Source: Chloroflexota bacterium
GTDB lineage: Bacteria > Chloroflexota > Anaerolineae > JAAEKA01
Direction of reading: 5' to 3'
Length of the DNA stretch: 64,000 nucleotides
Assembly (NCBI GenBank): GCA_029558955.1
Contig: JAKQCW010000021.1
Location: 895 to 64,894 of the forward strand
Shown: one piece after another, positions 1 to 64,000 of the stretch
Layout of the letters: every line of letters starts with the position of its first letter
Numbering within the stretch: position 1 is the stretch's first letter
Notes under the pieces: generated by a model
Databases searched by the model: none
The model's input: the letters and a program-made list of their open reading frames with translations, nothing else
What the model was told of the DNA's origin: nothing
Position numbers and translations under genes: made by a program

Positions 1-2546
1 TGGCTGTCGCCAAAGCCGTTGCTTGTCACACGGCTCCAACTGCCCGCGTTGCCGGTGGCGCTGCGCCAGATCTCCGCGCCGCGCGTCGATGAATAGCTCC
101 ACGTGCCGGCGTAGATCTGGCCGCCGAAGACGGCAAAGCGCACCACCTCGCCGTTGTCGACGTTGCCAAAGCCGTTGTTGACCACCCGCGTCCAGTCGGT
201 CCCGTTGGCGCTGCGCCAGACCTGGCCCCCCAGGCTGCTGTTGGTGGCCGCGTTCCAGTTCCAGGTGCCGGCGTAGAGCTGGCCATCGAAGACCAGCAGG
301 TGATCGATGCCGCCGTTGTTGGCATCGCCAAAGCCGTTGGTGGTCAGCGCGCGCCACTGGCCGGCCGTGTCAGCCGTGTTGCGCCAGAGCTGCGCGCCGG
401 TGCTGGGATTGTCCATGCCGGCGTAGAGCAGGCCGTTGAAGTTGACCAGGCTGAGCGTCACGGCGTTGCGCGGGTCGCCAAAGCCGTTCAGATTCCATTG
501 GGTCCAGCCCGGCGTCCCCGGCGCATAGCGTTGCACCCGCTGATTGTCCTGGTCAGCTACCACAAGGTTGCCGACCTGGTCAGCCTGCACCGTCATCGGC
601 AGCCGCAGATTGCCGCTCTCCGGCCCCCACAGGCCGCCGATGGTGGTCAGATAGTTGCCCAGCCGGTCGAAAACCTGCACCCGGTAGTTGCGCTGATCGA
701 CCACCGCCACGCGGCCAGCCGAATCGACCGCCACCGAGACGGGATGGAGATGGTTGAACGAGCTGCTGAAGACGCCCGTCTCGCCGGCGAAGGTGGTGCA
801 GGTATAGTCGCCGCCGGCCAGCACGCATTTCTGGACGCGGTAGTTGTTGGTGTCGGCCACGTACAGCGCGCCGGCCGCGTCGAAGGCCGCGCCGCCAGGG
901 GCGTTGAAGTGCCGGTTGCCGGAGCCGGCCACGCCGGCAACGCCCACGGTCTGTTGGTAATTCCAGGCGCTGTCGAAGATCTGCACCCGCTGGTTGCAAC
1001 TGTCCACCACCGCGATGTTCCCATTCAACGGGCTGATGGCCACGCCGCTGGGGCAGTTGAACTGGTTGTTGCCCACCCCCTGGCTGCCGAAGCTGCGGCT
1101 GAAGCTGCCGTTGGCGTTGAAAACCTGGACGCGATGGTTGCCGGTGTCGGGCGCATAGACCCGGCCGGCTGCGTCGGTGGCCAGGCTGCCCTGCGCACCC
1201 AGGTGCAGCGCGCCCAGGTGGGCGTTGTCGCTGCCCGGCACGCCAGCCTGGCCCACAGTCCACAGCGGCTGGCCGGTTGCATCCTGTTTGAGCAGCCGGT
1301 AGCCCCAGTTCTCCAGCACATAGAGGCTGCCATCGCTGTCCACGCCGACGCCGGCCGGCGTGTTGAAGAGGCTGCTCGTGGTCAGGTAGGGAACCCCCGA
1401 AACGCCAGCCAGCGGGCCTATCGCGACGCCGGCCGCGCTGTAGCGTTGCACAATGTTGGCGTTCCAGTCTGCCACGGTGACCACGCCGTCGGCCGTGACA
1501 GCCACATCGGTGGGATTGGCCAGGCCGCTGGCGAAGACCGCGCAACTGCCGGCCGCGTTGCACTTCTTGACCCGGCCATTGCCGCTGTCGGCGATCCAGA
1601 CATTGCCCGCGCCGTCCACGGCGACCCCTTCCGGGCTGGCCAGTTGGTTGGGACCGCTGCCGGGGCTGCCGGTGCCATGAAAGGTGGTGCAGGACCAGGT
1701 GCCGGCCAGCGTGCAGCGCTGCACCCGCGCGTTGTCGCGGTCGGCCACGTAGAGTCGGTTGGAGCCATCCAGCGCGAGGTGGGCCGGAAAGCTGAAGTGG
1801 CTGTTGTCGCCGCCGGCAACGCCGGTCTCGCCGATGGTCGAATGGTAGACCGGCGTATCGCCGGAGAAGGTGTAGACCTGAACGCGCTGGTTGCCGCTGT
1901 CCGAGACGTAAAGCTTGCCCGCGCTGTCCAGCGCCACCCCGCGCGGGAAGCGGAAGCGGGTGTTGCTGGCGCCGGGGGTCCACGGGCTGCTGGCTGGCAG
2001 CGTCTGGATCAACACACCCTGTCGGGTCAGTTGCTTGACGCCGTGCTGAAAGGCCACCCACAGCGCGCCGTTGCTGTCCACCGCCACATCCTGGGGATAG
2101 GCCAGGAAATCGGCGTGGTACCAGGGCTGGCCCGGCTTGCCGATGCTGAGCTGGCTTTGGCCGGCGGCATCGTATTTGATGACGCGAAAGCCCCGCTCCT
2201 CGACCACATAGATGTAGCCCAGGCTGTCCACGGCCAGCCCGCTGGGGCGGTTCAGGTGCAGGGTGTCGATCTGATAGGGCAGCTCGGTTTGGCCGGCGGC
2301 GGCGACGAAGCGATAGCTGAGCCCCGGCTGGCCCAAGCTGGCAGCCAAGGAGCCGGCCGCGGCCTCGGCCTCGGGCGCGGCCGCGGCCTGGCGGCGCAGC
2401 GCGTTCAGCTCATCGGCCGGGCTGGGTGGAAGGGATTCCGACCGTTGGCCGGCGTCGGGAAGGGGAGACTGCGCCGCGGCCCTGCCCTGCGGCAGCAGGG
2501 GCAGCAAGATCGTCAACAGCAACAACACGCGCAGGGTGGTTTTCAT
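1..2546 (-). CDS. Secreted NHL/beta-propeller repeat protein with C-terminal NGFGD-type repeats (partial; continues past window start)
   Basis: Reverse-strand frame read by hand. Start ATG at complement 2544-2546 followed by signal-peptide-like MKTTLRVLLLLTILLPLLPQGRAAAQS. Repeated YVxD/NxRVQ NHL-like blades, then repeated 'NGFGDxxNG..L.VF.GQLYAGTWN' units. No stop before position 1, so it is absent from the ORF track. Confidence 0.75.
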   Translation of the reverse strand, partial: MKTTLRVLLLLTILLPLLPQGRAAAQSPLPDAGQRSESLPPSPADELNALRRQAAAAPEAEAAAGSLAASLGQPGLSYRFVAAAGQTELPYQIDTLHLNRPSGLAVDSLGYIYVVEERGFRVIKYDAAGQSQLSIGKPGQPWYHADFLAYPQDVAVDSNGALWVAFQHGVKQLTRQGVLIQTLPASSPWTPGASNTRFRFPRGVALDSAGKLYVSDSGNQRVQVYTFSGDTPVYHSTIGETGVAGGDNSHFSFPAHLALDGSNRLYVADRDNARVQRCTLAGTWSCTTFHGTGSPGSGPNQLASPEGVAVDGAGNVWIADSGNGRVKKCNAAGSCAVFASGLANPTDVAVTADGVVTVADWNANIVQRYSAAGVAIGPLAGVSGVPYLTTSSLFNTPAGVGVDSDGSLYVLENWGYRLLKQDATGQPLWTVGQAGVPGSDNAHLGALHLGAQGSLATDAAGRVYAPDTGNHRVQVFNANGSFSRSFGSQGVGNNQFNCPSGVAISPLNGNIAVVDSCNQRVQIFDSAWNYQQTVGVAGVAGSGNRHFNAPGGAAFDAAGALYVADTNNYRVQKCVLAGGDYTCTTFAGETGVFSSSFNHLHPVSVAVDSAGRVAVVDQRNYRVQVFDRLGNYLTTIGGLWGPESGNLRLPMTVQADQVGNLVVADQDNQRVQRYAPGTPGWTQWNLNGFGDPRNAVTLSLVNFNGLLYAGMDNPSTGAQLWRNTADTAGQWRALTTNGFGDANNGGIDHLLVFDGQLYAGTWNWNAATNSSLGGQVWRSANGTDWTRVVNNGFGNVDNGEVVRFAVFGGQIYAGTWSYSSTRGAEIWRSATGNAGSWSRVTSNGFGDS

Positions 2547-2886
2547 TTCGTGGGACTCCTGATGGGGCAAAGAGGCTGGCGCTGCCGTCAGCGGAGCGCC
2601 GGCGGTCCGGCGCGGCCGCTGTCCGCTGTCCAGATTCCTGCCCGAAATCGACTTGGCGCTCTGGCCGGTCTCCGACCGAGCCTCTCCTGACGCTCTGGCC
2701 GGTCTCCGACCGAGCCAGTCCACGGGCAATGGCTGATCATCCAGACGGCGCCAGCAACCCCCGCGGTTCCTTGATGATTCCCGCGGGTAGGGCTATAATG
2801 CCACCGCTCAAGCCATTCGTCAACACGCGGCCTGCGCACACGCTCCCCAAGAGTCACACCTCCCCACCCTCGCCTGGAGAATCGTC

Positions 2887-3792
2887 ATGCTCAAAAAACT
2901 GCTCAGCGTTATCCTCGTCGTGCTTGCCCTGACGGCGGCCGTGGCCATCGTTCTGGTGTTGCTGGCCAAGCCGGCCGACGACTGCCCCGTCTGCCTGCGC
3001 GATCTGCCGCGGCCGCTGGTGATCGCCCATCAGGGCGGCGAGGAGCTGTGGCCCAGCAACACCATGTTCGCCTACCAGAGGGCTGTCGATCTGGGCGTGG
3101 ACATGCTGGAGATGGATCTGCACGTCACCGCCGATGGCGCGCTGGTGCTGATGCACGATGAGACGGTGGACCGCACCACCAACGGCACAGGCCGGTTGGA
3201 GGAGATGACCCTGGCCGAGGTCAAGGCGCTGGACGCGGGCTACTACTGGACGGCCGACGATGGCCAGAGCTACCCCTTCCGCGGCCAGGGCATCACCGTG
3301 GCCACGCTGGAGGAGGTGTTCCAGAGCTTCCCGGAGATGCCGATGACTATTGAGATCAAACTGGTGGAAAATGTGCCGGTGGTAGAGCCCTTCTGCCAGA
3401 TGATCCGCCAGTACGGCATGCAGGAGAAGGTGTTGACGGCCTCCTTCCACCAGGACGCGCTGGACCAGTTCCGCGCGGCCTGCCCGGAGGTCTCCACCTC
3501 AGCCACCCAGAACGAGGTGATCAACTTCTTCGTGCGCCATGCGTTGGGCCTGGCGGCCAGCTTCAGCCCGGCGGCCGAGGCCGTACAGGTGCCAGAAACC
3601 CGCAGCGGCATTCACATCCTGACGCCCGGCTTCGTCGAGGATGCCCACAGCCGCGGCATGGATGTGCACGTCTGGACCGTCAACGAGGCCGAGGACATGC
3701 AGCGCATGATCGACCTGGGCGTCGACGGCATCATCACCGACCGGCCGGACATCTTGCTGGAACTGCTGGGGCGCTCCGGCGCTCAGCCATGA
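2887..3792 (+). CDS. Glycerophosphodiester phosphodiesterase (GDPD family), N-terminal membrane anchor
   Basis: PLVIAHQGGEELWPSNTMFAYQRAVDLGVDMLEMDLHVTADGALVLMHDETVDRTTNGTG are typical GDPD catalytic motifs. N-terminal hydrophobic segment. Confidence 0.85.
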   Translation: MLKKLLSVILVVLALTAAVAIVLVLLAKPADDCPVCLRDLPRPLVIAHQGGEELWPSNTMFAYQRAVDLGVDMLEMDLHVTADGALVLMHDETVDRTTNGTGRLEEMTLAEVKALDAGYYWTADDGQSYPFRGQGITVATLEEVFQSFPEMPMTIEIKLVENVPVVEPFCQMIRQYGMQEKVLTASFHQDALDQFRAACPEVSTSATQNEVINFFVRHALGLAASFSPAAEAVQVPETRSGIHILTPGFVEDAHSRGMDVHVWTVNEAEDMQRMIDLGVDGIITDRPDILLELLGRSGAQP

Positions 3793-3824
3793 CCTGTGGG
3801 GGTATTCAGAAGCGCTTGACCGCA

Positions 3825-3854
3825 GACCCTTCGGGTTTCCGAACCCGAAGGGTC
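3825..3854 (+). terminator. Perfect 13-bp stem hairpin gacccttcgggtt-tccg-aacccgaagggtc followed by a T-rich tract, downstream of the GDPD gene
   Basis: Palindrome seen directly in sequence, followed by ttgtcttgggtctt. Confidence 0.55.
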
Positions 3855-4088
3855 TTGTCTTGGGTCTTACACTCTTCTAACATTTCTCCAACATTTCACT
3901 GATGTAATTCTAACACAGGGGTGGTATATTGGGAGGGACAGATCAAAAACAAAAGATTGCTGCTCAGCCATCGACGTCGGGCGCTTGATTGATCATGGGC
4001 GGCGGCCATTGCATGGTCACGCCAAAAACAAAACCGGACGAAAGCGCCCGACGCCTGAGTAGCAACAGCAAAGAAATGGAGCACTGAG

Positions 4089-5987
4089 ATGAGTAAGATC
4101 GTTGGAATCGACCTGGGTACGACGAATTCTGTGGTGGCTGTGATCGAGGGCGGCGACGCGGTGGTGATCCCCAACGCCGAGGGCGGCCGCACCACGCCGT
4201 CGGTGGTGGCTTTCACCAAGAACGGCGAGCGGCTGGTGGGCCAGACGGCCCGGCGCCAGGCTGTGGTCAACCCTGAGAACACCGTGGCCAGCATCAAGCG
4301 TTTCATGGGCCGGCGCTTCGACGAGACCAAGGGCGAGCATGTCTCCTTCCAGTTGGTGGAAGGCCCCGCGGGCGACGCGCGCGTGCGCATCCCGCTGAAA
4401 AACAAAACCTATTCCCCCCAGGAGATCAGCGCCATGATCCTGGGCAAGCTCAAGGCTGACGCCGAGGCCTATCTGGGCGAGCCGGTGACGCAGGCGGTGA
4501 TCACCGTGCCGGCCTACTTCAACGACAGCCAGCGCCAGGCCACCAAGGACGCCGGCAAGATCGCCGGGCTGGAGGTGCTGCGGATCATCAACGAGCCGAC
4601 CGCGGCCGCGCTGGCCTATGGCCTGGACAAAAAAGAAAACGAGACGATCCTGGTCTTCGACCTGGGCGGCGGCACCTTCGACGTGTCGATCCTGGAGGTG
4701 GGCGACGGCGTGGTGGAGGTCAAGGCCACGGCTGGCGACACCCATCTGGGCGGCGACGACTACGACCAGACGCTGGTGGACTATGTCGCCGACGAGTTCA
4801 AGCGCCAGGAAGGGATCGACCTGCGCAGCGACCGCCAGGCCTTGCAGCGCCTGAAGGAGGCGGCCGAAAAGGCGAAGATCGAGCTCTCCAGCACGTTGGA
4901 GACTGAGGTCAACCTGCCCTTTGTCACGGCTGACGCCAGCGGCCCCAAGCATTTGCAGATGCCGCTGAGCCGCAGCAAGTTCGAGCAACTGAGCGCGGGC
5001 CTGACCGCCCGGCTGCGCGGCCCCTTCGAGGCGGCCCTGCGCGATGCCAAGCTGACGGCCAAGGAGATCGACGAGGTGGTGCTGGTGGGCGGCGCAACCC
5101 GCATGCCCATGGTGCAGGAGTTGGTGCGCAGCCTGGCCGGCGGCAAGGAGCCGCACAAGGGCGTCAACCCTGACGAGGTGGTGGCGGTGGGCGCGGCCTT
5201 GCAGGGCGGCGTGCTGGGCGGCGACGTCAAGGACGTGCTGCTGCTGGATGTGACGCCGCTGACCCTGGGCATCGAGACCCTGGGCGGCGTGGCGACCCCC
5301 ATCATCGAGCGCAACACCACCATCCCGGCCCGGCGCAGCCAGATCTTCAGCACCGCGGACGACAATCAGACGGCCGTGACGGTGCACGTGCTGCAAGGGG
5401 AACGGCCCATGGCGGCCGACAACGTCAGCCTGGGCCAGTTCAACCTGGAGGGCATCCCGCCGGCCCCGCGCGGCCTGCCGCAGATCGAGGTGGTCTTCGA
5501 TATCGACGCCAACGGCATCCTGCACGTCAGCGCGCAGGACAAGGCCACCGGCAAGCAGCAGAGCGTGACCATCACCGCCTCGACCAACCTGAACAAGGGC
5601 GAGGTGGAGCGCATGGTGCGCGAGGCTGAGATCAACAAGACGGCCGACGAGCGGCGCAAGAAGCTGATCGAGGCCCGCAACGAGGGCGACGCGCTGGCCT
5701 ACAGCGTGGAGCGCAGCCTGCATGACCTGGGCGATAAGGTCGGCGCGGGCGACCGCCAGGCCATCGAGCGGCTGGTGGGCGAGCTGCGCAGCGCGGTCAA
5801 GGGCGAGGACGCCAACGCCATCCGCCAGGCCATGGAGCAGGTGCAGCAGGCCAGCTATCGCATGAGCGAGCAGGCCTACGGCGGCCAGCCTGGCAGCAAC
5901 GGGGCCAACGGCCATCACGGGACCAACGGCCATTACGGCGCAGAAAGCCCGGAGGACGTGGTCGAGGGCGAGTTCCGCACCGTCTAA
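4089..5987 (+). CDS. dnaK: Molecular chaperone DnaK (Hsp70)
   Basis: [43 protein letters not shown] and a C-terminal EEVD-less acidic tail. Full-length 632 aa. GGAG RBS upstream. Confidence 0.97.
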
Positions 5988-6090
5988 GAGGTCCGTGGAT
6001 CACTGGGCCAGCACGGGATTTCGATACGGCGGCCTACTCAATCCACGTGCTGGCCCCAGCGGCGAGGCGCCAGCTTGCTTGGCAGTCCCA

Positions 6091-6121
6091 GAAGTTCGAC
6101 TTCTCCGAGAAGTCGAACTTC
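6091..6121 (+). terminator. 15-bp perfect-stem hairpin gaagttcgacttctc-c-gagaagtcgaacttc downstream of dnaK
   Basis: Perfect inverted repeat seen in sequence about 100 bp after the dnaK stop. Confidence 0.5.
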
Positions 6122-6340
6122 TTCACTCTCGACGCATCTTGAAGACACCCCGGTCATTGTGCCGGTTTTCGGAAGGATGCATACTGAACAGATGGCGTGG
6201 TTCAGCTATAGTGACACCGTAGAGAGATGAGATGAATGACGAGTCTCTGCGGATAGAACGACTGATTGTGGGTGTGTGGCGAGAAAGGCCGTCCTGCGGG
6301 ACGGCCTTTCCGCGTCCATCGCATGGAAGGTGGTGCAGCA

Positions 6341-6823
6341 ATGGCCAGAGAATATCCTGAATATCCCATGGTCGGCGTGGCCGCGATCGTGGTGCGCGGC
6401 GACCAGGTGCTGCTGGTGCAGCGCGGCCGGGAGCCGGCCAAGGGCCTGTGGGGCGTGCCCGGCGGCGTCCTGGATCTGGGCGAGCGCGTGGTCGATGGCG
6501 TCCGGAGGGAGGTGCGCGAGGAATGTGGGATCGAGATCGAGGTTGACGGGCTGCTGGGCGTGTTCGAGCCCATGCAGCGCGACGACGCCGGTCGGCTGCG
6601 CTATCACTACGTGGTGCTGGACTACCTGGCGCGCTACGTTAGCGGGGAGCTGCGGGCCGCGGACGATGCGGACGACGCCCGCTGGGTGACGCTGGACGCG
6701 CTGGAGGGTTTGCCGATGCCGGTCGAAACCAGGGCGATGATCTTGAAGGGGGTTGCACAGGCGACCGGCAATCGGGCCTCCGTGCTGGCCGACCCGGCTG
6801 AAGCCTCGACCCCGCCCGGCTAA
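6341..6823 (+). CDS. NUDIX hydrolase
   Basis: Nudix box GGVLDLGERVVDGVRREVREECGIEIE (GX5EX7REUXEEXGU). The start is ambiguous (6266, 6341 or 6371). The stop lies inside the 22-bp tandem repeat array. Confidence 0.8.
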   Translation: MAREYPEYPMVGVAAIVVRGDQVLLVQRGREPAKGLWGVPGGVLDLGERVVDGVRREVREECGIEIEVDGLLGVFEPMQRDDAGRLRYHYVVLDYLARYVSGELRAADDADDARWVTLDALEGLPMPVETRAMILKGVAQATGNRASVLADPAEASTPPG

Positions 6824-7085
6824 AGCCTCGACTCCGTCCGGCTGAAGCCTCGACCCCGCCCGGCTAAAGCCTCGACTCCGTCCGGCTGAAGCCTCGACTC
6901 CGCCCGGCTAAAGCCTCGACTCCGCCCGGCTGAAGCCTCGACTCCGTCCGGCTAAAGCCTCGACTCCGTGCGGCTAAAGCGTCGACTCCGCCCGGCTGAA
7001 GCCTCGACTCCGTCCGGCTAAAGCCTCGACTCCGTCCGGCTGAAGCCTCGACTCCGTCCGGCTAAAGCGTCGACTCCGTGCGGCT
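6795..7085. repeat. Tandem array of about 13 units of a 22-bp repeat ccggctRaagcctcgactccgY
   Basis: Direct reading shows alternating ccggctaaagcctcgactccgt and ccggctgaagcctcgactccgc units with no spacers. The array overlaps the 3' ends of the convergent nudix and glycosyltransferase genes. Confidence 0.9.
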
Positions 7086-8255
7086 GGGTTGAAGGGCCAG
7101 CAACAGCGCCTCGATTCGAGCCACCCGCTCTTCCCAGGTGTTGGCCTGCGCCACCGCTTGGCGCGCCGCGGCCTGTGCTGCGTCGCCCCGTTGGGCCAGC
7201 GCCTCCTCGATTTGTTGCACCCATGCGCCGACCGTGGCCTCGGCCAGGCGCACTTGGCCGGCGTGCTCCTCGGCCGCCGGCACGCGGGCGCTGACCACCG
7301 GCTTGCCCGCGGCCAGATATTCGTACAGTTTGAGGGAGCTGATGGCCCGCGTTTCGTCGTTGACGCGGTAGGGAATCAGGCATACGTCGCAGTTGGCAAT
7401 GAAGCCGGGCACCTCGGCCACCGGCAACAGCCCCAGAAACCGGACATTGGGCAGCGCCTGGAGCTGGCGCAGCTCGGCCGCACAGCCGGCGTCCCATTGA
7501 CTGCCCGCGAAGGCCAGTTGCCAGTCTGGCCGCGCCAGCGCGAGCTGGGTCAGCAACGCCAGGTCCAGCCGGTTGCTGACGTGGCCGCTGTAGCCCAAAA
7601 GGGGTGGAGCGCCGGGGCGGCGGGGGGCAGCGGCGGCCGCGGCCTGCTGAAAGGCTGCCAGATCGACGCCGTTGGGAACCAGCTCGATGCGCCGGGCATC
7701 AGGCGCCTTGATCTCCAACAGCCGCGGCGCGGTGACGATGGTCAGATCGGCGGCGGCCAGCAGCGCGCGCTCGGCGTGCAGCAGCGCGGCGCGCTGGGCC
7801 TCGCTCAGATGGCTGAACGCGGCGTAGTCGTCGGTGATGTGGTAGACCAGGAGGCTGTGGCGGAAGCTGTCCGCAGCCCAGCGCCATCCGGTTGGTCGAT
7901 AGAGCCAAAGCACGGGGTCATGGCCAACGGCGCTCTGCCCCAGACCGAGACGCCGCAACTGCCAACGCAGATGAGCAGCCAGCAGGCGATCGCTGGCGCG
8001 GTCGAAGAGGTCGCCGGTGGCCCGGGTTGGCAGGGTGGCCGGGATGCGATAGAGCCACAGATTGGCGCGCTCCTGCACCACAGCCGGCCGGCGCACCTGT
8101 TCCCAATGCACGCGGCCCCGTCGCCAGTCGGCCAGGCTGACCCGCGCTGGCTCCACGTAGCACACGCGGTGACGCGCAGCCAGCCGGCTGAAGATCTGCT
8201 GACGGTTGCGCCACAGGTCGTGCCAGGGGTTGGGGGCGAAGACGAGGAAGTCCAT
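7062..8255 (-). CDS. Glycosyltransferase family 1 (GT4-type)
   Basis: The C-terminal half has the GT1 motif region (NVRFLGLLPVAEVPGFIANCDVCLIPYRVNDETRAISSLKLYEYLAAGKPVV). Start taken at MDFLVF (ATG at complement 8253-8255). Confidence 0.8.
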   Translation of the reverse strand: MDFLVFAPNPWHDLWRNRQQIFSRLAARHRVCYVEPARVSLADWRRGRVHWEQVRRPAVVQERANLWLYRIPATLPTRATGDLFDRASDRLLAAHLRWQLRRLGLGQSAVGHDPVLWLYRPTGWRWAADSFRHSLLVYHITDDYAAFSHLSEAQRAALLHAERALLAAADLTIVTAPRLLEIKAPDARRIELVPNGVDLAAFQQAAAAAAPRRPGAPPLLGYSGHVSNRLDLALLTQLALARPDWQLAFAGSQWDAGCAAELRQLQALPNVRFLGLLPVAEVPGFIANCDVCLIPYRVNDETRAISSLKLYEYLAAGKPVVSARVPAAEEHAGQVRLAEATVGAWVQQIEEALAQRGDAAQAAARQAVAQANTWEERVARIEALLLALQPSRTESTL

Positions 8256-8302
8256 GGCTGGGGAGATTGGGGGAGGGGCGATGGGGAGGGGCCGGTGACC
8301 GT

Positions 8303-9712
8303 TCACCGGTGACCGTTCATCGCCTGTCGGTAGAGCGCGGCCATCTGTTGACCGATGCCGGGCCAGTCGAACTGGCGGGCCCAGGCGAGGATCGCCGCCC
8401 GGCGGGACTGCCAGTCGATCTGGCCGGCCTGGCGCAGCGCTTCGGAGAGGGCGCGGGGATCGGCTGGATCGTAGAGCAGACCGAGGAAGGGGGCCGAGGC
8501 CACCGGTTCGACGAAGGCGGGCAGGGCCGGGGCGATCACCGGCTTGCCGAAGCTCCAGGCCAGCATGGCCGCGCCGCTGGTGGTGATCTGGCGGTAGGGC
8601 AACACCACCACGTCGGCCGCGTTCATCCAGTGCTGCACCTGGTCGTTGGGCACGAATCGAGGGTGCCAGAGCACGCGGTCATCGCCGGCGGCCTGTGCGG
8701 CCAGGCGGGCGGCGTAGTCGGCTGGCCGCGGCCGGCCGGCCACCAACAGCCGCGCGTCCGGGTCGGGCAGGCTGTGAAAGGCGGGCAACAGCTCTTCCAA
8801 ACCTTTGTAGGGGCGGATCAAACCGAGGAAGAGGAAGACGGTCGATGGCGACTGGGGGCCGGGCAGGTGAAGCGTGCGGCGGGCGTCGGCGCGGGAGACG
8901 GTGTTGGGATAGGCGTCGATGTAGTGGCCGTGGGGGATGACCGCGATCAAGGGGGCTGGCTCGGTCGGAGACCGGCCAGAGCTGTTGGAGTTGTTGGTCG
9001 TGGCCAGGGGGGCTGGCTCGGTCGGAGACCGGCCAGAGCTGTTCAGATCAGCCTGCTGTGGCCGGTCTCCGACCGAGCCGCCACTCAAATCATGCTGCTG
9101 TGGCCGGTCTCCGACCGAGCCGCCACTCAAATCATGCTGCTGTGGCCGGTCTCCGACCGAGCCGCCACTCAAATCATGCTGCTGTGGCCGGTCTCCGACC
9201 GAGCCACGCTCCCACAGCCGCTGCACCTCCGCGGCCATGTAGCCCGCATGCACGTGCAGCCCGTCGGCCCTGGCCAACAGCCGCTGCAACGCCGCCCCCT
9301 CGACCTCGCCGCCCTCCCCCTCGTGCTGCGCCAGGTTGTGCACGGTGTAGACCAGCCGGCCGCCGCCAGCCTGGTAGGCTGCCAGGGCGGCGAAAAAGCG
9401 TTCCAGAAAGCGGCGGCGGCGGCGGGCAAAGGCCGGCGCGCTGTTCAGGGCCGGCTCCAGCCAGCGCCGCATTCCCCGCCCGGGCAGCCCCCAGCGTCCC
9501 AGCCCGGCCAGACTGCTGTACTCTGGCCGTCCCCACAGCTCCAGCCAGTGCAGATGGAGCAGATCCGCCTGCCAGGCGGCCGCGGGCAGGCCATCCTCGC
9601 CCGGCTCCTGCACCAGGGTCACGGCGACGCCGGCGCTGGCCAGCCCGCCGCAGAGCAAATCGATGTAGGGGTTCGCCTCGCGCGCTGCGGCCGAGAGCAG
9701 GGCGACGTTCAT
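8303..9712 (-). CDS. Glycosyltransferase family 1 carrying an in-frame repeat-element insertion in the interdomain region
   Basis: The C-terminal part has GT1 motifs (GLIRPYKGLEELL, VVVLPYRQITTSGAAMLAWSFGKPVIA). The central part encodes 4x GSVGDRPQQHDLSG plus 2x SSGRSPTEPAPL, which derive from the dispersed element ggccggtctccgaccgagcc. The ORF stays intact. The ATG overlaps the lon-like stop by 4 bp. Confidence 0.75.
   Translation of the reverse strand: MNVALLSAAAREANPYIDLLCGGLASAGVAVTLVQEPGEDGLPAAAWQADLLHLHWLELWGRPEYSSLAGLGRWGLPGRGMRRWLEPALNSAPAFARRRRRFLERFFAALAAYQAGGGRLVYTVHNLAQHEGEGGEVEGAALQRLLARADGLHVHAGYMAAEVQRLWERGSVGDRPQQHDLSGGSVGDRPQQHDLSGGSVGDRPQQHDLSGGSVGDRPQQADLNSSGRSPTEPAPLATTNNSNSSGRSPTEPAPLIAVIPHGHYIDAYPNTVSRADARRTLHLPGPQSPSTVFLFLGLIRPYKGLEELLPAFHSLPDPDARLLVAGRPRPADYAARLAAQAAGDDRVLWHPRFVPNDQVQHWMNAADVVVLPYRQITTSGAAMLAWSFGKPVIAPALPAFVEPVASAPFLGLLYDPADPRALSEALRQAGQIDWQSRRAAILAWARQFDWPGIGQQMAALYRQAMNGHR
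8935..9215. repeat. Composite repeat inside the GT CDS: two inverted copies (ggctggctcggtcggagaccggccagagctgtt) then four direct 42-bp copies (tggccggtctccgaccgagccgccactcaaatcatgctgctg)
   Basis: Read directly. The same 20-bp core occurs intergenically at about 2640-2720 and 49575-49650. Confidence 0.85.
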
Positions 9713-12363
9713 GGCGCCGCGTCGTCGTCAGGCAGATCAGGCGCGGGTCCTGGCCTGGGACCGTCGTCCGACTGCTCCGGCTCATCGCCGGGCGCGGCCG
9801 GTTCATCGCCCGGCAGGCCAGGCTCGTCAGCGGGGCCTTCCGGCCCTTCGCCGGGCAGCGGCGGCTCGCGCGGCGGCTCGGGTGCGCCGTCGCCCTCGTT
9901 GTTCTCCTCGTCATTGCCGGCGCGGGCATCATCTTTCTTGGCCGGCGGCTTGCCGAAGTTCTTGAGGCGCAGGGCCAGCTCGCGCAGCGCGTCGTCCACC
10001 CGGCGGTTGACCGTGCCCTGGGCAAAGCGGCCATCGGCATCGCGCTGGCCGGCCGGCACGCCGGTCAGGATGGCGATGCCCTCGTCGATGGCGCTGACCG
10101 GGTAGATGTGGAACTGGCCCGCGGCCACGGCCTCGACCACATCCTCGCGCAGCATCAAGGTGGCGACGTTGGCGGCCGGAATGATCACCCCTTGCTCGCC
10201 GGTCAGCCCTTTTTCCCGGCAGACATCGAAAAAGCCCTCGATCTTGGCCGTGGCGCCGCCGATGGCCTGGATCTCGCCGTGCTGGTTGACCGAGCCGGTC
10301 ACCGCAATGCCCTGCTTGATGGGCAGACGGGCCAGCGCCGACAACAGGGCGTAAACCTCGGTGCTGCTGGCGCTGTCTCCCTCCACGCCGTCGTAGTTCT
10401 GCTCGAAGGTGATGGTGGCGGTCAGGCTGAGCGGCTTGTCCTGGGCGTATTGGCCGCCCAGGTAGCCGCTGATGATCAACATGCCCTTGTCATGCACCTT
10501 GCCGCTCAGTTTGGCCTCGCGTTCGATGTTGATCACGCCAGATTGGCCGAGGAAGGTCTTGGCGGTGATGCGCGAGGGCTTGCCAAACATGGTGTCGCCC
10601 AGGGCCAGCACAGCCAGCCCGTTGACCTGGCCGATGACTGCCCCAGTCACGTCGATGATCACCGTGTCGTTGACGATGGCCTCGCGCACCCGCTCCTCCA
10701 CCAGGCTGGAGCGATAGCGGCGCTCGTCGATGGCCCGCTGTACATCCTGGCCGGTCACGAAACGGGCCGCGGCCGGCCGGGCGGCCGCCTGCGCCCAGTA
10801 GGCCCCCTCGCGCACAATGTCTGCCACATGGGCGAAGCGGGTGGTCAGCTTGCGTTGATCCTCCACCAGCCGGCCGCTGTACTCGATCACCTTGGCGACG
10901 CCGCTGGCGTCGAAGGGGGGCAGATTCTCCTCGGCGCAGCGGGTGCGGATGAAGCGGGCCACCTTGACCATGTTCTCGGCCGTCCACTCCATCTGGCTGG
11001 TGAAATCGGCCCGCACCTTGAACAGCTTCTGAAATTCGTCGTCGTAGGCGTAGAGCAGGTAATAGGTGTAGGGATCGCCGATCAGGATCACCTTGACCTC
11101 CAGCGGGATCGGCTCCGGGCTGAGGCTGGTGGTGGCGATCATGCTGAACTGAGCGCCCAGCTCTTCGATCTTGACCTGCTGATGGCGCAACGAGCGCTTG
11201 AGCGCCTCGAAGGCCAGGGGCTGGCGCACCAAGGCGCGGGCATCCACCACCAGGTAGCCGCCGTTGGCCCGCAGCAGCGAGCCTCCCTTGATCAGGCTGT
11301 AGTCGGTGACCAGGGTGCCGAACTGCGCCTCCTGCTCGATGCGACCGATCAGGTTGTAGTAGGTGGGGTTGGTTTCGACCACCACCGGCGCGCCCGTTTC
11401 GCCGTCGTGGTCCACTACCACGTTGATGCGATAGTGCTCGAACAGCGATTCTTTCGGGCCAAGCAGCCAGCGGGCAGGGTCGGCCGGCTCCTCTTCGTTG
11501 TCGGAGGCGGGGGATTTGTAGCTTTCGACGTTCTGCGTGATGTGCTGGCGCACGGTGCCCAGATACTCGACCACCTCAGCCCATGCGGCGTAGTCGCCTT
11601 GCAGTTGGTCGAAGCCAGGTCCCACGGTGGCCGCGGCGATCTCGCGGTCGAGATTCTGCAGCAGGTTGGCGGCCTCCTCGCCCAGGGCCTTCAGCTCGCG
11701 CAGCGTCTTTTCCATCTCCTGCCGCAGCTCCGGCTCCTTGGCCTCATAGGCCTGCTGCTGTTCGATGGGCAACTGCTGAAACTGCTCGCCGGTGATGGTC
11801 TTGCCGTCGATCAGCGGGGAAAAGAGCAGGCCCATGGGCGTCTGGACGATGGCGAAACCGCGCACCCGGGCGAAGGCCTCCATGTTCTGGCTGACGTTTT
11901 GACGCCGTTGCTCCAGGTCTTTGACCAGCTCTTTGCGGTGTTGCTCATAGTTTTCGCTCTCGAAAGCCTTGGGGAGCTGTTCCTCCAACGCTTTGAGCAG
12001 CGCGTCGAAACGGTCGCGCAGCGCGCGGCCGCCGCCGGCCGGCAGCCGCAGCGCCAGCGGCTCATCGGGCCGCTCGAAGTTGTTGACATAGCCCCAGTCG
12101 TTGGGCACTGGCCGGCCCGCGGCCTGGCGCTCCAGATATTTGGCGATGGTGGTGGTCTTGCCGGCGCCGGCAGGGCCCAGCGCATAGATGTTGTAGCCGT
12201 AGGAGGGGATGTCAAGGCCAAATTCGATCGCGCGGGTGGCCCGCTCCTGGCCTATGATTTCGTTCAGTTGCTCCAGCTCGTCGGTGGAGTGGAAGTTCAG
12301 ATCGCCGGGCGCACATGCGCGGCGCAGTTGGTCGGCGGTCAGTTCTCGCGGCAGATTGGTCAT
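9709..12363 (-). CDS. Lon-like ATP-dependent protease (AAA+ ATPase domain plus S16 Lon proteolytic domain) with an acidic Pro-rich C-terminal tail
   Basis: Walker A YALGPAGAGKTTTIAKYL. The C-terminal Lon domain has the catalytic Ser (DGDSASSTEV) and Lys (ATAKIEGFFDVC) context. Start chosen at MTNLPRE (ATG at complement 12361-12363, GAGGTG RBS); the ORF could start earlier at 12477. Tail PAKKDDARAGNDEENNEGDGAPEPP... Confidence 0.85.
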   Translation of the reverse strand: MTNLPRELTADQLRRACAPGDLNFHSTDELEQLNEIIGQERATRAIEFGLDIPSYGYNIYALGPAGAGKTTTIAKYLERQAAGRPVPNDWGYVNNFERPDEPLALRLPAGGGRALRDRFDALLKALEEQLPKAFESENYEQHRKELVKDLEQRRQNVSQNMEAFARVRGFAIVQTPMGLLFSPLIDGKTITGEQFQQLPIEQQQAYEAKEPELRQEMEKTLRELKALGEEAANLLQNLDREIAAATVGPGFDQLQGDYAAWAEVVEYLGTVRQHITQNVESYKSPASDNEEEPADPARWLLGPKESLFEHYRINVVVDHDGETGAPVVVETNPTYYNLIGRIEQEAQFGTLVTDYSLIKGGSLLRANGGYLVVDARALVRQPLAFEALKRSLRHQQVKIEELGAQFSMIATTSLSPEPIPLEVKVILIGDPYTYYLLYAYDDEFQKLFKVRADFTSQMEWTAENMVKVARFIRTRCAEENLPPFDASGVAKVIEYSGRLVEDQRKLTTRFAHVADIVREGAYWAQAAARPAAARFVTGQDVQRAIDERRYRSSLVEERVREAIVNDTVIIDVTGAVIGQVNGLAVLALGDTMFGKPSRITAKTFLGQSGVINIEREAKLSGKVHDKGMLIISGYLGGQYAQDKPLSLTATITFEQNYDGVEGDSASSTEVYALLSALARLPIKQGIAVTGSVNQHGEIQAIGGATAKIEGFFDVCREKGLTGEQGVIIPAANVATLMLREDVVEAVAAGQFHIYPVSAIDEGIAILTGVPAGQRDADGRFAQGTVNRRVDDALRELALRLKNFGKPPAKKDDARAGNDEENNEGDGAPEPPREPPLPGEGPEGPADEPGLPGDEPAAPGDEPEQSDDGPRPGPAPDLPDDDAAP

Positions 12364-12502
12364 CAATGGCACCTCTGGCGGCGTCCTGTGTGGGATCGAT
12401 TCAGCGGTTCTGATCGGGTGGCTGCCGCAGATTGTACCATAGCGCCCAAGGGCAGCCAAACGAGTTGGAAGGCGCACGCTGCTGTGCTATAATCTCAGCG
12501 CC

Positions 12503-12925
12503 GTGAACAGCCCTGACCAGCCGACCCTGCCCCCTGCCCCGCCGCCCGCGCCGGCCTTCGCCCACGCGGCCGAGGCGGAGTTCGCGCGCCTGTTGGACTT
12601 CTACGGGCTGTGCTGGGAGTATGAGCCGCGCACCTTCGTCCTGCGCGAGGACAAGGCCGGGCAGCCCATCGTGGCTTTCACCCCGGACTTCTACCTGCCC
12701 GACCAGGATCTGTACGTGGAGATCACCACCATCAAGCCGCGTCAGGTGCGCCGCAAGAATCGCAAGATCCGCTGGCTGTTGGAGCATTACCCAGAGATCA
12801 ACATCAAGCTGTTCAAGCGCAGCGATTTTCGCCAGTTGATGGCGAAATATGGCCTGGACGACGAGCAGCGCGCCTCCTGGATCGGCCTGGAAAGCCAGGG
12901 GGACGACGACGAAGAGAGTAGCTGA
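12503..12925 (+). CDS. Hypothetical protein (possible PD-(D/E)xK-like motif), divergent from the lon-like gene; acidic C-terminus
   Basis: 140-aa ORF with a Pro/Ala-rich N-terminus, a ...TPDFYLPDQDLYVEITTIK... segment and a DDDEESS end. No confident family. Confidence 0.45.
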   Translation: MNSPDQPTLPPAPPPAPAFAHAAEAEFARLLDFYGLCWEYEPRTFVLREDKAGQPIVAFTPDFYLPDQDLYVEITTIKPRQVRRKNRKIRWLLEHYPEINIKLFKRSDFRQLMAKYGLDDEQRASWIGLESQGDDDEESS

Positions 12926-12933
12926 GACAAACT

Positions 12934-14331
12934 ATGTCCCGTATTCAACCGCTGCGTGGCTGGCGCTACGACCTGACGGCCGCCGGCGCGGCCAGCCTGG
13001 ATGAGCTGCTGACCCCGCCCTACGACGTGATCAGCCCGGCCGGACAGGCCGCTTTTTATGCCCGTCACCGGCACAATGTGGTGCGGCTGGAACTGGCGGC
13101 CGATCAGCCTGGCGACGACGATGCGCACAACCGCTACACGCGCGCCGCGGCTACACTGGCCGCGTGGCGCGAAAGCGGCGTTCTGCGCCAGGAAAGCGCG
13201 CCGGCCATCTACCTGCTGCGCCAGCGCTACACCCTGCCCGATGGTCAGACTGCCACGCGCAGCGGCCTGATCTTTCGCCTGCGTCTGGCGCCCTGGGGCG
13301 AGGGCATTTTGCCCCACGAACGCACCTTTCCGGCCGCCAAGGCCGATCGTCTGGCGTTGACCATCGCGACCGGGGCACAGGGCAGCCCGATCTTTCTGCT
13401 CTATTCCGATCCGGCCGGCGCTGCGCTGGCGCCGGCGGAGGCCGTCGCCGGGGTGCGCGCCGCTGACGCGCATTACCGCGACGAGGATGGCGTGGAGCAC
13501 GAGCTGTGGGCGGTGACCGACCCGGCCGGCCTGGCCAGCCTGGCAGCCGCGCTGGAGTCCAAGACCTTCTACCTGGCCGACGGGCATCATCGCTACGAGA
13601 CCGCGCTGAGCTATCAGCGCTGGCGGCGGGGCGGCGGCCTGCCGGCGGCCCCAGCGCCGGCGCCGCTGCACAGTTGGCAGGGGGTGCCCAACTACGCGGC
13701 CACGCCGCCGGCCGCGCCGGCCGCGCCGCAGCCCTTCGACGCCGCCTGGGTCTACGCCGCCCGCATGGAGGACCCGGGTCTGGCCATCCTGCCCACCCAC
13801 CGCTGCATCCACGACCTGCCGGACTTCGACGCGGAGCGCCTGCTGGCCGGCCTGGCTGAGCATTTTGAAGTGAGGAAGCTGGATGCGGCGACGAAGTTGG
13901 ACTTCTTCCGAAGCAGTCCAACTTCTGGACGTGGTTCCGGCACGGCCTTTATCCTGCTTCTGCCCGATCAGCCGGAGGGCTATCTGCTGGAGATGCGCGA
14001 CGATCCGGCCACGCGCGCCCGGCTGCATGTGGACTATCCGCCGACCGTGGCGGCTGTGGATGTGGCCGCGCTGCAAAGCCTGGCGCTGGGGCCGTTGCTG
14101 GAGATCGACCCTGACCCCAGCGAACTGAAGCGATTCGTGGCGTTCACCCCCGACGCGGATGAGGCCCGCGAGGGGGTGCGCGCTGGCCGCTACCAGGTCG
14201 CCTTCCTGGTCAATCCCACCCCGCTGGCGCAGCTTCAGGCTGTGTCCGACGCCGGGGAGGTGATGCCCCCCAAAGCGACCTATTTCTATCCCAAGCTGCC
14301 GGCCGGCCTGGTGATCAACTGTCTGGAGTGA
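12934..14331 (+). CDS. DUF1015 family protein
   Basis: Motifs LTPPYDVIS, HERTFPAAKADRLALTIATGAQGSPIFLLY, YLADGHHRYETAL and the ~450 aa length fit DUF1015. Confidence 0.7.
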   Translation: MSRIQPLRGWRYDLTAAGAASLDELLTPPYDVISPAGQAAFYARHRHNVVRLELAADQPGDDDAHNRYTRAAATLAAWRESGVLRQESAPAIYLLRQRYTLPDGQTATRSGLIFRLRLAPWGEGILPHERTFPAAKADRLALTIATGAQGSPIFLLYSDPAGAALAPAEAVAGVRAADAHYRDEDGVEHELWAVTDPAGLASLAAALESKTFYLADGHHRYETALSYQRWRRGGGLPAAPAPAPLHSWQGVPNYAATPPAAPAAPQPFDAAWVYAARMEDPGLAILPTHRCIHDLPDFDAERLLAGLAEHFEVRKLDAATKLDFFRSSPTSGRGSGTAFILLLPDQPEGYLLEMRDDPATRARLHVDYPPTVAAVDVAALQSLALGPLLEIDPDPSELKRFVAFTPDADEAREGVRAGRYQVAFLVNPTPLAQLQAVSDAGEVMPPKATYFYPKLPAGLVINCLE

Positions 14332-14705
14332 CGATGGAACTGAAATACCTGGGCGTGCGTTCGACGGCGCCCATCGACGAGTTGGATACCTTTCCCGCGC
14401 CGGCCGGGCTGGACAGCGTCGTTATGAGCTCGGACGAGCTGACCGCGCTCTGTCCGGTCACCGGCCAGCCCGATTACTACACCGTCAGCATCGAGTACAC
14501 CCCTGGGCCGCTGTGCATCGAGAGCAAGAGCCTCAAGCTCTATCTGTGGCATTTTCGCGACCGGGGGGTGTTCTGCGAGCAGTTGGCGGTGGATATTCGG
14601 GATAAGGTGGTGGCCACGATCCAGCCGCAGCGCTGCACGGTGACGCTGGTGCAGAAGGCGCGCGGGGGGATTGTGATCACGGCGCTGTCGAGCTATGAGG
14701 CGTGA
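14328..14705 (+). CDS. queF: NADPH-dependent 7-cyano-7-deazaguanine reductase QueF (type I)
   Basis: LCPVTGQPDYYTVSIEYTPGPLCIESKSLKLYLWHFRDRGVFCEQ matches the QueF catalytic Cys and the E(S)KSLKLY motif. ATGA overlap with the upstream gene. Confidence 0.8.
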   Translation: MTMELKYLGVRSTAPIDELDTFPAPAGLDSVVMSSDELTALCPVTGQPDYYTVSIEYTPGPLCIESKSLKLYLWHFRDRGVFCEQLAVDIRDKVVATIQPQRCTVTLVQKARGGIVITALSSYEA

Positions 14706-14789
14706 GGCGCGACGGGCGCGGCGTCGCGGGCGTTCCGTCCGACTTTGTTGGCCATACCTTCGATTCGATGGTGGCATGCCAGGGAGCAG

Positions 14790-15254
14790 ATGATGAAAAT
14801 CACAGTATCCAGCGATGAACATAGCCCCTTGGTGGACGCGGTGATCGAAGAGATCGAGAAGCGCGGGCATCAGGTGGAGTATTTTGGGCCGCGCGCGGGC
14901 GAGGGGGCCAGCGATGCCAACGACTGGCCGCTGGTGACGGTGGAGGCGGCCGCGCGCGTGGCCGATGGCCGGGCTGACGAGGGGGTGGTGATGTGCTGGA
15001 CCGGCACCGGCGCCAGTTTGGCTGCCAACAAGGTGGCCGGGGTGCGCGCCGCGCTCTGTCACGACGCGGAGACGGCCAGGGGTGCGCGCGTCTGGAACCA
15101 TGCCAACGTGCTGGCCCTCAGCCTGCGCGCCACGCCGATCCCCATCGTCCGCGAGATCCTGGAGGCGTGGTTCGACACCCCCTACAGCGATGACGCTTGG
15201 AATCTACGCCAGATAGCGCGCATCCAGGCGTTGGAGGCCCGGACCGGTGGTTAG
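14790..15254 (+). CDS. rpiB: Ribose-5-phosphate isomerase B (RpiB/LacA/LacB family)
   Basis: MKITVSSDEHS...GVVMCWTGTGASLAANKVAGVRAALCHDAETARGARVWNHANVLALSLR. ATG at 14790 or 14793 after an AGGGAG RBS. The ORF-track start is a TTG further upstream. Confidence 0.8.
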   Translation: MMKITVSSDEHSPLVDAVIEEIEKRGHQVEYFGPRAGEGASDANDWPLVTVEAAARVADGRADEGVVMCWTGTGASLAANKVAGVRAALCHDAETARGARVWNHANVLALSLRATPIPIVREILEAWFDTPYSDDAWNLRQIARIQALEARTGG

Positions 15255-15345
15255 AAAGCACCGGCTGACAGCACGAAGGCCCGGACCGGTGGTTGGAAAA
15301 CCCACCGGCTGACAGTACAAAGGCCCCTCAGGGCCTGGGACCTGG
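15255..15345. repeat. Two tandem copies of a terminator-like dispersed element (gaaagcaccggctgacaRtacaaaggcccctcagggcctggga)
   Basis: Core hairpin aggccc-ctca-gggcct. A near-identical copy lies at 23095-23160, downstream of pepA. Confidence 0.7.
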
Positions 15346-15579
15346 AAGCAGCGGCTGAGGCCGCTTCGTGCTTTCAGACAGATGGTTTCAACCTCTGATT
15401 CCGGCGAGGCCAGCGGCGGGGAACGGTCGGCTGGGCGGCTGCGTGTGGCCAAGGGAAATTTAAGGCGATGCTTGGGTGGGATTTGCGCCGCAGAATCGTT
15501 TGACTCGATGGTGCTGTGTTGAGATACTTGCTGCCTTGGGCCGAACAGGCATGCGTAACGAATCGAAGGAGACACGACG

Positions 15580-16014
15580 ATGCGAGTCATGGTGATGATC
15601 AAGGCGAATGAAGAGTCAGAGGCGGGCGTCATGCCCAGCGAGCGGATGCTCACCGAGATGGGCATGTACAACGAGGAGCTGGTCAAGGCTGGCGTCATGC
15701 TGGCCGGCGAGGGGCTGCATCCCAGCGCACGGGGCGTGCGGGTGCGCTTTTCGGGCCGCGAGACCGCTGTGATCGACGGACCCTTCCCCGCGACCGAGGA
15801 GCTGATCGCGGGCTTCTGGCTGTGGCAGGTCAGTTCGATGGCAGAGGCCATCGAGTGGGTGAAGCGAATGCCGAACCCCGATGACGCAGAAGGAGGCGAC
15901 GTGGAAATCCGCCCGGTGTTCGAGGCAGAGGATTTCGGCGCGGAGCTCACCCCCGAGCTGCAAGCGCAAGAGGCGCGCCTGCGCGCTCAAATCGAGGCGT
16001 ATACGCAGCAGTAA
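15580..16014 (+). CDS. YciI-like (DGPF-motif) family protein
   Basis: 144 aa. AVIDGPFPATEELIAGFWLWQVSSMAEAIEWVKRMP resembles the YciI/DGPFAETKE-type domain. Confidence 0.55.
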   Translation: MRVMVMIKANEESEAGVMPSERMLTEMGMYNEELVKAGVMLAGEGLHPSARGVRVRFSGRETAVIDGPFPATEELIAGFWLWQVSSMAEAIEWVKRMPNPDDAEGGDVEIRPVFEAEDFGAELTPELQAQEARLRAQIEAYTQQ

Positions 16015-16087
16015 CGCGTCAGGGCTGGCGATCCTTGCAAGGACCGCCAGCCCTGACAGAGAAGCGACGTTTGTCGAAGCCCTGGGT

Positions 16088-17476
16088 TCAGCCCGCTTTC
16101 ATTGCCTGCGGCAGCAGCGTGAAGTAGTGGATCACCGTCTCGATGCCGCGCTGGAAGAGGGTCAGCGACAGCTTCTCGTTGGGCGCATGGGCGTTGTCGT
16201 TGGGCAGGCCAAAGCCCATCATCACCACGGGAGCTTTCAGGATATCCTGAAAATCGGCCACGATGGGGAGGGTGCCGCCGCCGCGCATGAAAAGGGGCGC
16301 CGTTCCGAAGCTGGTTTCATAGGCGCGCGCCGCCGCCTGGATGGCCGGCTCGTTCAGATCGACCAGCGACCAGCGGGCCAGCCCCAGCGTGCGCACCGTC
16401 ACCTTGACGGACGAGGGCGCCAATGACCGGACGCGGCGTTCGAAGAGCGTTGCGATCTCGGCCGGGTCCTGGTTGGGCACCAGGCGCATGCTGACCTTGG
16501 CCGACGCACGGGCGGGGATGACGGTCTTCTTGCCCTCGCCGGTGAAGCCGCCCGGCATGCCGTGGATGTCCAGCGTGGGGCGCACCGTCACCCGCTCGGC
16601 CGCGGTGTAGCCTGCCTCGCCAGCCGCGGCGGGCGCGCCCGTCAACCCCTGGATCACCTGGTCGGAGATGGGCGCCTGGGCCAGCAGGCGTTCTTCCAGC
16701 GCGTCGGGCGGCGCGACCTGGTCGTAGAAGCCGGGGATCAACACCCGCCGCGTCTCGCCGTCCTGCAACTGCGCCAGGATGCGCACCAACACGTTGAAGG
16801 GGTTGTCCACCACACCGCCGAAGCCGCCGGAGTGCAGGTCGGTAGCCGGGCCTTGCACCTCGACCTCCATGTAGGTCAGGCCGCGCGTGCCGTGGTTGAT
16901 CAGCGGCATGTTTTCGGCCAGAATGCCCGTGTCGCAGATCAGCACCGCATCGCAGGCCAGCATCTCCCGGTGTTCTTCGACCCAAGGGGTCAGGTTGGGG
17001 CTGGAGATCTCCTCCTCCCCTTCGATGATCACCTTCAGATTGATGGGAAGCCGGCCCTCGGTGCGCAGATAGCTGTCGATGGCCGCCAGCACCAGGTAGA
17101 CCTGGCCCTTGTCGTCGCTGGCGCCGCGGCAGAAGATCTGGTTGTTGCGCACCGTCGGCTCGAAAGGCGGGGAGAGCCATTCGTCCAGCGGATCCACCGG
17201 CTGCACGTCGTAGTGGCCATAGAACAGGAGCGTGGGCGCCTGGGGACCGGCGTCCAGCCACTGGCCGTAGACCAGCGGATGGCCGGCCGTGGGCATGACG
17301 GCCACCTGGTCCAGGCCGATACGGGCCATGGCCTCGGCCAGCCATTGGGCCGCGCGCTGCATGTCGGGCGCCGCTTCGGGCAGCGTGCTGATGCTGGGGA
17401 TGCGCAGGAAGTCGAACAGCTCCTGGAGATAGCGCTCCCGGTGGGTGTGACAATAGGTGAGAGGTTGTTGGGACAC
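16088..17476 (-). CDS. M20 family metallopeptidase (dipeptidase-like)
   Basis: LLFYGHYDVQPVDP and CRGASDDKGQVY metal-binding motifs; 462 aa. Confidence 0.8.
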   Translation of the reverse strand: MSQQPLTYCHTHRERYLQELFDFLRIPSISTLPEAAPDMQRAAQWLAEAMARIGLDQVAVMPTAGHPLVYGQWLDAGPQAPTLLFYGHYDVQPVDPLDEWLSPPFEPTVRNNQIFCRGASDDKGQVYLVLAAIDSYLRTEGRLPINLKVIIEGEEEISSPNLTPWVEEHREMLACDAVLICDTGILAENMPLINHGTRGLTYMEVEVQGPATDLHSGGFGGVVDNPFNVLVRILAQLQDGETRRVLIPGFYDQVAPPDALEERLLAQAPISDQVIQGLTGAPAAAGEAGYTAAERVTVRPTLDIHGMPGGFTGEGKKTVIPARASAKVSMRLVPNQDPAEIATLFERRVRSLAPSSVKVTVRTLGLARWSLVDLNEPAIQAAARAYETSFGTAPLFMRGGGTLPIVADFQDILKAPVVMMGFGLPNDNAHAPNEKLSLTLFQRGIETVIHYFTLLPQAMKAG

Positions 17477-17488
17477 GGTTCGCTCCTT

Positions 17489-17899
17489 CTAGATCTGTTT
17501 CCACACCTTGGCCAGGCTCTCGCCGTAGACGCTGAGATCCCATTCGTTGAAATAGCCAAAGGGGGTAATCCACACTTGGTAGCCAGTTTCGCGCAGCCGC
17601 GCGGCCAGCTCTTCGATCAGATGGTGGGCAAAGTCTGGCTCTGCGTTCTCGCCGCCCAGGTGGGTGAAGGAGTGCAGCACGATGGTGCGCAGCTCCCGCT
17701 TGTTGGCCAGCCACTTGAGGTGTTTCAACGTCTGGCGAAAGACGCTGGCGCGCTGGGCGGCGTCGGCTGCCTCCACCTGGTAGAAGGCCACCACCGCGTC
17801 GAACACCTCCTGCTCCACCGCGACATCGTCCACGGATTCCAGAGTCTTGGAAAAGCTGCGCCACCAGAAGCGTTTGGCTTGAAAGGAGAGGAGTTTCAT
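17489..17899 (-). CDS. Hypothetical protein
   Basis: ORF abutting the M19 dipeptidase gene. Start taken at MKLLSF. No family recognised. Confidence 0.45.
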   Translation of the reverse strand: MKLLSFQAKRFWWRSFSKTLESVDDVAVEQEVFDAVVAFYQVEAADAAQRASVFRQTLKHLKWLANKRELRTIVLHSFTHLGGENAEPDFAHHLIEELAARLRETGYQVWITPFGYFNEWDLSVYGESLAKVWKQI

Positions 17900-17900
17900 C

Positions 17901-18875
17901 TCATCCGACGACCTGCTCAAACACCCGCAGGAAGTTCAGGCCCAGCACGCCGCGGATCACAGCTTCGCTGTGGCCGCGGACGGCCATGCCGGCGGCGAGG
18001 GCGGGATAATGGGTCGCGTCCTCCAGGCCCTGGGGCATGTCAGCGCCGTCGAAGTCAGAGCCGACCATGACCTGCTGCGGGCCGGCGACGCGCAGCAGGT
18101 GATCCACGTGATCCAGCACATGCTCGATGGTGGCCTCAGCGGCCGGTTTATGCAGGAAGGAATCGACGAAGGTGACGCCCACCAGACCGCCGCGGGCCGC
18201 GATGGCCTCGATTTGAGCGTCTGTCAGGTTGCGCGGATGGTCGCACAGGGCGCGGGCGTTGCTGTGCGAGGCGATGACCGGCTGGCGGCTGACGCGCAGC
18301 ACATCCTCCAGCCCGGCCGGGGCCAGGTGCGACACGTCGATGAGCACGCCCAGGCGGTTGCACTCCTCGACGACCTGGAGGCCAAAGGGGCTCAAACCGA
18401 GCGCATTGGCGCCTTGCATCACCCCATCGGCCACCTCGTTGCGGAAATTCCAGGTCAGCCCCAGCACGCGCACGCCCAAGCGATAGAAGCTGCGCAGGAG
18501 GGCCAGGCTGTCGCTCAGCGGCTCGGCGCCCTCCAGGCCCAGGATGGCCGCCACCTTGCCCTCGGCCTGGGCGCGGCGGATGTCGGCCGCGCCGGCGGCC
18601 AGCAACAATTGATCCGGGTACGCGTCCAGGGCCTGGTGCAACACGTCGACCATGTGCATGGCATAGCGGGTCGCGCCGCGATGATATTGGTGGATCGGCA
18701 CGAAGCAGGCGAAGATCTGGGCCGTCACGCCGCCGGCGCGCAGCCGCGGCAGATCGACGTGGCCCTGCGTCGAGTGTTGGGCCAGCGTGCGCTTGCCCTC
18801 CAGCACATCGCCCAGCGTGTCACAGTGGCCATCGACGACGATGGCGTCGGGGAATAAAAGATCGGATGGCATCAC
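17901..18875 (-). CDS. Membrane dipeptidase (peptidase M19, renal dipeptidase family)
   Basis: VVDGHCDT, VSHLAPAG, IASHSNARAL and VGSDFDG motifs. Confidence 0.85.
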   Translation of the reverse strand: MMPSDLLFPDAIVVDGHCDTLGDVLEGKRTLAQHSTQGHVDLPRLRAGGVTAQIFACFVPIHQYHRGATRYAMHMVDVLHQALDAYPDQLLLAAGAADIRRAQAEGKVAAILGLEGAEPLSDSLALLRSFYRLGVRVLGLTWNFRNEVADGVMQGANALGLSPFGLQVVEECNRLGVLIDVSHLAPAGLEDVLRVSRQPVIASHSNARALCDHPRNLTDAQIEAIAARGGLVGVTFVDSFLHKPAAEATIEHVLDHVDHLLRVAGPQQVMVGSDFDGADMPQGLEDATHYPALAAGMAVRGHSEAVIRGVLGLNFLRVFEQVVG

Positions 18876-18921
18876 GTCTCCTGTGTTCGGTTCGATAAGA
18901 CTGCCAACGCTTATTCGTTGA

Positions 18922-19638
18922 TCACCAAACCGTCATGCGTCGAAACACCTCGGCCCGCGCCGCGCCGATGACCTTGCCGTGCTCTTCGTCCATGCCTTGC
19001 AGCCAATCAAGGCTTTTCATACCCTGGGGAAACTGGCTGCGGTGGGCCAGACAGGCTGCCAGCTTGGTCTCGTAGACGCTGCCCACGTCGACAAACACGT
19101 CCGGCTCGCGGTCGGTGGAGAAGAGGAAGACCCGCTGCAAACAGCCCAAGCCCGCGCCCGGCTCGCGCAGGTGTTCCGGCCGGTAGAGCGGCATCTTGGA
19201 AGGCATGTAGGCGTCGAGGGCAGCCTGGCCGGCCGCGCGGTGGTCAGGGTGAATCTGGCCGGCCCAGAAGGGGTCGAAGGTGATGAGCGTGTCGGCCTGG
19301 GTGATGCGGTAGAGGCGGGCGATCTGGGCCCGCAGCTCCAGGTCGGCCACCAGCTCGCCGTCGTGGCGACCCAGGCTGGCCACCTGCTCGATGCCGAGGA
19401 TGGCCGCGGCTTCCTCGGTTTCCAACAGACGGGTGGTGGCCAGGGCGGGCCGCGTCGCGGCCGCGTCCTGCGTGCCGATGTCGCCCAGGGTGCAGTTGAC
19501 CGAGAAGACCTGAACGCCGCGCTGGGTCAACAGCGACACCGTGCCGCCGCACAGCGTCTCCAGATCGTCCGGGTGCGCGGCCACCACGATCAGCCGCTGC
19601 ACATCGCTGAAGGCGTCAATACCGACGAGTTCTGTCAT
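18922..19638 (-). CDS. PIG-L family deacetylase (LmbE-like)
   Basis: LIVVAAHPDDLETLCGGT and the HPDH motif (GQIHPDHRAAG). Confidence 0.8.
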   Translation of the reverse strand: MTELVGIDAFSDVQRLIVVAAHPDDLETLCGGTVSLLTQRGVQVFSVNCTLGDIGTQDAAATRPALATTRLLETEEAAAILGIEQVASLGRHDGELVADLELRAQIARLYRITQADTLITFDPFWAGQIHPDHRAAGQAALDAYMPSKMPLYRPEHLREPGAGLGCLQRVFLFSTDREPDVFVDVGSVYETKLAACLAHRSQFPQGMKSLDWLQGMDEEHGKVIGAARAEVFRRMTVW

Positions 19639-20027
19639 GCACTTATTCCTTGATACATTTCCAACTGCGTCAGATCGATCACAGCGCCCGTTTCCAAGAG
19701 GAAGTCCAGGCCCACGATGCCATCCAGAGCGAAGCCATATCGCATCGCCCCGAACTCCACCGTGAAACTGCTCACCTGCAGATGTCCTACAGATAGCGAA
19801 TCTACGCTCTTGGAGAACACGTACTCTGCGCCACCAATCCCCACGACTCGATAGATCATGTCGCCTGGCTCTGCCGACAAATTTAGCGCCTCGATCTGGT
19901 CGATGGCAAGCATGGTTCCGACTGAGCCTGTATCGAGTAGCATGTTGTCCAACTCGATGGACTGATCACGGTATCGTATGATCGCTGAGACGAACGCCAA
20001 GCCATCTTCCACTCTAATTTTCATCAA
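19635..20027 (-). CDS. Retropepsin-like aspartic protease (clan AA)
   Basis: LLDTGSVGTML catalytic D-T/S-G motif, 130 aa. Lower GC than its surroundings. 4-bp overlaps with both neighbours. Confidence 0.75.
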   Translation of the reverse strand: MMKIRVEDGLAFVSAIIRYRDQSIELDNMLLDTGSVGTMLAIDQIEALNLSAEPGDMIYRVVGIGGAEYVFSKSVDSLSVGHLQVSSFTVEFGAMRYGFALDGIVGLDFLLETGAVIDLTQLEMYQGISA

Positions 20028-20320
20028 CGACCTCTGACGCCTGACCAGTTTCGCTGAAGAATGTCGAGAAGCTCGCGATCCGTATGCACAACGTAGAACT
20101 CACGTTCTGGGGCTTGCTCATGGAAATTGACGTAGCATCGCAACGCGGAGCGTGAGTCTGGAAACGAGTTGACCACTGCCAGGTCCTCAACAACTCGTTG
20201 CCTTCCTTCGGTATGCGCCTTGATCGCTTCTATCAAGAGCCACTGAGACGGGAACTGTTCCCGTGCTTGTTGCCATCTCATAAGAACCTCCTGTTTCTCG
20301 CACTGGTCCTGCGTGGCCAT
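20024..20320 (-). CDS. Hypothetical small protein co-operonic with the aspartic protease
   Basis: 98-aa ORF translationally coupled (4-bp overlap). Low GC. Confidence 0.5.
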   Translation of the reverse strand: MATQDQCEKQEVLMRWQQAREQFPSQWLLIEAIKAHTEGRQRVVEDLAVVNSFPDSRSALRCYVNFHEQAPEREFYVVHTDRELLDILQRNWSGVRGR

Positions 20321-20398
20321 TCTAGCACGCCCCTCGTTTTCTCACAAGTCACCCCCGCCCGTTACCCCCTCTGGTCGTGCCGTGGTATAATCCCGGCC

Positions 20399-21088
20399 AT
20401 GTTCGACACGCTCCCAGCGCTGCATCGCGAGCTCAGCGCCTGCCGTCTCTGCGCCGAGGCGGGCCATTTTATCGTCTCGCCGCCGATCTTCTCCGGGCCG
20501 GCCGGCGCGCGGCTGATGATCGTCGGCCAGGCGCCGGGGCGGATGGAGCAAGAACGCACCCACCGCCCCTTCAGCGGGCCGGCCGGCAAGCGGCTCTTCC
20601 GCTGGCTGGCCGAGGCCGGCTGGGCCGAGGAAGCGTTCCGCGCCGCCAACTACATGACCGCCATCACCAAGTGCTATCCTGGCCCGCACCCGGCCGGCCG
20701 CGGCGACCGGGTGCCCGGCAAGGAGGAGCAGGCCCTGTGCCGGCCCTGGCTGGAACAGGAGCTGGCCCTGGTGCAGCCGCAGGTGGTCATTCCCGTCGGC
20801 GGGCTGTCGATCCAGCGTTTCCTGGGCAACGGCGCGCGGCTGGTGGAGATCATCGGCCGCGCCTTCGTCCGTCCGACCGACGACCAGCAGTTCACACCCT
20901 GGGCGCAGCAGCATCTGCCGCCCCGCTGCCAGGTCATCCCGCTGCCGCACCCCTCCGGCGCGTCGCAGTGGTTCAACGTCCCGGCCAACCAGGCCCTCCT
21001 GCACCAGGCGTTGGCGCATGTGCGGGCGGCAGGGCGGGATAGCGTTGTGTTTGGCGGGTTTTCAGCAGGCGGTCTGAGTAGCCCGTAA
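20399..21088 (+). CDS. Uracil-DNA glycosylase superfamily protein (family 4/5-like)
   Basis: LMIVGQAPG (GEAPG-type motif), the N-terminal CRLC cysteine pair and HPSGAS near the C-terminus. Confidence 0.8.
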   Translation: MFDTLPALHRELSACRLCAEAGHFIVSPPIFSGPAGARLMIVGQAPGRMEQERTHRPFSGPAGKRLFRWLAEAGWAEEAFRAANYMTAITKCYPGPHPAGRGDRVPGKEEQALCRPWLEQELALVQPQVVIPVGGLSIQRFLGNGARLVEIIGRAFVRPTDDQQFTPWAQQHLPPRCQVIPLPHPSGASQWFNVPANQALLHQALAHVRAAGRDSVVFGGFSAGGLSSP

Positions 21089-21159
21089 TGCGTAATGCGT
21101 AATGCGTAACCGGATGGAGATGTGCAATGGGTGTGAGCATGAGAAGAACGCCCTGTCCG

Positions 21160-21375
21160 TCACAGCCACCGTCCGCGCTTCCGGTTACGGTTACGCATTA
21201 CGCACCGCTGAGTTCCAGCACGAACGACGCGCCGCATGCACCGCAGCCGCCGTCCGCGCTTCCGGTTACGCATTACGCATTACGCACCGCTGCGTTCCAG
21301 CACGAACGACGCGTCACACGCACCGCAGCCGCCGTCCGCGCTTCCGGTTACGCATTACGCATTACTTTTTCTTGG
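21160..21375. repeat. About 84-bp tandem unit (x~2.7) containing ccggttacgcattacgcattac heptamer runs, upstream of pepA; preceded at 21084-21112 by an inverted (gtaatgc)3 array
   Basis: Read directly. cgtccgcgcttccggttacgcattacgc...cgctg.gttccagcacgaacgacgcg repeats three times. Confidence 0.8.
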
Positions 21376-21439
21376 CGAATGATCCGAGTCATCCGCCACT
21401 CGCAATACAAATCTCCAGCCCACAACGAAAGGTAAAACC

Positions 21440-22954
21440 ATGCAATTTCACGTCAAACAAGGCTCCGTGCAGGACGAGGCGGCCGATCTGTTGGTTGTCA
21501 ATCTGTTCGAGGGCGTCGCTGAGCCGGGCGGCGCGCTGAAGGCGGTGGATCAGGCGCTCCACGGCCTGGTCACGCAGGTCATCGCCGCCGGCGATGTCAA
21601 GGGCAAGCTGGGCGAGACCCAGGTGCTCTACAGCAACGGCGCGCTGCCCGCGCCGCGGGTGCTGATCGCCGGCCTGGGCAAACAGGCTGATTTCGGCGTG
21701 GCTCAGGCGCGCAAGGCCGCGGCCGCGGCCGCCAAGAAGGCGCGTGAGCTGGGTGTAACCCGCCTGGCCACCGTCGTCCACGGCGCGGGCGCGGGCGGTC
21801 TGGACCCCGCGGCCGCGGCCGCGGCTCTGGTCGAGGGCACGCTACTGGGCAACTACCGCTACCGCGGCTACAAGCGCGCAGAGGGGGACAACGGCAAGCC
21901 GGAGCTGGCTGAGGTGGTGGTGCTGGAGGCCGACGCCGGCAAGCTGGCCGCGGTGCAGCAGGGGGTGGCCGCCGGCCAGGTGGTGGGCGAGGCCGCCAAC
22001 TGGGCGCGCGATCTGATCAATGAGCCGCCCAACTACCTGACCCCCAGCGAGATGGCGCGGCGCGTGGTGCAGCGGGCCGAGGCCGTCGGGCTGAAAGCGC
22101 AGGTGCTGGGCGAGGGCGAAATGGCCGAGCTGGGCATGGGCTCCCTGCTGGGCATTTCCCGCGGCAGCGACGAAGAGGCGCAGTTCATCATCCTGGAGCA
22201 CATTCCCCAGGGCGTGGATCCCGCCAGCCTGTCCACCGTGGCGCTGGTGGGCAAGGCCATCACCTTCGACACCGGCGGCATCAGCATCAAGCCGGCTGAG
22301 AACATGTGGAAGATGAAGGGCGACATGGGCGGCGGCGCGGCCACCGCGGCCGCCCTGGTGGCGGCCGCCAGCCTCAACCTGCCGGTGCATGCCGTGGGGC
22401 TGATCGCGGCCAGCGAGAACATGCCGGGCGGCGACGCGATCAAGCCCAGCGACGTGGTGACGGCCATGAACGGCAAGACGGTGGAGATCATCAGCACCGA
22501 CGCCGAGGGCCGCCAGGTGTTGGCCGACGCCATGTGCTATGCGGCGCGCTACCAGCCCGATGCCATGGTGGACATCGCCACCCTGACCGGCGCGATCGGC
22601 ATCGCGCTGGGGTCGGATCTGGCTGGGCTGTTCTGCGACGACGAGACCCTGCGCGGCCGGCTGACCGCGGCCAGTGAGCTGACCGGCGAGTCGGTCTGGC
22701 CCATGCCGCTCTGGAAGCCCTACCGCAAGCTGTTGGACACCGACGCGGCCGACATGAAGCACACGGGCGGCCGGCTGGGCGGATCGATCACCGCAGCGCT
22801 TTTCCTGAAAGAGTTCGCCGGCGAGCAGCCATGGGCGCACCTGGACATCGCCAGCGTCTCGTGGCAGGAAGAGAACAGCGCCTTCGCAGTGCGCGGGGCC
22901 AGCGGCTTCGGCGCACGGCTGCTGCTGGAGCTGCTGCGCGCGTATGGGCAGTGA
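21440..22954 (+). CDS. pepA: Leucyl aminopeptidase (M17)
   Basis: VGKAITFDTGGISIKP, NTDAEGR-like STDAEGRQVLADAMCYA, and other M17 motifs. Confidence 0.9.
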   Translation: MQFHVKQGSVQDEAADLLVVNLFEGVAEPGGALKAVDQALHGLVTQVIAAGDVKGKLGETQVLYSNGALPAPRVLIAGLGKQADFGVAQARKAAAAAAKKARELGVTRLATVVHGAGAGGLDPAAAAAALVEGTLLGNYRYRGYKRAEGDNGKPELAEVVVLEADAGKLAAVQQGVAAGQVVGEAANWARDLINEPPNYLTPSEMARRVVQRAEAVGLKAQVLGEGEMAELGMGSLLGISRGSDEEAQFIILEHIPQGVDPASLSTVALVGKAITFDTGGISIKPAENMWKMKGDMGGGAATAAALVAAASLNLPVHAVGLIAASENMPGGDAIKPSDVVTAMNGKTVEIISTDAEGRQVLADAMCYAARYQPDAMVDIATLTGAIGIALGSDLAGLFCDDETLRGRLTAASELTGESVWPMPLWKPYRKLLDTDAADMKHTGGRLGGSITAALFLKEFAGEQPWAHLDIASVSWQEENSAFAVRGASGFGARLLLELLRAYGQ

Positions 22955-23191
22955 TCGGTGATCGGTGATCGGTAAGCGGTAAACGGTATCCCGGCGTGGG
23001 GGCAGTTGTCGCCCCACGCCGGGGCCATCGATACGCTGGTCAGCGCCGAAGAACGGCGAGGCCTATCGACGTTGAGAAGCTGTTTGAAGGGCCTCGGATT
23101 CCGGTGGCTGGAAAGCACCGGCTGACAATACAAAGGCCCCTCAGGGCCTGGGATTCCTCAATCCATCAACCCGCCCATTCCCCACCAACCG

Positions 23192-23280
23192 TTCACCGTT
23201 TACCGTTTACCGTTTACCGTTTACCGTTCACCGTTCACCGTTCACCGTTCACCGTTCACCATTCACCATTCACCATCCCC
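23192..23280. repeat. Heptamer tandem array (ccgttta/ccgttca/ccattca x~13) immediately upstream of the MFS gene ATG; an inverted partner (cggtgatcggtgatcggtaagcggtaaacgg) lies at 22955-22990
   Basis: Read directly. Confidence 0.85.
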
Positions 23281-23281
23281 C

Positions 23282-24502
23282 ATGTCCCCCACCCCCATCC
23301 GCTCCTACTCCTACCGCTGGGTCGTGCTCCTGGCCTTCATGGCTGTGATCTTCGTCAACCAGATCCTCTGGATCACCTTTGCCTCGGTCACGGGGCCGGC
23401 CGCGGCCTTTTATGGCGTGTCCGACCTGGCCATCGCCGCGCTGGCGCTGAGCTTCATGGTGGTCTACATCTTCGTCTCGATTCCCGCCTCGTGGGTCATC
23501 GACACCTATGGTCTGCGGGTGGGGATCGGGATCGGCGCTGTGCTGACCGGCGTCTTTGGCCTGCTGCGCGGCCTGGGCGGCGACAGCTACACCACCGTGT
23601 TGATCGCCCAGATCGGCATCGCCGCGGCGCAGCCCTTCCTGCTCAACGCCATCACCGCGGTGGCGGCCCGTTGGTTCCCGCTGGGCGAACGGGCCACCGC
23701 GTCCGGCCTGGCCACGCTCTCCATGTACGCCGGCCAGGTCACCGCCCTGGCGCTGACCCCCTTCCTGATGCTGGCGACCAGCATTCCGGCGGTGCTCCTG
23801 ATCTACGGCGTCGCCGCGGTGATCGGTGCGCTGATCTTCCTGATCTTCGCCAGGGAGCGGCCGCCGACGCCAGCCTCAGCCGCCGGCGCCGACGAGCGGG
23901 CGCTGGTCTTCGATGGCATCAAGCTGGCCCTGCGCCAGCGCGACTTCCTGCTGACCCTGCTGATCTTCTTCATCGGCCTGGGGGTGTTCAACGGCGTGGT
24001 GACCTGGATCGAGGACATCGTGCGGCCGAGGGGCTTCACGCCGATCCAGGCGGGGCTGGTGGGTGCGCTGCTGGTGGGCGGCGGGGTGCTGGGTGCGCTG
24101 ATTCTGCCGGCGCTCTCCGATCGCTACCGGCGACGCGTGCCCTTCATCGTGCTGGCCCTGGCCGCGTCCACCGTGGGACTGGCGGGCATCACCTTTGCCG
24201 GCCAGTACGGCTGGCTGCTGGCCGGGGCGGCGGTGATGGGCTTCTTCCTGCTGGCGGCCGGCCCCATCGGTTTTCAATACGGCGCTGAGGTGGCCTATCC
24301 CGCGCCCGAAGGGACCACCAACGGCCTGCTGCTGATGATCGGCCAGGTGTCGGGCATCCTCTTCATCCTGGCCATGGACCTCTTCAAAGACCCCGCCACC
24401 GGCTCCATGACCCCGGCGCTGCTGGCGTTGATCGGGCTGATGGTCGTGGGCGTGCTGCTCTCCACCCGGCTGCGCGAGTCGAAGATGATCACCGGGGCAT
24501 AG
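23282..24502 (+). CDS. MFS transporter
   Basis: 12 predicted TM segments. The conserved R/K-rich loop after TM6 (SDRYRRRVPFIV) follows the MFS pattern. Confidence 0.85.
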   Translation: MSPTPIRSYSYRWVVLLAFMAVIFVNQILWITFASVTGPAAAFYGVSDLAIAALALSFMVVYIFVSIPASWVIDTYGLRVGIGIGAVLTGVFGLLRGLGGDSYTTVLIAQIGIAAAQPFLLNAITAVAARWFPLGERATASGLATLSMYAGQVTALALTPFLMLATSIPAVLLIYGVAAVIGALIFLIFARERPPTPASAAGADERALVFDGIKLALRQRDFLLTLLIFFIGLGVFNGVVTWIEDIVRPRGFTPIQAGLVGALLVGGGVLGALILPALSDRYRRRVPFIVLALAASTVGLAGITFAGQYGWLLAGAAVMGFFLLAAGPIGFQYGAEVAYPAPEGTTNGLLLMIGQVSGILFILAMDLFKDPATGSMTPALLALIGLMVVGVLLSTRLRESKMITGA

Positions 24503-24503
24503 T

Positions 24504-27353
24504 TCATAGGATGAGTTTCATGACGGCGTCGACGGCCTCGTCCAAGGTCATGCGGCTTCCGTCCGATTTCAGCTCTGCAAAGTGGGTAGCGTCAAGCAGT
24601 TCACGAGCTGCAGATTCGCAAGAGTCGTAGCCCACGCGTTCAACAGGGGGGAGCGGAGTGCCGAGGCGCTGGCGCAGGCTTTCGGAGCAGCCTAACAGTC
24701 GGGCGGCATGGGCCGGCTGGCCTTGCGCGGCCAAGACGCGGGCCAGACCCTCAAGACAGACTGGGGTGTTGATTGCTCTTTCTGCCTGGCGCAGCTTGAT
24801 CAAACCATAGCGAAAACACGCGGCTGCTTTGGACCATTCGCCATGCTGGCAAGCCAGCTCTCCCAGTCCGATGGCTGTCAGGCTAAGGTCGATTGTTTCC
24901 TGCCTGCCGCTGAGCAGCAGCCAGCTTTGATCCAGGTCCTTGGCAGCTTCTGACAGATTCCCCTCGCACAGGGTCAGGCGTCCGCGATGGGCCAGCACGA
25001 AGCCCTCCAGCCACCGGTAGGCGTCGTGATCGTGCAAGCGGGAAGCATCCAGACATTCGCCGAACCGTTGACGGGCCCGCGTCAGGTCTCCTGATCGAAA
25101 TGCGATGATCCCGAGGCAGTAGAGGGTCCACGAGCTTTCCCAATCATCATGCCATACGCGCATGATGTCCAGCGCTTCAGAGCACGAGGCCTGCGCCAGG
25201 GCATAGTCTCCCTGGTCGTTGGCCACCTCTCCCAGCTTGTTGAGCAGGGCGGCCACCATCACCTGGTTCCCGATGTCGCGGAATGCGGCCAGACTCTGCT
25301 CGATGATGGGGCGGCCAGCCGTTGCCCCCTCGCATTGCCATACGTCCAGGCCAAGATACTGCAAGGAGGGGCCGAGCAGCCAGCGGTCGCCAGCAATGCG
25401 CGCGCCGGCTGCGGCCTCGCGAAGATGCCTGTGCCACGCGGTCCAATCCGCTTGTTGATAGGCGACCAAGGCTAGTGTGCGGTGACAGACGCTCACGCCC
25501 CACGAGTCAGACATCATCTGCCAGATCTCCAGGCCTTGGTTGCCCAGAGAACGCGCCTGGTCGTAGTCTCCTTGCTCGATCGCAAGCCGCGCCAGGTTCT
25601 GTAACGCATAGGCTTTGCCCCAGGCGTCGCTCAGTTGATCGAATCTGCTCAGGGTTTCCTGAAGAATCGCATGTCGCTGCACACTGTCGACATCCCAGAT
25701 CAACAATGTGGCGTAGCCAAGCAGCGCCCGAGCATACCAACCGGAATGAAGCAAGGCCGGTTCTGCTTCCGCTGCGGCCAGCGCCTGACGAACCCACTGC
25801 CGACCCTCGATCTCGAAGCCGCGAATGTGCCAGTAATAGAACATTGCGCCGGTCAGCCGCAGGGCTTTGTCAACCCAGCCATTCTCCAGCGCTGCACTGA
25901 TGGCTGCCCGCACGTTGTCCCGTTCCAAATTGAGCCGGTCGATCCAGACCAGCTGCTCCTGCGTGCGCAAGTGCAAAGCACACTCTTCGGCGAGCTCCAT
26001 CAGATGCGTCGCGTGGAGCGCGCGGGCCTTCGTTTTCTCCCCGCTCTGATCCAAGCGTTCCAGCCCGTATTCCCGCACTGTCTCCAGCATGATGTAGCGT
26101 GACAGCCCGCGCTGATCAGCTTCCCGCAACAGCAGGCTCTTGCCCAGCAAAGAGGCTATGCTGCCGAAGACCTGGGCCGGCGACAGCACATCCTCACACA
26201 TCATCTCCGCTGCCTGCAATGTACAGCCGCCGACGAACACCGCCAGGCGCATGAACAAGGTTTGTTCATTGGGCGTCAGCAGGTCATAGCTCCAGCCGAT
26301 CGCCCCGCGCAGCGTCCGCTGGCGTTCTGATACATCGCGCAGGCCGTCGCTGGAAAGCAGCCACGGCCCGTGCAAGCGCTTGAGCAGCTCGGTCGGAGCG
26401 AACAGCTTGACCCGCGCCGCCACCAGTTCGATGGCCAGCGGCAGCCCGTCCAGCCGGCGACACATCTCGACCACGGCCGCGGCGTTGTCGTCGGTGATGG
26501 CGAAGTCGGGCAACACGGCCTCGGCGCGCTCGGCAAACAGGGCTACGGCCGCATAGCGCAGTGCGTCGGCGCCTGTCAGCGCGCTGGCGTCTGGCTGTAC
26601 GGCCGGCAGAGCCAGGGGATGCACGGTCATCTGCCGTTCTCCGCGGATCCCCAGCGGTTGGCGGCTGGTGACCATGATGTGCAGCCAGGGAGAGCGCCGC
26701 AGCAGATCCTCCACCAGCGGCGCGGCGGCGACGATCTGCTCGAAGTTGTCCAGCACCAGCAGCAAATGCTTCTCCTCCAGCCAAGCCCGCAGTTGGTGTT
26801 CGGGCGGGTTGGCCCCGCTCATCTCCAGCCCCAGAGCCTGGATGATGGCCGACGGGACCAGGGCCGGGTCGCTGACCGGTCCCAGACGCACGAAGAAGAC
26901 ACCCTGTTCGAAGTGTTCCAGCGCCTCCTCGGCCACGGCCAGCGCCAGCCGGGTCTTGCCGACGCCGGGCGGACCGATCAGGGTGATCAGGCGTGCGTCA
27001 TCAGAGAGCAGCCGTTTGCGCAGCGCGGCGATATCGCGGCTGCGTCCCAGCAAGGGCGTCAGTTGGGCGGGCAGGTTGTGGGGGCGCTGTGGCCGCAGCA
27101 GGCGCGCGCGCGCAGAAAAGTCGCCCTTTGCGCCGCGTGCCAGGGCGACCATGCCGGGCAGATCAGCCTCGGCGACGGCCAGCGCCCTGGCCAGGGACGC
27201 GGCCAGCGCGGCCGAGGGGTGCAGGTCGCCGCCCTCGATCTTGCGCAGCGACACCTCCGCGCAACCGACCTGCTGGGCCAGTTCCTTTTGTGTCAGATGG
27301 AGCGCCCTGCGGCGCTGCTTGAGCCAGTGGCCAAAATTGCCCTTGTCAGCCAT
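24504..27353 (-). CDS. STAND NTPase-type regulator: XRE-family HTH + NB-ARC/AAA ATPase + TPR repeats
   Basis: N-terminus FGHWLKQRRRALHLTQKELAQQVGCAEVSLRKIEGG (HTH). Walker A LIGPPGVGKTRLALAVAE, Walker B LLLVLDNFEQ. The C-terminal ~500 aa are TPR-like. Start taken at MADKGNF. Confidence 0.8.
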   Translation of the reverse strand: MADKGNFGHWLKQRRRALHLTQKELAQQVGCAEVSLRKIEGGDLHPSAALAASLARALAVAEADLPGMVALARGAKGDFSARARLLRPQRPHNLPAQLTPLLGRSRDIAALRKRLLSDDARLITLIGPPGVGKTRLALAVAEEALEHFEQGVFFVRLGPVSDPALVPSAIIQALGLEMSGANPPEHQLRAWLEEKHLLLVLDNFEQIVAAAPLVEDLLRRSPWLHIMVTSRQPLGIRGERQMTVHPLALPAVQPDASALTGADALRYAAVALFAERAEAVLPDFAITDDNAAAVVEMCRRLDGLPLAIELVAARVKLFAPTELLKRLHGPWLLSSDGLRDVSERQRTLRGAIGWSYDLLTPNEQTLFMRLAVFVGGCTLQAAEMMCEDVLSPAQVFGSIASLLGKSLLLREADQRGLSRYIMLETVREYGLERLDQSGEKTKARALHATHLMELAEECALHLRTQEQLVWIDRLNLERDNVRAAISAALENGWVDKALRLTGAMFYYWHIRGFEIEGRQWVRQALAAAEAEPALLHSGWYARALLGYATLLIWDVDSVQRHAILQETLSRFDQLSDAWGKAYALQNLARLAIEQGDYDQARSLGNQGLEIWQMMSDSWGVSVCHRTLALVAYQQADWTAWHRHLREAAAGARIAGDRWLLGPSLQYLGLDVWQCEGATAGRPIIEQSLAAFRDIGNQVMVAALLNKLGEVANDQGDYALAQASCSEALDIMRVWHDDWESSWTLYCLGIIAFRSGDLTRARQRFGECLDASRLHDHDAYRWLEGFVLAHRGRLTLCEGNLSEAAKDLDQSWLLLSGRQETIDLSLTAIGLGELACQHGEWSKAAACFRYGLIKLRQAERAINTPVCLEGLARVLAAQGQPAHAARLLGCSESLRQRLGTPLPPVERVGYDSCESAARELLDATHFAELKSDGSRMTLDEAVDAVMKLIL

Positions 27354-27614
27354 ACACACGTCTCCCACAGGGGTCGCAGACCGCGACGTTCAACGCTGTT
27401 CAACTGCCATGCCCTGACGGCTCTTTGGGGCCGCCGCGCCAGAATTATATCACAAAACTATCGGTTTTGATATCGCAAATAGCTGTCAATAGTTGTACAA
27501 ACCAGGTATCATGAGCAGCAACGAATGGTGCAAAGTTGGCAGCCGGAACCGTGATTCTGGAAAGAGGATTTGCGCCGAAACAGATTGGGAGCTTGCCCCG
27601 TTGGGAGATACGCC

Positions 27615-28004
27615 ATGAACATCCTGGCAGCGGTTATAATCATGCTGGTTAGCGTCGTTCCATTGATAACGAGAAACCCTCACCATCTTCCCATCGCCTA
27701 CGATGATCAGTATCACCTTGCCCATCAGGCGCGCTTTGTCGATATCCCCGTGCTTGGCAACGATATCGACGCGGGGGCGGGGACCTTGCGGGTGGTAGCG
27801 GTGGGCGGAGTGAACGGGGGCAGGGCGGAGATCATCGAGGGCAGAACAGTGCGGGTTACTGTTGATTGGGCCAGCTATGCCGTCTGGTCCGGCGCTGGCG
27901 GCCCCCCTGGCAGAGTGGCCTACGGGTACTACATCATCAGCAACGGCTATGCCCGATCGCAGGGCATGTGGGCGGTCTGGTACCTGCCAGACATGATAGT
28001 TTGA
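27615..28004 (+). CDS. Small secreted cadherin-like/Ig-like single-domain protein (paralog 1)
   Basis: Signal-peptide-like MNILAAVIIMLVSVVPL. Motif VDIPVLGNDIDAGAGTLRVVAV...TVRVTVDW (VLxNDxD cadherin-like signature). Confidence 0.6.
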   Translation: MNILAAVIIMLVSVVPLITRNPHHLPIAYDDQYHLAHQARFVDIPVLGNDIDAGAGTLRVVAVGGVNGGRAEIIEGRTVRVTVDWASYAVWSGAGGPPGRVAYGYYIISNGYARSQGMWAVWYLPDMIV

Positions 28005-28129
28005 ACCAGCCGCTGCAAGCGCCTGGCAGCAACGGGGGCGTCCCTGCCGCGCAAGAACCCGTTCCCCGGGGCGCCTGCTGGCCACCGATAGTTTTGCGTC
28101 TTCGCGTTCGTGCAGCAAGGAGGTATACC

Positions 28130-28564
28130 ATGAAGCATGCAGCCATTCTCGTGCTCCTGATCATCGCGCTCAGTCTGACGGCTGTTGCAGCCCACGCGGG
28201 CGACCCGCGCAACGAGCCGCCCATCGCCAACAATGACGAAATCGTCCTCGGTTCCTGCCCGATGGCCATCGTCGACATCCCTGTGCTGGACAATGACTTC
28301 GACCCTGAGGGGCGGAATCTTAGAGTCACCCGTGTGTCGCTGATCAAGGGTGGCCAGGCCGTGATCAGCGACGGCAAGATCGTGCGGGTCATCATCGACT
28401 GGTCGTCGGACAACGGCGACGCGTTTGGCCTGGTCGCCCACGGCGCCTATTTCGTCAGTGATGGCTTGGCCGAGAGCAAGGCCGAGTGGTTTGTGTGTTA
28501 CTGGCCCGAGAGCCATGCCTTAGCTCTGGCTGCGCAGCCCTTTGGCTGCGATCCCGCCCAATAA
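28130..28564 (+). CDS. Small secreted cadherin-like/Ig-like single-domain protein (paralog 2)
   Basis: Strong RBS AAGGAGG. Signal peptide MKHAAILVLLIIALSLTAVAAHA. VDIPVLDNDFDPEGRNLRVTRV...IVRVIIDW. Confidence 0.65.
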   Translation: MKHAAILVLLIIALSLTAVAAHAGDPRNEPPIANNDEIVLGSCPMAIVDIPVLDNDFDPEGRNLRVTRVSLIKGGQAVISDGKIVRVIIDWSSDNGDAFGLVAHGAYFVSDGLAESKAEWFVCYWPESHALALAAQPFGCDPAQ

Positions 28565-28789
28565 GGCCGTGCGGGCTTTGACTGAGGCACCCACAGGACA
28601 TCCACGCCCAGTTGGGCGTGGATGTCCACCTCGAATCTGGCCCAGGCGACCGGATTGGGTTACAGCGTCTGCTACCCGCGGTGAGCAACATCTCCGCTGA
28701 ACCCAGCGGCTGCGTCAACCCCCAATAGCTCAGGCCAGGTGAACGAACTCCGTCCAGTTGGGCGTCATCATAAAATGTGAGGGACTGGC

Positions 28790-37182: not shown

Positions 37183-37452
37183 ATGAGCATCAGCCAGACA
37201 CATCTGGACCGGGCGATAACACTGGCGAAGGCTTATGGCGCTACACGCCTGATCCTCTTCGGGAGCGCCCTCGTGCAACCGCAACAAGCGCGGGATCTGG
37301 ACCTGGCCTGCGACGGTGTCGCCGGCTGGAAGCTCTATGAGTTGGGAGCGCGATTGGAAGAGGAGCTTGGCATTCCGCTTGACTTGGTCCCATTAACCCC
37401 TCCAACTCCGTTTACCCGTCTTATTGAGCGCAGAGGCAAGATCCTGCTATGA
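37183..37452 (+). CDS. Minimal nucleotidyltransferase (MntA-like antitoxin)
   Basis: LILFGSALVQP...DLDLA is the GS...DxD nucleotidyltransferase signature. 89 aa. 4-bp overlap with the downstream HEPN gene. Confidence 0.7.
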   Translation: MSISQTHLDRAITLAKAYGATRLILFGSALVQPQQARDLDLACDGVAGWKLYELGARLEEELGIPLDLVPLTPPTPFTRLIERRGKILL

Positions 37453-37919
37453 CGTTGGACGCATTGCGCGAGGAAATTGCCATCGAAATACAAGCCATCG
37501 AGATGACTCTCGCCGAACTGATGGCGTTGGGTCGCGATGTAGCCGATCGATTACCGACTGTCCGGGAAAAAACAGCCGCCGCAGCCTTTCTGGCGCAGTT
37601 CTACAACGGTGTCGAGAACATCCTCAAGCGCATCTGCAACTACCACTCTTTGTCGCTTCCAACAGGTGACACCTGGCACGTCGAGCTGTTTCGACGCTTC
37701 ACTTCGCCTGGCTATCCTCCTCTGCCCATGCTGTTCGACGGCCCATTGGCCGCCGACCTGGCCCCCTATCGCCGTTTTCGGCATGTCGTCTTTCACAGCT
37801 ACGGTTTTCAGTTGGATTGGTCCCGGATGACAGAAGGCGCGTCGAATGTCGAGGGGGTCTTCTTGCGACTCAAGATCCGCCTCGACGACTACCTTCGGTC
37901 TTTGCCCACGGATACCTGA
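37449..37919 (+). CDS. HEPN-domain (HepT/DUF86-like) toxin
   Basis: 156 aa, helical. YRRFRHVVFHSYG fits the HEPN Rx4-6H(xY) motif. Confidence 0.6.
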   Translation: MTLDALREEIAIEIQAIEMTLAELMALGRDVADRLPTVREKTAAAAFLAQFYNGVENILKRICNYHSLSLPTGDTWHVELFRRFTSPGYPPLPMLFDGPLAADLAPYRRFRHVVFHSYGFQLDWSRMTEGASNVEGVFLRLKIRLDDYLRSLPTDT

Positions 37920-40561
37920 TTCCCTCCGACCAGCCCGGCATTCCGCGAGTCTACAACACGAATTACCTGCAACCCCCACGTCACCGCCGCCTGGGGGCTG
38001 AGCTCCCACCCGGCCGTCCAGGCGGCGGCGAAGGCGTCGGCGCTCAGGGCGGACTGGGCAGAGGCCTGGACGCGGTCGAAGTCGGCCTGGGTGATGGGGA
38101 GCAGCACTTCGAGGCCGCTGGCGACGGCGGCGGCGCAGGCGCCCAGCAGCGTCGCGGCGATCTCGTGCTGCCCGACCGCGCCGGCCAGGCCGGCCAGGCG
38201 CAGCGAGCCGGGCGGATGCGTCAAAATGCCGCGTTGCAACAGGATCGGCAAGGTCTCCCGGTAGAGTTGCAGCGCCTCGCCCGGCTTGCCCTCGGCCACG
38301 GCCAGGTCCCCCTGGTCGGCGCGCACCATCGACACGCGCCAGTGGGCGTCCATGTGGCGGCCCAGCGCCAACGCCTCGTCCAGATGGCCATGCGCCGCGG
38401 AGAAGTCCTGTCGCCAGATCGCAATCTCGCCCAGGCAGGTCAGCAGCCAGGCCGTCTCGGAGGGGCTGTTCCTCTGACGGCACAGCGCCAGGCACTCTTG
38501 GGCCAGATCGTGCGCCGTGGCCAGGTCCCCCTCCACCAGCGCCAGTTCTGCCAGACCGCCAATCGACCGTACCTGCTGAGCGCGCTGTTCGGGCGGCAGC
38601 GCCCGGGCCATCGCCTGCGTGTGCAGGGCGCGGCTGCGCGCCAGATCGCCGCGCAGCATGACGATCTCGGCCAGCACCGCCAGCACGTGGCCCCAATCGG
38701 CCAGCTCGCCGGCGTACAACAGGGCGCCGGCCGCGCATTCCAGGGTGCTCTCGGCCCGCGCCGCGTTGCCGGCCATGGCTGCCAGCCGCCCTTGAAAGTA
38801 GAGCGCCCCAGCCTGCCCCAGAGCGAGCTCCAGCTCGGTGCATAGCCTGAGCGACTTCGAGAAGGCCCGTTCGGCCGCGGCGCCCTGGTCGGCCAGGAAT
38901 TCGACGATCCCCTGGCAGTAGAACAGAGCCGCGGCCTCGGTCGTGGTCGCGCCGGCTTCCGGCAGCGCCAAGGTTCGCTCGATCCAGGCGCGCGCCTCAC
39001 GCACGAAACCGTGGCCGGCCAGCGTCCGGCTGGTCGGCAGCGCCAGACGGAGGGCGGCCGCGCCGTCATGCCCCAGCGCCCACTCCAACGCCGCGCTCAG
39101 GTTATGGATTTCGCCGTCGATCTCCTTCCAACTGGCTTGCTCCAGAATGCAGAAGGGCGCGGCCAGCGCTGGCTCTGCCACGGCGAGGCACCAGGCCAGA
39201 TGCCGCTGACGCACCAGCGCGGCCTCCTCGCTGGCCGCCAGCCGTTCCAAAGCATACTTGTGGATCGTCTCCAGCATGGCGTAGCGCGCCTCGCCGTGCG
39301 GCCCTGGCTCGCGGCGCAGCAGGCTCTTGTCCAACAGAAAGGCCAGGCCGTCCAGCACCCGCGCCGGCGAGAGGATCAGCGGGAGCGGGGGGGGAAGCGT
39401 GTCGCCGCAGAGCAGTTCTGCCGCCTCCAGCGTGAAGCTGCCGACGAAAACGGCCAGGTAGCGAAACAGGGTTTGCTCGGCCGGGCTGAGCAATTCGTAG
39501 CTCCAGCCGATGGCGTCGCGCAACGTCTTGTGCCGGATCGGCCCATCGCGCAGACCGTCCAGCGAGAGCATCCACGGCCCGCTCTGGCGCAGGAACAATT
39601 CGTCGGGCGACAGCAGCTTGACGCGGGCCGCCGCCAGTTCGATGGCCAGGGGCAGCCCGTCCAACTGACGGCAGATCCCGGCCACGGCGGCCGCGTTGGC
39701 GTCGCTGACGGTGAAATCGGGCTGGACGGCCTGGGCGCGGTCGGCAAAGAGCGCGACGGCGGGATAGCGCAAGGCATCGACGGCGGTGAGCGCTTCGGCT
39801 CTGCCTTCGCCGGCGGGCAGCTCCAGGGGCAATACCGGCATCTGGCGCTCGCCGCGCAGCCGCAGCGGCTGGCGGCTGGTGGCCAGCACATGCAGCCAGG
39901 GACAGCGCCGCAGCAGATCATCCACCAGCGGCGCCGCCTCGATGACGTGCTCGAAGTTGTCCAGCACCAACAGGAGGTGCTTCTCCTCCAGGCAGACGTG
40001 CATCTGCACGACGGGGGGATGGGCGCCGCTGATGGGGAAGCCCATGGCCTGGACGATGGTCGACGCCACCAGCTCAGGATCGGCGATCGGCCCCAGGCGC
40101 ACGAAGCAGGCGCCGTGTTCGAAATCATCGAGCGCCTTTTCTGCCACCGCCAGCGCCAGCCGCGTCTTGCCGACGCCGGGCGGACCGATCAGGGTGATCA
40201 GGCGTGCGCCGTCGCGCAGACGACGGTGGACCGCCGTCACGTCATGGTCGCGTCCGAACAAAGGGGTGAGGGACGCCGGCAGGCTGGGGGCGCGGCGCAG
40301 CCTGGTCTGGGGAGGCTGTCCCCTGGCCCGGCCCTGACGGCTCAGCGCCGTTTCCAGCAGCGCCGGCAGGTCGGCGTTGGCAGTCCCCAGGGCCTTGATC
40401 AGAGCAGCAGCCAGTTGCGCCGAGGGGCGCAGGTCGCCGGCCTCGATCTTGCGCAGCGTCACCTCGGCGCAACCGACCTGGCGAGCCAACTCGCGCTGCG
40501 TCAGATCGAGGCCGGCGCGCCGCTGTCTGAGCCACTGGCCGAAATTGTCGGTATTGCCCAT
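37889..40561 (-). CDS. STAND NTPase-type regulator paralog: XRE HTH + NB-ARC/AAA + TPR
   Basis: MGNTDNFGQWLRQRRAGLDLTQRELARQVGCAEVTLRKIEAGD. LIGPPGVGKTRLALAVAE. A 60-bp stretch (40150-40210) is nearly identical to 26940-27000 of the first paralog. Confidence 0.8.
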   Translation of the reverse strand: MGNTDNFGQWLRQRRAGLDLTQRELARQVGCAEVTLRKIEAGDLRPSAQLAAALIKALGTANADLPALLETALSRQGRARGQPPQTRLRRAPSLPASLTPLFGRDHDVTAVHRRLRDGARLITLIGPPGVGKTRLALAVAEKALDDFEHGACFVRLGPIADPELVASTIVQAMGFPISGAHPPVVQMHVCLEEKHLLLVLDNFEHVIEAAPLVDDLLRRCPWLHVLATSRQPLRLRGERQMPVLPLELPAGEGRAEALTAVDALRYPAVALFADRAQAVQPDFTVSDANAAAVAGICRQLDGLPLAIELAAARVKLLSPDELFLRQSGPWMLSLDGLRDGPIRHKTLRDAIGWSYELLSPAEQTLFRYLAVFVGSFTLEAAELLCGDTLPPPLPLILSPARVLDGLAFLLDKSLLRREPGPHGEARYAMLETIHKYALERLAASEEAALVRQRHLAWCLAVAEPALAAPFCILEQASWKEIDGEIHNLSAALEWALGHDGAAALRLALPTSRTLAGHGFVREARAWIERTLALPEAGATTTEAAALFYCQGIVEFLADQGAAAERAFSKSLRLCTELELALGQAGALYFQGRLAAMAGNAARAESTLECAAGALLYAGELADWGHVLAVLAEIVMLRGDLARSRALHTQAMARALPPEQRAQQVRSIGGLAELALVEGDLATAHDLAQECLALCRQRNSPSETAWLLTCLGEIAIWRQDFSAAHGHLDEALALGRHMDAHWRVSMVRADQGDLAVAEGKPGEALQLYRETLPILLQRGILTHPPGSLRLAGLAGAVGQHEIAATLLGACAAAVASGLEVLLPITQADFDRVQASAQSALSADAFAAAWTAGWELSPQAAVTWGLQVIRVVDSRNAGLVGGNQVSVGKDRR

Positions 40562-40848
40562 CGCATATCAATCCACCTTGTTGCTCGCCCAAAAAAGCTG
40601 TTCGCCCTGATACAGTTGTTCGTCTAAAAAAGTTGCTCGCCCAACAACACAGCCGTCATGGGTCGTTGCGATTCCCCGTAATTATAGCATATTCTCCGCC
40701 CTCTGTGCACATGAATTTTGGCCGACAAGCAATTTCAAACGTGGCGCGGAGTCGAGGCCTTAACCGGGTCTGATCTTCGGCGCCGGGCACTTGAACGAGT
40801 GAAAGTGCCCGGCGCCTGAGTGGTGACGAGTTGGCAACCTTGTCTTCG

Positions 40849-41832
40849 TCACCGATCGCGCAGCCGCGGGTCCAACGCGTCGCGCAGGCCGTCGCCGACG
40901 AAGTTGAAGGCCAGCACCACAACGGCCACGGCGATGGCGGGGGCCATCAGCAGCCACGGCTGGGCGTTGATGGCCGACTGGCCGTCCAGCATCAGCGCCC
41001 CCCAGCTGGTGATGAAGATATCCTTGGAGTTGGTCGAGGGGCGCAGGCCCAAGCCCAGATAGCCCAGAACGGCCTCGGCGATGATCAGGGCAGGGATGCG
41101 GATGGCGGTGTAGACGATGATGGGACCCAGGCAGTTGGGCAGGATGTGCTTGAACATGATGCGGCCATGCTTGGCGCCCACCATGCGGCTGGCTTCGACG
41201 AATTCCTTCTCTTTGAGCGACAATACCTGGCCGCGCACCAGGCGGGCCAGGCCGATCCAACTGGTGATCGCCAGCGCGATGAAGAGCAGCACCAGGCCAT
41301 TCATCAGCTTGCCCACCGGCGTATCGCGCAGCGCGGTCATCACGATGATGAAGAAGAGCAGGTCGGGGAAGGCGTAGAGAATGTCGCCAAAGCGCATGGT
41401 GAAATTGTCGACCCGGCCGCCCATGTAGCCGGCAACCATGCCCACGGCCACGCCCACCAGCAGGATGATGATGACCGGGATGATGCCCACCACCAGCGAC
41501 ACGCGCGAGCCGTAGATCACGCGGCTGAGCACGTCACGTCCCAGGCTGTCGGTGCCGAAAATGAACTGCGAATCGCCGGCCTGGCCTGTGGGGCCCTTCG
41601 CCACCCAGGAGGGGGGCAGATAGCCCTTGCCGTCATAGATCTTCAGCGGGTCGTGGGGGGCCAGCAGCGGCGCAAAAATGGCGACCAGGGTGAAGAGAAA
41701 GAGCACCACGGCCGCGATGATGGCCAGCTTGTTCTTGGTGAAACGCACCCAGGCATCGCGCCAAAGCGAGCGGGGCGGCCGGGAGAGCACCATCGTCGAT
41801 GTGGGATCGAGAGTCGGGGTTTGGACGGTCAT
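40849..41832 (-). CDS. ABC peptide transporter permease (OppC/DppC-type)
   Basis: Multi-TM protein with the EAA-like loop ASRMVGAKHGRIMFKHILPN. Start at MTVQTP (ATG at complement 41830-41832). Confidence 0.85.
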   Translation of the reverse strand: MTVQTPTLDPTSTMVLSRPPRSLWRDAWVRFTKNKLAIIAAVVLFLFTLVAIFAPLLAPHDPLKIYDGKGYLPPSWVAKGPTGQAGDSQFIFGTDSLGRDVLSRVIYGSRVSLVVGIIPVIIILLVGVAVGMVAGYMGGRVDNFTMRFGDILYAFPDLLFFIIVMTALRDTPVGKLMNGLVLLFIALAITSWIGLARLVRGQVLSLKEKEFVEASRMVGAKHGRIMFKHILPNCLGPIIVYTAIRIPALIIAEAVLGYLGLGLRPSTNSKDIFITSWGALMLDGQSAINAQPWLLMAPAIAVAVVVLAFNFVGDGLRDALDPRLRDR

Positions 41833-41839
41833 GGCAGCC

Positions 41840-42835
41840 TCACTTTCCCACCTTGATGCGCGGGTCCAGGAACCCATAGGTGATGTCCACGGTCAGGTTG
41901 GCAAGCGCCACCAGCACGGCGTAGAGCAGGGTGGTGCCCATGATCATCGAATAGTCGCGGCGGGAGATGGACTGGACGAACTCGCGGCCGCTGCCGGGGA
42001 AGCTGAACATCTGCTCGATAATAAAGGAGCCGGTCACCAGGCCTGCCAGCGCCGGGCCGATGATCGTCACCACCGGGATCAGGGCGTTGCGCAGCATGTG
42101 CCGCGCCACCACGACCTTTTCAGAGAGACCCTTGGCGCGGGCTGTGCGCACATAGTCCTGCTGCATGACCTCCAGCATCTGCGAACGCGTCAGCCGGGTG
42201 ATGAAGGCAAAGGTGCCGAAGCCGAGAATCACTCCGGGGACAATCCAGGCGCCGGGGCTGCTCCAATCCTGTTGCACGATTTTGATCAGCTTGAGCCGGC
42301 CAGCCAGCAGCACGATCAAAAAGATGGCCAGGACAAAACTGGGCACCGAGATGCCAATGGTGGAGATCAGCAAGGAGAAGTAGTCGATCACCGTGTTGCG
42401 CCGCAGGGCGCCGATGGTGCCCAGAGGAATGCCAAAAAGGACTGCCAGGCCCAACGCTAACAGTCCCAGGCGCAGCGAATAGCCGAACTTGCTGTTCCAG
42501 ATGGGCTTCCCCTCCGGCGGCTTGAACAGAATATCCTCGACATTCATGCCGCGTTGGCGATAGGAAGGACCCAGATTGCCCCGCAGCGCGCCGCCGATAT
42601 AGTTGAAGAACTGGCTGTCCAGTGGGTTACCCCCCTCGGTGTTGATGAACAGCGGCTTGTCCAGGCCAAATTCCTTGTTGAGCAGTTCCTGCGTGCGCGG
42701 GTCCACCTGGCGGGCGCTCAGATCCCGATCCCAGGGACCGCCGGGCGCCGCGTGCATCAGGATGAAGGTGATCAAAGCCACGAAAAAGAGTGTGGGGATC
42801 ATCCACAGGAGCCGTCGCACGATGTAACTTATCAT
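41840..42835 (-). CDS. ABC peptide transporter permease (OppB/DppB-type)
   Basis: MISYIVRRLLWMIPTLFFVALITFILMHAAPGGP N-terminus typical of OppB/DppB. Confidence 0.85.
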   Translation of the reverse strand: MISYIVRRLLWMIPTLFFVALITFILMHAAPGGPWDRDLSARQVDPRTQELLNKEFGLDKPLFINTEGGNPLDSQFFNYIGGALRGNLGPSYRQRGMNVEDILFKPPEGKPIWNSKFGYSLRLGLLALGLAVLFGIPLGTIGALRRNTVIDYFSLLISTIGISVPSFVLAIFLIVLLAGRLKLIKIVQQDWSSPGAWIVPGVILGFGTFAFITRLTRSQMLEVMQQDYVRTARAKGLSEKVVVARHMLRNALIPVVTIIGPALAGLVTGSFIIEQMFSFPGSGREFVQSISRRDYSMIMGTTLLYAVLVALANLTVDITYGFLDPRIKVGK

Positions 42836-43043
42836 CTGCTATCACCTCAATTCCATGCTGCATGCGATCGCAACCGGGCATCTGGTCGATCTGAGGCTTC
42901 GGAAGTCGTCGCCCTGGCGTCTCGCCTGAAAGGGCGACGACTTCCAATGCCTGGCCCACGCTGGCCATCAGAGCGATGGCGTTCGCGAAGCGGGCCGTTG
43001 AACGCAGTAGGGGCGGGGGCAACCCGCCCCTACTGATCGTCCG

Positions 43044-44860
43044 TTACGGTTTCATGGTGGTGTCGATGTCGATGGTCAGCGGTTCCTGGATGCCCGACCA
43101 GCCGGAGTCCTGCGGGGTCTTGACGATGCCCGTGACCCACGGCTTGATCAGGTAGTTATTGACGTTGTTCCAAGCGAAGGCCACCGGCGCGCCGTCGGTC
43201 AGCAGGGTCTGCGCCTGGGCGTAGAGCTCGGTGCGCTTGGCCGGGTCGATGGTCGTGTCGGCCTCGTTGACCAGCGCGTCGAAGTCAGGATTCGAGTAGC
43301 CGATGCGCTCGCCGAAGCCGCCGGTGCGCCAGTAGACGCTCAGCCAGTTCTGCTCATCGGGGTAGTCAGCGCACCAACCCAGAATGAAAGTCTGCGGCGC
43401 GGTGTTGATGTCCTTGGTCAGCGCCGTGTAGGTCGTCGACTCCACCGGATCGAGGGTCAGGTCCACGCCCAGGTGCTCCTTCCACTTGGCCGCCAGCCAC
43501 TCGTTGCGGGTGCGGTTGCGCGGGGTGTCGGAGAAGGTCAGCTTGATCGGGGGCAGGCCCTCGACGCCGCCGTAGCTGGACTCGGCCAGAGCTGCCTTAG
43601 CCGCTTCCGGATCGAAGCCCCAGCGGTTCTCCTCGGCGTCATATCCGGGGAAGCCCGGCGGGATCCAGGTCAAGGTCGGCGCGCCCAGGCCGCGCAGCAC
43701 GTCGCGCACCCACGCCTCGCGGTCGAAGCTCATGGCGAAGGCCTCGCGCACCTTCTGATCGGTGAAGGGCTCTTTGAGCTGGTGGAACATGATGGCGAAG
43801 GTGCAGGAGCCGGGGTAGGTGTTCAGTTCCTGGCTGAGCTGCGGGTCCGCCTTGATCACTTCCAGATCCTCGGCGGCTCCGCCGATGATGTCGAACTCGT
43901 TGTTCTTGTAGGCTTCGAAGGCCACCGCGCTGTCGGTGATGTAGGAGTACTCGATGTCGACCATGCCCTGCCCGCGCCAGTAGTTCTGGTTGGGGGTGAA
44001 ATAGCCGCGCACGAAGGGCTCCAGGCTCTGCAGAACGTAGGGGCCGTTGCCGATCTGGAACTTGGAGCTGTTGTACCACTGCTCGCCGCCCTCGGTGATG
44101 TTTTCTTCCTTGGCGGGATAGGTCACCCACAGGCTGCTGACCACATGGAAGTAAGGCGCCGGCCGGGAGAAGGTCAGCGTCAGGGTGTTGCACTCGGCAT
44201 CCTCGTAGGGAGCATCGGCATTGCAGGCCGTGCCGTCGGCATGGCTGGCCTTGACGCTTTCCATCACCGTGGCGGCCGCGGCTTCACAGGCGGCCGCGTC
44301 GCCCGCCGGGTCGCAGGCGCGCCATTCGGGTGCGCCGGCGATCTCGTCGGTGATGCCGGCATATTCGCCCGCGGTCTCCGGGTTGATGTTGCGCCGGATC
44401 GAGTAGGCGTAGCGCTCGGCGTTCAGCAAAGAGCCGTCGCTGTAGGTCAGGTCAGGGCGCAGGGTGAAGGTGAGCTGTGTGGCGTCGTCGCTGTAGGTCC
44501 AGCTCTCCGCCGCCGCCGGGACGGTCTTCAGATCAGGATCCAGCCGCGTCAGGCCTTCGTAGATCATCTGCAGGTGCGCGATCTCGTTGACGAAGGAGCT
44601 CTTCTGCGGGTCGATGATGTCGGGATAGGTGCCCAGGTTGATGCGCAGTACCTTGGCCTCTTCTTCCGGCACAGCGGTGGCGACGACTTCCTTCACCACC
44701 TCTTTCTCCACGACCACCGTCTGCACGACTTCGACCTGCTTCTCGACCTCGACGACGACGGTCTCCTTGACCACCTGAGCCGCGGGGGCGGGGCAGGCTG
44801 CCAGCAACATGCTGGCGATGACCAGGACGGCCAGAATGGCAGCCCATTTCTTGTTCGACA
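43044..44860 (-). CDS. ABC transporter substrate-binding protein, family 5 (peptide/nickel type), lipoprotein-like signal
   Basis: MSNKKWAAILAVLVIASMLLAAC start; ~600 aa SBP_bac_5-like. Confidence 0.8.
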
Positions 44861-45078
44861 TGTCTTTCTTCTCCTTAAGGAAAACCAATTTCGCCTCATC
44901 GGCGTCGGTGGTTGGCATCGCTGCGATGCACAACCAGGGTCACAACGGGGGAGGGCGTCTCATCAGCCGGAAACGCCCGTGGTTGGATTGAGCCGGCCAG
45001 ACTCGTGTTTTTCAGGGCCGTACCCATCACCTCCTTGCGGGCTGGCTCGGTCAGAAGGCCGGCCAGAGCGCCGTGGCC

Positions 45079-46131
45079 TCAGCTAGTTGCACTGGCAGTT
45101 TGGGTTCCAGCGTCAGGGGCGCCGTCGCCTTCATACAGCCAGCAGGCCACCCAGTGACCGTGGCTGTTCTCCTTGAACTCCGGCTTTTGCTGGCGGCAGA
45201 TCTCCATCACCTGCGGACAGCGAGTGCTGAAGTTGCAGCCGACGGGCGGGTTGGCCGGGCTGGGCACATCCCCTTCCAGAATGATGCGCTGGCGTTGCTC
45301 CTCGATCACCGGGTCAGGGATCGGCACCGCCGAGAGCAGCGCCTGGGTATAGGGATGCTTGGGGTTCGCGTAGAGCTCGTTGCGGTCGGCCAGCTCCACG
45401 ATCTTGCCCAGGTACATCACCGCGATGCGGTCGGAGATGTGGCGCACCACCGACAGGTCGTGGGCGATGAACAGATAGGTCAGCCCAAACTCGTTCTGCA
45501 GGTCCTCCAGCAGGTTGATAACCTGGGCCTGGATCGACACATCCAAGGCTGAGATGGGCTCGTCCAGCACGATGAACGCCGGGTTGACGGCCAGAGCGCG
45601 GGCGACGCCGATGCGCTGGCGCTGGCCGCCGGAGAACTCGTGGGGATAGCGATTGACGAAATAGGGGTTCAGACCGACGATGCGCAACAGCTCCTGCACC
45701 CGCTCGCGGTTCTGCTGCTTGTTGCCCATGCCATGCACTTCCAGCGGCTCGCCGACGATCGCGCCTACGGTCATGCGCGGGTTGAGCGAGGCGTAGGGAT
45801 CCTGGAAGATCATCTGCATCCGGCGTCGCTGGCGTCGCAGTGCATCCCCTTTCATGGTGGTCAAGTCTTCGTTGTCGAAGAACACATGGCCGGCCGTGGG
45901 TCGATAGAGCTGCAAGATGGCGCGGCCTGCGGTGGACTTGCCGCAGCCTGACTCGCCCACCAGCCCCAGTGTCTCTCCCTGGAAGATCTCGAAATCGAGA
46001 CCGTCCACCGCCTTGATATGCCCCACCGTGCGCTGGAAGATGCCGCTGGTGATGGGGAACCACATCTTCAGCCCCTCGACGCGCAGGATGACGTTGGGCT
46101 GGCTGCCGTTGGTGTTGGTGTTCTCAGTCAT
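45079..46131 (-). CDS. ABC transporter ATP-binding protein (OppF/DppF-type)
   Basis: GESGCGKST Walker A, LSGGQRQR signature, C-terminal oligopeptide-transporter extension. Confidence 0.9.
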
Positions 46132-47111
46132 GCTGTCACCCCGGTAACATCCACCCAGCAGGCCGCCTTGTGCTGATGGGCCACAAAGGCCAGCGGTGGG
46201 TTCTCTTGCAGGCAGCGTTCGATGCGCCAGGTGCAGCGGGCATAGAAGGGGCAGCCCACCGGCAGGTCGATCAGGTCAGGCGGCAGGCCCTCGATGGAGC
46301 GCAGCCGCTCCGGCCGATCCTCGTCCAGCCGGGGCAGCGAGCCCAGCAGTCCCAACGTGTAGGGGTGGCGCGGATTGCTGTAAAGCTCTTTGACCGTCGC
46401 CTCCTCGACGATGAAGCCGGCGTACATGACGATCATGCGGTGGGCCAGACCAGCCACCACCCCCAGGTCGTGGGTGATCCAGATGATGGCCATGCCCAGC
46501 TCTTCACGCAGCCGTTTGACCAGATCGACGATCTGGGCCTGGATGGTCACATCCAGCGCAGTGGTCGGCTCGTCGGCAATCAGCACCTGGGGGTTGCAGG
46601 AGAGCCCCATGGCAATCATCACGCGCTGGCGCATGCCGCCGGAGAACTGGTGCGGGTAGTTGTCCAGCCGGCCTTCCGCGCCGGGGATGCCGACCAGCTC
46701 CAGTAGCTCCTGGCTGCGCCGGCGCGCCTGCTGTTTGTCCAGTCCCAGGTGCAGCTCCAGAGCCTCGGAGATCTGCCGCCCGACGGTCAACACCGGGTTG
46801 AGCGAGGTCATTGGGTCCTGAAAGATCATGGCGATGCGATTGCCGCGCACCTGGCGGATCTCATCGTCGTCCAGCTTCAGCAGGTCGCGCCCCTCGAACC
46901 AGACCTCGCCGCCCACCACCTTGCCGGGCGGCATGGGGATCAGGCGGATCAACGACATCACGCCGACGCTTTTGCCGCAGCCGCTTTCGCCGACGATGCC
47001 GAGCGTTTCCCCCTCATCCAGCGTGTACGAGATGCCATTGACGGCGTTGACGACACCATCTTGTGTGAAGAACTGCGTGCGCAGGTCTTTCACTTCCAAC
47101 AGAGCACCCAT
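46128..47111 (-). CDS. ABC transporter ATP-binding protein (OppD/DppD-type)
   Basis: [27 protein letters not shown]. 4-bp overlap with the downstream ATPase gene. Confidence 0.9.
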
Positions 47112-47329
47112 GCAGGCCTCCAGAATATGAGCGCAGTCTATGAAGTTGATGAAACCAGGGAATCCCAGCGATCTGGGCGCAAATGCAAGGCAGAGGTACT
47201 AACGATCAGTGGTCGCTGTTGAGGTCGCCTGCTGTATTGACGACCGGACACACTGACGCCAGCAGCAAACGTGGCCTTTATGCTATCACAGAGCGAACCT
47301 GTTGTCAAACCGGCCAGCGATTCAACAGG

Positions 47330-47575
47330 AATTCCAAATATGACGACTGCCAAACTGGAGTCGAGGCTTCAGCCGGGTTTGCACGCAAATATGGCGACTG
47401 CCAAACTGGAGTCGAGGCTTCAGCCGGGTTTGCACGCTCAACTCGCATCGTCCGGACCCGGCTAAAGCCTCGACTCCGCGCCATGTTTGATGACTGCTAA
47501 GCTGGAGTCGAGGCTTTAGCCGGGTCAGCACGCTCGACTCGCGTTGGCCAGACCCGGCTAAAGCCTCGACTCCGC
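47330..47575. repeat. Cluster of direct and inverted copies of the 20-bp element ggagtcgaggctttagccgg / ccggctaaagcctcgactcc forming long hairpins (e.g. a 23-bp perfect stem at about 47490-47565)
   Basis: Read directly. Same core as the 22-bp tandem array at 6795-7085. Another cluster lies at 57235-57345. Confidence 0.85.
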
Positions 47576-47718
47576 GCCATGTTTGGAATTCCTGCATTGT
47601 ACCCGAATGATTTGCCAGACCCCCTTGCCCCGCGTATACTGGACAGCGCCGCGGGCGGGGCGCTGCCGCCCCATACCAAACCAGCCCATCTATCCTCTGC
47701 CAACGAGAAACTATCGCC

Positions 47719-48942
47719 ATGATCTATCATTTCGACCAGGAGATCGACCGCCGCGGCGCCCACAGCGCCAAGTGGGGCGTCGTCAAGCTGGACGGCCGCT
47801 TTGTGCCGCTGGACGAGGCGCCGCAGTTCAGCAACGGCCCGCGCTTGCTGCCCATGTGGGTGGCTGACATGGACTTCACCTGCCCGCAGCCGGTGATCGA
47901 TGCGCTGACGGCGCGCGTCCAGCATGGCATCTTCGGCTACAGTTGGCCCGGCGCCTCCTACCGCCAGGCCGTGATCGACTGGATGCAGCGCCGCCACGGC
48001 TGGACGGTGCAGTCCGATTGGATCGTGCCGACGCCCGGCGTGGTGCCGGCGCTCAACATGCTGGTGCGCACCTTCGTTGCGCCCGGCCAGCGGGTGATCG
48101 TCCAGCCGCCGGTCTATTATCCGTTCTTCGCCGCCGTTGCCAACAACGGCGCCGAGCTGGCGCACAATCCCCTGCGCTATGCCGGCGGCCGCTACGGCGT
48201 CGATCTCGCGGGGCTGGAAGCGCTGGCCAGCCAGCCGGATGTGACCATGTTGATCCTCTCCAGCCCGCACAACCCTGTGGGCCGCGTCTGGACGCCGGAC
48301 GAGCTGCGGCGGCTGGGCGAGATCTGCCTGGCGCACGGCGTGCTGGTGGTGGCCGATGAGATTCATGGCGACCTGATCTACCCCGGCCACCGTTTCACGC
48401 CCTACGCCACGCTGGGCAACGAATTTGCCGAGAACGCTGTCATCTGCACCGCGCCCAGCAAGACCTTCAACCTGGCCGGTCTGGCCACCAGCAACATCAT
48501 CATCCCCAACCCTGAGCTGCGCCTTCGATTCGAGCGCACGCTGAACAGCAACGGGCTGCACGGCGTCAACACCTTCGGCATGGTGGCGCTGGAGGCGGCC
48601 TACCAGGAGGGCGAAGAGTGGCTGGCGCAGGTGTTGGACTATGTCGCCGGCAATTTCCGCTTCCTGCGCGACTACCTGGCCGAACACTTGCCGCAGATCG
48701 ATGTGATCGAGCCGGAAGGCACCTACCTGGTCTGGCTGGACTGCCGGCGGCTGGGGCTGGACAAGGCCGCGCTGGAGCGGCTGATGCTGACGGAGGCCCG
48801 CGTTTTCCTGGACGAAGGCTACATCTTTGGCGCTGAGGGGGAGGGCTTCGAGCGCATCAACATCGCCTGTCCGCGCTCGATTCTGGCCGAGGCGCTGCAA
48901 CGAATCAAGGCGGCGGTGGACGGCCTGCCGGGCGTCTCCTAG
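47719..48942 (+). CDS. PLP-dependent C-S lyase (PatB/MalY-type cystathionine beta-lyase-like aminotransferase)
   Basis: SSPHNPVGRVW, AVICTAPSKTFNLAGL (PLP-lysine context); 407 aa. Confidence 0.85.
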   Translation: MIYHFDQEIDRRGAHSAKWGVVKLDGRFVPLDEAPQFSNGPRLLPMWVADMDFTCPQPVIDALTARVQHGIFGYSWPGASYRQAVIDWMQRRHGWTVQSDWIVPTPGVVPALNMLVRTFVAPGQRVIVQPPVYYPFFAAVANNGAELAHNPLRYAGGRYGVDLAGLEALASQPDVTMLILSSPHNPVGRVWTPDELRRLGEICLAHGVLVVADEIHGDLIYPGHRFTPYATLGNEFAENAVICTAPSKTFNLAGLATSNIIIPNPELRLRFERTLNSNGLHGVNTFGMVALEAAYQEGEEWLAQVLDYVAGNFRFLRDYLAEHLPQIDVIEPEGTYLVWLDCRRLGLDKAALERLMLTEARVFLDEGYIFGAEGEGFERINIACPRSILAEALQRIKAAVDGLPGVS

Positions 48943-48948
48943 AAAACC

Positions 48949-49551
48949 ATGCGCATCGGCATCCTGGGCGGCACCTTCGACCCGATCCACATCGGCCACC
49001 TGATCCTGGCCGAGGAGGCGCGCGACCTGCTGCACCTGGACACGGTGCTGCTGGCGCCGGCCGCCGATCCGCCGCACAAGCGCCAGCAGGGCAAGTCGCC
49101 GGCCAGCCATCGGATTCGGATGGTTGAGCTGGCCATCGCCGACAACCCCCACCTGGCCCTTTCCCGCATCGACATCGACCGCCCCGGCCCGCACTACACC
49201 CTGGACATGCTGCGCCTGCTGCGGGAGCAATACGGCCCCCAGGCTGAGCTCTACTTCCTGATGGGTCTGGACTCGCTGGCTGACCTGCCCACATGGCACA
49301 GGCCGCTGGAGTTGATGCAGCAGTGCAGCCTGGTCGCGCTCAGCCGGCCCGGCGCAGACTTCGACTGGGACACGCTGGAGGCGGCTCTGCCGGGCGTGCG
49401 CAGCCGCGTGATTCTCCTGCCCATGCCGCTGCTGGAGATCTCAGGCAGCGATCTGCGCCAGCGGGCGCGGCAGGGCCGGCCGCTGCGCTACCAGGTGCCG
49501 CGTCCGGTGGAGCAGTACATCGCCCAGCACCAGCTCTATCGCGAGCCATAG
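48949..49551 (+). CDS. nadD: Nicotinate-nucleotide adenylyltransferase
   Basis: [25 protein letters not shown]. Confidence 0.9.
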
Positions 49552-49687
49552 GCCGCCGCAAGGCAGCCCAGACATAGCTCGCCGCTCAGGCCGGTCTCCG
49601 ACCGAGCCCCACCCGACCCGCCGCTCGGGCCGGTCTCCGACCGAGCCCCGCCAAGAACCTTGACCCGCGGCAACAGGAGACGTGACC

Positions 49688-50263
49688 ATGCCTCTGAAAA
49701 CGACCTTGTATACCCGCGTCGGCGACGACGGCTACACCGGCGTGTTGGGCCGCGAGCGCGTGGCCAAATATGACCTGCAGCCGGTGGCCTACGGCACGGT
49801 GGATGAGCTGTCAGCGCAGTTGGCGCTGGCCCGCACGGCCGTCCAACACCCCGACGCCAACGACATGCTGCTGGAAGTGCAGCGCGATCTCTACGCGGCC
49901 ATGGCCGACCTGGCCACCACCCCCGCGGCGGCCGAGAAGAGCGGCGTGCGGCTGTACGAGCCGCGCATCGTCTGGCTGGAGGAACTGATTGACCAGGTGG
50001 GTCAGCAGGTCGAGATCCCGCCGGCCTTCATCATCTCGGGCGACAGCTACGCCGGCGCGCTGTTGGACGTGGCGCGCACCGTCTGTCGCCGCGCCGAGCG
50101 CCATGTGGCCAGGTTGCATCACGAAGCCCTGCTCTGCAACCCCGTGGTGTTGCGCTACCTGAACCGGCTCTCCTCCCTGCTCTTCGTCCTCTCTCGCCTG
50201 GAGGACAAGGCGGCAGGGGTGGAGGAGTTTACAGTCGCCAAATGGGAGAAGCGCGGTCGATGA
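49688..50263 (+). CDS. ATP:cob(I)alamin adenosyltransferase, PduO-type
   Basis: TTLYTRVGDDGYTG N-terminal motif and helical-bundle length. Two copies of ggccggtctccgaccgagcc lie just upstream (about 49575-49650). Confidence 0.75.
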   Translation: MPLKTTLYTRVGDDGYTGVLGRERVAKYDLQPVAYGTVDELSAQLALARTAVQHPDANDMLLEVQRDLYAAMADLATTPAAAEKSGVRLYEPRIVWLEELIDQVGQQVEIPPAFIISGDSYAGALLDVARTVCRRAERHVARLHHEALLCNPVVLRYLNRLSSLLFVLSRLEDKAAGVEEFTVAKWEKRGR

Positions 50264-50264
50264 T

Positions 50265-50445
50265 CCGTAACTCGTAACCCGTAACCCGTAACCGGAAAGA
50301 GCTCTCGCATAAGGGGAAACAATCCGGGTTACGAGTTACGCATTACGCATTACGTCGTCCCATCCACCCAACACCCCTCTCACTCACACGGAAACATTCC
50401 GGGTTACGAGTTACGCATTACGCCTTCCCATCCACCCAACACCCC
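50265..50445. repeat. Inverted heptamer arrays (ccgtaactcgtaacccgtaaccc ... ccgggttacgagttacgcattacgcattacg, twice) upstream of nfo
   Basis: Read directly. The proximal arrays read GYTACGM/GCATTAC in the sense of the downstream gene. Confidence 0.8.
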
Positions 50446-50475
50446 TCTCAATCACAACTTCTCACGGAGCCCCTC

Positions 50476-51339
50476 ATGTCCCCCAAACTCGGCGCCCACA
50501 TGTCGGCTGCTGGCGGCGTCAGCAAAGCCTTTGCACGCGGCCAGTCCGTCGGCTGCGAGACCATCCAGATCTTCACCCGCAACCAGAATCGCTGGGAAAG
50601 CAAGCCGTTGGACCCGGCCGAGATCCAACGCTGGCACGCGGCCGCGGCTGCCACCGGCATCGCCCCAGCCATCTCGCATTCCTCCTACCTGATCAACCTG
50701 GGCTCGCCCGACGATGCGCTCTGGGAGAAGTCCATCGGCGCGTTGGTGGATGAACTGCAGCGGGCCGAGGCGTTGGGGCTGCTGGGCGTGGTCTTGCATC
50801 CCGGCGCCCACATGGAGCAGGGGGAAGAGGTCGGCATCGCCCGCGTCGCAGCGGGCCTGGACCGGGCCCATGCCGCCACAGCCGGCTTCCAGACGCTGAC
50901 TCTGCTGGAGATCACCGCGGGCCAGGGAACGACTCTGGGCTACAAGTTCGAGCATCTGGCCGCCATGCGCAGCCAGGCGGCCACCGCTGAGCGCATCGCC
51001 GTCTGCTTCGACACCTGCCACGCCTTCGCCGCGGGCTATGATTTTCGCACCCCCGAAAGCTACGCGGCCATGATCGAGGCCTTCGACCGCACCGTCGGCC
51101 TGGACCTGCTCAAGTGTTTCCACCTCAACGACAGCAAGGGGACGCTGGGCAACCGGCGCGACCGCCATGAGCACATCGGCAAGGGGGGCATCGGCCTCAG
51201 CGGCTTCGCCCATCTGCTCAACGACCCGCGTTTCGCCGGCGTTCCCATGCTCCTGGAGACCGACAAGAGCGACGATCTGCACGAGGATGCGGAAAACCTG
51301 GCCGTGCTGCGGGGGCTGATCGAGCCTGGAAACGGCTAA
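50476..51339 (+). CDS. nfo: Endonuclease IV (AP endonuclease family 2)
   Basis: IGAHMSAAGG, VLHPGAH, ITLLEITAGQGT, CFDTCHAFAAGYD, HLNDSK. Confidence 0.9.
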   Translation: MSPKLGAHMSAAGGVSKAFARGQSVGCETIQIFTRNQNRWESKPLDPAEIQRWHAAAAATGIAPAISHSSYLINLGSPDDALWEKSIGALVDELQRAEALGLLGVVLHPGAHMEQGEEVGIARVAAGLDRAHAATAGFQTLTLLEITAGQGTTLGYKFEHLAAMRSQAATAERIAVCFDTCHAFAAGYDFRTPESYAAMIEAFDRTVGLDLLKCFHLNDSKGTLGNRRDRHEHIGKGGIGLSGFAHLLNDPRFAGVPMLLETDKSDDLHEDAENLAVLRGLIEPGNG

Positions 51340-51492
51340 ACGTCTCGTTTTTGTTCTCACGCCAAGCCGCAAAGCACCGGTTGCCGCGTCCTTGGATGAC
51401 GCGTCGAGGCAGGGATCAACACGGATCCCTGCCTCGTTTTTGGCGAAAGTCACGGTCAGGCGTCTGACAAGTGCGCTGCGACGCGTTGGCGC

Positions 51493-53685
51493 TCAGCGCC
51501 TGCTCAACAGCTTCTTGCCCACCACCAGGCCGGCCACGCCGAGGCCGACGGCCGCAGCCGCCAGCAGCGGCGTCTTGGAGCTGCTGGAGGTTGACACACC
51601 CTTGGACATGACAGGAACCGACTTGAGCTGCTCGGCTGCCTCGGCGCGCACCTGCTCGAAGAGCACCGGGTCGGCGCGGTAGCGGTCGGCCAGCACGCGC
51701 TTGGCCTGGATGTCCTCATCGGTGATGTATTCTTCGCCGAAGCGCAGGCCGGCCAGCCGGAAATCGTGCTTGAGGGAGAGCTTGTAGATCTCCTTGACCC
51801 GATCCATGGTGATGTTGCGTCCCAGCGTGTAGTCCTCGAAGCGGCCCTCCATGGCCAGCAGCGCGGTCTCGGCCAGACAGGCGTAGGAGGTCTTGGGCGG
51901 CAGGCCGATATCATAGCCGAAATCGATGTCGCCGGGGATCAACACCTCGCCGCTCTCGATGCAGAGCACGTCCGGCCGCAGCGCCGCCTCGGCCGGGTTG
52001 ATGTCCGGCGGCCGCGCCACGTCGCAGATCACCGCGCCCGGCTTGCACTTGGTGATGTCGATCACCCGCTGGCCAAAGGCCGAGGTGGCGGTGATGATCA
52101 GGTCGCAGTCGGCGATCAGGTCGCCCGCCTTGGTGGCGATGGTCACCTCGCAGCCGGGCGTCTCCTTTTGGATGGTGCGCTTCAGTTCGATCAGCTTCTC
52201 CGGTTCGATGGAGACCAGCACCACGTTGCCGATGGCCTGGGCGATCAGCCGCGAGCAGACCGAGGCGATGGAGCCGGTCGCGCCGACGATCATCGCCTTG
52301 CCCTTGGTCAGATCGGTGGCGCCCATCAGGATCACGGCCTTCTTGGCTGCCTCCAGCGTCATGGCCACGGTCAGGCTGTTGCCGCTGGTGATGGCGATGT
52401 CGGCCTCATGGGCCACGGTGATCCCCGCATCGCCCACCACCGAGGTGAACGCGCCCAGGCCCATGATGCGCGCGCCCTTGCGTTCGGCGATGCGCGCCGC
52501 CTTGTTGAGCCGGTCGTAGGTGAAGCGTTCCCCCTGCTGCATCATCTGGCGCGGCGTGGCGGCCAGGGTGATCAGATGGCCCTCGATGCGCTGGCCGGTG
52601 GTCGGCGACTTGCCGCCGGTGATGCGCGACAGATACATGGGGGGCATGTAGGCCGCCACCCGTTCCACCAGGTCGTTGGGCAGGTGCTTGGTCCAGGCAA
52701 ACTGGGGGCTCTTGTGAATGAAATTGACGTTCAACGGATGGATCACGAACGCGAAGCGGTTGATGCCCGCCTCCTGCGGCTGCAAATAGCGCACATGGGG
52801 CGTCCAATGGATGTCGGCCATCAGGTCCAGGTAGGTGTCCTCGGTCAGCGGCAGCTCCGGGTTGGTGCGCAGCGCCACCAGCACCGCCTCGATCGTCGCG
52901 GCCGACCAGCGCCCCAGGTTTTTGGCGCCGTCCAGCGCCGGCATCATGGTGATGACGATGGCCGCACCGCGCTGGCGCAGGTCTTCCAGATCCTCTTCGC
53001 TGGCCCACTCCACTGCCACCGTCTTGTGTTTGAGCTGGGCGGGGGCATAGCGGCGAATGGCGCCCATGTCGCCCGCGATGACATCGGCCCATTCAAACGG
53101 GGCGGTCGAACGCGGTTGGCCGGCCGCACCAGCCTGCGGCAGCAGCCGGCGGAAGGGCGCGTTTTTCAGATGGTCCAGCGTGGGCTTGACTGCCTGCTCC
53201 AGCGTGCGCTGGCTGCCGACGCCAGGAAAGTCAGGCAGGGCAAAGAAGACATCGGGGTCAGCGTAGCGCAGGAAGGGGGTGCGCCGGCCCAGCGCCTGGG
53301 CCAGGCCGCCGTGGTTCAGTCCCGGCGCCATCAGAATGTGCTTCTGGCTGAAGATGCCCGGCTCGGCCCGGTCGGCCAGGATCACCGCCCAGCGCTCCAG
53401 GCCAGGTCTGATCCCGCCGCCGTCCACCACGGGCGTCTGACTGGCCGCGGTTGGCAGCGTCGCGCCGATTTCATGGGCTACCCGCACGCCCCCCAACTCC
53501 AGCTCGGCCGGATAGCCCTCCAGGCCGATCGCGTCCACCAAGCCATCGAACTGAGCGATGAGCGCCTCAGCGCGCTGGGCGTCGCCGTGGCAGCCGATGC
53601 GGTGAATCTGCACCTCCTGGCCCAGAAAGTTGACCGCCGAAAGATCCTCGCCGTCGCCCAGATGAATGATTACCACTTCTTTCAT
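51493..53685 (-). CDS. Multidomain protein with a central shikimate/quinate 5-dehydrogenase-like NAD(P)-binding domain and a C-terminal transmembrane anchor; N-terminal domain unassigned
   Basis: [13 protein letters not shown]...[19 protein letters not shown]ossmann-like segment. C-terminal [21 protein letters not shown]. 730 aa. Confidence 0.5.
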
Positions 53686-53699
53686 GATTTTTGTCCTTT

Positions 53700-54013
53700 G
53701 GATTCGTGATGCGTAATGCGTAATGCGTAATGCGTGATGCGTAATGCGTAATGCGTAACTCGTAACTCGTAACCCGGACTAGCGGCCCGTAACTGGTGAT
53801 TCGTGATCCGGCGTTCGACACCCGGACCCGTGGCTCGTAACGCGTGACCCGTAATGCGTAATGCGTAATGCGTAACCCGGACTAGCGGCCCGTAGCTGAT
53901 GATTCGTGATCCGGCGTCCGACACCCGGACCCGTGGCTCATAACGCGTGACCCGTGACCCAGAGACGACTCCCGTGAACTCCGGGTTACGAGTTACGCAT
54001 TACGAGTTACGAG

Positions 54014-54020
<7 letters not shown>
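53700..54020. repeat. Heptamer arrays (gtaatgc/gtgatgc x~9, gtaactc) plus about 100-bp direct duplication (ccggactagcggcccgta...cgtgacccgta) plus inverted array (ccgggttacgagttacgcattacgagttacgagttacg)
   Basis: Read directly. Sits in the leader of the 51493-53685 gene (minus strand) and downstream of aspA. Confidence 0.85.
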
Positions 54021-55402
<1,382 letters not shown>

Positions 55403-55608
55403 GCTGTCTCTCTCCTTCAATTCGTGGTCAGATCAAGGCTTGGGAAGTCTGGGTTCGTCATGAATAGCAAAAAGCCCCTGCCAAACAGCAGAGGCCCTTT
55501 GCGTTCTCGATTCGGCGATTCGAGCAGGCTTGCGCCCAGCCCTGTTACACAAAATGCACACAGACCGCGCGCCGCAGATAGCATGCAACGCCGCGCTGAC
55601 CAGCCTGT

Positions 55609-55881
55609 CTACATGTTGAGCGCTTCGTAGCCTGGGCCCTTGGAGAAAAAGTCGGCGTTGAACTTGGCCGAAGGCGTGTATTCCTTGGGAACGTCCTCGA
55701 AGGGGAAGATCGCCTCTACCGGGCATTCAGGCACACAAGCGCCGCAATCGATGCAGGTGTCGGGGTCAATATAATACCAGGGCCATTCGGCCTCCGGCTG
55801 ACCGGCGACGATACACTCGACCGGGCACACTTCCACACAAGCGCCGTCGCGCAGGCACAGGTCAGTGATGACGTGGGTCAT
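55609..55881 (-). CDS. Ferredoxin (4Fe-4S cluster-binding, FdxA-like)
   Basis: CLRDGACVEVCPVECI ... CIDCGACVPECPVEAI. Confidence 0.85.
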   Translation of the reverse strand: MTHVITDLCLRDGACVEVCPVECIVAGQPEAEWPWYYIDPDTCIDCGACVPECPVEAIFPFEDVPKEYTPSAKFNADFFSKGPGYEALNM

Positions 55882-55912
55882 GGATGCTCGCTCTCCAGCT
55901 GGTGCGTCCGGG

Positions 55913-56266
55913 TTACATGTTCAAGGCGTCGTAGCCAGGGCCGCTGCTGTAGAAATCATAGTTGGGCTGAATGCTGGTGGTCAGGTCCACCACTTCGCCG
56001 CCCGAGGCGGTCCACAGAGTCAGGTCAGGCATCGCCATACGCTGCTGGCCGGCCTTCATCTCGTAGTCGCCGGGCACATCCTCTTCGGGGAAGATCGCCT
56101 CGAAGGGGCATTCGGGCACACAGGCGCCGCAGTCGATGCAGGTGTCAGGATCGATATAGTACCAAGGCCACTGATCCTCAGGCTTACCCGGCACGATGCA
56201 TTCGACCGGGCAGACTTCAACGCATGCGCCGTCGCGCAGACACAGGTCGGTGATAATGTGGGTCAT
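55913..56266 (-). CDS. Ferredoxin paralog with a C-terminal extension
   Basis: Identical N-terminal 60 aa pattern (MTHIITDLCLRDGACVEVCPVECI...CIDCGACVPECPFEAI) plus ~30 extra residues. Confidence 0.85.
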   Translation of the reverse strand: MTHIITDLCLRDGACVEVCPVECIVPGKPEDQWPWYYIDPDTCIDCGACVPECPFEAIFPEEDVPGDYEMKAGQQRMAMPDLTLWTASGGEVVDLTTSIQPNYDFYSSGPGYDALNM

Positions 56267-56465
56267 CTGGCTACATCCTCCTAAGTGAGGTGATGTCGTA
56301 AAGACAATGAGCGTGAAGTTTGAAAGACAGGTTACGTAGCAACCATGCTGGCCAGATGAAGCCCACCCAGCCAGCGCTTACGTGTTGCGATTGTACTCCC
56401 TATGTTGGCAAATGTCAAAACCCCGTCACTAGCGCAACACGGCACAAGCACGTTGCTAGAGCCAG

Positions 56466-57191
56466 TCAGCTCTCAGCCACAGCCATCAGCCCGTCGGCGT
56501 CCAGGATTGTGATCCGCTTGCGCCCGATCTCGATCAACCCCTGCGCCTTGAGGTCGTTCAACACCTGGGTGGCGGTCTCGCGGTAGGTGCCCACGGTCTC
56601 GGCCAGGTCCTGATGGGTCAATCCTACCACCTCCAGGCTGTCATGCTCTTCGGCCAGCAGCAGCAAGAGCGAGGCCAGCCGGGCCGGAATGCCCTTGAAG
56701 GCCATGGTCTGCAGCCGCCCCTCCGCGTCCCGCAGCCGCCGGCCGGTGATGTCCAGCACGCGCAGCGCCACCTGTGGCTTGTTCAGGAAGAGGCGCTCCA
56801 GGTCCTTGCGACTCATGACGAAGATCACACATTCCTCCGCGGCCTCGGCGAAGGTGTTGTGCATCTGCTGGCCCAGCAGCGGCATCTCGCCGAACAGCGT
56901 GCCGGGACCGAGGGAGGCGATCACCAGCTTCTTGCCCTCAGGCGAGATGCGATAGAGCTGAACCCGGCCCGATTTAAGGATGAAGAGCACCTCGCCGCTC
57001 TCCTCTGGCCGGTAGAACACCTTGCCGCGCTTGACCGCGCTGATGGTGATCAGCCGTTCCAGCTCTTCGATCTCCTTGGGGGACAGGTCCTGAAACAGTT
57101 CGATATCTGACAGAAAGCCCAGCTTGGCCTTGGTAGTGGTGCTTGTCACGGCAGTCAACCTCGCGTCACGTTTGTGAGGATTGTAGCGCAA
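56466..57191 (-). CDS. Crp/Fnr family transcriptional regulator (cNMP-binding + HTH)
   Basis: [25 protein letters not shown] (cNMP-binding beta-roll). C-terminal [33 protein letters not shown]. Exact start uncertain. Confidence 0.8.
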
Positions 57192-57234
57192 TCTTGGAAT
57201 CAGGCAAGGATGCGAGCACGTTGCAATGGCCAGA

Positions 57235-57345
57235 CCCGCCTGAAGGCTCGATTCCGGGATTGCCGGTGCGGAGTCGAGGCTTTAGCCGGGTCTGGCCATT
57301 GCAACGCGGACACCCTGACCCGCCTGAAGGCTCGATTCCGGGATT
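57235..57345. repeat. Copies of ggagtcgaggctttagccggg plus a duplicated cctgaaggctcgattccgggattg motif, upstream of hyuA
   Basis: Read directly. Same element family as 6795-7085 and 47330-47575. Confidence 0.8.
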
Positions 57346-57475
57346 GTTCCGATCCGCCTGGCGGCGGCTTGACAGCGCCGGGATTCTATCTGATAATGCC
57401 AGCCCAGGCAACCTTGCAGCCAGGGCGCGCTCCAAGATTGGCCCATCACCCATCACCCGTCACCCCCTCACTCCC

Positions 57476-59512
57476 ATGCGCATCGGCATCGACATCGGCG
57501 GCACCTTCACTGATTTCGTTCTCTTCGACCCGGCCAGCGGCAGCTTGCAGACCTTCAAGCGCCTCTCGACGCCCCACGATCCGGCCGAGGCGGTGTTGGC
57601 CGGGCTGGCGCGGCTGGATCAGCAGCGGGAGGCGGAGCGCGGCCCGGCAGGCGACCCCACGCCGTCCCTCGCTGAAATCGTCCACGGCTCCACCGTGGCC
57701 ACCAACGCGCTGCTGGAGCGCAAGGGCGCACGCACGGCCTTCGTGACCACGGCGGGCTTTCGTGACCTGCTGGCCATCGGCCGGCAGAACCGCAGCCAGC
57801 TCTACGATCTCTTCGCCGACCGGCCCGCGCCGCTGGCGCCGGCTGAGCTCTGCTTCGAGCTCGGCGAGCGTGTCGACCGCCGCGGCCACGTCTTGCAGCC
57901 GCTGGACCCGGCCGAGCTGGCGGCCTTGGTGGAGCGATTGACCGCGGCCGGGGTGGAATCGACGGCGGTCTGCCTGCTTTTCTCCTTCGCCAACCCCAGC
58001 CACGAAGAGCAGATCGGCGCCGCGCTGCGCCAGGCCGGCCTGCTGACCTCCCTCTCCAGCGAGATCCTGCCCGAGTTTCGCGAGGTGGAGCGGGCCAGCA
58101 CCACGGTGATCAACGCCTACGTCGCGCCGACGCTGAACCGCTACCTGGGCCGGCTGGCCGAACAGTTCCAGGGGGTGGAGTTCCGCATCATGCAGTCCAA
58201 CGGCGGCAGCATCAGCGCGGCTCAGGCCCGCCGCGAGGGGGTGCGTTCGATTCTTTCCGGGCCGGCCGGCGGCGCCGTCGGCGCGTTCCACGTGGCCCAG
58301 GCGGCCGGCTTCAGCCGGGTGCTTGCCTTCGACATGGGGGGCACCTCCACCGACGTGACCCTGTGCGACGGCGGCGTGCGCGTCACCAGCGAGGGGGAGA
58401 TCGGCGGCCTGCCGGTGCGCATCCCGCTGATCGACATCCACACCGTGGGCGCGGGCGGCGGCTCCATCGCGGCCGTGGACCTGGGAGGCGCGCTGCGCGT
58501 CGGCCCGCAGAGCGCCGGCGCCGACCCCGGCCCCGCCTGCTATGGCCGCGGCGGCCTGCTGCCCACCGTCACCGATGCCAACCTGGCGCTGGGCCGCCTG
58601 CCGGCCGATCGTTTCCTGGGCGGGCAGATGGCGCTGGACGCGGCCGCCAGCGAGCAGGCCCTGACCCGGCTGGCCCAGGCCGCGGCGTTGACAGCCGCGC
58701 CCGGTCTTACCCTGGCCCAGACCGCCGCGCTGGGGGTGATCCAGATCGCCAACGCCCACATGGAGCGCGCCCTGCGGGTCATCTCGGTGGCGCGCGGCCA
58801 TGACCCGGCCGATTTTGCCCTGCTCAGCTTTGGCGGCGCGGGCGGGCTGCATGCCTGCGAGCTGGCGCGGGCGCTGGGCGTGCGCACGGTCATCGTGCCG
58901 CCGGGCGCATCCACCCTGTCCGCCTTCGGCATGTTGGCGGCCGACGTGGTCAAGGACTACGTGCAGACGGTGATGCTGGCGGGGACGGTCCCCTTTGCCG
59001 AGCTGGCGGCGCTGGGAGAGGCTCTGGCGCAGCGCGGGCTGGCCGAGGTGGCCGCGGAAGGGGCGCCGCCGGCGCGCATCGCGCTCTATCCCCAGGTGGA
59101 TGTGCGCTACCGCGGCCAGGCCTACGAGCTGACCGTGCCGCTGACGCCGGACTTCGTGGCGGCCTTCCACGCCGAGCATCAACGCATCTACAGCCACAGC
59201 CAGCCGGCCGCCCCGCTGGAAATCGTCAACCTGCGTCTGCGCGCCGTGGGGAGCGTCCCGCGGCCGGCCCTGCCCACGGCCGAGCCGGGCGACCCCGCGG
59301 CCGACGCGGCCTGGCTGGGCCGCCGTCCCGTGGTTCTCCCCAGCGGCCTGGTCGATGCACCCCTGTTCGACGGCGCCGCGCTGCGTCCCGGCCACGCCAT
59401 CGCCGGCCCGGCCATGATCGTCTACAAGGACACCACGGTCTTTCTGGCCACCGGCGACCGCGCGAGGGTGGACCGTCATTTCAACCTGGTGGTTGCAGTC
59501 GGCGACCGGTAG
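57476..59512 (+). CDS. Hydantoinase A / 5-oxoprolinase subunit (HyuA family)
   Basis: MRIGIDIGGTFTDFVL, VHGSTVATNALLERKG, AFDMGGTSTDV. Confidence 0.9.
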   Translation: MRIGIDIGGTFTDFVLFDPASGSLQTFKRLSTPHDPAEAVLAGLARLDQQREAERGPAGDPTPSLAEIVHGSTVATNALLERKGARTAFVTTAGFRDLLAIGRQNRSQLYDLFADRPAPLAPAELCFELGERVDRRGHVLQPLDPAELAALVERLTAAGVESTAVCLLFSFANPSHEEQIGAALRQAGLLTSLSSEILPEFREVERASTTVINAYVAPTLNRYLGRLAEQFQGVEFRIMQSNGGSISAAQARREGVRSILSGPAGGAVGAFHVAQAAGFSRVLAFDMGGTSTDVTLCDGGVRVTSEGEIGGLPVRIPLIDIHTVGAGGGSIAAVDLGGALRVGPQSAGADPGPACYGRGGLLPTVTDANLALGRLPADRFLGGQMALDAAASEQALTRLAQAAALTAAPGLTLAQTAALGVIQIANAHMERALRVISVARGHDPADFALLSFGGAGGLHACELARALGVRTVIVPPGASTLSAFGMLAADVVKDYVQTVMLAGTVPFAELAALGEALAQRGLAEVAAEGAPPARIALYPQVDVRYRGQAYELTVPLTPDFVAAFHAEHQRIYSHSQPAAPLEIVNLRLRAVGSVPRPALPTAEPGDPAADAAWLGRRPVVLPSGLVDAPLFDGAALRPGHAIAGPAMIVYKDTTVFLATGDRARVDRHFNLVVAVGDR

Positions 59513-59547
59513 TCAGTCGCCACCTGCCGTTCCGCCCCCTGTCCCCT

Positions 59548-61203
59548 GTGACCTGCCCTATGCCACCTGCACCCCCCGACCCCATCCGCCTGGAAGTTTT
59601 CAAGCATCTTTTCGCCTCCGTGGCTGAGGAGATGGGCGTGGTGCTGCGGCGCACCAGCTATTCGCCCAACATCAAGGAGCGGCGCGATTTCTCCTGCGCG
59701 CTGTTCGACGCGGCCGGTCAGATGATCGCCCAGGCCGCGCACATTCCCGTTCACCTGGGCGCGATGCCGCTCTCGGTGCAGGCCGCCATCGACGCCCTGA
59801 CGCTGGGGCCGGGGGACGTGGCCATCCTCAACGATCCCTACCGCGGCGGCACCCACCTGCCCGATATCACCCTGGTGACGCCGATTTTCGTGGACGCGCA
59901 GCCTTCTGGGGTTGCGCAAAATACCGACGGGGCTGGCGAGCGGCCCTTCGCCTTCGCCGCCTGCCGCGCCCATCACGCCGATGTGGGGGGCATGTCGCCC
60001 GGCTCCATGCCCATCGCGCGCGAGCTGATCCAGGAGGGGGTGATCATCCCGCCCCTCAAGCTGGTGGAGGCCGGGCAGATCAACCAGGGGCTGCTGGAGC
60101 TGTTGCTGGCCAACGTGCGCACGCCGGAGGAGCGGCGGGGCGACCTGCACGCACAACTGGCGGCCAACGCCAAGGGCGCCCAGCGGCTGGGGGAGCTGGC
60201 GGCCCGCTACGGCCTGGCCGAGGTGCAGGGGGCCATGCAGGGGCTGGTGGACTACGCCGAGCGCATGACCCGCCGCCTGCTGGCCGGCCTGCCCGATGGC
60301 GTCTACCGCTTTGCCGACCGGCTGGATGACGACGGCGTGGACCCGCAGCCGGCGGAGATCGTCGTGACCATCGCCATCCAGGGCGAGGAGGCCACGGTGG
60401 ACTTCACTGGCACAGCGCCGCAGCGCCGCGGCAGCGTCAACGCGGTCTATGCCATCACCCTGTCGGCCACGCTCTACGTTTTTCGTTGCCTGCTGGGGGA
60501 GGACGCGCCCACCAACAGCGGCTGTCTGCGCCCCCTGCGCGTCATCGCCCCGGTCGGGACGGTGGTCAACGCGCGGCCGCCCGCGCCCGTGGCCGGCGGC
60601 AACGTGGAGACCTCGCAGCGCATCACCGATGTGCTGCTGGGCGCGTTGGCCCAGGCCGCTCCCGACCGCGTGCCGGCCGCCAGCCAGGGCACCATGAACA
60701 ACCTGACCATTGGAACCTCCCGCGCCGAGCCGGGGGCCGGCGACTGGGATCTGGCCGCGGGCCGGCCCTTCGCCTACTACGAGACCATCGCCGGCGGCAT
60801 GGGCGGCCGGCCGGGCAAAGCTGGCGCCGACGCCATCCACACCCACATGACCAACACCCTCAATACCCCGGTGGAGGCGCTGGAATACGCCTATCCGTTG
60901 CGGGTGCAGCGCTATGAGATCCGCCGCGGCTCCGGCGGCGCGGGCCGTTGGCGGGGCGGCGACGGCGTGCGCCGCGACATCGAGCTGCTGGCCGACGCCC
61001 AGGTGACGCTGCTGACCGAGCGGCGCATTTTTGCCCCCTATGGCCTGGCCGGCGGCGCGCCGGGCCAGCCCGGCCGCAACCTGTTGCTGCGCGGCGGCCA
61101 GGAGATGGAATTGCCCGGCAAGACGACGCTGCAAGCAGAGGCGGGGGATGTCATCAGCGTGCAGACGCCCGGCGGGGGCGGCTGGGGCGCGCCCGTGGAT
61201 TGA
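59548..61203 (+). CDS. Hydantoinase B / 5-oxoprolinase subunit (HyuB family)
   Basis: RTSYSPNIKERRDFSCALFDAAGQMIAQAAHIPVHLGAM, DPYRGGTHLPDIT. Confidence 0.9.
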   Translation: MTCPMPPAPPDPIRLEVFKHLFASVAEEMGVVLRRTSYSPNIKERRDFSCALFDAAGQMIAQAAHIPVHLGAMPLSVQAAIDALTLGPGDVAILNDPYRGGTHLPDITLVTPIFVDAQPSGVAQNTDGAGERPFAFAACRAHHADVGGMSPGSMPIARELIQEGVIIPPLKLVEAGQINQGLLELLLANVRTPEERRGDLHAQLAANAKGAQRLGELAARYGLAEVQGAMQGLVDYAERMTRRLLAGLPDGVYRFADRLDDDGVDPQPAEIVVTIAIQGEEATVDFTGTAPQRRGSVNAVYAITLSATLYVFRCLLGEDAPTNSGCLRPLRVIAPVGTVVNARPPAPVAGGNVETSQRITDVLLGALAQAAPDRVPAASQGTMNNLTIGTSRAEPGAGDWDLAAGRPFAYYETIAGGMGGRPGKAGADAIHTHMTNTLNTPVEALEYAYPLRVQRYEIRRGSGGAGRWRGGDGVRRDIELLADAQVTLLTERRIFAPYGLAGGAPGQPGRNLLLRGGQEMELPGKTTLQAEAGDVISVQTPGGGGWGAPVD

Positions 61204-61225
61204 GTAGGCCGCCTACTCAATCCAC
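61195..61225 (+). terminator. Perfect palindrome gtggattgagtagg-cc-gcctactcaatccac overlapping the hyuB stop
   Basis: Seen in sequence. A related cctactcaatccacg motif also occurs at about 6030-6050 downstream of dnaK. Confidence 0.5.
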
Positions 61226-61321
61226 GGGTTCGCGCCCGCCGGCTGAGCAGTTACAATTGCACAAAAAAACGCCCCCTGCTGCCAGGGGGCGTTCTTGCTT
61301 TTCAGCGGTTGACCGAACCGG

Positions 61322-63787
<2,466 letters not shown>

Positions 63788-63897
63788 GGTTGGTTCTCGT
63801 AATGCGTGATGCGTGATGCGAAATTCGGAGCAGGACGGCGACGCGCTGTGGGCCCGGCGGGGCGCCCGGTGATCGTTCGGTCGCCTGCCTGTTTGTT

Positions 63898-64000
63898 TAC
63901 CCGGCCAGCAGCAGATCGATCTCTGCCAGGCTGCGGGCCAGCGCCTGCAGGAAGCGGGCGGCCGGCGCGCCGTCGACGACCTGGTGGTTGATGGTCAGCG
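63898..64000 (-). CDS. 2-oxo acid dehydrogenase E2 acyltransferase, C-terminal end (partial; continues past window end)
   Basis: The reverse frame encodes ...[33 protein letters not shown], the conserved E2 catalytic-domain C-terminus (DHRxxDGA). Confidence 0.7.

Follow-up and report, generated by a model that had tools for sequence, protein, structure and literature searches.

A dispersed tagged-hairpin repeat, probably REP-like, lies in frame within a glycosyltransferase gene of a Chloroflexota bacterium

The window analysed here, the whole 64,000-nt stretch of Chloroflexota contig JAKQCW010000021.1, encodes a GT4-family (GT-B fold) glycosyltransferase (GT) of 469 aa at 8303..9712 on the minus strand. 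As stated in the preliminary description of this DNA, its reading frame remains open through an in-frame repeat cluster (8948..9205, minus strand), which contributes 258 nt, or 86 aa. Pfam assigns Glyco_trans_1_4 / Glycos_transf_1 to residues 290-429 and, below the cut-off, Glyco_transf_4 to residues 16-165, and the AlphaFold model of the protein resembles MshA, GlgM, PimA, BshA and WaaG in Foldseek. The repeat itself is a 20-mer, GGCCGGTCTCCGACCGAGCC, present in 10 exact copies in the window when 0.05 would be expected by chance (0 shuffles reached 10). Outside the GT gene it forms two direct pairs on the plus strand, both intergenic as first reported: one at 2658..2718 (cores 2663-2682 and 2697-2716, 34 nt apart), where the flanking genes are divergent going by ORF layout, and one at 49584..49649 (cores 49589-49608 and 49628-49647, 39 nt apart), flanked by two co-directional genes. 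Diverged copies carrying 1-5 mismatches did not rise above the shuffle background in the window. For the first pair, the orthologous L114/L115 spacer is devoid of copies and too rearranged to fix the insertion ends.

When folded, the 20-mer forms a stem of 8 bp, with one bulged A, closed by a 3-nt loop (TCC), and it is the core of a tagged hairpin of ~27 nt in which an unpaired 5' G-Y-T and two covarying pairs complete the unit (consensus 5'-G-Y-T-NN-GGCCGGTC-TCC-GACCG-A-GCC-N'N'-3'). Across 130 non-redundant copies, Watson-Crick pairing was found at -2/+2 in 96 (52.5 expected; G:C 47, C:G 45) and at -1/+1 in 103 (70.9 expected), and wobble was strand-specific, T.G occurring 18 times and G.T once. 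The tag G-(C/T)-T occupies positions -5 to -3, its unpaired -5 G and -3 T being invariant in 129/130 copies, and of 57 substitutions seen in near-copies, 47 affect the loop or bulge. No stop codon occurs in the element in any of the six frames. Copies are found as singles, as tandem arrays with a modal spacing of 42 nt, or as inverted doublets of two variants; dimers with the tags outside read core A-AGG-rc(variant B) at 3-4-nt spacing (~10 loci), and dimers with the tags inside have a 25-nt spacer and occur in the GT genes and at locus L085. The core also serves as a module within larger palindromic composite repeats. At L117, one copy carries a 21-nt insert precisely in its loop.

Within the GT cluster, four direct 20-mers (9060..9205, plus strand; starts 9060, 9102, 9144 and 9186) lie antisense to the GT mRNA in a perfect tandem array at 9053-9205 (42-nt unit x3.6, 100% matches, Tandem Repeats Finder). 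Two further 20-mers on the minus strand (8958-8977 and 9015-9034) sit inside a 57-nt-spaced direct repeat (8948-8986 / 9005-9043). The two inverted and four direct 42-nt copies of the preliminary description are therefore present, except that the fourth direct unit has a spacer unlike that of the other three. Centrally, the two orientations meet in an unstranded inverted doublet (9015..9079) with its tags inward, rc(core)-AGAGC-15 nt-GCTGT-core, and this 5+15+5 layout recurs in the GT orthologues L002, L113 and L117 and at the unrelated locus L085. A repeat search detected eight inverted pairs (25-37 nt, complementarity 83-96%), and the mRNA of the 301-nt cluster segment folds at -174.9 kcal/mol vs -128.8 +/- 4.5 for shuffles (z = -10.2), which agrees with the earlier proposal that a large hairpin can form inside the coding sequence.

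In the order of the ORF the insert reads GSVGDRPQQHDLSG x3, GSVGDRPQQADLN and SSGRSPTEPAPL x2, where the direct copies are translated as GSVGDRPQQ(H/A)DL(SG/N) and the minus-strand copies as SSGRSPTEPAPL; GSVGDRP and GRSPTEP are one DNA word read on opposite strands. AlphaFold gives residues 171-250 a pLDDT of 27-33 and no secondary structure, the GT-B fold being confident elsewhere, and the insert is thus predicted to be a tolerated, disordered surface loop, in line with what had been suggested. Its position had been described as lying between the two GT-B domains: it is near the hinge but still within the N-terminal domain, directly ahead of its last beta-strand, so not strictly interdomain. 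In other genomes, the genes for TrmFO, GatB, an ABC transporter resembling CydD, an oxoprolinase and a debranching enzyme contain in-frame 20-mers, which between them are read in at least four frames, and other ORFs translate the 20-mer as ARSETG, PVSDRA or AGLRPS. That the repeats constitute a protein-level low-complexity linker of the GT family (GSVGDRPQQ / GRSPTEP) is largely refuted and hardly credible: GT orthologues of 67-77% identity do share the insert peptides at the same position, but both peptides are reverse complements of a single word, the same DNA is intergenic or translated otherwise elsewhere, it stays identical while the neighbouring loop codons are scrambled, and the predicted disordered insert is missing from a 99% identical allele. 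The preliminary description had looked to orthologues to separate a mobile DNA element from an ancient peptide feature. The outcome is mixed. Orthologues share the peptide repeats, so that the site has been occupied either for long or repeatedly; yet their core DNA is undiverged (16/18 cores perfect at dS 0.4-0.7), in contrast to the 15-nt loops, which differ. This favours a DNA-level element, as originally claimed, over a conserved peptide feature.

The GT gene has a dN/dS of 0.16-0.27 with or without the insert, and synteny around it is conserved in orthologues; as judged from these comparisons the gene is under purifying selection and is not a pseudogene, and the earlier suggestion of a recently disrupted gene does not hold. 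An 86-aa repetitive insertion within an enzyme, and the ease with which repeats are misassembled, might point to a decaying pseudogene or to an assembly artefact, yet both are highly improbable given the open frame, the selection and synteny just described, the related structures found at the same GT site in independent ENA, JGI, NCBI and Logan assemblies, and an empty allele with its own junction and flanking SNPs.

This empty allele, L001, is missing exactly 240 bp (8964-9203) between flanks that are 99.3-100% identical, with 1-nt microhomology at the filled/empty junction. In syntenic GT orthologues the same codon position holds 0-4 forward units, inverted copies being present in some and absent from others, and the site is occupied in many orthologues of two sister clades. 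Likewise, a filled/empty pair of GatB genes differs by exactly 42 nt with at most a 3-nt ACG repeat, and L126/L127 have 2 copies of the 42-nt unit vs 1 in L130. The cluster had been called a slippage hot-spot, and its copy number is indeed unstable, slippage itself being a plausible cause of the variation. In the filled/empty comparisons for GT and GatB, neither a clear duplication of the target nor discrete ends of the element could be recognised, and with no convincing target duplication and no element-sized terminal inverted repeats the MITE-like label initially given to the insert finds no support, its architecture being of the REP/BIME type. The empty sites in GT and GatB both read GGCGAG. 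In JGI metagenomes, a search for population alleles returned 0 matches with the flank pattern and only one already-known contig with the element+VIPHG pattern.

Among other GT orthologues, P0015, P0022 and P0027 carry a second, unrelated palindromic family at this site, and P0009 and P0024 carry degenerate remnants, which suggests decay. The cluster could in principle be kept as a regulator of the GT gene, either because its mRNA structure tunes translation or decay or because the length of the loop varies adaptively, with selection acting on the site. A fold far more stable than shuffles, the filling of one site in two sister clades, the presence there of a second palindromic family and the perfection of the cores over dS 0.4-0.7 would all fit such a role. 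We nevertheless regard it as quite unlikely, since a near-identical strain and several orthologues dispense with the cluster, the element is also found in unrelated genes and for the most part in spacers, and the remnants appear to be decaying. Nor can there be on/off switching, because all units are multiples of three; a phase-variation switch was rejected on this ground.

The exact 20-mer occurs in at least 109 genome stretches of Chloroflexota and Planctomycetota, and several MAGs give at least 10 loci each. Its hosts include Anaerolineae and Caldilineales (Chloroflexota), Planctomycetota and phage-like contigs, and it is found in 14 viral contigs of IMG/VR. Most clusters are not coding: no frame stays open across 60 of them, 29 are spanned by an open frame that lacks coding signal, and 9 are coding-like, placing ~90% of evaluable clusters outside clear coding sequence. 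By gene context, 51 clusters are tandem, 8 divergent and 5 convergent; many copies lie 10-60 nt past a gene end between co-directional genes, and a T-run follows some of them (e.g. CGCTGTTTTCA). The orientation of clusters was unbiased with respect to transcription (29 sense, 22 antisense) and showed no association (Fisher p = 0.65) with local GC skew, leaving a strand-specific hairpin without obvious directional context. All-against-all clustering of 1,655 ORFs yielded no recurrent neighbour gene beyond ordinary families (ABC ATPase, histidine kinase, sulfatase etc.). A HMMER census with the 86-aa insert, in which short inserts fall below significance, returned 28 representatives that were mostly unrelated low-complexity proteins, and neither the DNA string of the element nor its peptides had a match in the literature searched.

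These data also bear on whether the element is a genome-wide RNA or DNA signal (a terminator without U-tract, an mRNA-stabilising hairpin, or a protein site with a GGA/UCC loop), with the genic copies as by-products. Structure-preserving covariation, strand-specific T.G wobble, the frequent location just past gene ends, the occasional T-run and an exact sequence conserved across phyla are what a signal could be expected to display; we consider it unlikely, however, given a near-random orientation with respect to transcription, copies between divergent genes and on both strands within coding sequence, and the improbability of converging on an identical 20-mer for a generic hairpin role. Rfam 15 offered no family either: with gathering and E-value thresholds applied to the window and six element-rich loci, only a tRNA scored above gathering. 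The sub-threshold Rfam matches for element loci were generic long hairpins. Two other types of structure were set aside. CRISPR arrays consist of 24-48-nt repeats with unique spacers of similar length, usually near cas genes; the spacers here measure only 8-27 nt and are nearly the same throughout an array, which makes them tandem duplicates, and no recurrent neighbour gene was found. The GTTRRRY core of an integron attC site is absent.

Altogether, we favour a reading that we hold to be probable, taken with its steps of spread, hairpin-enzyme action and array growth: the GT gene harbours a REP-like element in a cluster that is tolerated and unstable in copy number. The 20-mer would be the central part of a very small repeat of REP/BIME type, and a doublet or cluster of it sits in a permissive, disordered surface loop of the GT4 enzyme. 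Selection would retain only in-frame variants, so that enzyme function is preserved and the element ends up as translated filler. The data show the repeat with its hairpin constraint and distribution, the presence/absence polymorphism, the disordered loop and the purifying selection on the gene, whereas the mode of spread, the growth of arrays and the upkeep of the cores are inferred. Copy number would then drift by tandem duplication and deletion of the 42-nt unit and by loss of the whole palindromic cluster, giving alleles with 0-6 copies, the arrays probably growing by slippage. By analogy with the RAYT / IS200-type HUH transposases that act on REPs, spread may occur in trans through a single-strand DNA enzyme that recognises the hairpin, and the near-perfect identity of old copies might reflect selection for recognition, gene conversion from the genomic pool, or both. 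A search for a RAYT link with an HUH+Y regex and phmmer (query L107 Y1) over 7,759 ORFs, in ~1.1 Mb of genome stretches, recovered only L107, whose Y1 gene (4373-5219) is flanked by another repeat, CCTCTCGCTCCGCGAGAGG.

Several observations count against this REP-like reading: the single Y1 gene in the ~1.1 Mb carries a different repeat, the tag is neither GTAG nor CGTC, the exact 20-mer spans two phyla although REP/RAYT systems are mostly restricted to one lineage, target duplication and element ends are not evident, the empty sites of GT and GatB share GGCGAG, and orientation is unbiased. At dS 0.4-0.7, moreover, the perfection of the cores at orthologous sites exceeds what is expected of a purely selfish, neutral insert. 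It is possible, and we put this forward tentatively, that the G-Y-T-tagged 27-nt hairpin defines an undescribed miniature-element superfamily of Chloroflexota, Planctomycetota and phages, whose non-RAYT, sequence-specific machinery would keep orthologous copies perfect at dS ~0.5. Such machinery may prefer hairpin tips or GGC^GAG-like sites, and the element would repeatedly donate length-variable peptides to housekeeping enzymes. This proposal builds on the lack of decayed copies in the window and on the confinement of variation in other loci to the loop and bulge.

In-frame insertions of REP-like elements are already known; the repeat family, its G-Y-T tag and its cross-phylum spread appear to be undescribed. 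As a natural case of a small structured DNA repeat joining a working enzyme, the GT gene is a clean one: the alleles with and without the cluster are 99-100% identical, and orthologues form a graded series. It also introduces a repeat family whose tag is distinct from those of the GTAG and CGTC families. In practice, the element introduces spurious ORFs and odd stretches of low complexity, such as GSVGDRPQ, GRSPTEP and ARSETG, into the annotation of Chloroflexi and Planctomycetes MAGs, and its hairpins disrupt short-read assemblies and are potential markers for typing strains. Should a dedicated enzyme lie behind the cross-phylum identity, the element would be a handle on new hairpin-specific DNA or RNA machinery.

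Among known systems, MITEs are likewise non-autonomous, structured, dispersed and found in phage-like contigs, but the element lacks a 70-300-bp body bounded by 15-30-bp terminal inverted repeats, and there is no convincing duplication of its target site. The small dispersed repeats (SDR) of heterocystous cyanobacteria are reportedly ~20-30 nt long, noncoding and nested in one another; they resemble the element as very small noncoding repeats, with a nesting reminiscent of the loop insert of L117, but differ in sequence and hosts. Rickettsia palindromic elements are ~100-150 bp long and not known from outside Rickettsia. They too are in-frame palindromes in functional genes, translated as tolerated surface segments, whereas the unit here measures 20-27 nt (42 with its spacer), resides in Chloroflexota/Planctomycetota and forms copy-number arrays. 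The resemblance extends further with REP/BIME and REPIN sequences, of which intragenic cases were described earlier (PMC3733652; Bertels & Rainey 2011, PMC3116915) and whose superfamilies are defined by an unpaired terminal GTAG or CGTC tag (Di Nocera et al. 2013, PMC3733652). Like them, the element is a 20-40-nt imperfect palindrome with a conserved unpaired tag at one end, high-copy, dispersed and mostly extragenic, and it forms inverted dimers with tags out or in, two-variant dimers, tandem clusters that include flanking DNA and occasional in-frame clusters within known genes. Unlike them, its tag is G-Y-T instead of GTAG or CGTC, no RAYT accompanies its copies in the ~1.1 Mb of stretches, where the sole Y1 gene carries other repeats, and head-to-tail arrays are unusually common. 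Finally, the exact core of the present element spans two phyla, in contrast to REPINs, for which lineage specificity and vertical inheritance are described.

The 20-mer GGCCGGTCTCCGACCGAGCC, which by itself folds into an 8-bp stem with a bulged A and a TCC loop, occurs in ten exact copies in the window vs 0.05 expected by chance. This bears out the preliminary description of a dispersed element: four copies are intergenic, in plus-strand pairs between apparently divergent genes by ORF layout (2663, 2697) and between co-directional genes (49589, 49628), and six lie within the glycosyltransferase (GT) ORF 8303-9712(-), two on the minus strand (8958, 9015) and four on the plus strand (9060, 9102, 9144, 9186). 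Across the whole window, copies with one to five mismatches did not exceed shuffle background, so every window copy is perfect. Tandem Repeats Finder reported a perfect 42-nt unit repeated 3.6 times at 9053-9205, and a repeat search of the window found a 57-nt-spaced pair (8948-8986/9005-9043) plus eight inverted pairs. As first described, the ORF is read through the insert without a stop, encoding GSVGDRPQQHDLSG three times, GSVGDRPQQADLN and then SSGRSPTEPAPL twice; these two peptide types are one DNA read from opposite strands. The large hairpin proposed at the same time is in line with RNA folding (301-nt mRNA segment, -174.9 kcal/mol vs -128.8 for shuffles, z = -10.2). That this hairpin regulates the GT gene is nevertheless quite improbable; all unit lengths are divisible by three, so length changes alter only the length of the encoded loop and provide no on/off switch.

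The ORF product is a GT4-type GT-B glycosyltransferase, with Pfam Glycos_transf_1/Glyco_trans_1_4 at aa 290-429, Glyco_transf_4 below cut-off at aa 16-165, and Foldseek matches of its model to MshA, GlgM, PimA, BshA and WaaG. AlphaFold, given a 25-sequence alignment, modelled both Rossmann domains confidently (mean pLDDT 76.7 overall), whereas residues 171-250, which link helix 157-170 to strand 255-258, scored pLDDT 27-33 and took on no secondary structure; the insert is thus predicted to form a disordered loop on the margin of the N-terminal domain, immediately preceding the conserved AVIPHGHYIDAYPN strand. dN/dS is 0.16-0.27 among insert-bearing GT genes (380 gap-free codons) and 0.26 for two insert-free orthologues, showing purifying selection on the gene, which judging from these substitution rates is not decaying. 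Of the two readings initially offered, a recently disrupted gene is therefore not supported, whereas a tolerated insertion is. The GT C-terminus is itself encoded by a 14-nt x2 repeat (8292-8319).

An almost identical allele lacks the insert. Protein P0001 (389 aa) is 99% identical to GT, and its locus L001 aligns to the window with 100% identity across 1143 bp on one flank and 99.3% across 681 bp on the opposite flank, leaving a difference of exactly 240 bp (window 8964-9203); the junction GTGGC/GAGCC has 1-nt microhomology, and four of the five SNPs lie within 10 nt adjoining it. Among orthologues, LonC-GT-GT-NUDIX synteny is kept and repeat content varies at the same codon position: one 57-nt tags-inside doublet (L002, L113), three direct 42-nt units, two with one mismatch (L112), three direct units and a single inverted copy (L117), nothing (L114), nothing but GGCGAGCC followed by a C-run (L115), or a different palindromic family, AGACCCGAAGGGTTT ... 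AAACCCTTCGGGTCT (L116, P0015). The last (RPEGFRP ... NPSGLR) also occupies this loop in P0022 and P0027, so that the site accepts several hairpin families. In L117 (P0004, ~5590-5640) the loop of the third unit is split as GGCTCGGTCGG/CCCCGCCGGGGTGCTACGCAA/AGACCGGCC by an in-frame 21-nt segment, a nested insertion into the hairpin tip.

In a neighbour-joining GT tree that left out variable columns, insert-bearing genes fall in two sister clades, with empty or degenerate states (P0001, P0009, P0024, P0026, P0016/19) interspersed among them. Of the 18 cores in these GT genes, 16 are perfect despite dS of 0.4-0.7, and the 15-nt loops of the doublets are constant in length and largely unrelated in sequence. 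The preliminary description held that conserved peptide repeats with diverged DNA would argue against a mobile origin: orthologues do carry peptide-coding repeats at the same site, but their core DNA has not diverged. Two histories could account for this: a single old insertion, its stems held by constraint or by recurrent conversion from the genomic pool, or repeated insertion at a hot spot.

Other repeats occur in the window and at other loci. A second small family, CCGGCT[A/G]AAGCCTCGAC[T/C]CCG[T/C], occurs at window 6794-7085 and 47335-47585 and in L014 (~3075-3100); it builds a 22-nt x13 tandem array whose start falls in the final codons of the adjacent glycosyltransferase gene 7062-8306(-), inverted pairs at 47335-47585, and in L014 a copy directly adjoining a 20-mer copy. 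Many heptanucleotide tandem repeats (CGTAATG/TTACGCA, ACCGTTC, CCGTAAC; 21084-21365, 22951-22988, 23188-23300, 50265-50354, 53705-54018) resemble the STRR repeats of cyanobacteria, and heptamer-derived 7-aa repeats (LTVNHSP/FTINHS) make a second length-variable GT site upstream of the RPYKG motif (L112, L114, L117). The 135/270-bp tandem coding repeat at 35565-36351 (x5.8/x2.9, 72-89% matches, starting TGGGAGAACCTGGGCGGC..., W-E-N-L-G-G) is probably a repeat-domain protein unrelated to the 20-mer. In L115 the two glycosyltransferase genes are separated by an inserted IS carrying a DDE_Tnp_1 transposase (11124-12290). A perfect intergenic hairpin TTCGCAAGTTGCCGG/CCGGCAACTTGCGAA lies at 16953-17035 in L114 and, with a loop ~50 nt longer, at 18641-18770 in L115; the orthologous window spacer (2546-2743) is wholly replaced and carries two 20-mer copies.

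We pooled 177 copies (loci from a one-genome-per-species scan, the orthologue loci to that point, and the window) and computed covariation over 130 non-redundant ones. Flanking positions -2/+2 are Watson-Crick in 96 copies vs 52.5 expected (G:C 47, C:G 45) and -1/+1 in 103 vs 70.9, with strand-specific wobble (T.G 18 vs G.T 1). Further out, 129 of the 130 copies carry G at -5 and T at -3; -4 is C or T, and this triplet forms no pairs with the 3' side. The element thus extends beyond 20 nt, as a tagged 10-bp hairpin, 5'-G-Y-T-NN-(20-mer)-N'N'-3'. When up to three mismatches were allowed across 918 kb of fetched DNA, 184 of 222 copies were perfect and 47 of 57 substitutions affected the bulged A or the three-base loop, in a sample biased because loci were picked for carrying an exact copy and with many substitutions coming from non-independent tandem copies. 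GGCCGGTCTCTGACCGTGCC is a common second variant. Copies stand singly, in tags-outside inverted dimers, core-AGG-rc(variant) (~10 loci), in tags-inside dimers with a 5+15+5-nt spacer, in head-to-tail arrays spaced 25-59 nt with a mode at 42 nt (10 loci, ~7 independent), and as a module of larger palindromic composites; over all loci, adjacent same-strand copies have a modal spacing of 42 nt.

The exact 20-mer was found in at least 109 genome stretches of the scan; the matches listed include, by record title, Anaerolineae, Caldilineales, Thermoflexia and other Chloroflexota MAGs, many Planctomycetota MAGs (one contig of 2.59 Mb), one Cloacimonadota and one Longimicrobiales bin. Copies from Planctomycetota make up a subfamily of their own, GTTGT-core-ACRCCGCCGACCGAAGGTCTCCCGAGC, and are therefore not contamination. 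Chloroflexi-type copies also occur on 14 IMG/VR contigs; two copies in L126 (4673-4734) and L127 (2255-2316) face one in L130 (7428-7447), a difference of one 42-nt unit at the same site. These three contigs are phage-like.

The RPEs of Rickettsia are palindromic repeats carried in frame. Here, 28 of 126 clusters lay at locus edges and were not evaluable; among the 98 classified, 60 have no open frame across the cluster, 29 an open frame without coding signal, and nine are coding-like. Among the coding copies are those in TrmFO (GSVGDRPE), GatB (GPVSDRAN), a CydD-like ABC transporter, a Planctomycetota oxoprolinase (GRSPTEP x2), a debranching enzyme (ARSETGQ x2) and a membrane glycosyltransferase-like protein (VARSETGH), using at least four different reading frames of the 20-mer DNA. 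Multi-frame use, intergenic copies, dN/dS and independent assemblies contradict a protein-level linker, a pseudogene and an assembly artefact. The closest GatB orthologue (91% identity, 479 vs 493 aa) is exactly 42 nt shorter, and its empty site (L119) reads GGC GAG, CACGGCGAGGGC. GGCGAG thus recurs at empty sites of two unrelated genes, the GT sites being GTGGC/GAGCC (L001) and CTGGGCGAGCC (L115), and the stem of the element is itself closed at its base by GGC...GAGCC; the recurrence could reflect target preference, an excision footprint or coincidence.

In our reading, the GT cluster is a REP/BIME-like element that a permissive loop tolerates: a structure-constrained hairpin, dispersed across genomes and polymorphic in presence and copy number. 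By analogy with REP/RAYT and IS200/IS605, it may be mobilised in trans by a hairpin-recognising single-strand DNA enzyme, with which the strand-specific wobble and unpaired 5' tag fit. Arrays would grow and shrink by slippage, whole palindromes would be lost by hairpin-mediated deletion, and cores might stay perfect through gene conversion and/or because recognition is selected for. Three observations do not fit this REP/BIME-like reading: the independent recurrence of GGCGAG at two empty sites, the lack of any decayed window copy, and an orientation unbiased relative to transcription (29:22) and to GC skew. A genome-wide terminator or binding-site role is unlikely. No link to a RAYT, the Y1 HUH transposase of REPs, emerged: the sole Y1 gene in ~1.1 Mb of fetched DNA is bracketed by another repeat. 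In L107 4100-5310, from a Planctomycetota MAG, this IS200-like, RAYT-like gene lies between its own hairpins, CCTCACGCGGAGCGTGAGG and CCTCTCGCTCCGCGAGAGG, which also have a TCC loop and are not the 20-mer; a 20-mer copy lies immediately past a stop codon, 1.1 kb downstream.

The searchable literature contains neither this sequence nor its peptides, and Rfam has no matching family. Its architecture is that described for REP/BIME elements, a tagged stem-loop in dimers with tags outside or inside and in clusters with flanking DNA, and palindromic repeats in frame are already known as intragenic REPs and RPEs (PMC3733652). Unlike REPs, however, its tag is neither GTAG nor CGTC, and such cross-phylum core identity is unusual for them. 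We class it as a family of REP-like elements, set apart by its tag and its occurrence across phyla; the cluster seen here is in frame, polymorphic and unusually large.

Follow-up and report, generated by a model that had tools for sequence, protein, structure and literature searches.

A pair of predicted STAND regulator genes frames an array with variable cargo in an uncultured Anaerolineae lineage

Two genes for STAND-type proteins lie in direct orientation, 10.5 kb apart, in the window analysed here (the whole stretch of Chloroflexota DNA, 64 kb in length), and the DNA that they bracket looks foreign. This arrangement raises the question of whether the pair arose by a duplication in this genome, controls the genes enclosed by it, or marks a site at which cargo is inserted, possibilities that an earlier note on this DNA had set side by side. 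The two genes and their principal parts are as follows.

STAND1, 24504..27353, minus strand: XRE-HTH, NB-ARC and TPR regulator of 949 aa; 'slot B', between the cadherin-like genes and the MFS gene
HTH domain of STAND1, 27162..27335, minus strand: aa 7-64, Pfam HTH_31
Walker A stretch of STAND1 (RLITLIGPPGVGKTRLALAV), 26934..26993, minus strand: 58/60 nt identical to its STAND2 counterpart
STAND2, 37889..40561, minus strand: XRE-HTH, P-loop NOD and TPR regulator of 890 aa; 'slot A', directly downstream of OppC on the same strand
Walker A stretch of STAND2, 40145..40204, minus strand: counterpart of STAND1 26934..26993

Relationship of the two STAND genes

Both reading frames on the minus strand are intact, and the N-termini quoted in the earlier note are exact; the 949 aa of STAND1 are counted from the ATG chosen there, with a further open GTG at 27368, five codons upstream. 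In Pfam searches, an N-terminal HTH was matched in STAND1 and STAND2 (HTH_31 with 37.7 and 42.6 bits, cut-off 27; HTH_3 with 32.4 and 35.9 bits, cut-off 23), as were P-loop NTPase models (AAA_22, AAA_16 and NACHT). NB-ARC scored 35.6 bits in STAND1 (cut-off 23.5) and is not listed for STAND2 at E<=0.01, so that the NB-ARC assignment of STAND2 is made via its 56% identity to STAND1 and the motifs common to both. The NOD of about 330 aa separates the HTH from the TPR part, in which TPR_12 scored 65.5 and 34.5 bits in the two proteins (cut-off 30.1) and for which the family profile has strong PDB matches; no effector domain was found by Pfam in either protein. Both carry the Walker A motif GPPGVGKT, LLLVLDNFE (Walker B), (V/A)TSRQPL (sensor-1) and DGLPLAIEL (GLPLA motif). 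In an alignment of 30 family members, Walker A and the residues D202, N203, T229, R231, G303, P305, L306 and A307 are invariant, and the recognition-helix segment (GCAEVSLRKIE in STAND1, GCAEVTLRKIE in STAND2) is near-invariant across the close clade.

Alignment of the two genes bears out the common architecture and homology proposed for them. The proteins are 56% identical over the N-terminal 535 aa (BLASTP, E 5e-177), while their C-terminal TPR halves are only weakly alike (about 25-30%), giving 42% over the full length; at the DNA level, identity amounts to 72.6% over the first 1145 nt. A third STAND copy is not present in the 64-kb window. STAND2 ranks only about 58th among the matches of STAND1, and each gene has closer full-length orthologues in other genomes (P0002, P0003 and P0004 with 68-70% identity for STAND1; P0054 and P0050 with 79-80% for STAND2). 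For this reason the pair does not represent a recent duplication, and the proposal that it arose by duplication in this genome finds no support: STAND1 and STAND2 are old, long-diverged lineages that are neither recent duplicates nor each other's closest relatives.

The near-identical 60-bp segment to which the earlier note had drawn attention is real, and even 18 of its 20 third codon positions are alike in the two genes. However, it is not special to this pair, as the same stretch (RLITLxGPPGVGKTRLALAV) is identical to either gene in 50-57 of 60 nt in nine family members from other genomes. Gene conversion at the Walker A stretch was rejected on these grounds; the near-identity reflects family-wide conservation combined with GC-rich codon use.

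The family to which the two proteins belong is large, with at least 7969 matches at E<1e-20, mostly from Chloroflexota; the named hosts are Anaerolineae, Caldilineales or Ca. Amarolinea. BTAD-, LuxR- and adenylate-cyclase-headed relatives are present in the match lists, among them the BTAD-headed P0112 in that of STAND1. Both proteins are uncharacterised members of an AfsR-like STAND family expanded in Chloroflexota and hence of a known class (AfsR/MalT type), with the predicted order HTH, NB-ARC ATP switch and variable TPR sensor and with an XRE-type HTH in place of the SARP output domain.

AfsR of Streptomyces coelicolor (SARP, NB-ARC and TPR) shares with them the central NB-ARC, an LLVLDN-type Walker B, the GLPLA motif and the C-terminal TPR sensor, and it provides the best full-architecture PDB match of the family profile (8k60/8jke, E 6e-23). 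In contrast to the N-terminal XRE-type HTH of STAND1 and STAND2, its output part consists of an OmpR-type wHTH and BTAD. Neither Trans_reg_C nor BTAD was matched by Pfam in the two proteins, and the AfsR equivalog of NCBIfam scored weakly (67.7 and 30.7 bits, cut-off 1430). The SARP module that is fused in AfsR is found here as a separate gene of 315 aa within the array that the pair brackets. The logic predicted for the two proteins is that of the STAND transcription activators MalT of E. coli and GutR of B. subtilis, in which ligand-sensing repeats are combined with a switch that oligomerises in an NTP-dependent manner and with an HTH as the output (Danot 2009/2015, cited in PMC7159879). MalT differs in its C-terminal LuxR HTH and in its NOD clade: Pfam finds no GerE/LuxR match in either protein, the MalT equivalog scored 19.1 bits (cut-off 537) and TPR_MalT 32.1 (cut-off 45), the latter in STAND2 only. 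No sugar-utilisation context exists at this locus. The RNPP regulators (PlcR, NprR, Rap, PrgX) resemble STAND1 and STAND2 in the succession of an XRE HTH and a TPR sensor; the family profile matches the TPR domains of NprR and RapJ at ~1e-11, and a peptide importer (Opp) adjoins the STAND2 locus. However, RNPP proteins have no NTPase module, no pro-peptide gene was identified, and the adjacency to Opp is not kept in the related loci L102 and L105.

The gene array and its flanks

The genes between STAND1 and STAND2 all lie on the plus strand and form one array that diverges from STAND1 and converges on STAND2. From left to right, flanking genes included, the following features were recognised.

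MFS transporter, 23282..24502, plus strand: conserved left-hand frame (Pfam)
cad1, 27570..28004, plus strand: small protein with one cadherin/Big_9-like domain, divergent from STAND1, 37% identical to cad2
cad2, 28130..28564, plus strand: paralogue of cad1 with a signal-peptide-like N-terminus (Pfam Big_9/Cadherin_4; gene call in L007)
SARP-type regulator, 28790..29737, plus strand: OmpR-like wHTH and BTAD (Pfam BTAD 7e-23), co-directional with the cargo
p85, 29928..30185, plus strand: 85-aa protein travelling with SARP (59% aa identity in L015, beside SARP)
Low-GC replaceable cargo, 30157..37955, plus strand: 7.8 kb, GC ~0.53
DUF2589 gene, 30674-31498, plus strand: cargo
DUF2589-like gene, 31630-32394, plus strand: cargo
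Two cargo genes, 32412-32978 and 33027-34349, plus strand
Matrixin with PG_binding_1 and DUF346 propeller, 34491-36359, plus strand: cargo
Cargo gene, 36399-36854, plus strand
MNT, 37183-37452, plus strand: cargo, toxin-antitoxin pair with HepT
HepT, 37449-37919, plus strand: cargo, toxin-antitoxin pair with MNT
OppC permease, 40849..41877, minus strand: conserved right-hand frame (Pfam); the Opp operon runs on to ~47.1 kb

A lower GC content had been noted earlier for the entire interval. This is clearly true of 30.2-37.95 kb, but the proximal part (27.35-30.19 kb) is conserved in the sister species and has an intermediate composition: the values are 0.612 for 27354-30185 and 0.533 for 30186-37888, as compared with 0.66-0.67 in the flanks, with sharp drops at ~30.1-30.2 kb and ~37.95 kb. 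No integrase or transposase domain was detected in any ORF of 27.3-37.9 kb, no tRNA gene in the 64-kb window, and no border repeat of the cargo longer than 9 nt; among PHROG models, only weak endolysin-like matches were obtained, to a part of the matrixin protein (aa 82-185) within which its PG-binding domain lies. A phage or integrative-element origin of the island was rejected on these grounds. The SARP protein is 80% identical to its L015 copy, and a scan of metagenomes with it returned a single distant match; the exact products of the SARP and p85 genes gave no database record on look-up. Among the flanking genes, Pfam recognises peptidases (M17/M19/M20) and a peptide transporter.

The locus in relatives and in the source population

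In relatives, the anchors of the locus are well conserved (OppC with 89-91% nt identity in L012, L015 and L101; the MFS 3' end with 89-90% in L014 and L095), and the type of STAND gene beside them varies. On the Opp side, the order is OppC/STAND2-type/99aa/patatin in L101, in which the STAND2-type gene, from another species, shares 84.5% of its nucleotides with STAND2, and OppC/STAND1-type/232aa in L012 and L015. On the MFS side, L014 has the order cad/STAND1-type/232aa/MFS and L095 the order cad/third STAND type/247aa/MFS, with homologues of cad1 upstream of the slot-B STAND gene in both. Each visible slot thus holds a STAND gene, in a two-slot picture of the sister species that is assembled from separate short contigs, possibly of different strains, the contigs or flanks of L012 and L015 ending before the second slot. 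A relative with a single STAND gene and no cargo was not found among them. In the Opp loci of 80 Chloroflexota genomes (~1.3 Mb in total), a family member is present in only one, the orthologous locus; a STAND gene follows OppC in the sister species only, synteny past the Opp operon is not kept in other genera, and no ancestral 'empty site' could be reconstructed from these loci.

In several comparisons, the cargo varies independently of the STAND type. L012 and L015 are 98% identical up to a break, beyond which L015 carries patatin, a 140aa protein, an I42-like protein and a papain C1 protease, and L012 carries DUF6519 and other genes; SARP and p85 are conserved in L015. A STAND1-type gene is thus accompanied by patatin cargo in L015 and by DUF6519 cargo in L012, and a STAND2-type gene occurs with matrixin here and with patatin in L101/L102. 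The cargo of the window has no homology to that of L012, L015, L101 or L102. A deletion between paralogues, as an origin of the single-looking STAND gene of L012, was rejected, as on the far side of its cargo L015 still has p85, SARP and the cad-like end.

The regulator genes themselves are mosaic. The slot-A gene of L015 and L012 is STAND2-like at -60..+30 and STAND1-like from ~+120, and its switch region contains a stretch that is 93-100% identical in all members. L015 and L101 share 97.7% of the OppC tail, and their high identity ends just past the OppC terminator. A swap of the whole gene as a cassette, with breakpoints outside the gene, is partly ruled out: the L015 gene starts with a promoter and first codons of the slot-A kind, and therefore the junction lies inside the HTH-coding part. 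Another family member, P0005, is 83% identical to STAND1 for 1282 nt and unrelated beyond. In the window, the 3' end of STAND1 is clipped (homology with L012/L014 stops at ~24519, with a 1-nt gap to the MFS gene), and the final ~22 codons of STAND2 are without counterpart in its orthologues, homology with L101 stopping at ~37955-37961.

Variation of the same kind segregates within the source population, in which a second haplotype (H2) lacks two segments.

Block absent from H2, 30154..36455: the genes from DUF2589 to matrixin, with the beginning of p151
Second segment absent from H2, 29102..30032: C-terminal two thirds of SARP and N-terminus of p85

Contigs L002 and L006 join 36456 straight to 30153, and L003 and L005 end exactly at 36456. 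As a consequence of the second absence, H2 encodes an in-frame SARP(1-104)::p85(36-76) fusion; every short-read contig breaks at 28975-29101 because H2 lacks 29102..30032, and the H2 analysis accounts for the constant assembly breaks at this position and at 36456. H2 retains STAND2, HepT, MNT and p151 and reads into the unitig bearing STAND1. The earlier note had regarded the occurrence of both STAND genes without an intervening island as evidence against its proposal; H2 comes near to this state, lacking the DUF2589-to-matrixin block, but keeps HepT, MNT and p151. Its alternative of an insertion hot-spot gains support from the close relatives with entirely different cargo and from the polymorphism of the source population for the 6.3-kb block.

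Integrase-less genomic islets ('regions of genomic plasticity'), whose exchange proceeds through flanking homology, are alike in their anchors (here Opp and MFS), alternative cargo, compositional jump and presence/absence polymorphism in the population. Unlike in ordinary islets, the internal frame genes here are paralogous regulators whose sensor halves are among the exchanged parts, and the framed arrangement recurs at unrelated chromosomal sites. Direct STAND pairs bracket opposite-strand hydrolase or toxin cargo at three other loci (L102/L103, L105 and L097). The pair of L102 consists of the same two STAND types as the slots of L101 and L095 (66% and 78% identity), and in L105 the downstream partner is a second copy, now degraded, of the same STAND2 type. 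Across the five loci, the cargo is mostly hydrolases and toxin modules (patatin, papain/CHAT/C25/matrixin proteases, HepT, AbiEii).

A probable framed hot-spot and its possible control

The reading that we favour, with a probability of roughly 0.6 for the explanation as a whole, is that STAND1 and STAND2 are resident frame genes of a recombination hot-spot with replaceable cargo and, by analogy, regulators. The two genes, which do not belong to the imported island, fill two fixed slots between the Opp operon and MFS anchors and frame a co-directional array with a conserved proximal part (cad1, cad2, SARP, p85) and a replaceable distal cargo. Between close relatives, and also inside the source population, the cargo, the STAND type of a slot and the STAND sensor halves are exchanged or deleted. 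Recombination may use the conserved 5' halves (HTH and NOD, with near-identical stretches of 40-60 nt) as homology, and this would account for the chimeric genes and for the clipped 3' ends beside every junction. Overall, the family of regulators is ordinary; what is unusual is the plasticity of the locus, whose architecture recurs.

An origin of the pair within this genome, by tandem duplication or by a Campbell-type event in which a single crossover within a STAND gene integrated the island, with Walker A as the crossover or conversion tract, would agree with the direct orientation and the foreign-looking DNA in between, and the degraded L105 copy shows that such a process exists in the family. 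It is largely refuted, and we give it hardly any credence, in view of the divergence of even the best-conserved half and the unrelated sensor halves, the closer orthologues elsewhere, the STAND2-type gene already beside OppC in another species, the STAND1-type gene already beside cad and MFS in L014, and a Walker A stretch equally conserved between unrelated genomes. Chance proximity of two members of a multi-copy family to an unrelated island, with SARP as the island's own regulator, is improbable but deserves some weight: the family is very large, SARP and p85 directly precede the cargo, in the same orientation, at this locus as well as in L015, and the truncation of SARP in H2 coincides with the loss of the DUF2589-to-matrixin block. 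Some of the pairing could indeed be chance. Against it, the same bracket of upstream STAND gene, opposite-strand cargo and downstream direct STAND gene is found at the three additional loci in other neighbourhoods, the L102 pair repeats the two slot types, and the one family member among the 80 Opp loci is the orthologous one.

We consider it distinctly unlikely that the locus is an NLR-like conflict system, in which the TPR halves would be fast-swapping sensors of phage or non-self and the activated HTH output would turn on adjacent effector-like cargo. The hosts are Anaerolineae, a filamentous group. STAND expansions in multicellular bacteria have been linked to conflict systems (PMC7159879). 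The hydrolase and toxin cargo of the five loci is typical of such systems, it turns over between strains and within a population, and swapped sensor halves on a nearly invariant output HTH would amount to many sensors with one output. Avs and NLR-like antiphage STANDs are similar in their STAND NTPase and TPR sensor, strain-variable region and neighbours (HepT/MNT, patatin, CHAT), but carry an enzymatic effector at the N-terminus where STAND1 and STAND2 have a DNA-binding HTH. PADLOC matched only the HTH segment (HTH_VI, capH, RmrA) and, marginally, short TPR and P-loop (TRIP13) stretches of STAND1; no Avs or NLR NTPase model was matched, and among the island proteins only MNT was, so that a known defence system was rejected. 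Moreover, cad2 and the 140-aa and 247-aa proteins look secreted, which fits extracellular proteolysis better than abortive infection, and the flanks carry peptidases and a peptide transporter. To our knowledge, all bacterial HTH-STANDs studied to date are metabolic or developmental regulators (MalT, AfsR, GutR).

Within the favoured reading of resident frame genes, regulation of the island by the STAND pair is suggested by analogy with MalT and AfsR: binding of a ligand to the TPR sensor would release autoinhibition, ATP-bound NB-ARC modules would oligomerise, and the HTH domains would engage promoter DNA. STAND1, which is transcribed divergently from the array, would be the more likely array regulator. 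STAND2, with an almost identical recognition helix and a different sensor, could convey another signal to the same operators. The uncoupling of STAND type and cargo speaks against control of the cargo by the pair. As a candidate regulator of the cargo, the co-directional SARP gene is no weaker than the STAND pair, and it may act as second-tier activator of the cargo. In a bolder version, to which we assign a low probability, direct XRE-STAND pairs would constitute a recurrent 'framed cassette' of Anaerolineae and related Chloroflexota, with HTH/NOD halves as portable homology arms for the swapping of sensors and effector-like cargo (lipases, proteases, toxin modules) between strains. Proteins with many sensors and one DNA-binding specificity would then turn this cargo on when non-self or environmental cues are perceived, so that the loci would correspond, at the level of transcription, to NLR immune loci.

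What makes this system of interest is the locus as a whole: it offers, in a lineage of uncultured Anaerolineae, a clean natural case of a recombination hot-spot that is framed by regulator genes, the evidence for which includes chimeric regulators, exchanged sensor halves and a presence/absence polymorphism that segregates within one population. If the bracket is functional, it would offer a handle on what the thousands of Chloroflexota XRE-STANDs sense and control, and show whether bacterial NLR-like sensors work via transcription instead of fused effectors.

Two sequence elements are candidates for sites of such control.

Conserved non-coding element upstream of STAND1 (TTGACAGCTATTTGCGATATCAAAACCGATAGTTTTGTGATATAAT), 27443..27490, minus strand: candidate promoter or operator
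Second exact copy of the 13-mer ACCGATAGTTTTG, 28084..28096, plus strand: upstream of cad2; the first copy is at 27453-27465 on the minus strand

A scan of 27.3-30.75 kb for consensus promoters and terminators gave nothing helpful above shuffle expectation, and a palindromic operator (CAAAAC-N5-GTTTTG) upstream of STAND1 was set aside, but kept as a lead, as its right arm is not conserved in L014, L095 and L013. The element upstream of STAND1 is 87-90% identical in L014 and L095, as compared with 72-83% for the flanking coding DNA. The 13-mer, by which STAND1 and the cad2 upstream region may be connected, occurs nowhere else in the 64 kb, even if as many as 2 mismatches are tolerated.

The STAND gene pair and the array that it frames

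Two genes on the minus strand, here termed STAND1 and STAND2, are intact reading frames according to the gene listing and to translation, and all genes positioned between them are read from the plus strand. This array is divergent from STAND1 and convergent on STAND2, with the 3′ ends of hepT and STAND2 overlapping by 31 nt.

24504-27353, minus strand: STAND1, 949 amino acids counted from the ATG
27570-28004, plus strand: cad1, small protein with one cadherin/Big_9-like domain
28130-28564, plus strand: cad2, small protein with one cadherin/Big_9-like domain, 37% identical to cad1
28790-29737, plus strand: SARP regulator (BTAD, 7e-23)
29928-30185, plus strand: p85, an 85-aa gene
30674-31498, plus strand: DUF2589 protein
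31630-32394, plus strand: DUF2589-like paralogue
32412-32978 and 33027-34349, plus strand: genes for unknown proteins
34491-36359, plus strand: protein with matrixin, PG_binding_1 and DUF346-propeller domains
36399-36854, plus strand: p151, unknown protein of 151 amino acids
37183-37452, plus strand: MNT
37449-37919, plus strand: HepT
37889-40561, minus strand: STAND2, 890 amino acids

The earlier note had ascribed the same architecture to both STAND genes, and this is borne out by Pfam and BLASTP. Each protein carries an N-terminal XRE-type HTH (HTH_31 and HTH_3, above the cut-off), P-loop NTPase signatures (AAA_22, AAA_16, NACHT) with intact NTPase motifs, and TPR_12 repeats in its C-terminal half; STAND1 additionally matches NB-ARC with 35.6 bits (cut-off 23.5). 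Pairwise alignment shows that the two are homologous, with 56% amino acid identity across the first 535 residues (BLASTP, E 5e-177) and 72.6% DNA identity over the first 1145 nt, while the TPR parts yield only scattered matches of 26-30%. A DNA comparison found no third STAND copy in the 64-kb window. The nearly identical 60-bp segment to which the earlier note had drawn attention is real (58/60 nt; 26934-26993 in STAND1, 40145-40204 in STAND2) and codes for the Walker A segment RLITLIGPPGVGKTRLALAV. It holds no special meaning for this pair, since the corresponding DNA of nine family members from other genomes matches either window gene at 50-57 of the 60 positions; the similarity thus stems from a protein segment conserved throughout the family and from GC-rich codon use, and an exchange between STAND1 and STAND2 at this stretch is unsupported.

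The supposition that everything between the pair is lower in GC holds for 30186-37888 (0.533, against 0.66-0.67 in the flanks) and needs correction in its extent, as 27354-30185 has a GC content of 0.612. Sharp transitions lie at about 30.1-30.2 kb and 37.95 kb; we refer to the block of roughly 30.2-37.95 kb as the cargo. No integrase or transposase gene is present in the interval between the STAND genes, no tRNA gene in the 64-kb window, and repeats at the borders are at most 9 nt long. The left flank encodes an MFS transporter, the peptidases M17, M19 and M20, and UDG; the right flank is the Opp peptide-transport operon. These conserved borders of the hot-spot, peptidases M20, M19 and M17 (16088-22954) to the left and a complete Opp-type peptide ABC transporter (40849-47111) to the right, make up a neighbourhood for peptide utilisation, which accords with the secreted-protease character of much of the variable cargo.

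The products of the first two cargo genes (30674-32394) have a short motif in common, VPxLxxLxxPxIRVxExTxD (BLASTP, E 7e-5), so that the island begins with a DUF2589/DUF2589-like pair; neither finds a match in the PHROGs or PADLOC libraries. The matrixin gene closes with an array (35565-36351) in which a 270-nt unit is repeated 2.9 times with 89% matches and which codes for DUF346/PLL-type propeller blades. In short-read assemblies this array is collapsed, and the protein accordingly has 555 amino acids in contig L001 versus 622 in the window.

Exchange at the two STAND sites

As an alternative to regulators of the island, the earlier note had suggested that the pair could mark a duplication or an insertion hot-spot. 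A search with STAND1 retrieved at least 7969 proteins at E<1e-20, which stem, where their source is named, from Anaerolineae, Caldilineales, Ca. Amarolinea and other Chloroflexota. STAND2 ranks only about 58th among the STAND1 matches listed, and each gene has closer full-length orthologues in other genomes: P0002-P0004 for STAND1 (68-70% identity), and P0054 and P0050 (79-80%) as well as P0036, P0041 and P0052 (65-68%) for STAND2. Judged from these comparisons, STAND1 and STAND2 represent old, separate lineages, and a recent duplication in this genome is rejected.

The insertion hot-spot is supported by the same locus in relatives. The lineage of the window, uncultured Anaerolineae, has been sampled in several metagenomes (JGI, ENA) and is represented by two NCBI MAGs. 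Five loci bear on two sites: slot A directly after OppC, occupied by STAND2 in the window (L012, a Logan contig; L015, from the MAG Anaerolinea sp. CH3; L101), and slot B between the cad genes and the MFS gene, occupied by STAND1 (L014, L095). Identity is 98% between L012 and L015; between either of them and the window it is about 90% over the Opp genes. Both carry a STAND1-type gene (68% amino acid identity) in slot A in place of STAND2, followed by a convergent 232-aa nucleotidyltransferase-like gene, and then diverge completely past L012 position 6117. The cargo beyond this break consists of DUF6519 and other unknowns in L012, and of a patatin, a 140-aa protein, a chagasin-like protein and a papain-family protease in L015. 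Past its cargo L015 shows p85 (59%) and SARP (80%), then the end of a cad-like gene. It follows that SARP, p85 and cad form a conserved module and that the cargo distal to it can be replaced. The OppC tail of L101 is 97.7% identical to that of L015, yet its slot A holds a STAND2-type gene (84.5% nt identity to STAND2), followed by a 99-aa membrane protein and then the same patatin as in L015. The content of slot A hence differs between genomes that are very closely related. Slot B reads cad, STAND1-type gene, 232-aa gene, MFS in L014, and cad, a third STAND type (P0005), 247-aa gene, MFS in L095.

The 232-aa gene (L012 5194-5892; L014 3805-4503; 79% identical between these loci) invariably follows STAND1-type genes in the relatives and is without counterpart in the window. 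Its product contains a minimal nucleotidyltransferase-like motif (GGVATRAY...DxD) with a weak NTP_transf_5 match, and may be a nucleotidyltransferase of the toxin-antitoxin type. In L015 (10497-12796), the papain-family (C1) protease adjoins the protein with a weak chagasin/I42 inhibitor match, a possible protease-inhibitor pair, with the patatin-like lipase alongside.

Polymorphism extends into the source population. Contigs L002 and L006, from two independent samples, are 99.8-99.99% identical to the window on the Opp side up to 36456, which is joined directly to 30153-30033 (95% identical, six mismatches in 121 nt) and then, by a second direct join, to 29101-28975 (100% identical). This second haplotype, H2, lacks 30154-36455 (DUF2589 through matrixin) and 29102-30032 (most of SARP and the start of p85), and the latter deletion creates an in-frame fusion, SARP(1-104)::p85(36-76). 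Short-read contigs coming from the STAND1 side all stop at 29101, and those from the opposite side at 28975 or 36456, because H2 is present. From a common terminal 127-mer we infer that H2 runs on into the STAND1 unitig.

Individual STAND genes bear traces of exchange as well. Compared in sliding windows, the gene that fills slot A in L015/L012 is like STAND2 and L101 at −60 to +30, and like STAND1 and L014 from about +120 on; the switch coincides with the HTH-coding stretch, which is 93-100% identical in all members. P0005 matches STAND1 over 1282 nt at 83% nt identity, after which the two have nothing in common, so the sensor half of P0005 has been replaced at about codon 430. Both window genes have non-native 3′ ends. 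In STAND2, homology with L101 stops at 37955-37961, and the last codons, about 22 in number, are novel and lie antisense to the end of hepT; STAND1 lacks about 20 residues relative to its orthologues and is separated by 1 nt from the MFS gene, where L014 and L095 have an extra gene. Collectively, the chimeras and clipped ends point to exchange and deletion through homologous and illegitimate recombination rather than to site-specific integration.

Recurrence of the bracket and relation to known systems

The same bracket was found at three further loci. In L102/L103, whose neighbourhood differs from that of the window (fumarase, Fer4, Crp, ACT, hydantoinase), the first STAND gene is of the STAND2 type (66%) and precedes opposite-strand genes for a 100-aa protein, a patatin, a 140-aa protein and four more genes, the patatin and the 140-aa protein being 79% and 81% identical to those of L015; beyond this cargo lie an AAA_14 gene and, on the same strand as the first, another STAND gene with 78% full-length identity to P0005. 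L105 shares its left synteny with L102 and combines a STAND2-type gene, opposite-strand CHAT- and C25-like genes, and, downstream of these, a fragmented second STAND2-type copy without the first 27 codons. In L097, opposite-strand genes for AbiEii, a CHAT-pentapeptide protein and a 47-aa product lie between a NOD-less HTH+TPR derivative and the STAND gene P0006. Only one of 80 Opp loci of Chloroflexota (about 1.3 Mb in all) has a STAND family member, and this is the orthologous locus; set against this, the three additional brackets make the arrangement look non-random. In the L097 derivative (2288-3865, 525 amino acids), a TPR half of the STAND2 type (80% identical to STAND2 residues 404-871) follows directly on an XRE HTH, the entire NTPase module being deleted; the result is an RNPP-like HTH+TPR architecture that originated from a STAND gene.

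With a profile of 30 family members, AfsR (8k60, 8jke) is the sole full-architecture relative in the PDB (E 6e-23), the remaining matches being TPR-only. It is also the closest known system, although its defining SARP head is missing from STAND1 and STAND2, as is the LuxR tail of MalT; RNPP proteins, in contrast, are devoid of the NTPase that both possess. The matches listed also include relatives with BTAD, LuxR, adenylate-cyclase or DDE-transposase heads in place of the XRE HTH. STAND1 and STAND2 are best classed among the AP-ATPase/NB-ARC STAND regulators, as uncharacterised members with an XRE head. More unusual is the locus, where paralogous regulators frame a hot-spot, the sensor halves of these regulators and the hydrolase/toxin-rich cargo between them are exchanged, and the arrangement recurs at unrelated sites.

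Proposed regulation and dispersed repeats

In their working mode, STAND1 and STAND2 may be likened to STAND activators of the MalT, AfsR and GutR type. By this analogy, ligand binding to the TPR sensor would relieve autoinhibition, the ATP-bound NB-ARC modules would oligomerise, and the HTH domains would then engage DNA. In the 30-member alignment, HTH and NOD are best conserved (mean pairwise identity 0.59-0.64) and the sensor least (0.30). The recognition-helix segment GCAEVTLRKIE is almost invariant within the close clade and nearly equal in STAND1 and STAND2, whose sensors are unrelated.

STAND1 is the natural candidate for a regulator of the array, in view of its divergent transcription, a conserved upstream element and a 13-mer shared with the cad2 upstream region. 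With 87-90% identity, the 48-nt element (27443-27490) is also present in L014 and L095. The 64 kb contain exactly two copies of the 13-mer ACCGATAGTTTTG, one before STAND1 (27453-27465, minus strand) and one before cad2 (28084-28096, plus strand), in equal orientation relative to the downstream gene. Its STAND1 copy lies within the 48-nt element as part of CAAAAC-CGATA-GTTTTG, a 6-5-6 inverted repeat that the relatives do not conserve. SARP would be a good candidate for a cargo-specific activator, as it is co-directional with and just upstream of the cargo in both species and is truncated in H2, the haplotype without the cargo block. STAND2 could feed a second signal to the putative operators of STAND1; alternatively, it may be tied to conserved downstream partners (the 99-aa protein, the patatin and the 140-aa protein) that were lost in this strain. 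STAND type and cargo are uncoupled in several comparisons. An NLR-like conflict system with a transcriptional output is also conceivable; STAND1 and STAND2 fail every curated defence model, and the PADLOC matches are confined to the HTH segment, apart from marginal short ones to TPR and P-loop in STAND1.

A dispersed repeat with the core GGCTAAAGCCTCGACTCC and a 22-nt unit looks REP-like and is present in 20 copies in the window (0.05 expected). Thirteen copies are arranged head-to-tail at 6794-7085, five alternate in orientation at 47357-47573, and further ones lie at 57270-57287 and at 40748-40765, the copy in the OppC-STAND2 intergenic region falling within the part missing from L101 and L015. 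Intergenic tandem repeats at 15235-15346, 21163-21365, 23188-23274 and 53705-53955 comprise a 44-nt unit (two copies), an 82-nt unit (2.5 copies), the heptamer ACCGTTC (12 copies, immediately before the MFS gene) and arrays based on CGTAATG. The repeat at 15.3 kb has another copy number in L008, a contig from the same metagenome series that is 100% identical to the window on either side of 19652-20306 and 22967-23261 and gives no megablast alignment inside these segments, which are further local strain differences beyond the STAND locus.

Follow-up and report, generated by a model that had tools for sequence, protein, structure and literature searches.

Inverted heptad arrays at gene junctions of an Anaerolineae genome may be arms of hypervariable intergenic palindromes found across bacterial phyla

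Period-7 arrays occur at six gene junctions of a 64,000-nt stretch of Chloroflexota DNA, hereafter called the window. We give about an even chance to a reading in which they form the paired arms of "inverted heptad-array elements," hypervariable palindromes that lie between genes and make up a class spread across phyla; the window's copies would be ORF-less, slippage-prone, stem-forming members of that class rather than gene-specific regulators. A non-random arm order, core, and inner terminus are largely indicated by the data; what we say about function and mobility of the elements, we infer.

Every array in the window lies between ORFs and consists of tandem, head-to-tail 7-nt copies that are longer than expected by chance according to TRF and autocorrelation, with units such as GCATTAC, GCATCAC, GAGTTAC, and CGTTCAC. 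All are of the heptad type NNNTYAC; apart from TTAC/TCAC-type cores, no 4-mer of the window makes period-7 runs, and TYAC-N3-TYAC-N3-TYAC was matched 40 times compared with 0.03 expected from dinucleotide shuffles. The arrays named in the original prediction are real, each being present at, or a few bases from, its predicted position, and a solo arm in front of a hydantoinase gene was added to that list (Table 1). The arrays themselves, whose limits differ by a few bases from some of the arm limits in Table 1, run from 21082 to 21111, 21186 to 21210, 21264 to 21288, and 21346 to 21366 (UDG-pepA); 22948 to 22988 and 23187 to 23283 (pepA-MFS); 50265 to 50298, 50328 to 50356, and 50403 to 50423 (cobA-nfo); 53701 to 53778, 53847 to 53879, and 53985 to 54020 (fumC-730aa); 57443 to 57463 (hydantoinase); and 63797 to 63824 (E1). 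The layout between genes is 5'-(GTRANNN)n-spacer-(NNNTYAC)n-3'. The predicted inversion of distal and proximal arrays holds at the four two-armed loci, and at E1 and hydantoinase there is one solo arm each. Proximal arrays had been placed often within 10–40 nt of the start codon, which is roughly right: the distance is about 0–15 nt at four sites, 53 nt at nfo, and 74 nt at pepA. The predicted ~100-bp direct duplication at 53.7–54.0 kb was also found, as a 103-bp unit. The arrays are flanked by housekeeping genes that have no relation to one another (pepA, MFS, nfo, E1, hydantoinase, and a gene for a dehydrogenase-like protein).

Table 1. Array features in the window, by gene junction
Junction	Feature	Position	Strand	Sequence or composition	Remark
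UDG-pepA	5' (GTRA-reading) arm	21082..21113	-	(CGTAATG)3-CGTAACC-GG	
UDG-pepA	82-bp x2.5 tandem unit	21163..21366	+		
UDG-pepA	3' (TYAC-reading) arms	21183-21210, 21261-21288, 21343-21366	+	CCGGTTACG(CATTACG)n	one closes each 82-bp copy
pepA-MFS	5' arm	22948..22990	-	(GTGATCG)3-GTAAGCG-GTAAACG	
pepA-MFS	3' arm	23187..23283	+	12 heptads CGTTCAC/CGTTTAC/CATTCAC	abuts MFS ATG at 23282
cobA-nfo	5' arm	50265..50298	-	CCGTAACT-CGTAACC-CGTAACC-CGTAACCGG	
cobA-nfo	two 3' arms	50326-50356, 50401-50423	+	CCGGGTTACGAGTTACG(CATTACG)n	in ~75-bp duplication
fumC-730aa	5' arm, gene sense	53983..54020	+	GTAACTC-GTAACTC-GTAATGC-GTAACTC-GTAACCCGG	genes on minus strand
fumC-730aa	103-bp x2.0 direct duplication (spacer + 3' arm)	53747..53955	-		middle 3' arm 53837-53879 inside
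fumC-730aa	proximal 3' arm	53701..53778	-	10 heptads: GGGTTAC-GAGTTAC x2-GCATTAC/GCATCAC x7	
hydantoinase	solo 3'-type arm	57441..57466	+	CCATCAC-CCATCAC-CCGTCAC	
E1 dehydrogenase	solo 3'-type arm	63797..63824	-	GCATCAC x2-GCATTAC	gene sense

The conserved core of the arms is CGTRA/TYACG. All ten arms of three window loci share one identical inner terminus, CCGG(G)TTACG, which is also found in relatives at ~88% identity. Spacers of 30–230 nt separate the arms, and those of the four window composites are unrelated to each other. No single arm is self-complementary; each is a run of tandem heptads around a GTRA/TYAC core, and different units are used at different loci of the one genome (CGTAATG, GGTAAAC, and CCATCAC).

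Read in the GTRA direction, the 5' arm presents TAA or TGA in all three frames, and an in-array stop ends 65 of 126 adjacent long ORFs. Within the window, this is the case for UDG (first TAA of the arm, 21086–21088), pepA (first TGA, 22952–22954), and fumC, the fumarase gene (first TAA, 54016–54014), and at the cobA-nfo junction the arm begins 2 nt after the cobA stop (50261–50263). Comparison with locus L120 revealed that the native UDG TAG was lost in the window by an indel of 1 nt, which leaves the ORF to terminate inside the array; the pepA C terminus differs in L120 and L121 because it reads into array sequence. The 3' arm ends just ahead of the ribosome-binding site of the next gene, 15 nt before the ATG of the 730-aa gene (53685), 13 nt before that of hydantoinase (57477), and 10 nt upstream of that of the E1 dehydrogenase (63787).

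The GTRA arm comes first in 46 of 47 intergenic regions with arrays in both orientations, drawn from many phyla. The original prediction had described this as the same polarity relative to the gene. As an order of arms the description stands, but an inverted repeat A...rc(A) reads identically on either strand, so polarity amounts to one bit per locus, namely which arm is first, and gives no independent evidence of a gene-directed design. Arrays occur roughly in proportion between co-directional, divergent, and convergent genes, and many arms are solo. With unrelated neighbors, occurrence in all intergenic contexts, and the turnover of arms described below, the elements do not resemble conserved operators, attenuators, or phase-variation switches of the classical kind.

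The (GCATTAC)3 array was found in at least 117 GTDB loci with a locus GC content of 0.35–0.66, from Chloroflexota, Vulcanimicrobiota, Synergistia, Calditrichota, Clostridia, Desulfobacterota, Verrucomicrobiota, Planctomycetota, and others; a single heptad served as the seed for these loci, and the same MAGs contributed many of them, which makes the counts non-independent. In these loci, TYAC is present in 50% of the non-seed period-7 arrays compared with 11% expected, and the 5-mers TCACG and CGTAA are enriched 7–12 fold. Neighboring genes were compared by running BLASTP all-versus-all on 870 ORFs taken from array loci. The large clusters were generic (two-component regulators, TPR proteins, ABC proteins, and kinases), and no transposase, HUH, or RHH protein recurred beside arrays within the 118 loci. 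The sole family consistently adjacent to arrays was a small PF05635 cluster. Neither the cross-phylum spread nor the link to PF05635 cassettes lay within the view of the original prediction. A full-text literature search for the array sequence produced no match.

In three cases from Clostridia (L054, L067, and L079), the PF05635 (TIGR02436) gene sits inside a GCGTAAT/ATTACGC composite, and GCGTAAT is a unit that is also found in the window. We sampled 25 distinct PF05635 genes from about 10 phyla: 19 were bordered on each side by strong period-7 arrays, and inverted arms were present at 20. In 8 loci of 6.3 kb each, 24 of 46 arrays fell within 200 nt of the borders of the PF05635 gene, a zone that makes up 7% of the sequence (binomial p = 1e-16). 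The arrays flanking PF05635 genes of Nostoc, Dolichospermum, and Euhalothece are STRR-like. Among the 117 array loci listed, 3 have a PF05635 ORF and 114 do not; in the window, spacers included, an HMM built from 240 family members found no PF05635 gene or remnant at E < 1, so what ties this family to the window is shared architecture and a shared unit, not a local gene. As for the direction of causality, PF05635 genes might alternatively have inserted into pre-existing arrays. Our literature search found nothing that connects heptamers with IVS proteins or four-helix-bundle proteins.

Among the closest known systems are the ORF-bearing 23S rRNA intervening sequences of Leptospira and Coxiella, whose ORF is the PF05635 ("four helix bundle," S23p, or Avd-like) gene and which resemble the window elements in their terminal inverted repeats, ~25–40 bp stem, variable interior, selfish appearance, and sporadic distribution. 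They differ in that the window elements lie outside rRNA genes and lack the PF05635 ORF, and in that the window arms are plainly built of tandem heptads whose number varies. In nearly all of the 25 sampled PF05635 copies outside rRNA genes, the inverted repeats are heptad arrays, three of them with the window's unit. In Coxiella, a 28-bp terminal stem surrounds the S23p ORF, and experiments have shown that RNase III cuts mid-stem (PMC4990558). The architecture common to the arrays and the PF05635 cassettes may connect two kinds of bacterial repeat that have long lacked an explanation.

A bolder version, which we put forward only tentatively and regard as possible rather than probable, is that inverted heptad arrays are the termini of previously unrecognized cross-phylum PF05635 (Avd-like, "IVS protein") cassettes that wedge into operons and rRNA genes. 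The ORF-less copies, which are far more numerous and include the window's six and perhaps the cyanobacterial STRRs, would be non-autonomous derivatives, the PF05635 protein would be the trans factor that recognizes the heptads, and the arm order would come from the mechanism of spread. That order could reflect templated addition of 7-nt repeats to both 3' ends at a break or, alternatively, ends of the element that have a set inner and outer side.

Comparison with relatives demonstrated rapid turnover. Unit numbers were read from metagenome assemblies, which can collapse repeats, and on that reading the nfo array differs by exactly one heptad between strains (the second 3' arm has one heptad fewer in the window than in L001 and L002), the 53.7-kb array is one heptad shorter in L002, and the 103-bp unit has three copies in L001 compared with 2.0 in the window, with 100% identity of the flanking protein in each case. 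Such differences in heptad and 103-bp unit counts between near-identical strains are in keeping with the slippage-prone behavior that had been predicted. Relatives at ~88% identity have elements at the same junctions, but these are remodeled and contain 3 to ~55 units (one arm of L185 has ~55), and the inner terminus, GTAACCCGG...CCGGGTTAC, is the only constant part. The same two junctions keep elements in four genomes that span ~12% nucleotide divergence. Junction lengths among relatives are 309/328/431/582 nt and 212/399/513 nt. Close relatives differ wholesale in arm content, with their genes still in place, and in L131 an orthologous junction has a non-GTRA unit, GACGAAT. The element is missing from the UDG-pepA junction of a 92% relative and from the pepA-MFS junction of an 87% relative. 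A MITE was considered and rejected: the spacers do not match one another, and alignment of the pepA junctions with the 92% and 87% relatives, in which the intergenic DNA is too diverged, gave no target-site duplication or clean empty site.

The arms of the window loci were predicted to pair in stems of 27–40 bp, with z scores from -2.8 to -7.6, consistent with the cruciform or stem potential in the original prediction. At UDG-pepA the 5' arm pairs with one 3' arm (z = -3.0), the pepA-MFS arms form a predicted stem of ~40 bp (z = -7.6), and the cobA-nfo fold has z = -4.5. In some composites, the arms are poorly complementary at the variable positions (L004 and L025). There was no asymmetry between sense and antisense folding in 28 composites between co-directional genes (18 vs 10, p = 0.58), and the antisense strand folded better at the window's three testable loci. 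This lack of a sense-strand bias in folding energy gives no evidence of selection for a sense-RNA attenuator, one of the predicted functions, and the stems could equally matter as DNA. No Rfam family matched the window at the gathering threshold. An intrinsic terminator was rejected as a general function; a T-run (21366–21375) follows only the last arm of the UDG-pepA element.

These data bear on the idea of a host-selected intercistronic RNA device, in which the paired-arm stem would couple or insulate translation and processing through stop-to-start juxtaposition, RNase III cleavage, or protection from exonucleases or Rho. The long predicted stems, the placement of the 5' arm at the upstream stop and of the 3' arm end beside the downstream ribosome-binding site, and the retention of elements at two junctions in four genomes are all consistent with such a device, as is the tendency of 5'-arm units to join stop and start codons (TAATG and ATGA), which are classic coupling motifs. 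We nevertheless consider it unlikely, because folding has no sense-strand advantage, composites also lie between divergent genes, solo arms are common, and the element is absent from UDG-pepA and pepA-MFS junctions of relatives; arms of as few as 3 and as many as about 55 units at a single junction are also hard to square with a tuned structure.

Plain heptanucleotide microsatellites (LSSR/STRR) are a rather improbable alternative. Arrays would then have arisen by independent slippage at each site, have no identity as elements, and be shaped by what intergenic DNA tolerates. The polymorphism in unit number, the fast turnover of units and lengths between relatives, and the presence of arrays in all intergenic contexts fit this explanation, and the end of the MFS 3' arm resembles the array-free leader of L121, a hint of in situ seeding. 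Heptamers are also the commonest long bacterial simple-sequence repeats, with slippage as their proposed cause (Mrazek 2007, as summarized in PMC4679880). Independent slippage, however, predicts no arm order, core, inner terminus, or PF05635 association, whereas the arm order is fixed, the CGTRA/TYACG core is common to different phyla and units, the inner terminus is identical on ten arms and in relatives, and arrays concentrate at PF05635 borders. The original prediction of a recurrent device rather than random microsatellites is upheld by the fixed geometry, the core, and the conserved inner terminus.

Known heptamer repeats are also among the closest systems. Those of cyanobacteria, termed STRR, were reportedly described by Mazel in 1990. 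STRR/LSSR heptamers share with the window tandem 7-nt units, intergenic location, abundance, strain variability, and the lack of an established function. The STRR consensus class was rejected as an assignment since both units and host differ: CCCCAGT, TTGGTCA, and CAACAGT in heterocystous cyanobacteria, and the CGTAATG family in an Anaerolineae member of the Chloroflexota. Available STRR/LSSR descriptions also do not include an obligatory inverted two-arm geometry, a fixed order, or a conserved inner terminus. The TAACTGA direct repeats of Beggiatoaceae, cyanobacteria, and Bacteroidetes are likewise intergenic heptamer arrays with a biased orientation, the forward one, that stop a few nt ahead of start codons; some extend into the 3' end of the upstream ORF, there is a single inverted example, and their patchy cross-phylum distribution suggests horizontal spread (MacGregor 2015, PMC4679880). 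They are direct repeats of another unit, whereas the window arrays are inverted and two-armed, and the stop-containing strand of the TAACTGA repeats faces the downstream start, whereas in the window the stop-containing arm faces the upstream gene.

Another possibility is that the arrays are operators or centromere-like sites for a DNA-binding protein that reads heptads, serving co-regulation of neighbors or nucleoid organization. The strict 7-bp register, the conserved 4–5 bp core with free flanking positions, the dispensability of complementarity outside the core, and the proximity of proximal arms to start codons are what such a protein might require. On inc18 plasmids, the omega repressor recognizes 7-bp WATCACW heptads arrayed in direct or inverted orientation, one dimer per heptad, and the GCATCAC unit of the window holds the same ATCAC core. 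Omega heptads, however, are contiguous, plasmid-borne, located at promoters, and fewer than about 10 in number, whereas the window arms are held apart by 30–230 nt spacers. Resemblances can also be seen to the parS half-site (GTTTCAC|GTGAAAC), matS (GTGAC...GTCAC), and the TTAC target of IS608; parS and omega were set aside: they have the opposite arm order at zero spacing, and only some units resemble them. No candidate heptad-binding protein was found, units vary within the genome and at orthologous junctions (GACGAAT in L131), array length is unconstrained, and the flanking genes have no common function. We therefore regard this reading as improbable, and the predicted protein-binding array does not resemble a conserved operator, given unrelated genes, all contexts, and wholesale arm change between close relatives.

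Phase-variation switches, in which unit number would alter promoter spacing or leader structure and toggle the downstream gene, had also been predicted and are very improbable: unit number does differ among co-occurring strains and arrays do lie in leaders, but the downstream genes encode housekeeping enzymes rather than surface, virulence, or restriction-modification factors, which with arrays also 3' of stop codons and between convergent genes led us to reject a contingency locus, and 7-nt steps upstream of an intact ribosome-binding site have no obvious on/off consequence.

Returning to the reading of the arrays as inverted heptad-array elements, the window copies would be ORF-less relatives of PF05635 cassettes, much as REPs relate to the RAYT gene or MITEs to a full element. 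REP/BIME/REPIN sequences are short intergenic palindromes, hundreds per genome, that form inverted, hairpin-forming doublets and are served by the RAYT transposase; the REP unit is an imperfect palindrome of 20–40 nt with a conserved GTAG/CTAC head. The window elements are like them in lying between co-directional genes and in combining a rare protein-coding "master" with many ORF-less copies. They differ in that their arms are tandem heptads rather than GTAG-headed palindromes and that no Y1/RAYT gene was seen near arrays in the 118 loci; the PF05635 gene encodes a four-helix-bundle protein for which no catalytic activity is known, unlike RAYT. The elements would persist mainly as selfish or near-neutral residents and grow by replication slippage. 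Where the arms are co-transcribed, they would pair into a 25–40 bp stem that would bring the upstream stop beside the downstream start and, by analogy with the Coxiella intervening-sequence stem, would be an RNase III-type substrate. The elements would not be operators dedicated to individual flanking genes, and annotating the window's arrays as gene-specific regulatory sites is not advisable.

For annotation, it matters that arrays supply stop codons and rewrite the C termini of neighboring proteins, and that their length is inflated or collapsed when metagenomes are assembled; the arrays could also be of use as strain markers. If the link to PF05635 is true, there would be one explanation for heptanucleotide repeats (STRR/LSSR) and ORF-bearing rRNA intervening sequences, whose four-helix-bundle gene is very widespread; both have been puzzles since about 1990, and this shared explanation is directly testable.

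Heptad arrays had been predicted at five loci of the window, and all were recovered where expected by three routes: sequence reading, Tandem Repeats Finder and a period-7 autocorrelation scan. A sixth site, absent from the original prediction, precedes the hydantoinase gene. The ~100-bp duplication proposed at 53.7-54.0 kb was likewise present, as a 103-bp unit in 2.0 copies (53747-53955, Tandem Repeats Finder). Every unit of the window arrays fits NNNTYAC (GTRANNN on the other strand); TYAC-N3-TYAC-N3-TYAC occurs 40 times in the window compared with 0.03 expected from dinucleotide shuffles, and among 4-mers only TTAC/TCAC-type cores form period-7 runs. The neighbors are ordinary genes, encoding uracil-DNA glycosylase (UDG), M17 aminopeptidase, an MFS transporter, cobalamin adenosyltransferase, endonuclease IV, a 730-aa Shikimate_DH-like protein, fumarase C, hydantoinase and an E1 dehydrogenase.

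Heptad arrays and other features in the window and, in the last row, in locus L168
Feature	Position	Remark
UDG-pepA arrays	21082-21111, plus three copies within 21163-21366	
pepA-MFS arrays	22948-22988, 23187-23283	
cobA-nfo arrays	50265-50298, 50328-50356, 50403-50423	
fumC-730aa arrays	53701-53778, 53847-53879, 53985-54020	
E1 array	63797-63824	
Sixth site	57443-57463	ends 13 nt before hydantoinase ATG
UDG stop	21086-21088	first TRA of 5' arm
pepA stop	22952-22954	first TRA of 5' arm
fumC stop	54016-54014	first TRA of 5' arm
Single copies of CCGGCTAAAGCCTCGACTCCGT	40748(-), 47357(-), 47408(-), 47458(+), 47504(-), 47554(+), 57270(-)	
In-CDS arrays of L168	1111-1224, 3726-3784, 4237-4282, 4912-4990, 5697-5760, 5857-5898	

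At the pepA, nfo and fumC junctions, the inner end of all ten arms is CCGG(G)TTACG, from which the arms pass outward via GAGTTAC to GCATTAC/GCATCAC. Spacer sequences are unrelated from locus to locus, and a spacer plus one arm is often duplicated in tandem as a block (82-, 75- and 103-bp units). A T-run (TTTTTCTT) follows the last 3' arm of the pepA element only (21366-21375), so that this one stem resembles an intrinsic terminator; the other elements have none.

The window holds other repeats. A second family, unrelated to the heptads, has a 22-bp unit, CCGGCTAAAGCCTCGACTCCGT, in 13 tandem copies without spacers (6794-7085), and single copies in both orientations lie within 51-/96-bp tandem units (47.3-47.6 kb) and the crp-hydantoinase spacer. 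A hairpin motif, CCGGTGG-loop-CCACCGGCTGACA, forms a 44-bp tandem (x2.1, 15235-15326), with a related copy inside the pepA-MFS spacer (23100-23127), and may be another dispersed REP-like element. A 42-bp tandem (x3.6, 100% identity, 9053-9224) sits at the beginning of a long ORF (9058-12492), and a 135/270-bp tandem (x5.8/x2.9, 35565-36351) within ORF 34491-36359 presumably encodes a repeat protein with WHKWWNG-type blades.

The proposal that the arrays share one polarity relative to the gene was upheld only as a fixed order of arms. An inverted repeat A...rc(A) is identical on both strands, so the gene-proximal arm reads one way whatever the strand of the gene, and polarity itself follows from this symmetry; because the arms are inverted, the sole free variable is which arm stands first. 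A scan for (GCATTAC)3 across one genome per GTDB species matched at least 117 loci (locus GC 0.35-0.66). Hosts among the matches listed were Chloroflexota, Vulcanimicrobiota, Synergistia, Calditrichota, several Clostridia lineages, Desulfobacterota, Verrucomicrobiota, Planctomycetota, Binatia, Acidobacteriota, Bacteroidota and one haloarchaeon. In this cross-phylum set, which is based on a single seed heptad, several contigs per MAG and heuristically called ORFs, the order was 5'-(GTRANNN)n...(NNNTYAC)n-3' in 46 of 47 intergenic regions with both orientations (among the matches listed plus the window). Solo arrays between co-directional genes were split 31 versus 33 by strand and thus had no strand bias. 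GTRA in the sense direction was commoner in solo arrays closest to a stop (50 versus 17), a bias that is partly definitional because stop codons exist on the GTRA strand only, and sense TYAC was commoner in those closest to a start (32 versus 20). Half of the non-seed arrays carry TYAC compared with 11% expected, and the 5-mers TCACG/CGTGA and TTACG/CGTAA show a 7-12 fold enrichment relative to shuffled units; this gives CGTRA as the conserved core, approximately two positions being free.

The GTRA strand supplies one TAA or TGA per heptad, and all three frames are thus stopped every 21 nt. An in-array stop ends 65 of the 126 long ORFs that finish beside a GTRA-reading array, and many of the others end in phase just ahead of it. 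The UDG-pepA array is a concrete case of a back-up stop: the native TAG of the window UDG was lost by a 1-nt indel relative to the 92% relative L120 (window 20990-21090), and the reading frame now gains 15 codons before it meets the array's first TAA.

Comparison of repeat copy number between strains, read from assemblies, revealed slippage-type differences in both heptad and 103-bp units. Two other assemblies (L001 and L002) encode a 730-aa protein identical to that of the window. At the fumC-730aa junction, the 103-bp unit is present three times in L001 and twice in the window, and the proximal arm of L002 has one GCATTAC less than the window; at the nfo junction, the window is exactly one GCATTAC short of both, with two SNPs in 250 nt. 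The ~88% identical relatives L183 and L185 keep a composite at both junctions compared (fumC and nfo), but the junctions vary in length (309/328/431/582 nt and 212/399/513 nt). The 5' arm and spacer are triplicated in L183, where the window has a duplicated 3' arm and spacer. L185 (GCA_037045275.1, 3918-4500) carries at fumC a ~400-nt run of ~55 heptads (GCTTCAC/GTTTCAC/GTCTCAC/GCAACAC), the longest array seen in the lineage, and 14 GCATCAC heptads ahead of nfo. All of these relatives' junctions retain the inner GTAACCCGG...CCGGGTTAC. Around pepA, the upstream element is absent from the 92% relative, an 87% relative has a short version of ~8-nt period upstream and no element downstream, and the corresponding junction of a 53% relative holds (GACGAAT)n...(CTTCGTC)n. 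Persistence at junctions together with turnover of the arms indicates long residence of the elements at particular sites and hypermutability of their arms.

Arm-to-arm stems of ~27-40 bp were predicted for all four two-armed window elements (z -2.8 to -7.6). Such a stem would bring the upstream stop beside the downstream leader and would resemble the RNase III substrate of rRNA intervening sequences (IVSs). In a set of 28 composites, sense and antisense folding did not differ (p=0.58); this gives no demonstration of selection on the sense RNA, and the stems may play a part at the DNA level or none. Rfam contained no family matching the window elements.

When 870 ORFs from array loci were clustered to find recurrent neighbors, there was no transposase cluster and the families were generic, with the exception of a small PF05635 cluster that was invariably beside arrays. 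PF05635 is the "23S rRNA-intervening sequence protein" (TIGR02436, four helix bundle protein), and the closest structure is 2RLD, deposited with five chains. The gene is present in 3 of 117 listed array loci. In three Clostridia MAGs it lies exactly between (GCGTAAT)n and (ATTACGC)n arms, the window's own unit, and between differing housekeeping genes.

The family was then sampled without reference to arrays, including fourteen plasmid-borne genes (Chlorohelix, Treponema, Nostoc, Dolichospermum, Anabaena, Planktothrix, Gloeocapsa, Euhalothece, Pseudanabaena, Bernardetia, Chondrinema and Monoglobus) and six more (Ardenticatenaceae, Acidobacteriota, Chlorobaculum, Desulforhopalus, Planctomycetota and one further lineage). 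Heptad arrays flank essentially every sampled gene, with lineage-specific units (AGTGATT, TCGGAGG, ATGAAGG, ATGAACG, GGAAAGN, TAGATTT and AGTAAAA; CGTAATT...AATTACG in Dolichospermum). Among 25 distinct genes, the period-7 signal was strong on both sides of 19, the arms were mutually inverted in 20 and the 5' arm was the more purine-rich one in 18 (p=0.004). As an internal control, 24 of 46 arrays in eight 6.3-kb loci fell within 200 nt of the gene borders, which make up 7% of the sequence (binomial p=1e-16). The sampled genes were always wedged in host operons: hsdS-X-hsdR, RND adaptor-X-permease, cas2-X-cas1, DUF1156-X-HEPN and helicase-X-methylase. Two gut families are wedged as DUF4391-X-methylase (P0060) and HipA-X-Fic-SIR2 (P0100); their arms read (CGGAATT/CGGAATG)n...(AATTCCG/AATTACG/CATTCCG)n, and the last heptad unit contains the ATG of the PF05635 gene.

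Wedging of PF05635 genes into defense or mobile-element operons was strikingly frequent in loci L140-L173, often with gaps of 0-50 nt, and included type I RM hsdS-X-hsdR, DUF1156-X-Swt1 HEPN and csx2-X-cas1 as well as the DUF4391-X-methylase, HipA-X-Fic-SIR2 and cas2-X-cas1 arrangements. A DUF1156-X-HEPN operon with TAGATTT-type arms is common to a Chlorohelix plasmid (L160, Chloroflexota) and a Gloeocapsa plasmid (L172, cyanobacterium); this likeness suggests that the whole operon and cassette moved by horizontal transfer. In L168, a Dolichospermum flos-aquae plasmid (NZ_CP051207.1), CDSs annotated as helicase, hypothetical protein and DNA methyltransferase contain (AATTACG)n arrays on their stop-free strand; provided that the annotation is right, heptads can therefore occur inside reading frames, encoding heptapeptide repeats.

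The window elements and the PF05635 cassettes have a common architecture and, in places, a common heptad unit. A sensitive HMM search found no PF05635 remnant in the window, and its six sites are probably ORF-less members of the same element class. In Coxiella, the IVS is reported to be a selfish element of unknown origin, with the S23p ORF enclosed by a 28-bp terminal stem that RNase III cuts midway (PMC4990558). The favored reading is a junction element that forms stems and is selfish or near-neutral, ahead of a regulatory device tuned by the host; pure microsatellites, operator arrays and phase variation are rated lower.

Heptanucleotide repeats (LSSR, STRR and TAACTGA; PMC4679880) and IVSs bounded by inverted repeats are already known, and the literature searched contained no published link between the PF05635 family and heptamer repeats. 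Relative to that literature, three features are new: an inverted geometry in which GTRA obligatorily comes first and the core is conserved across phyla, an inner terminus that is conserved within the window's lineage, and the systematic placement of PF05635 genes between inverted heptad arrays.
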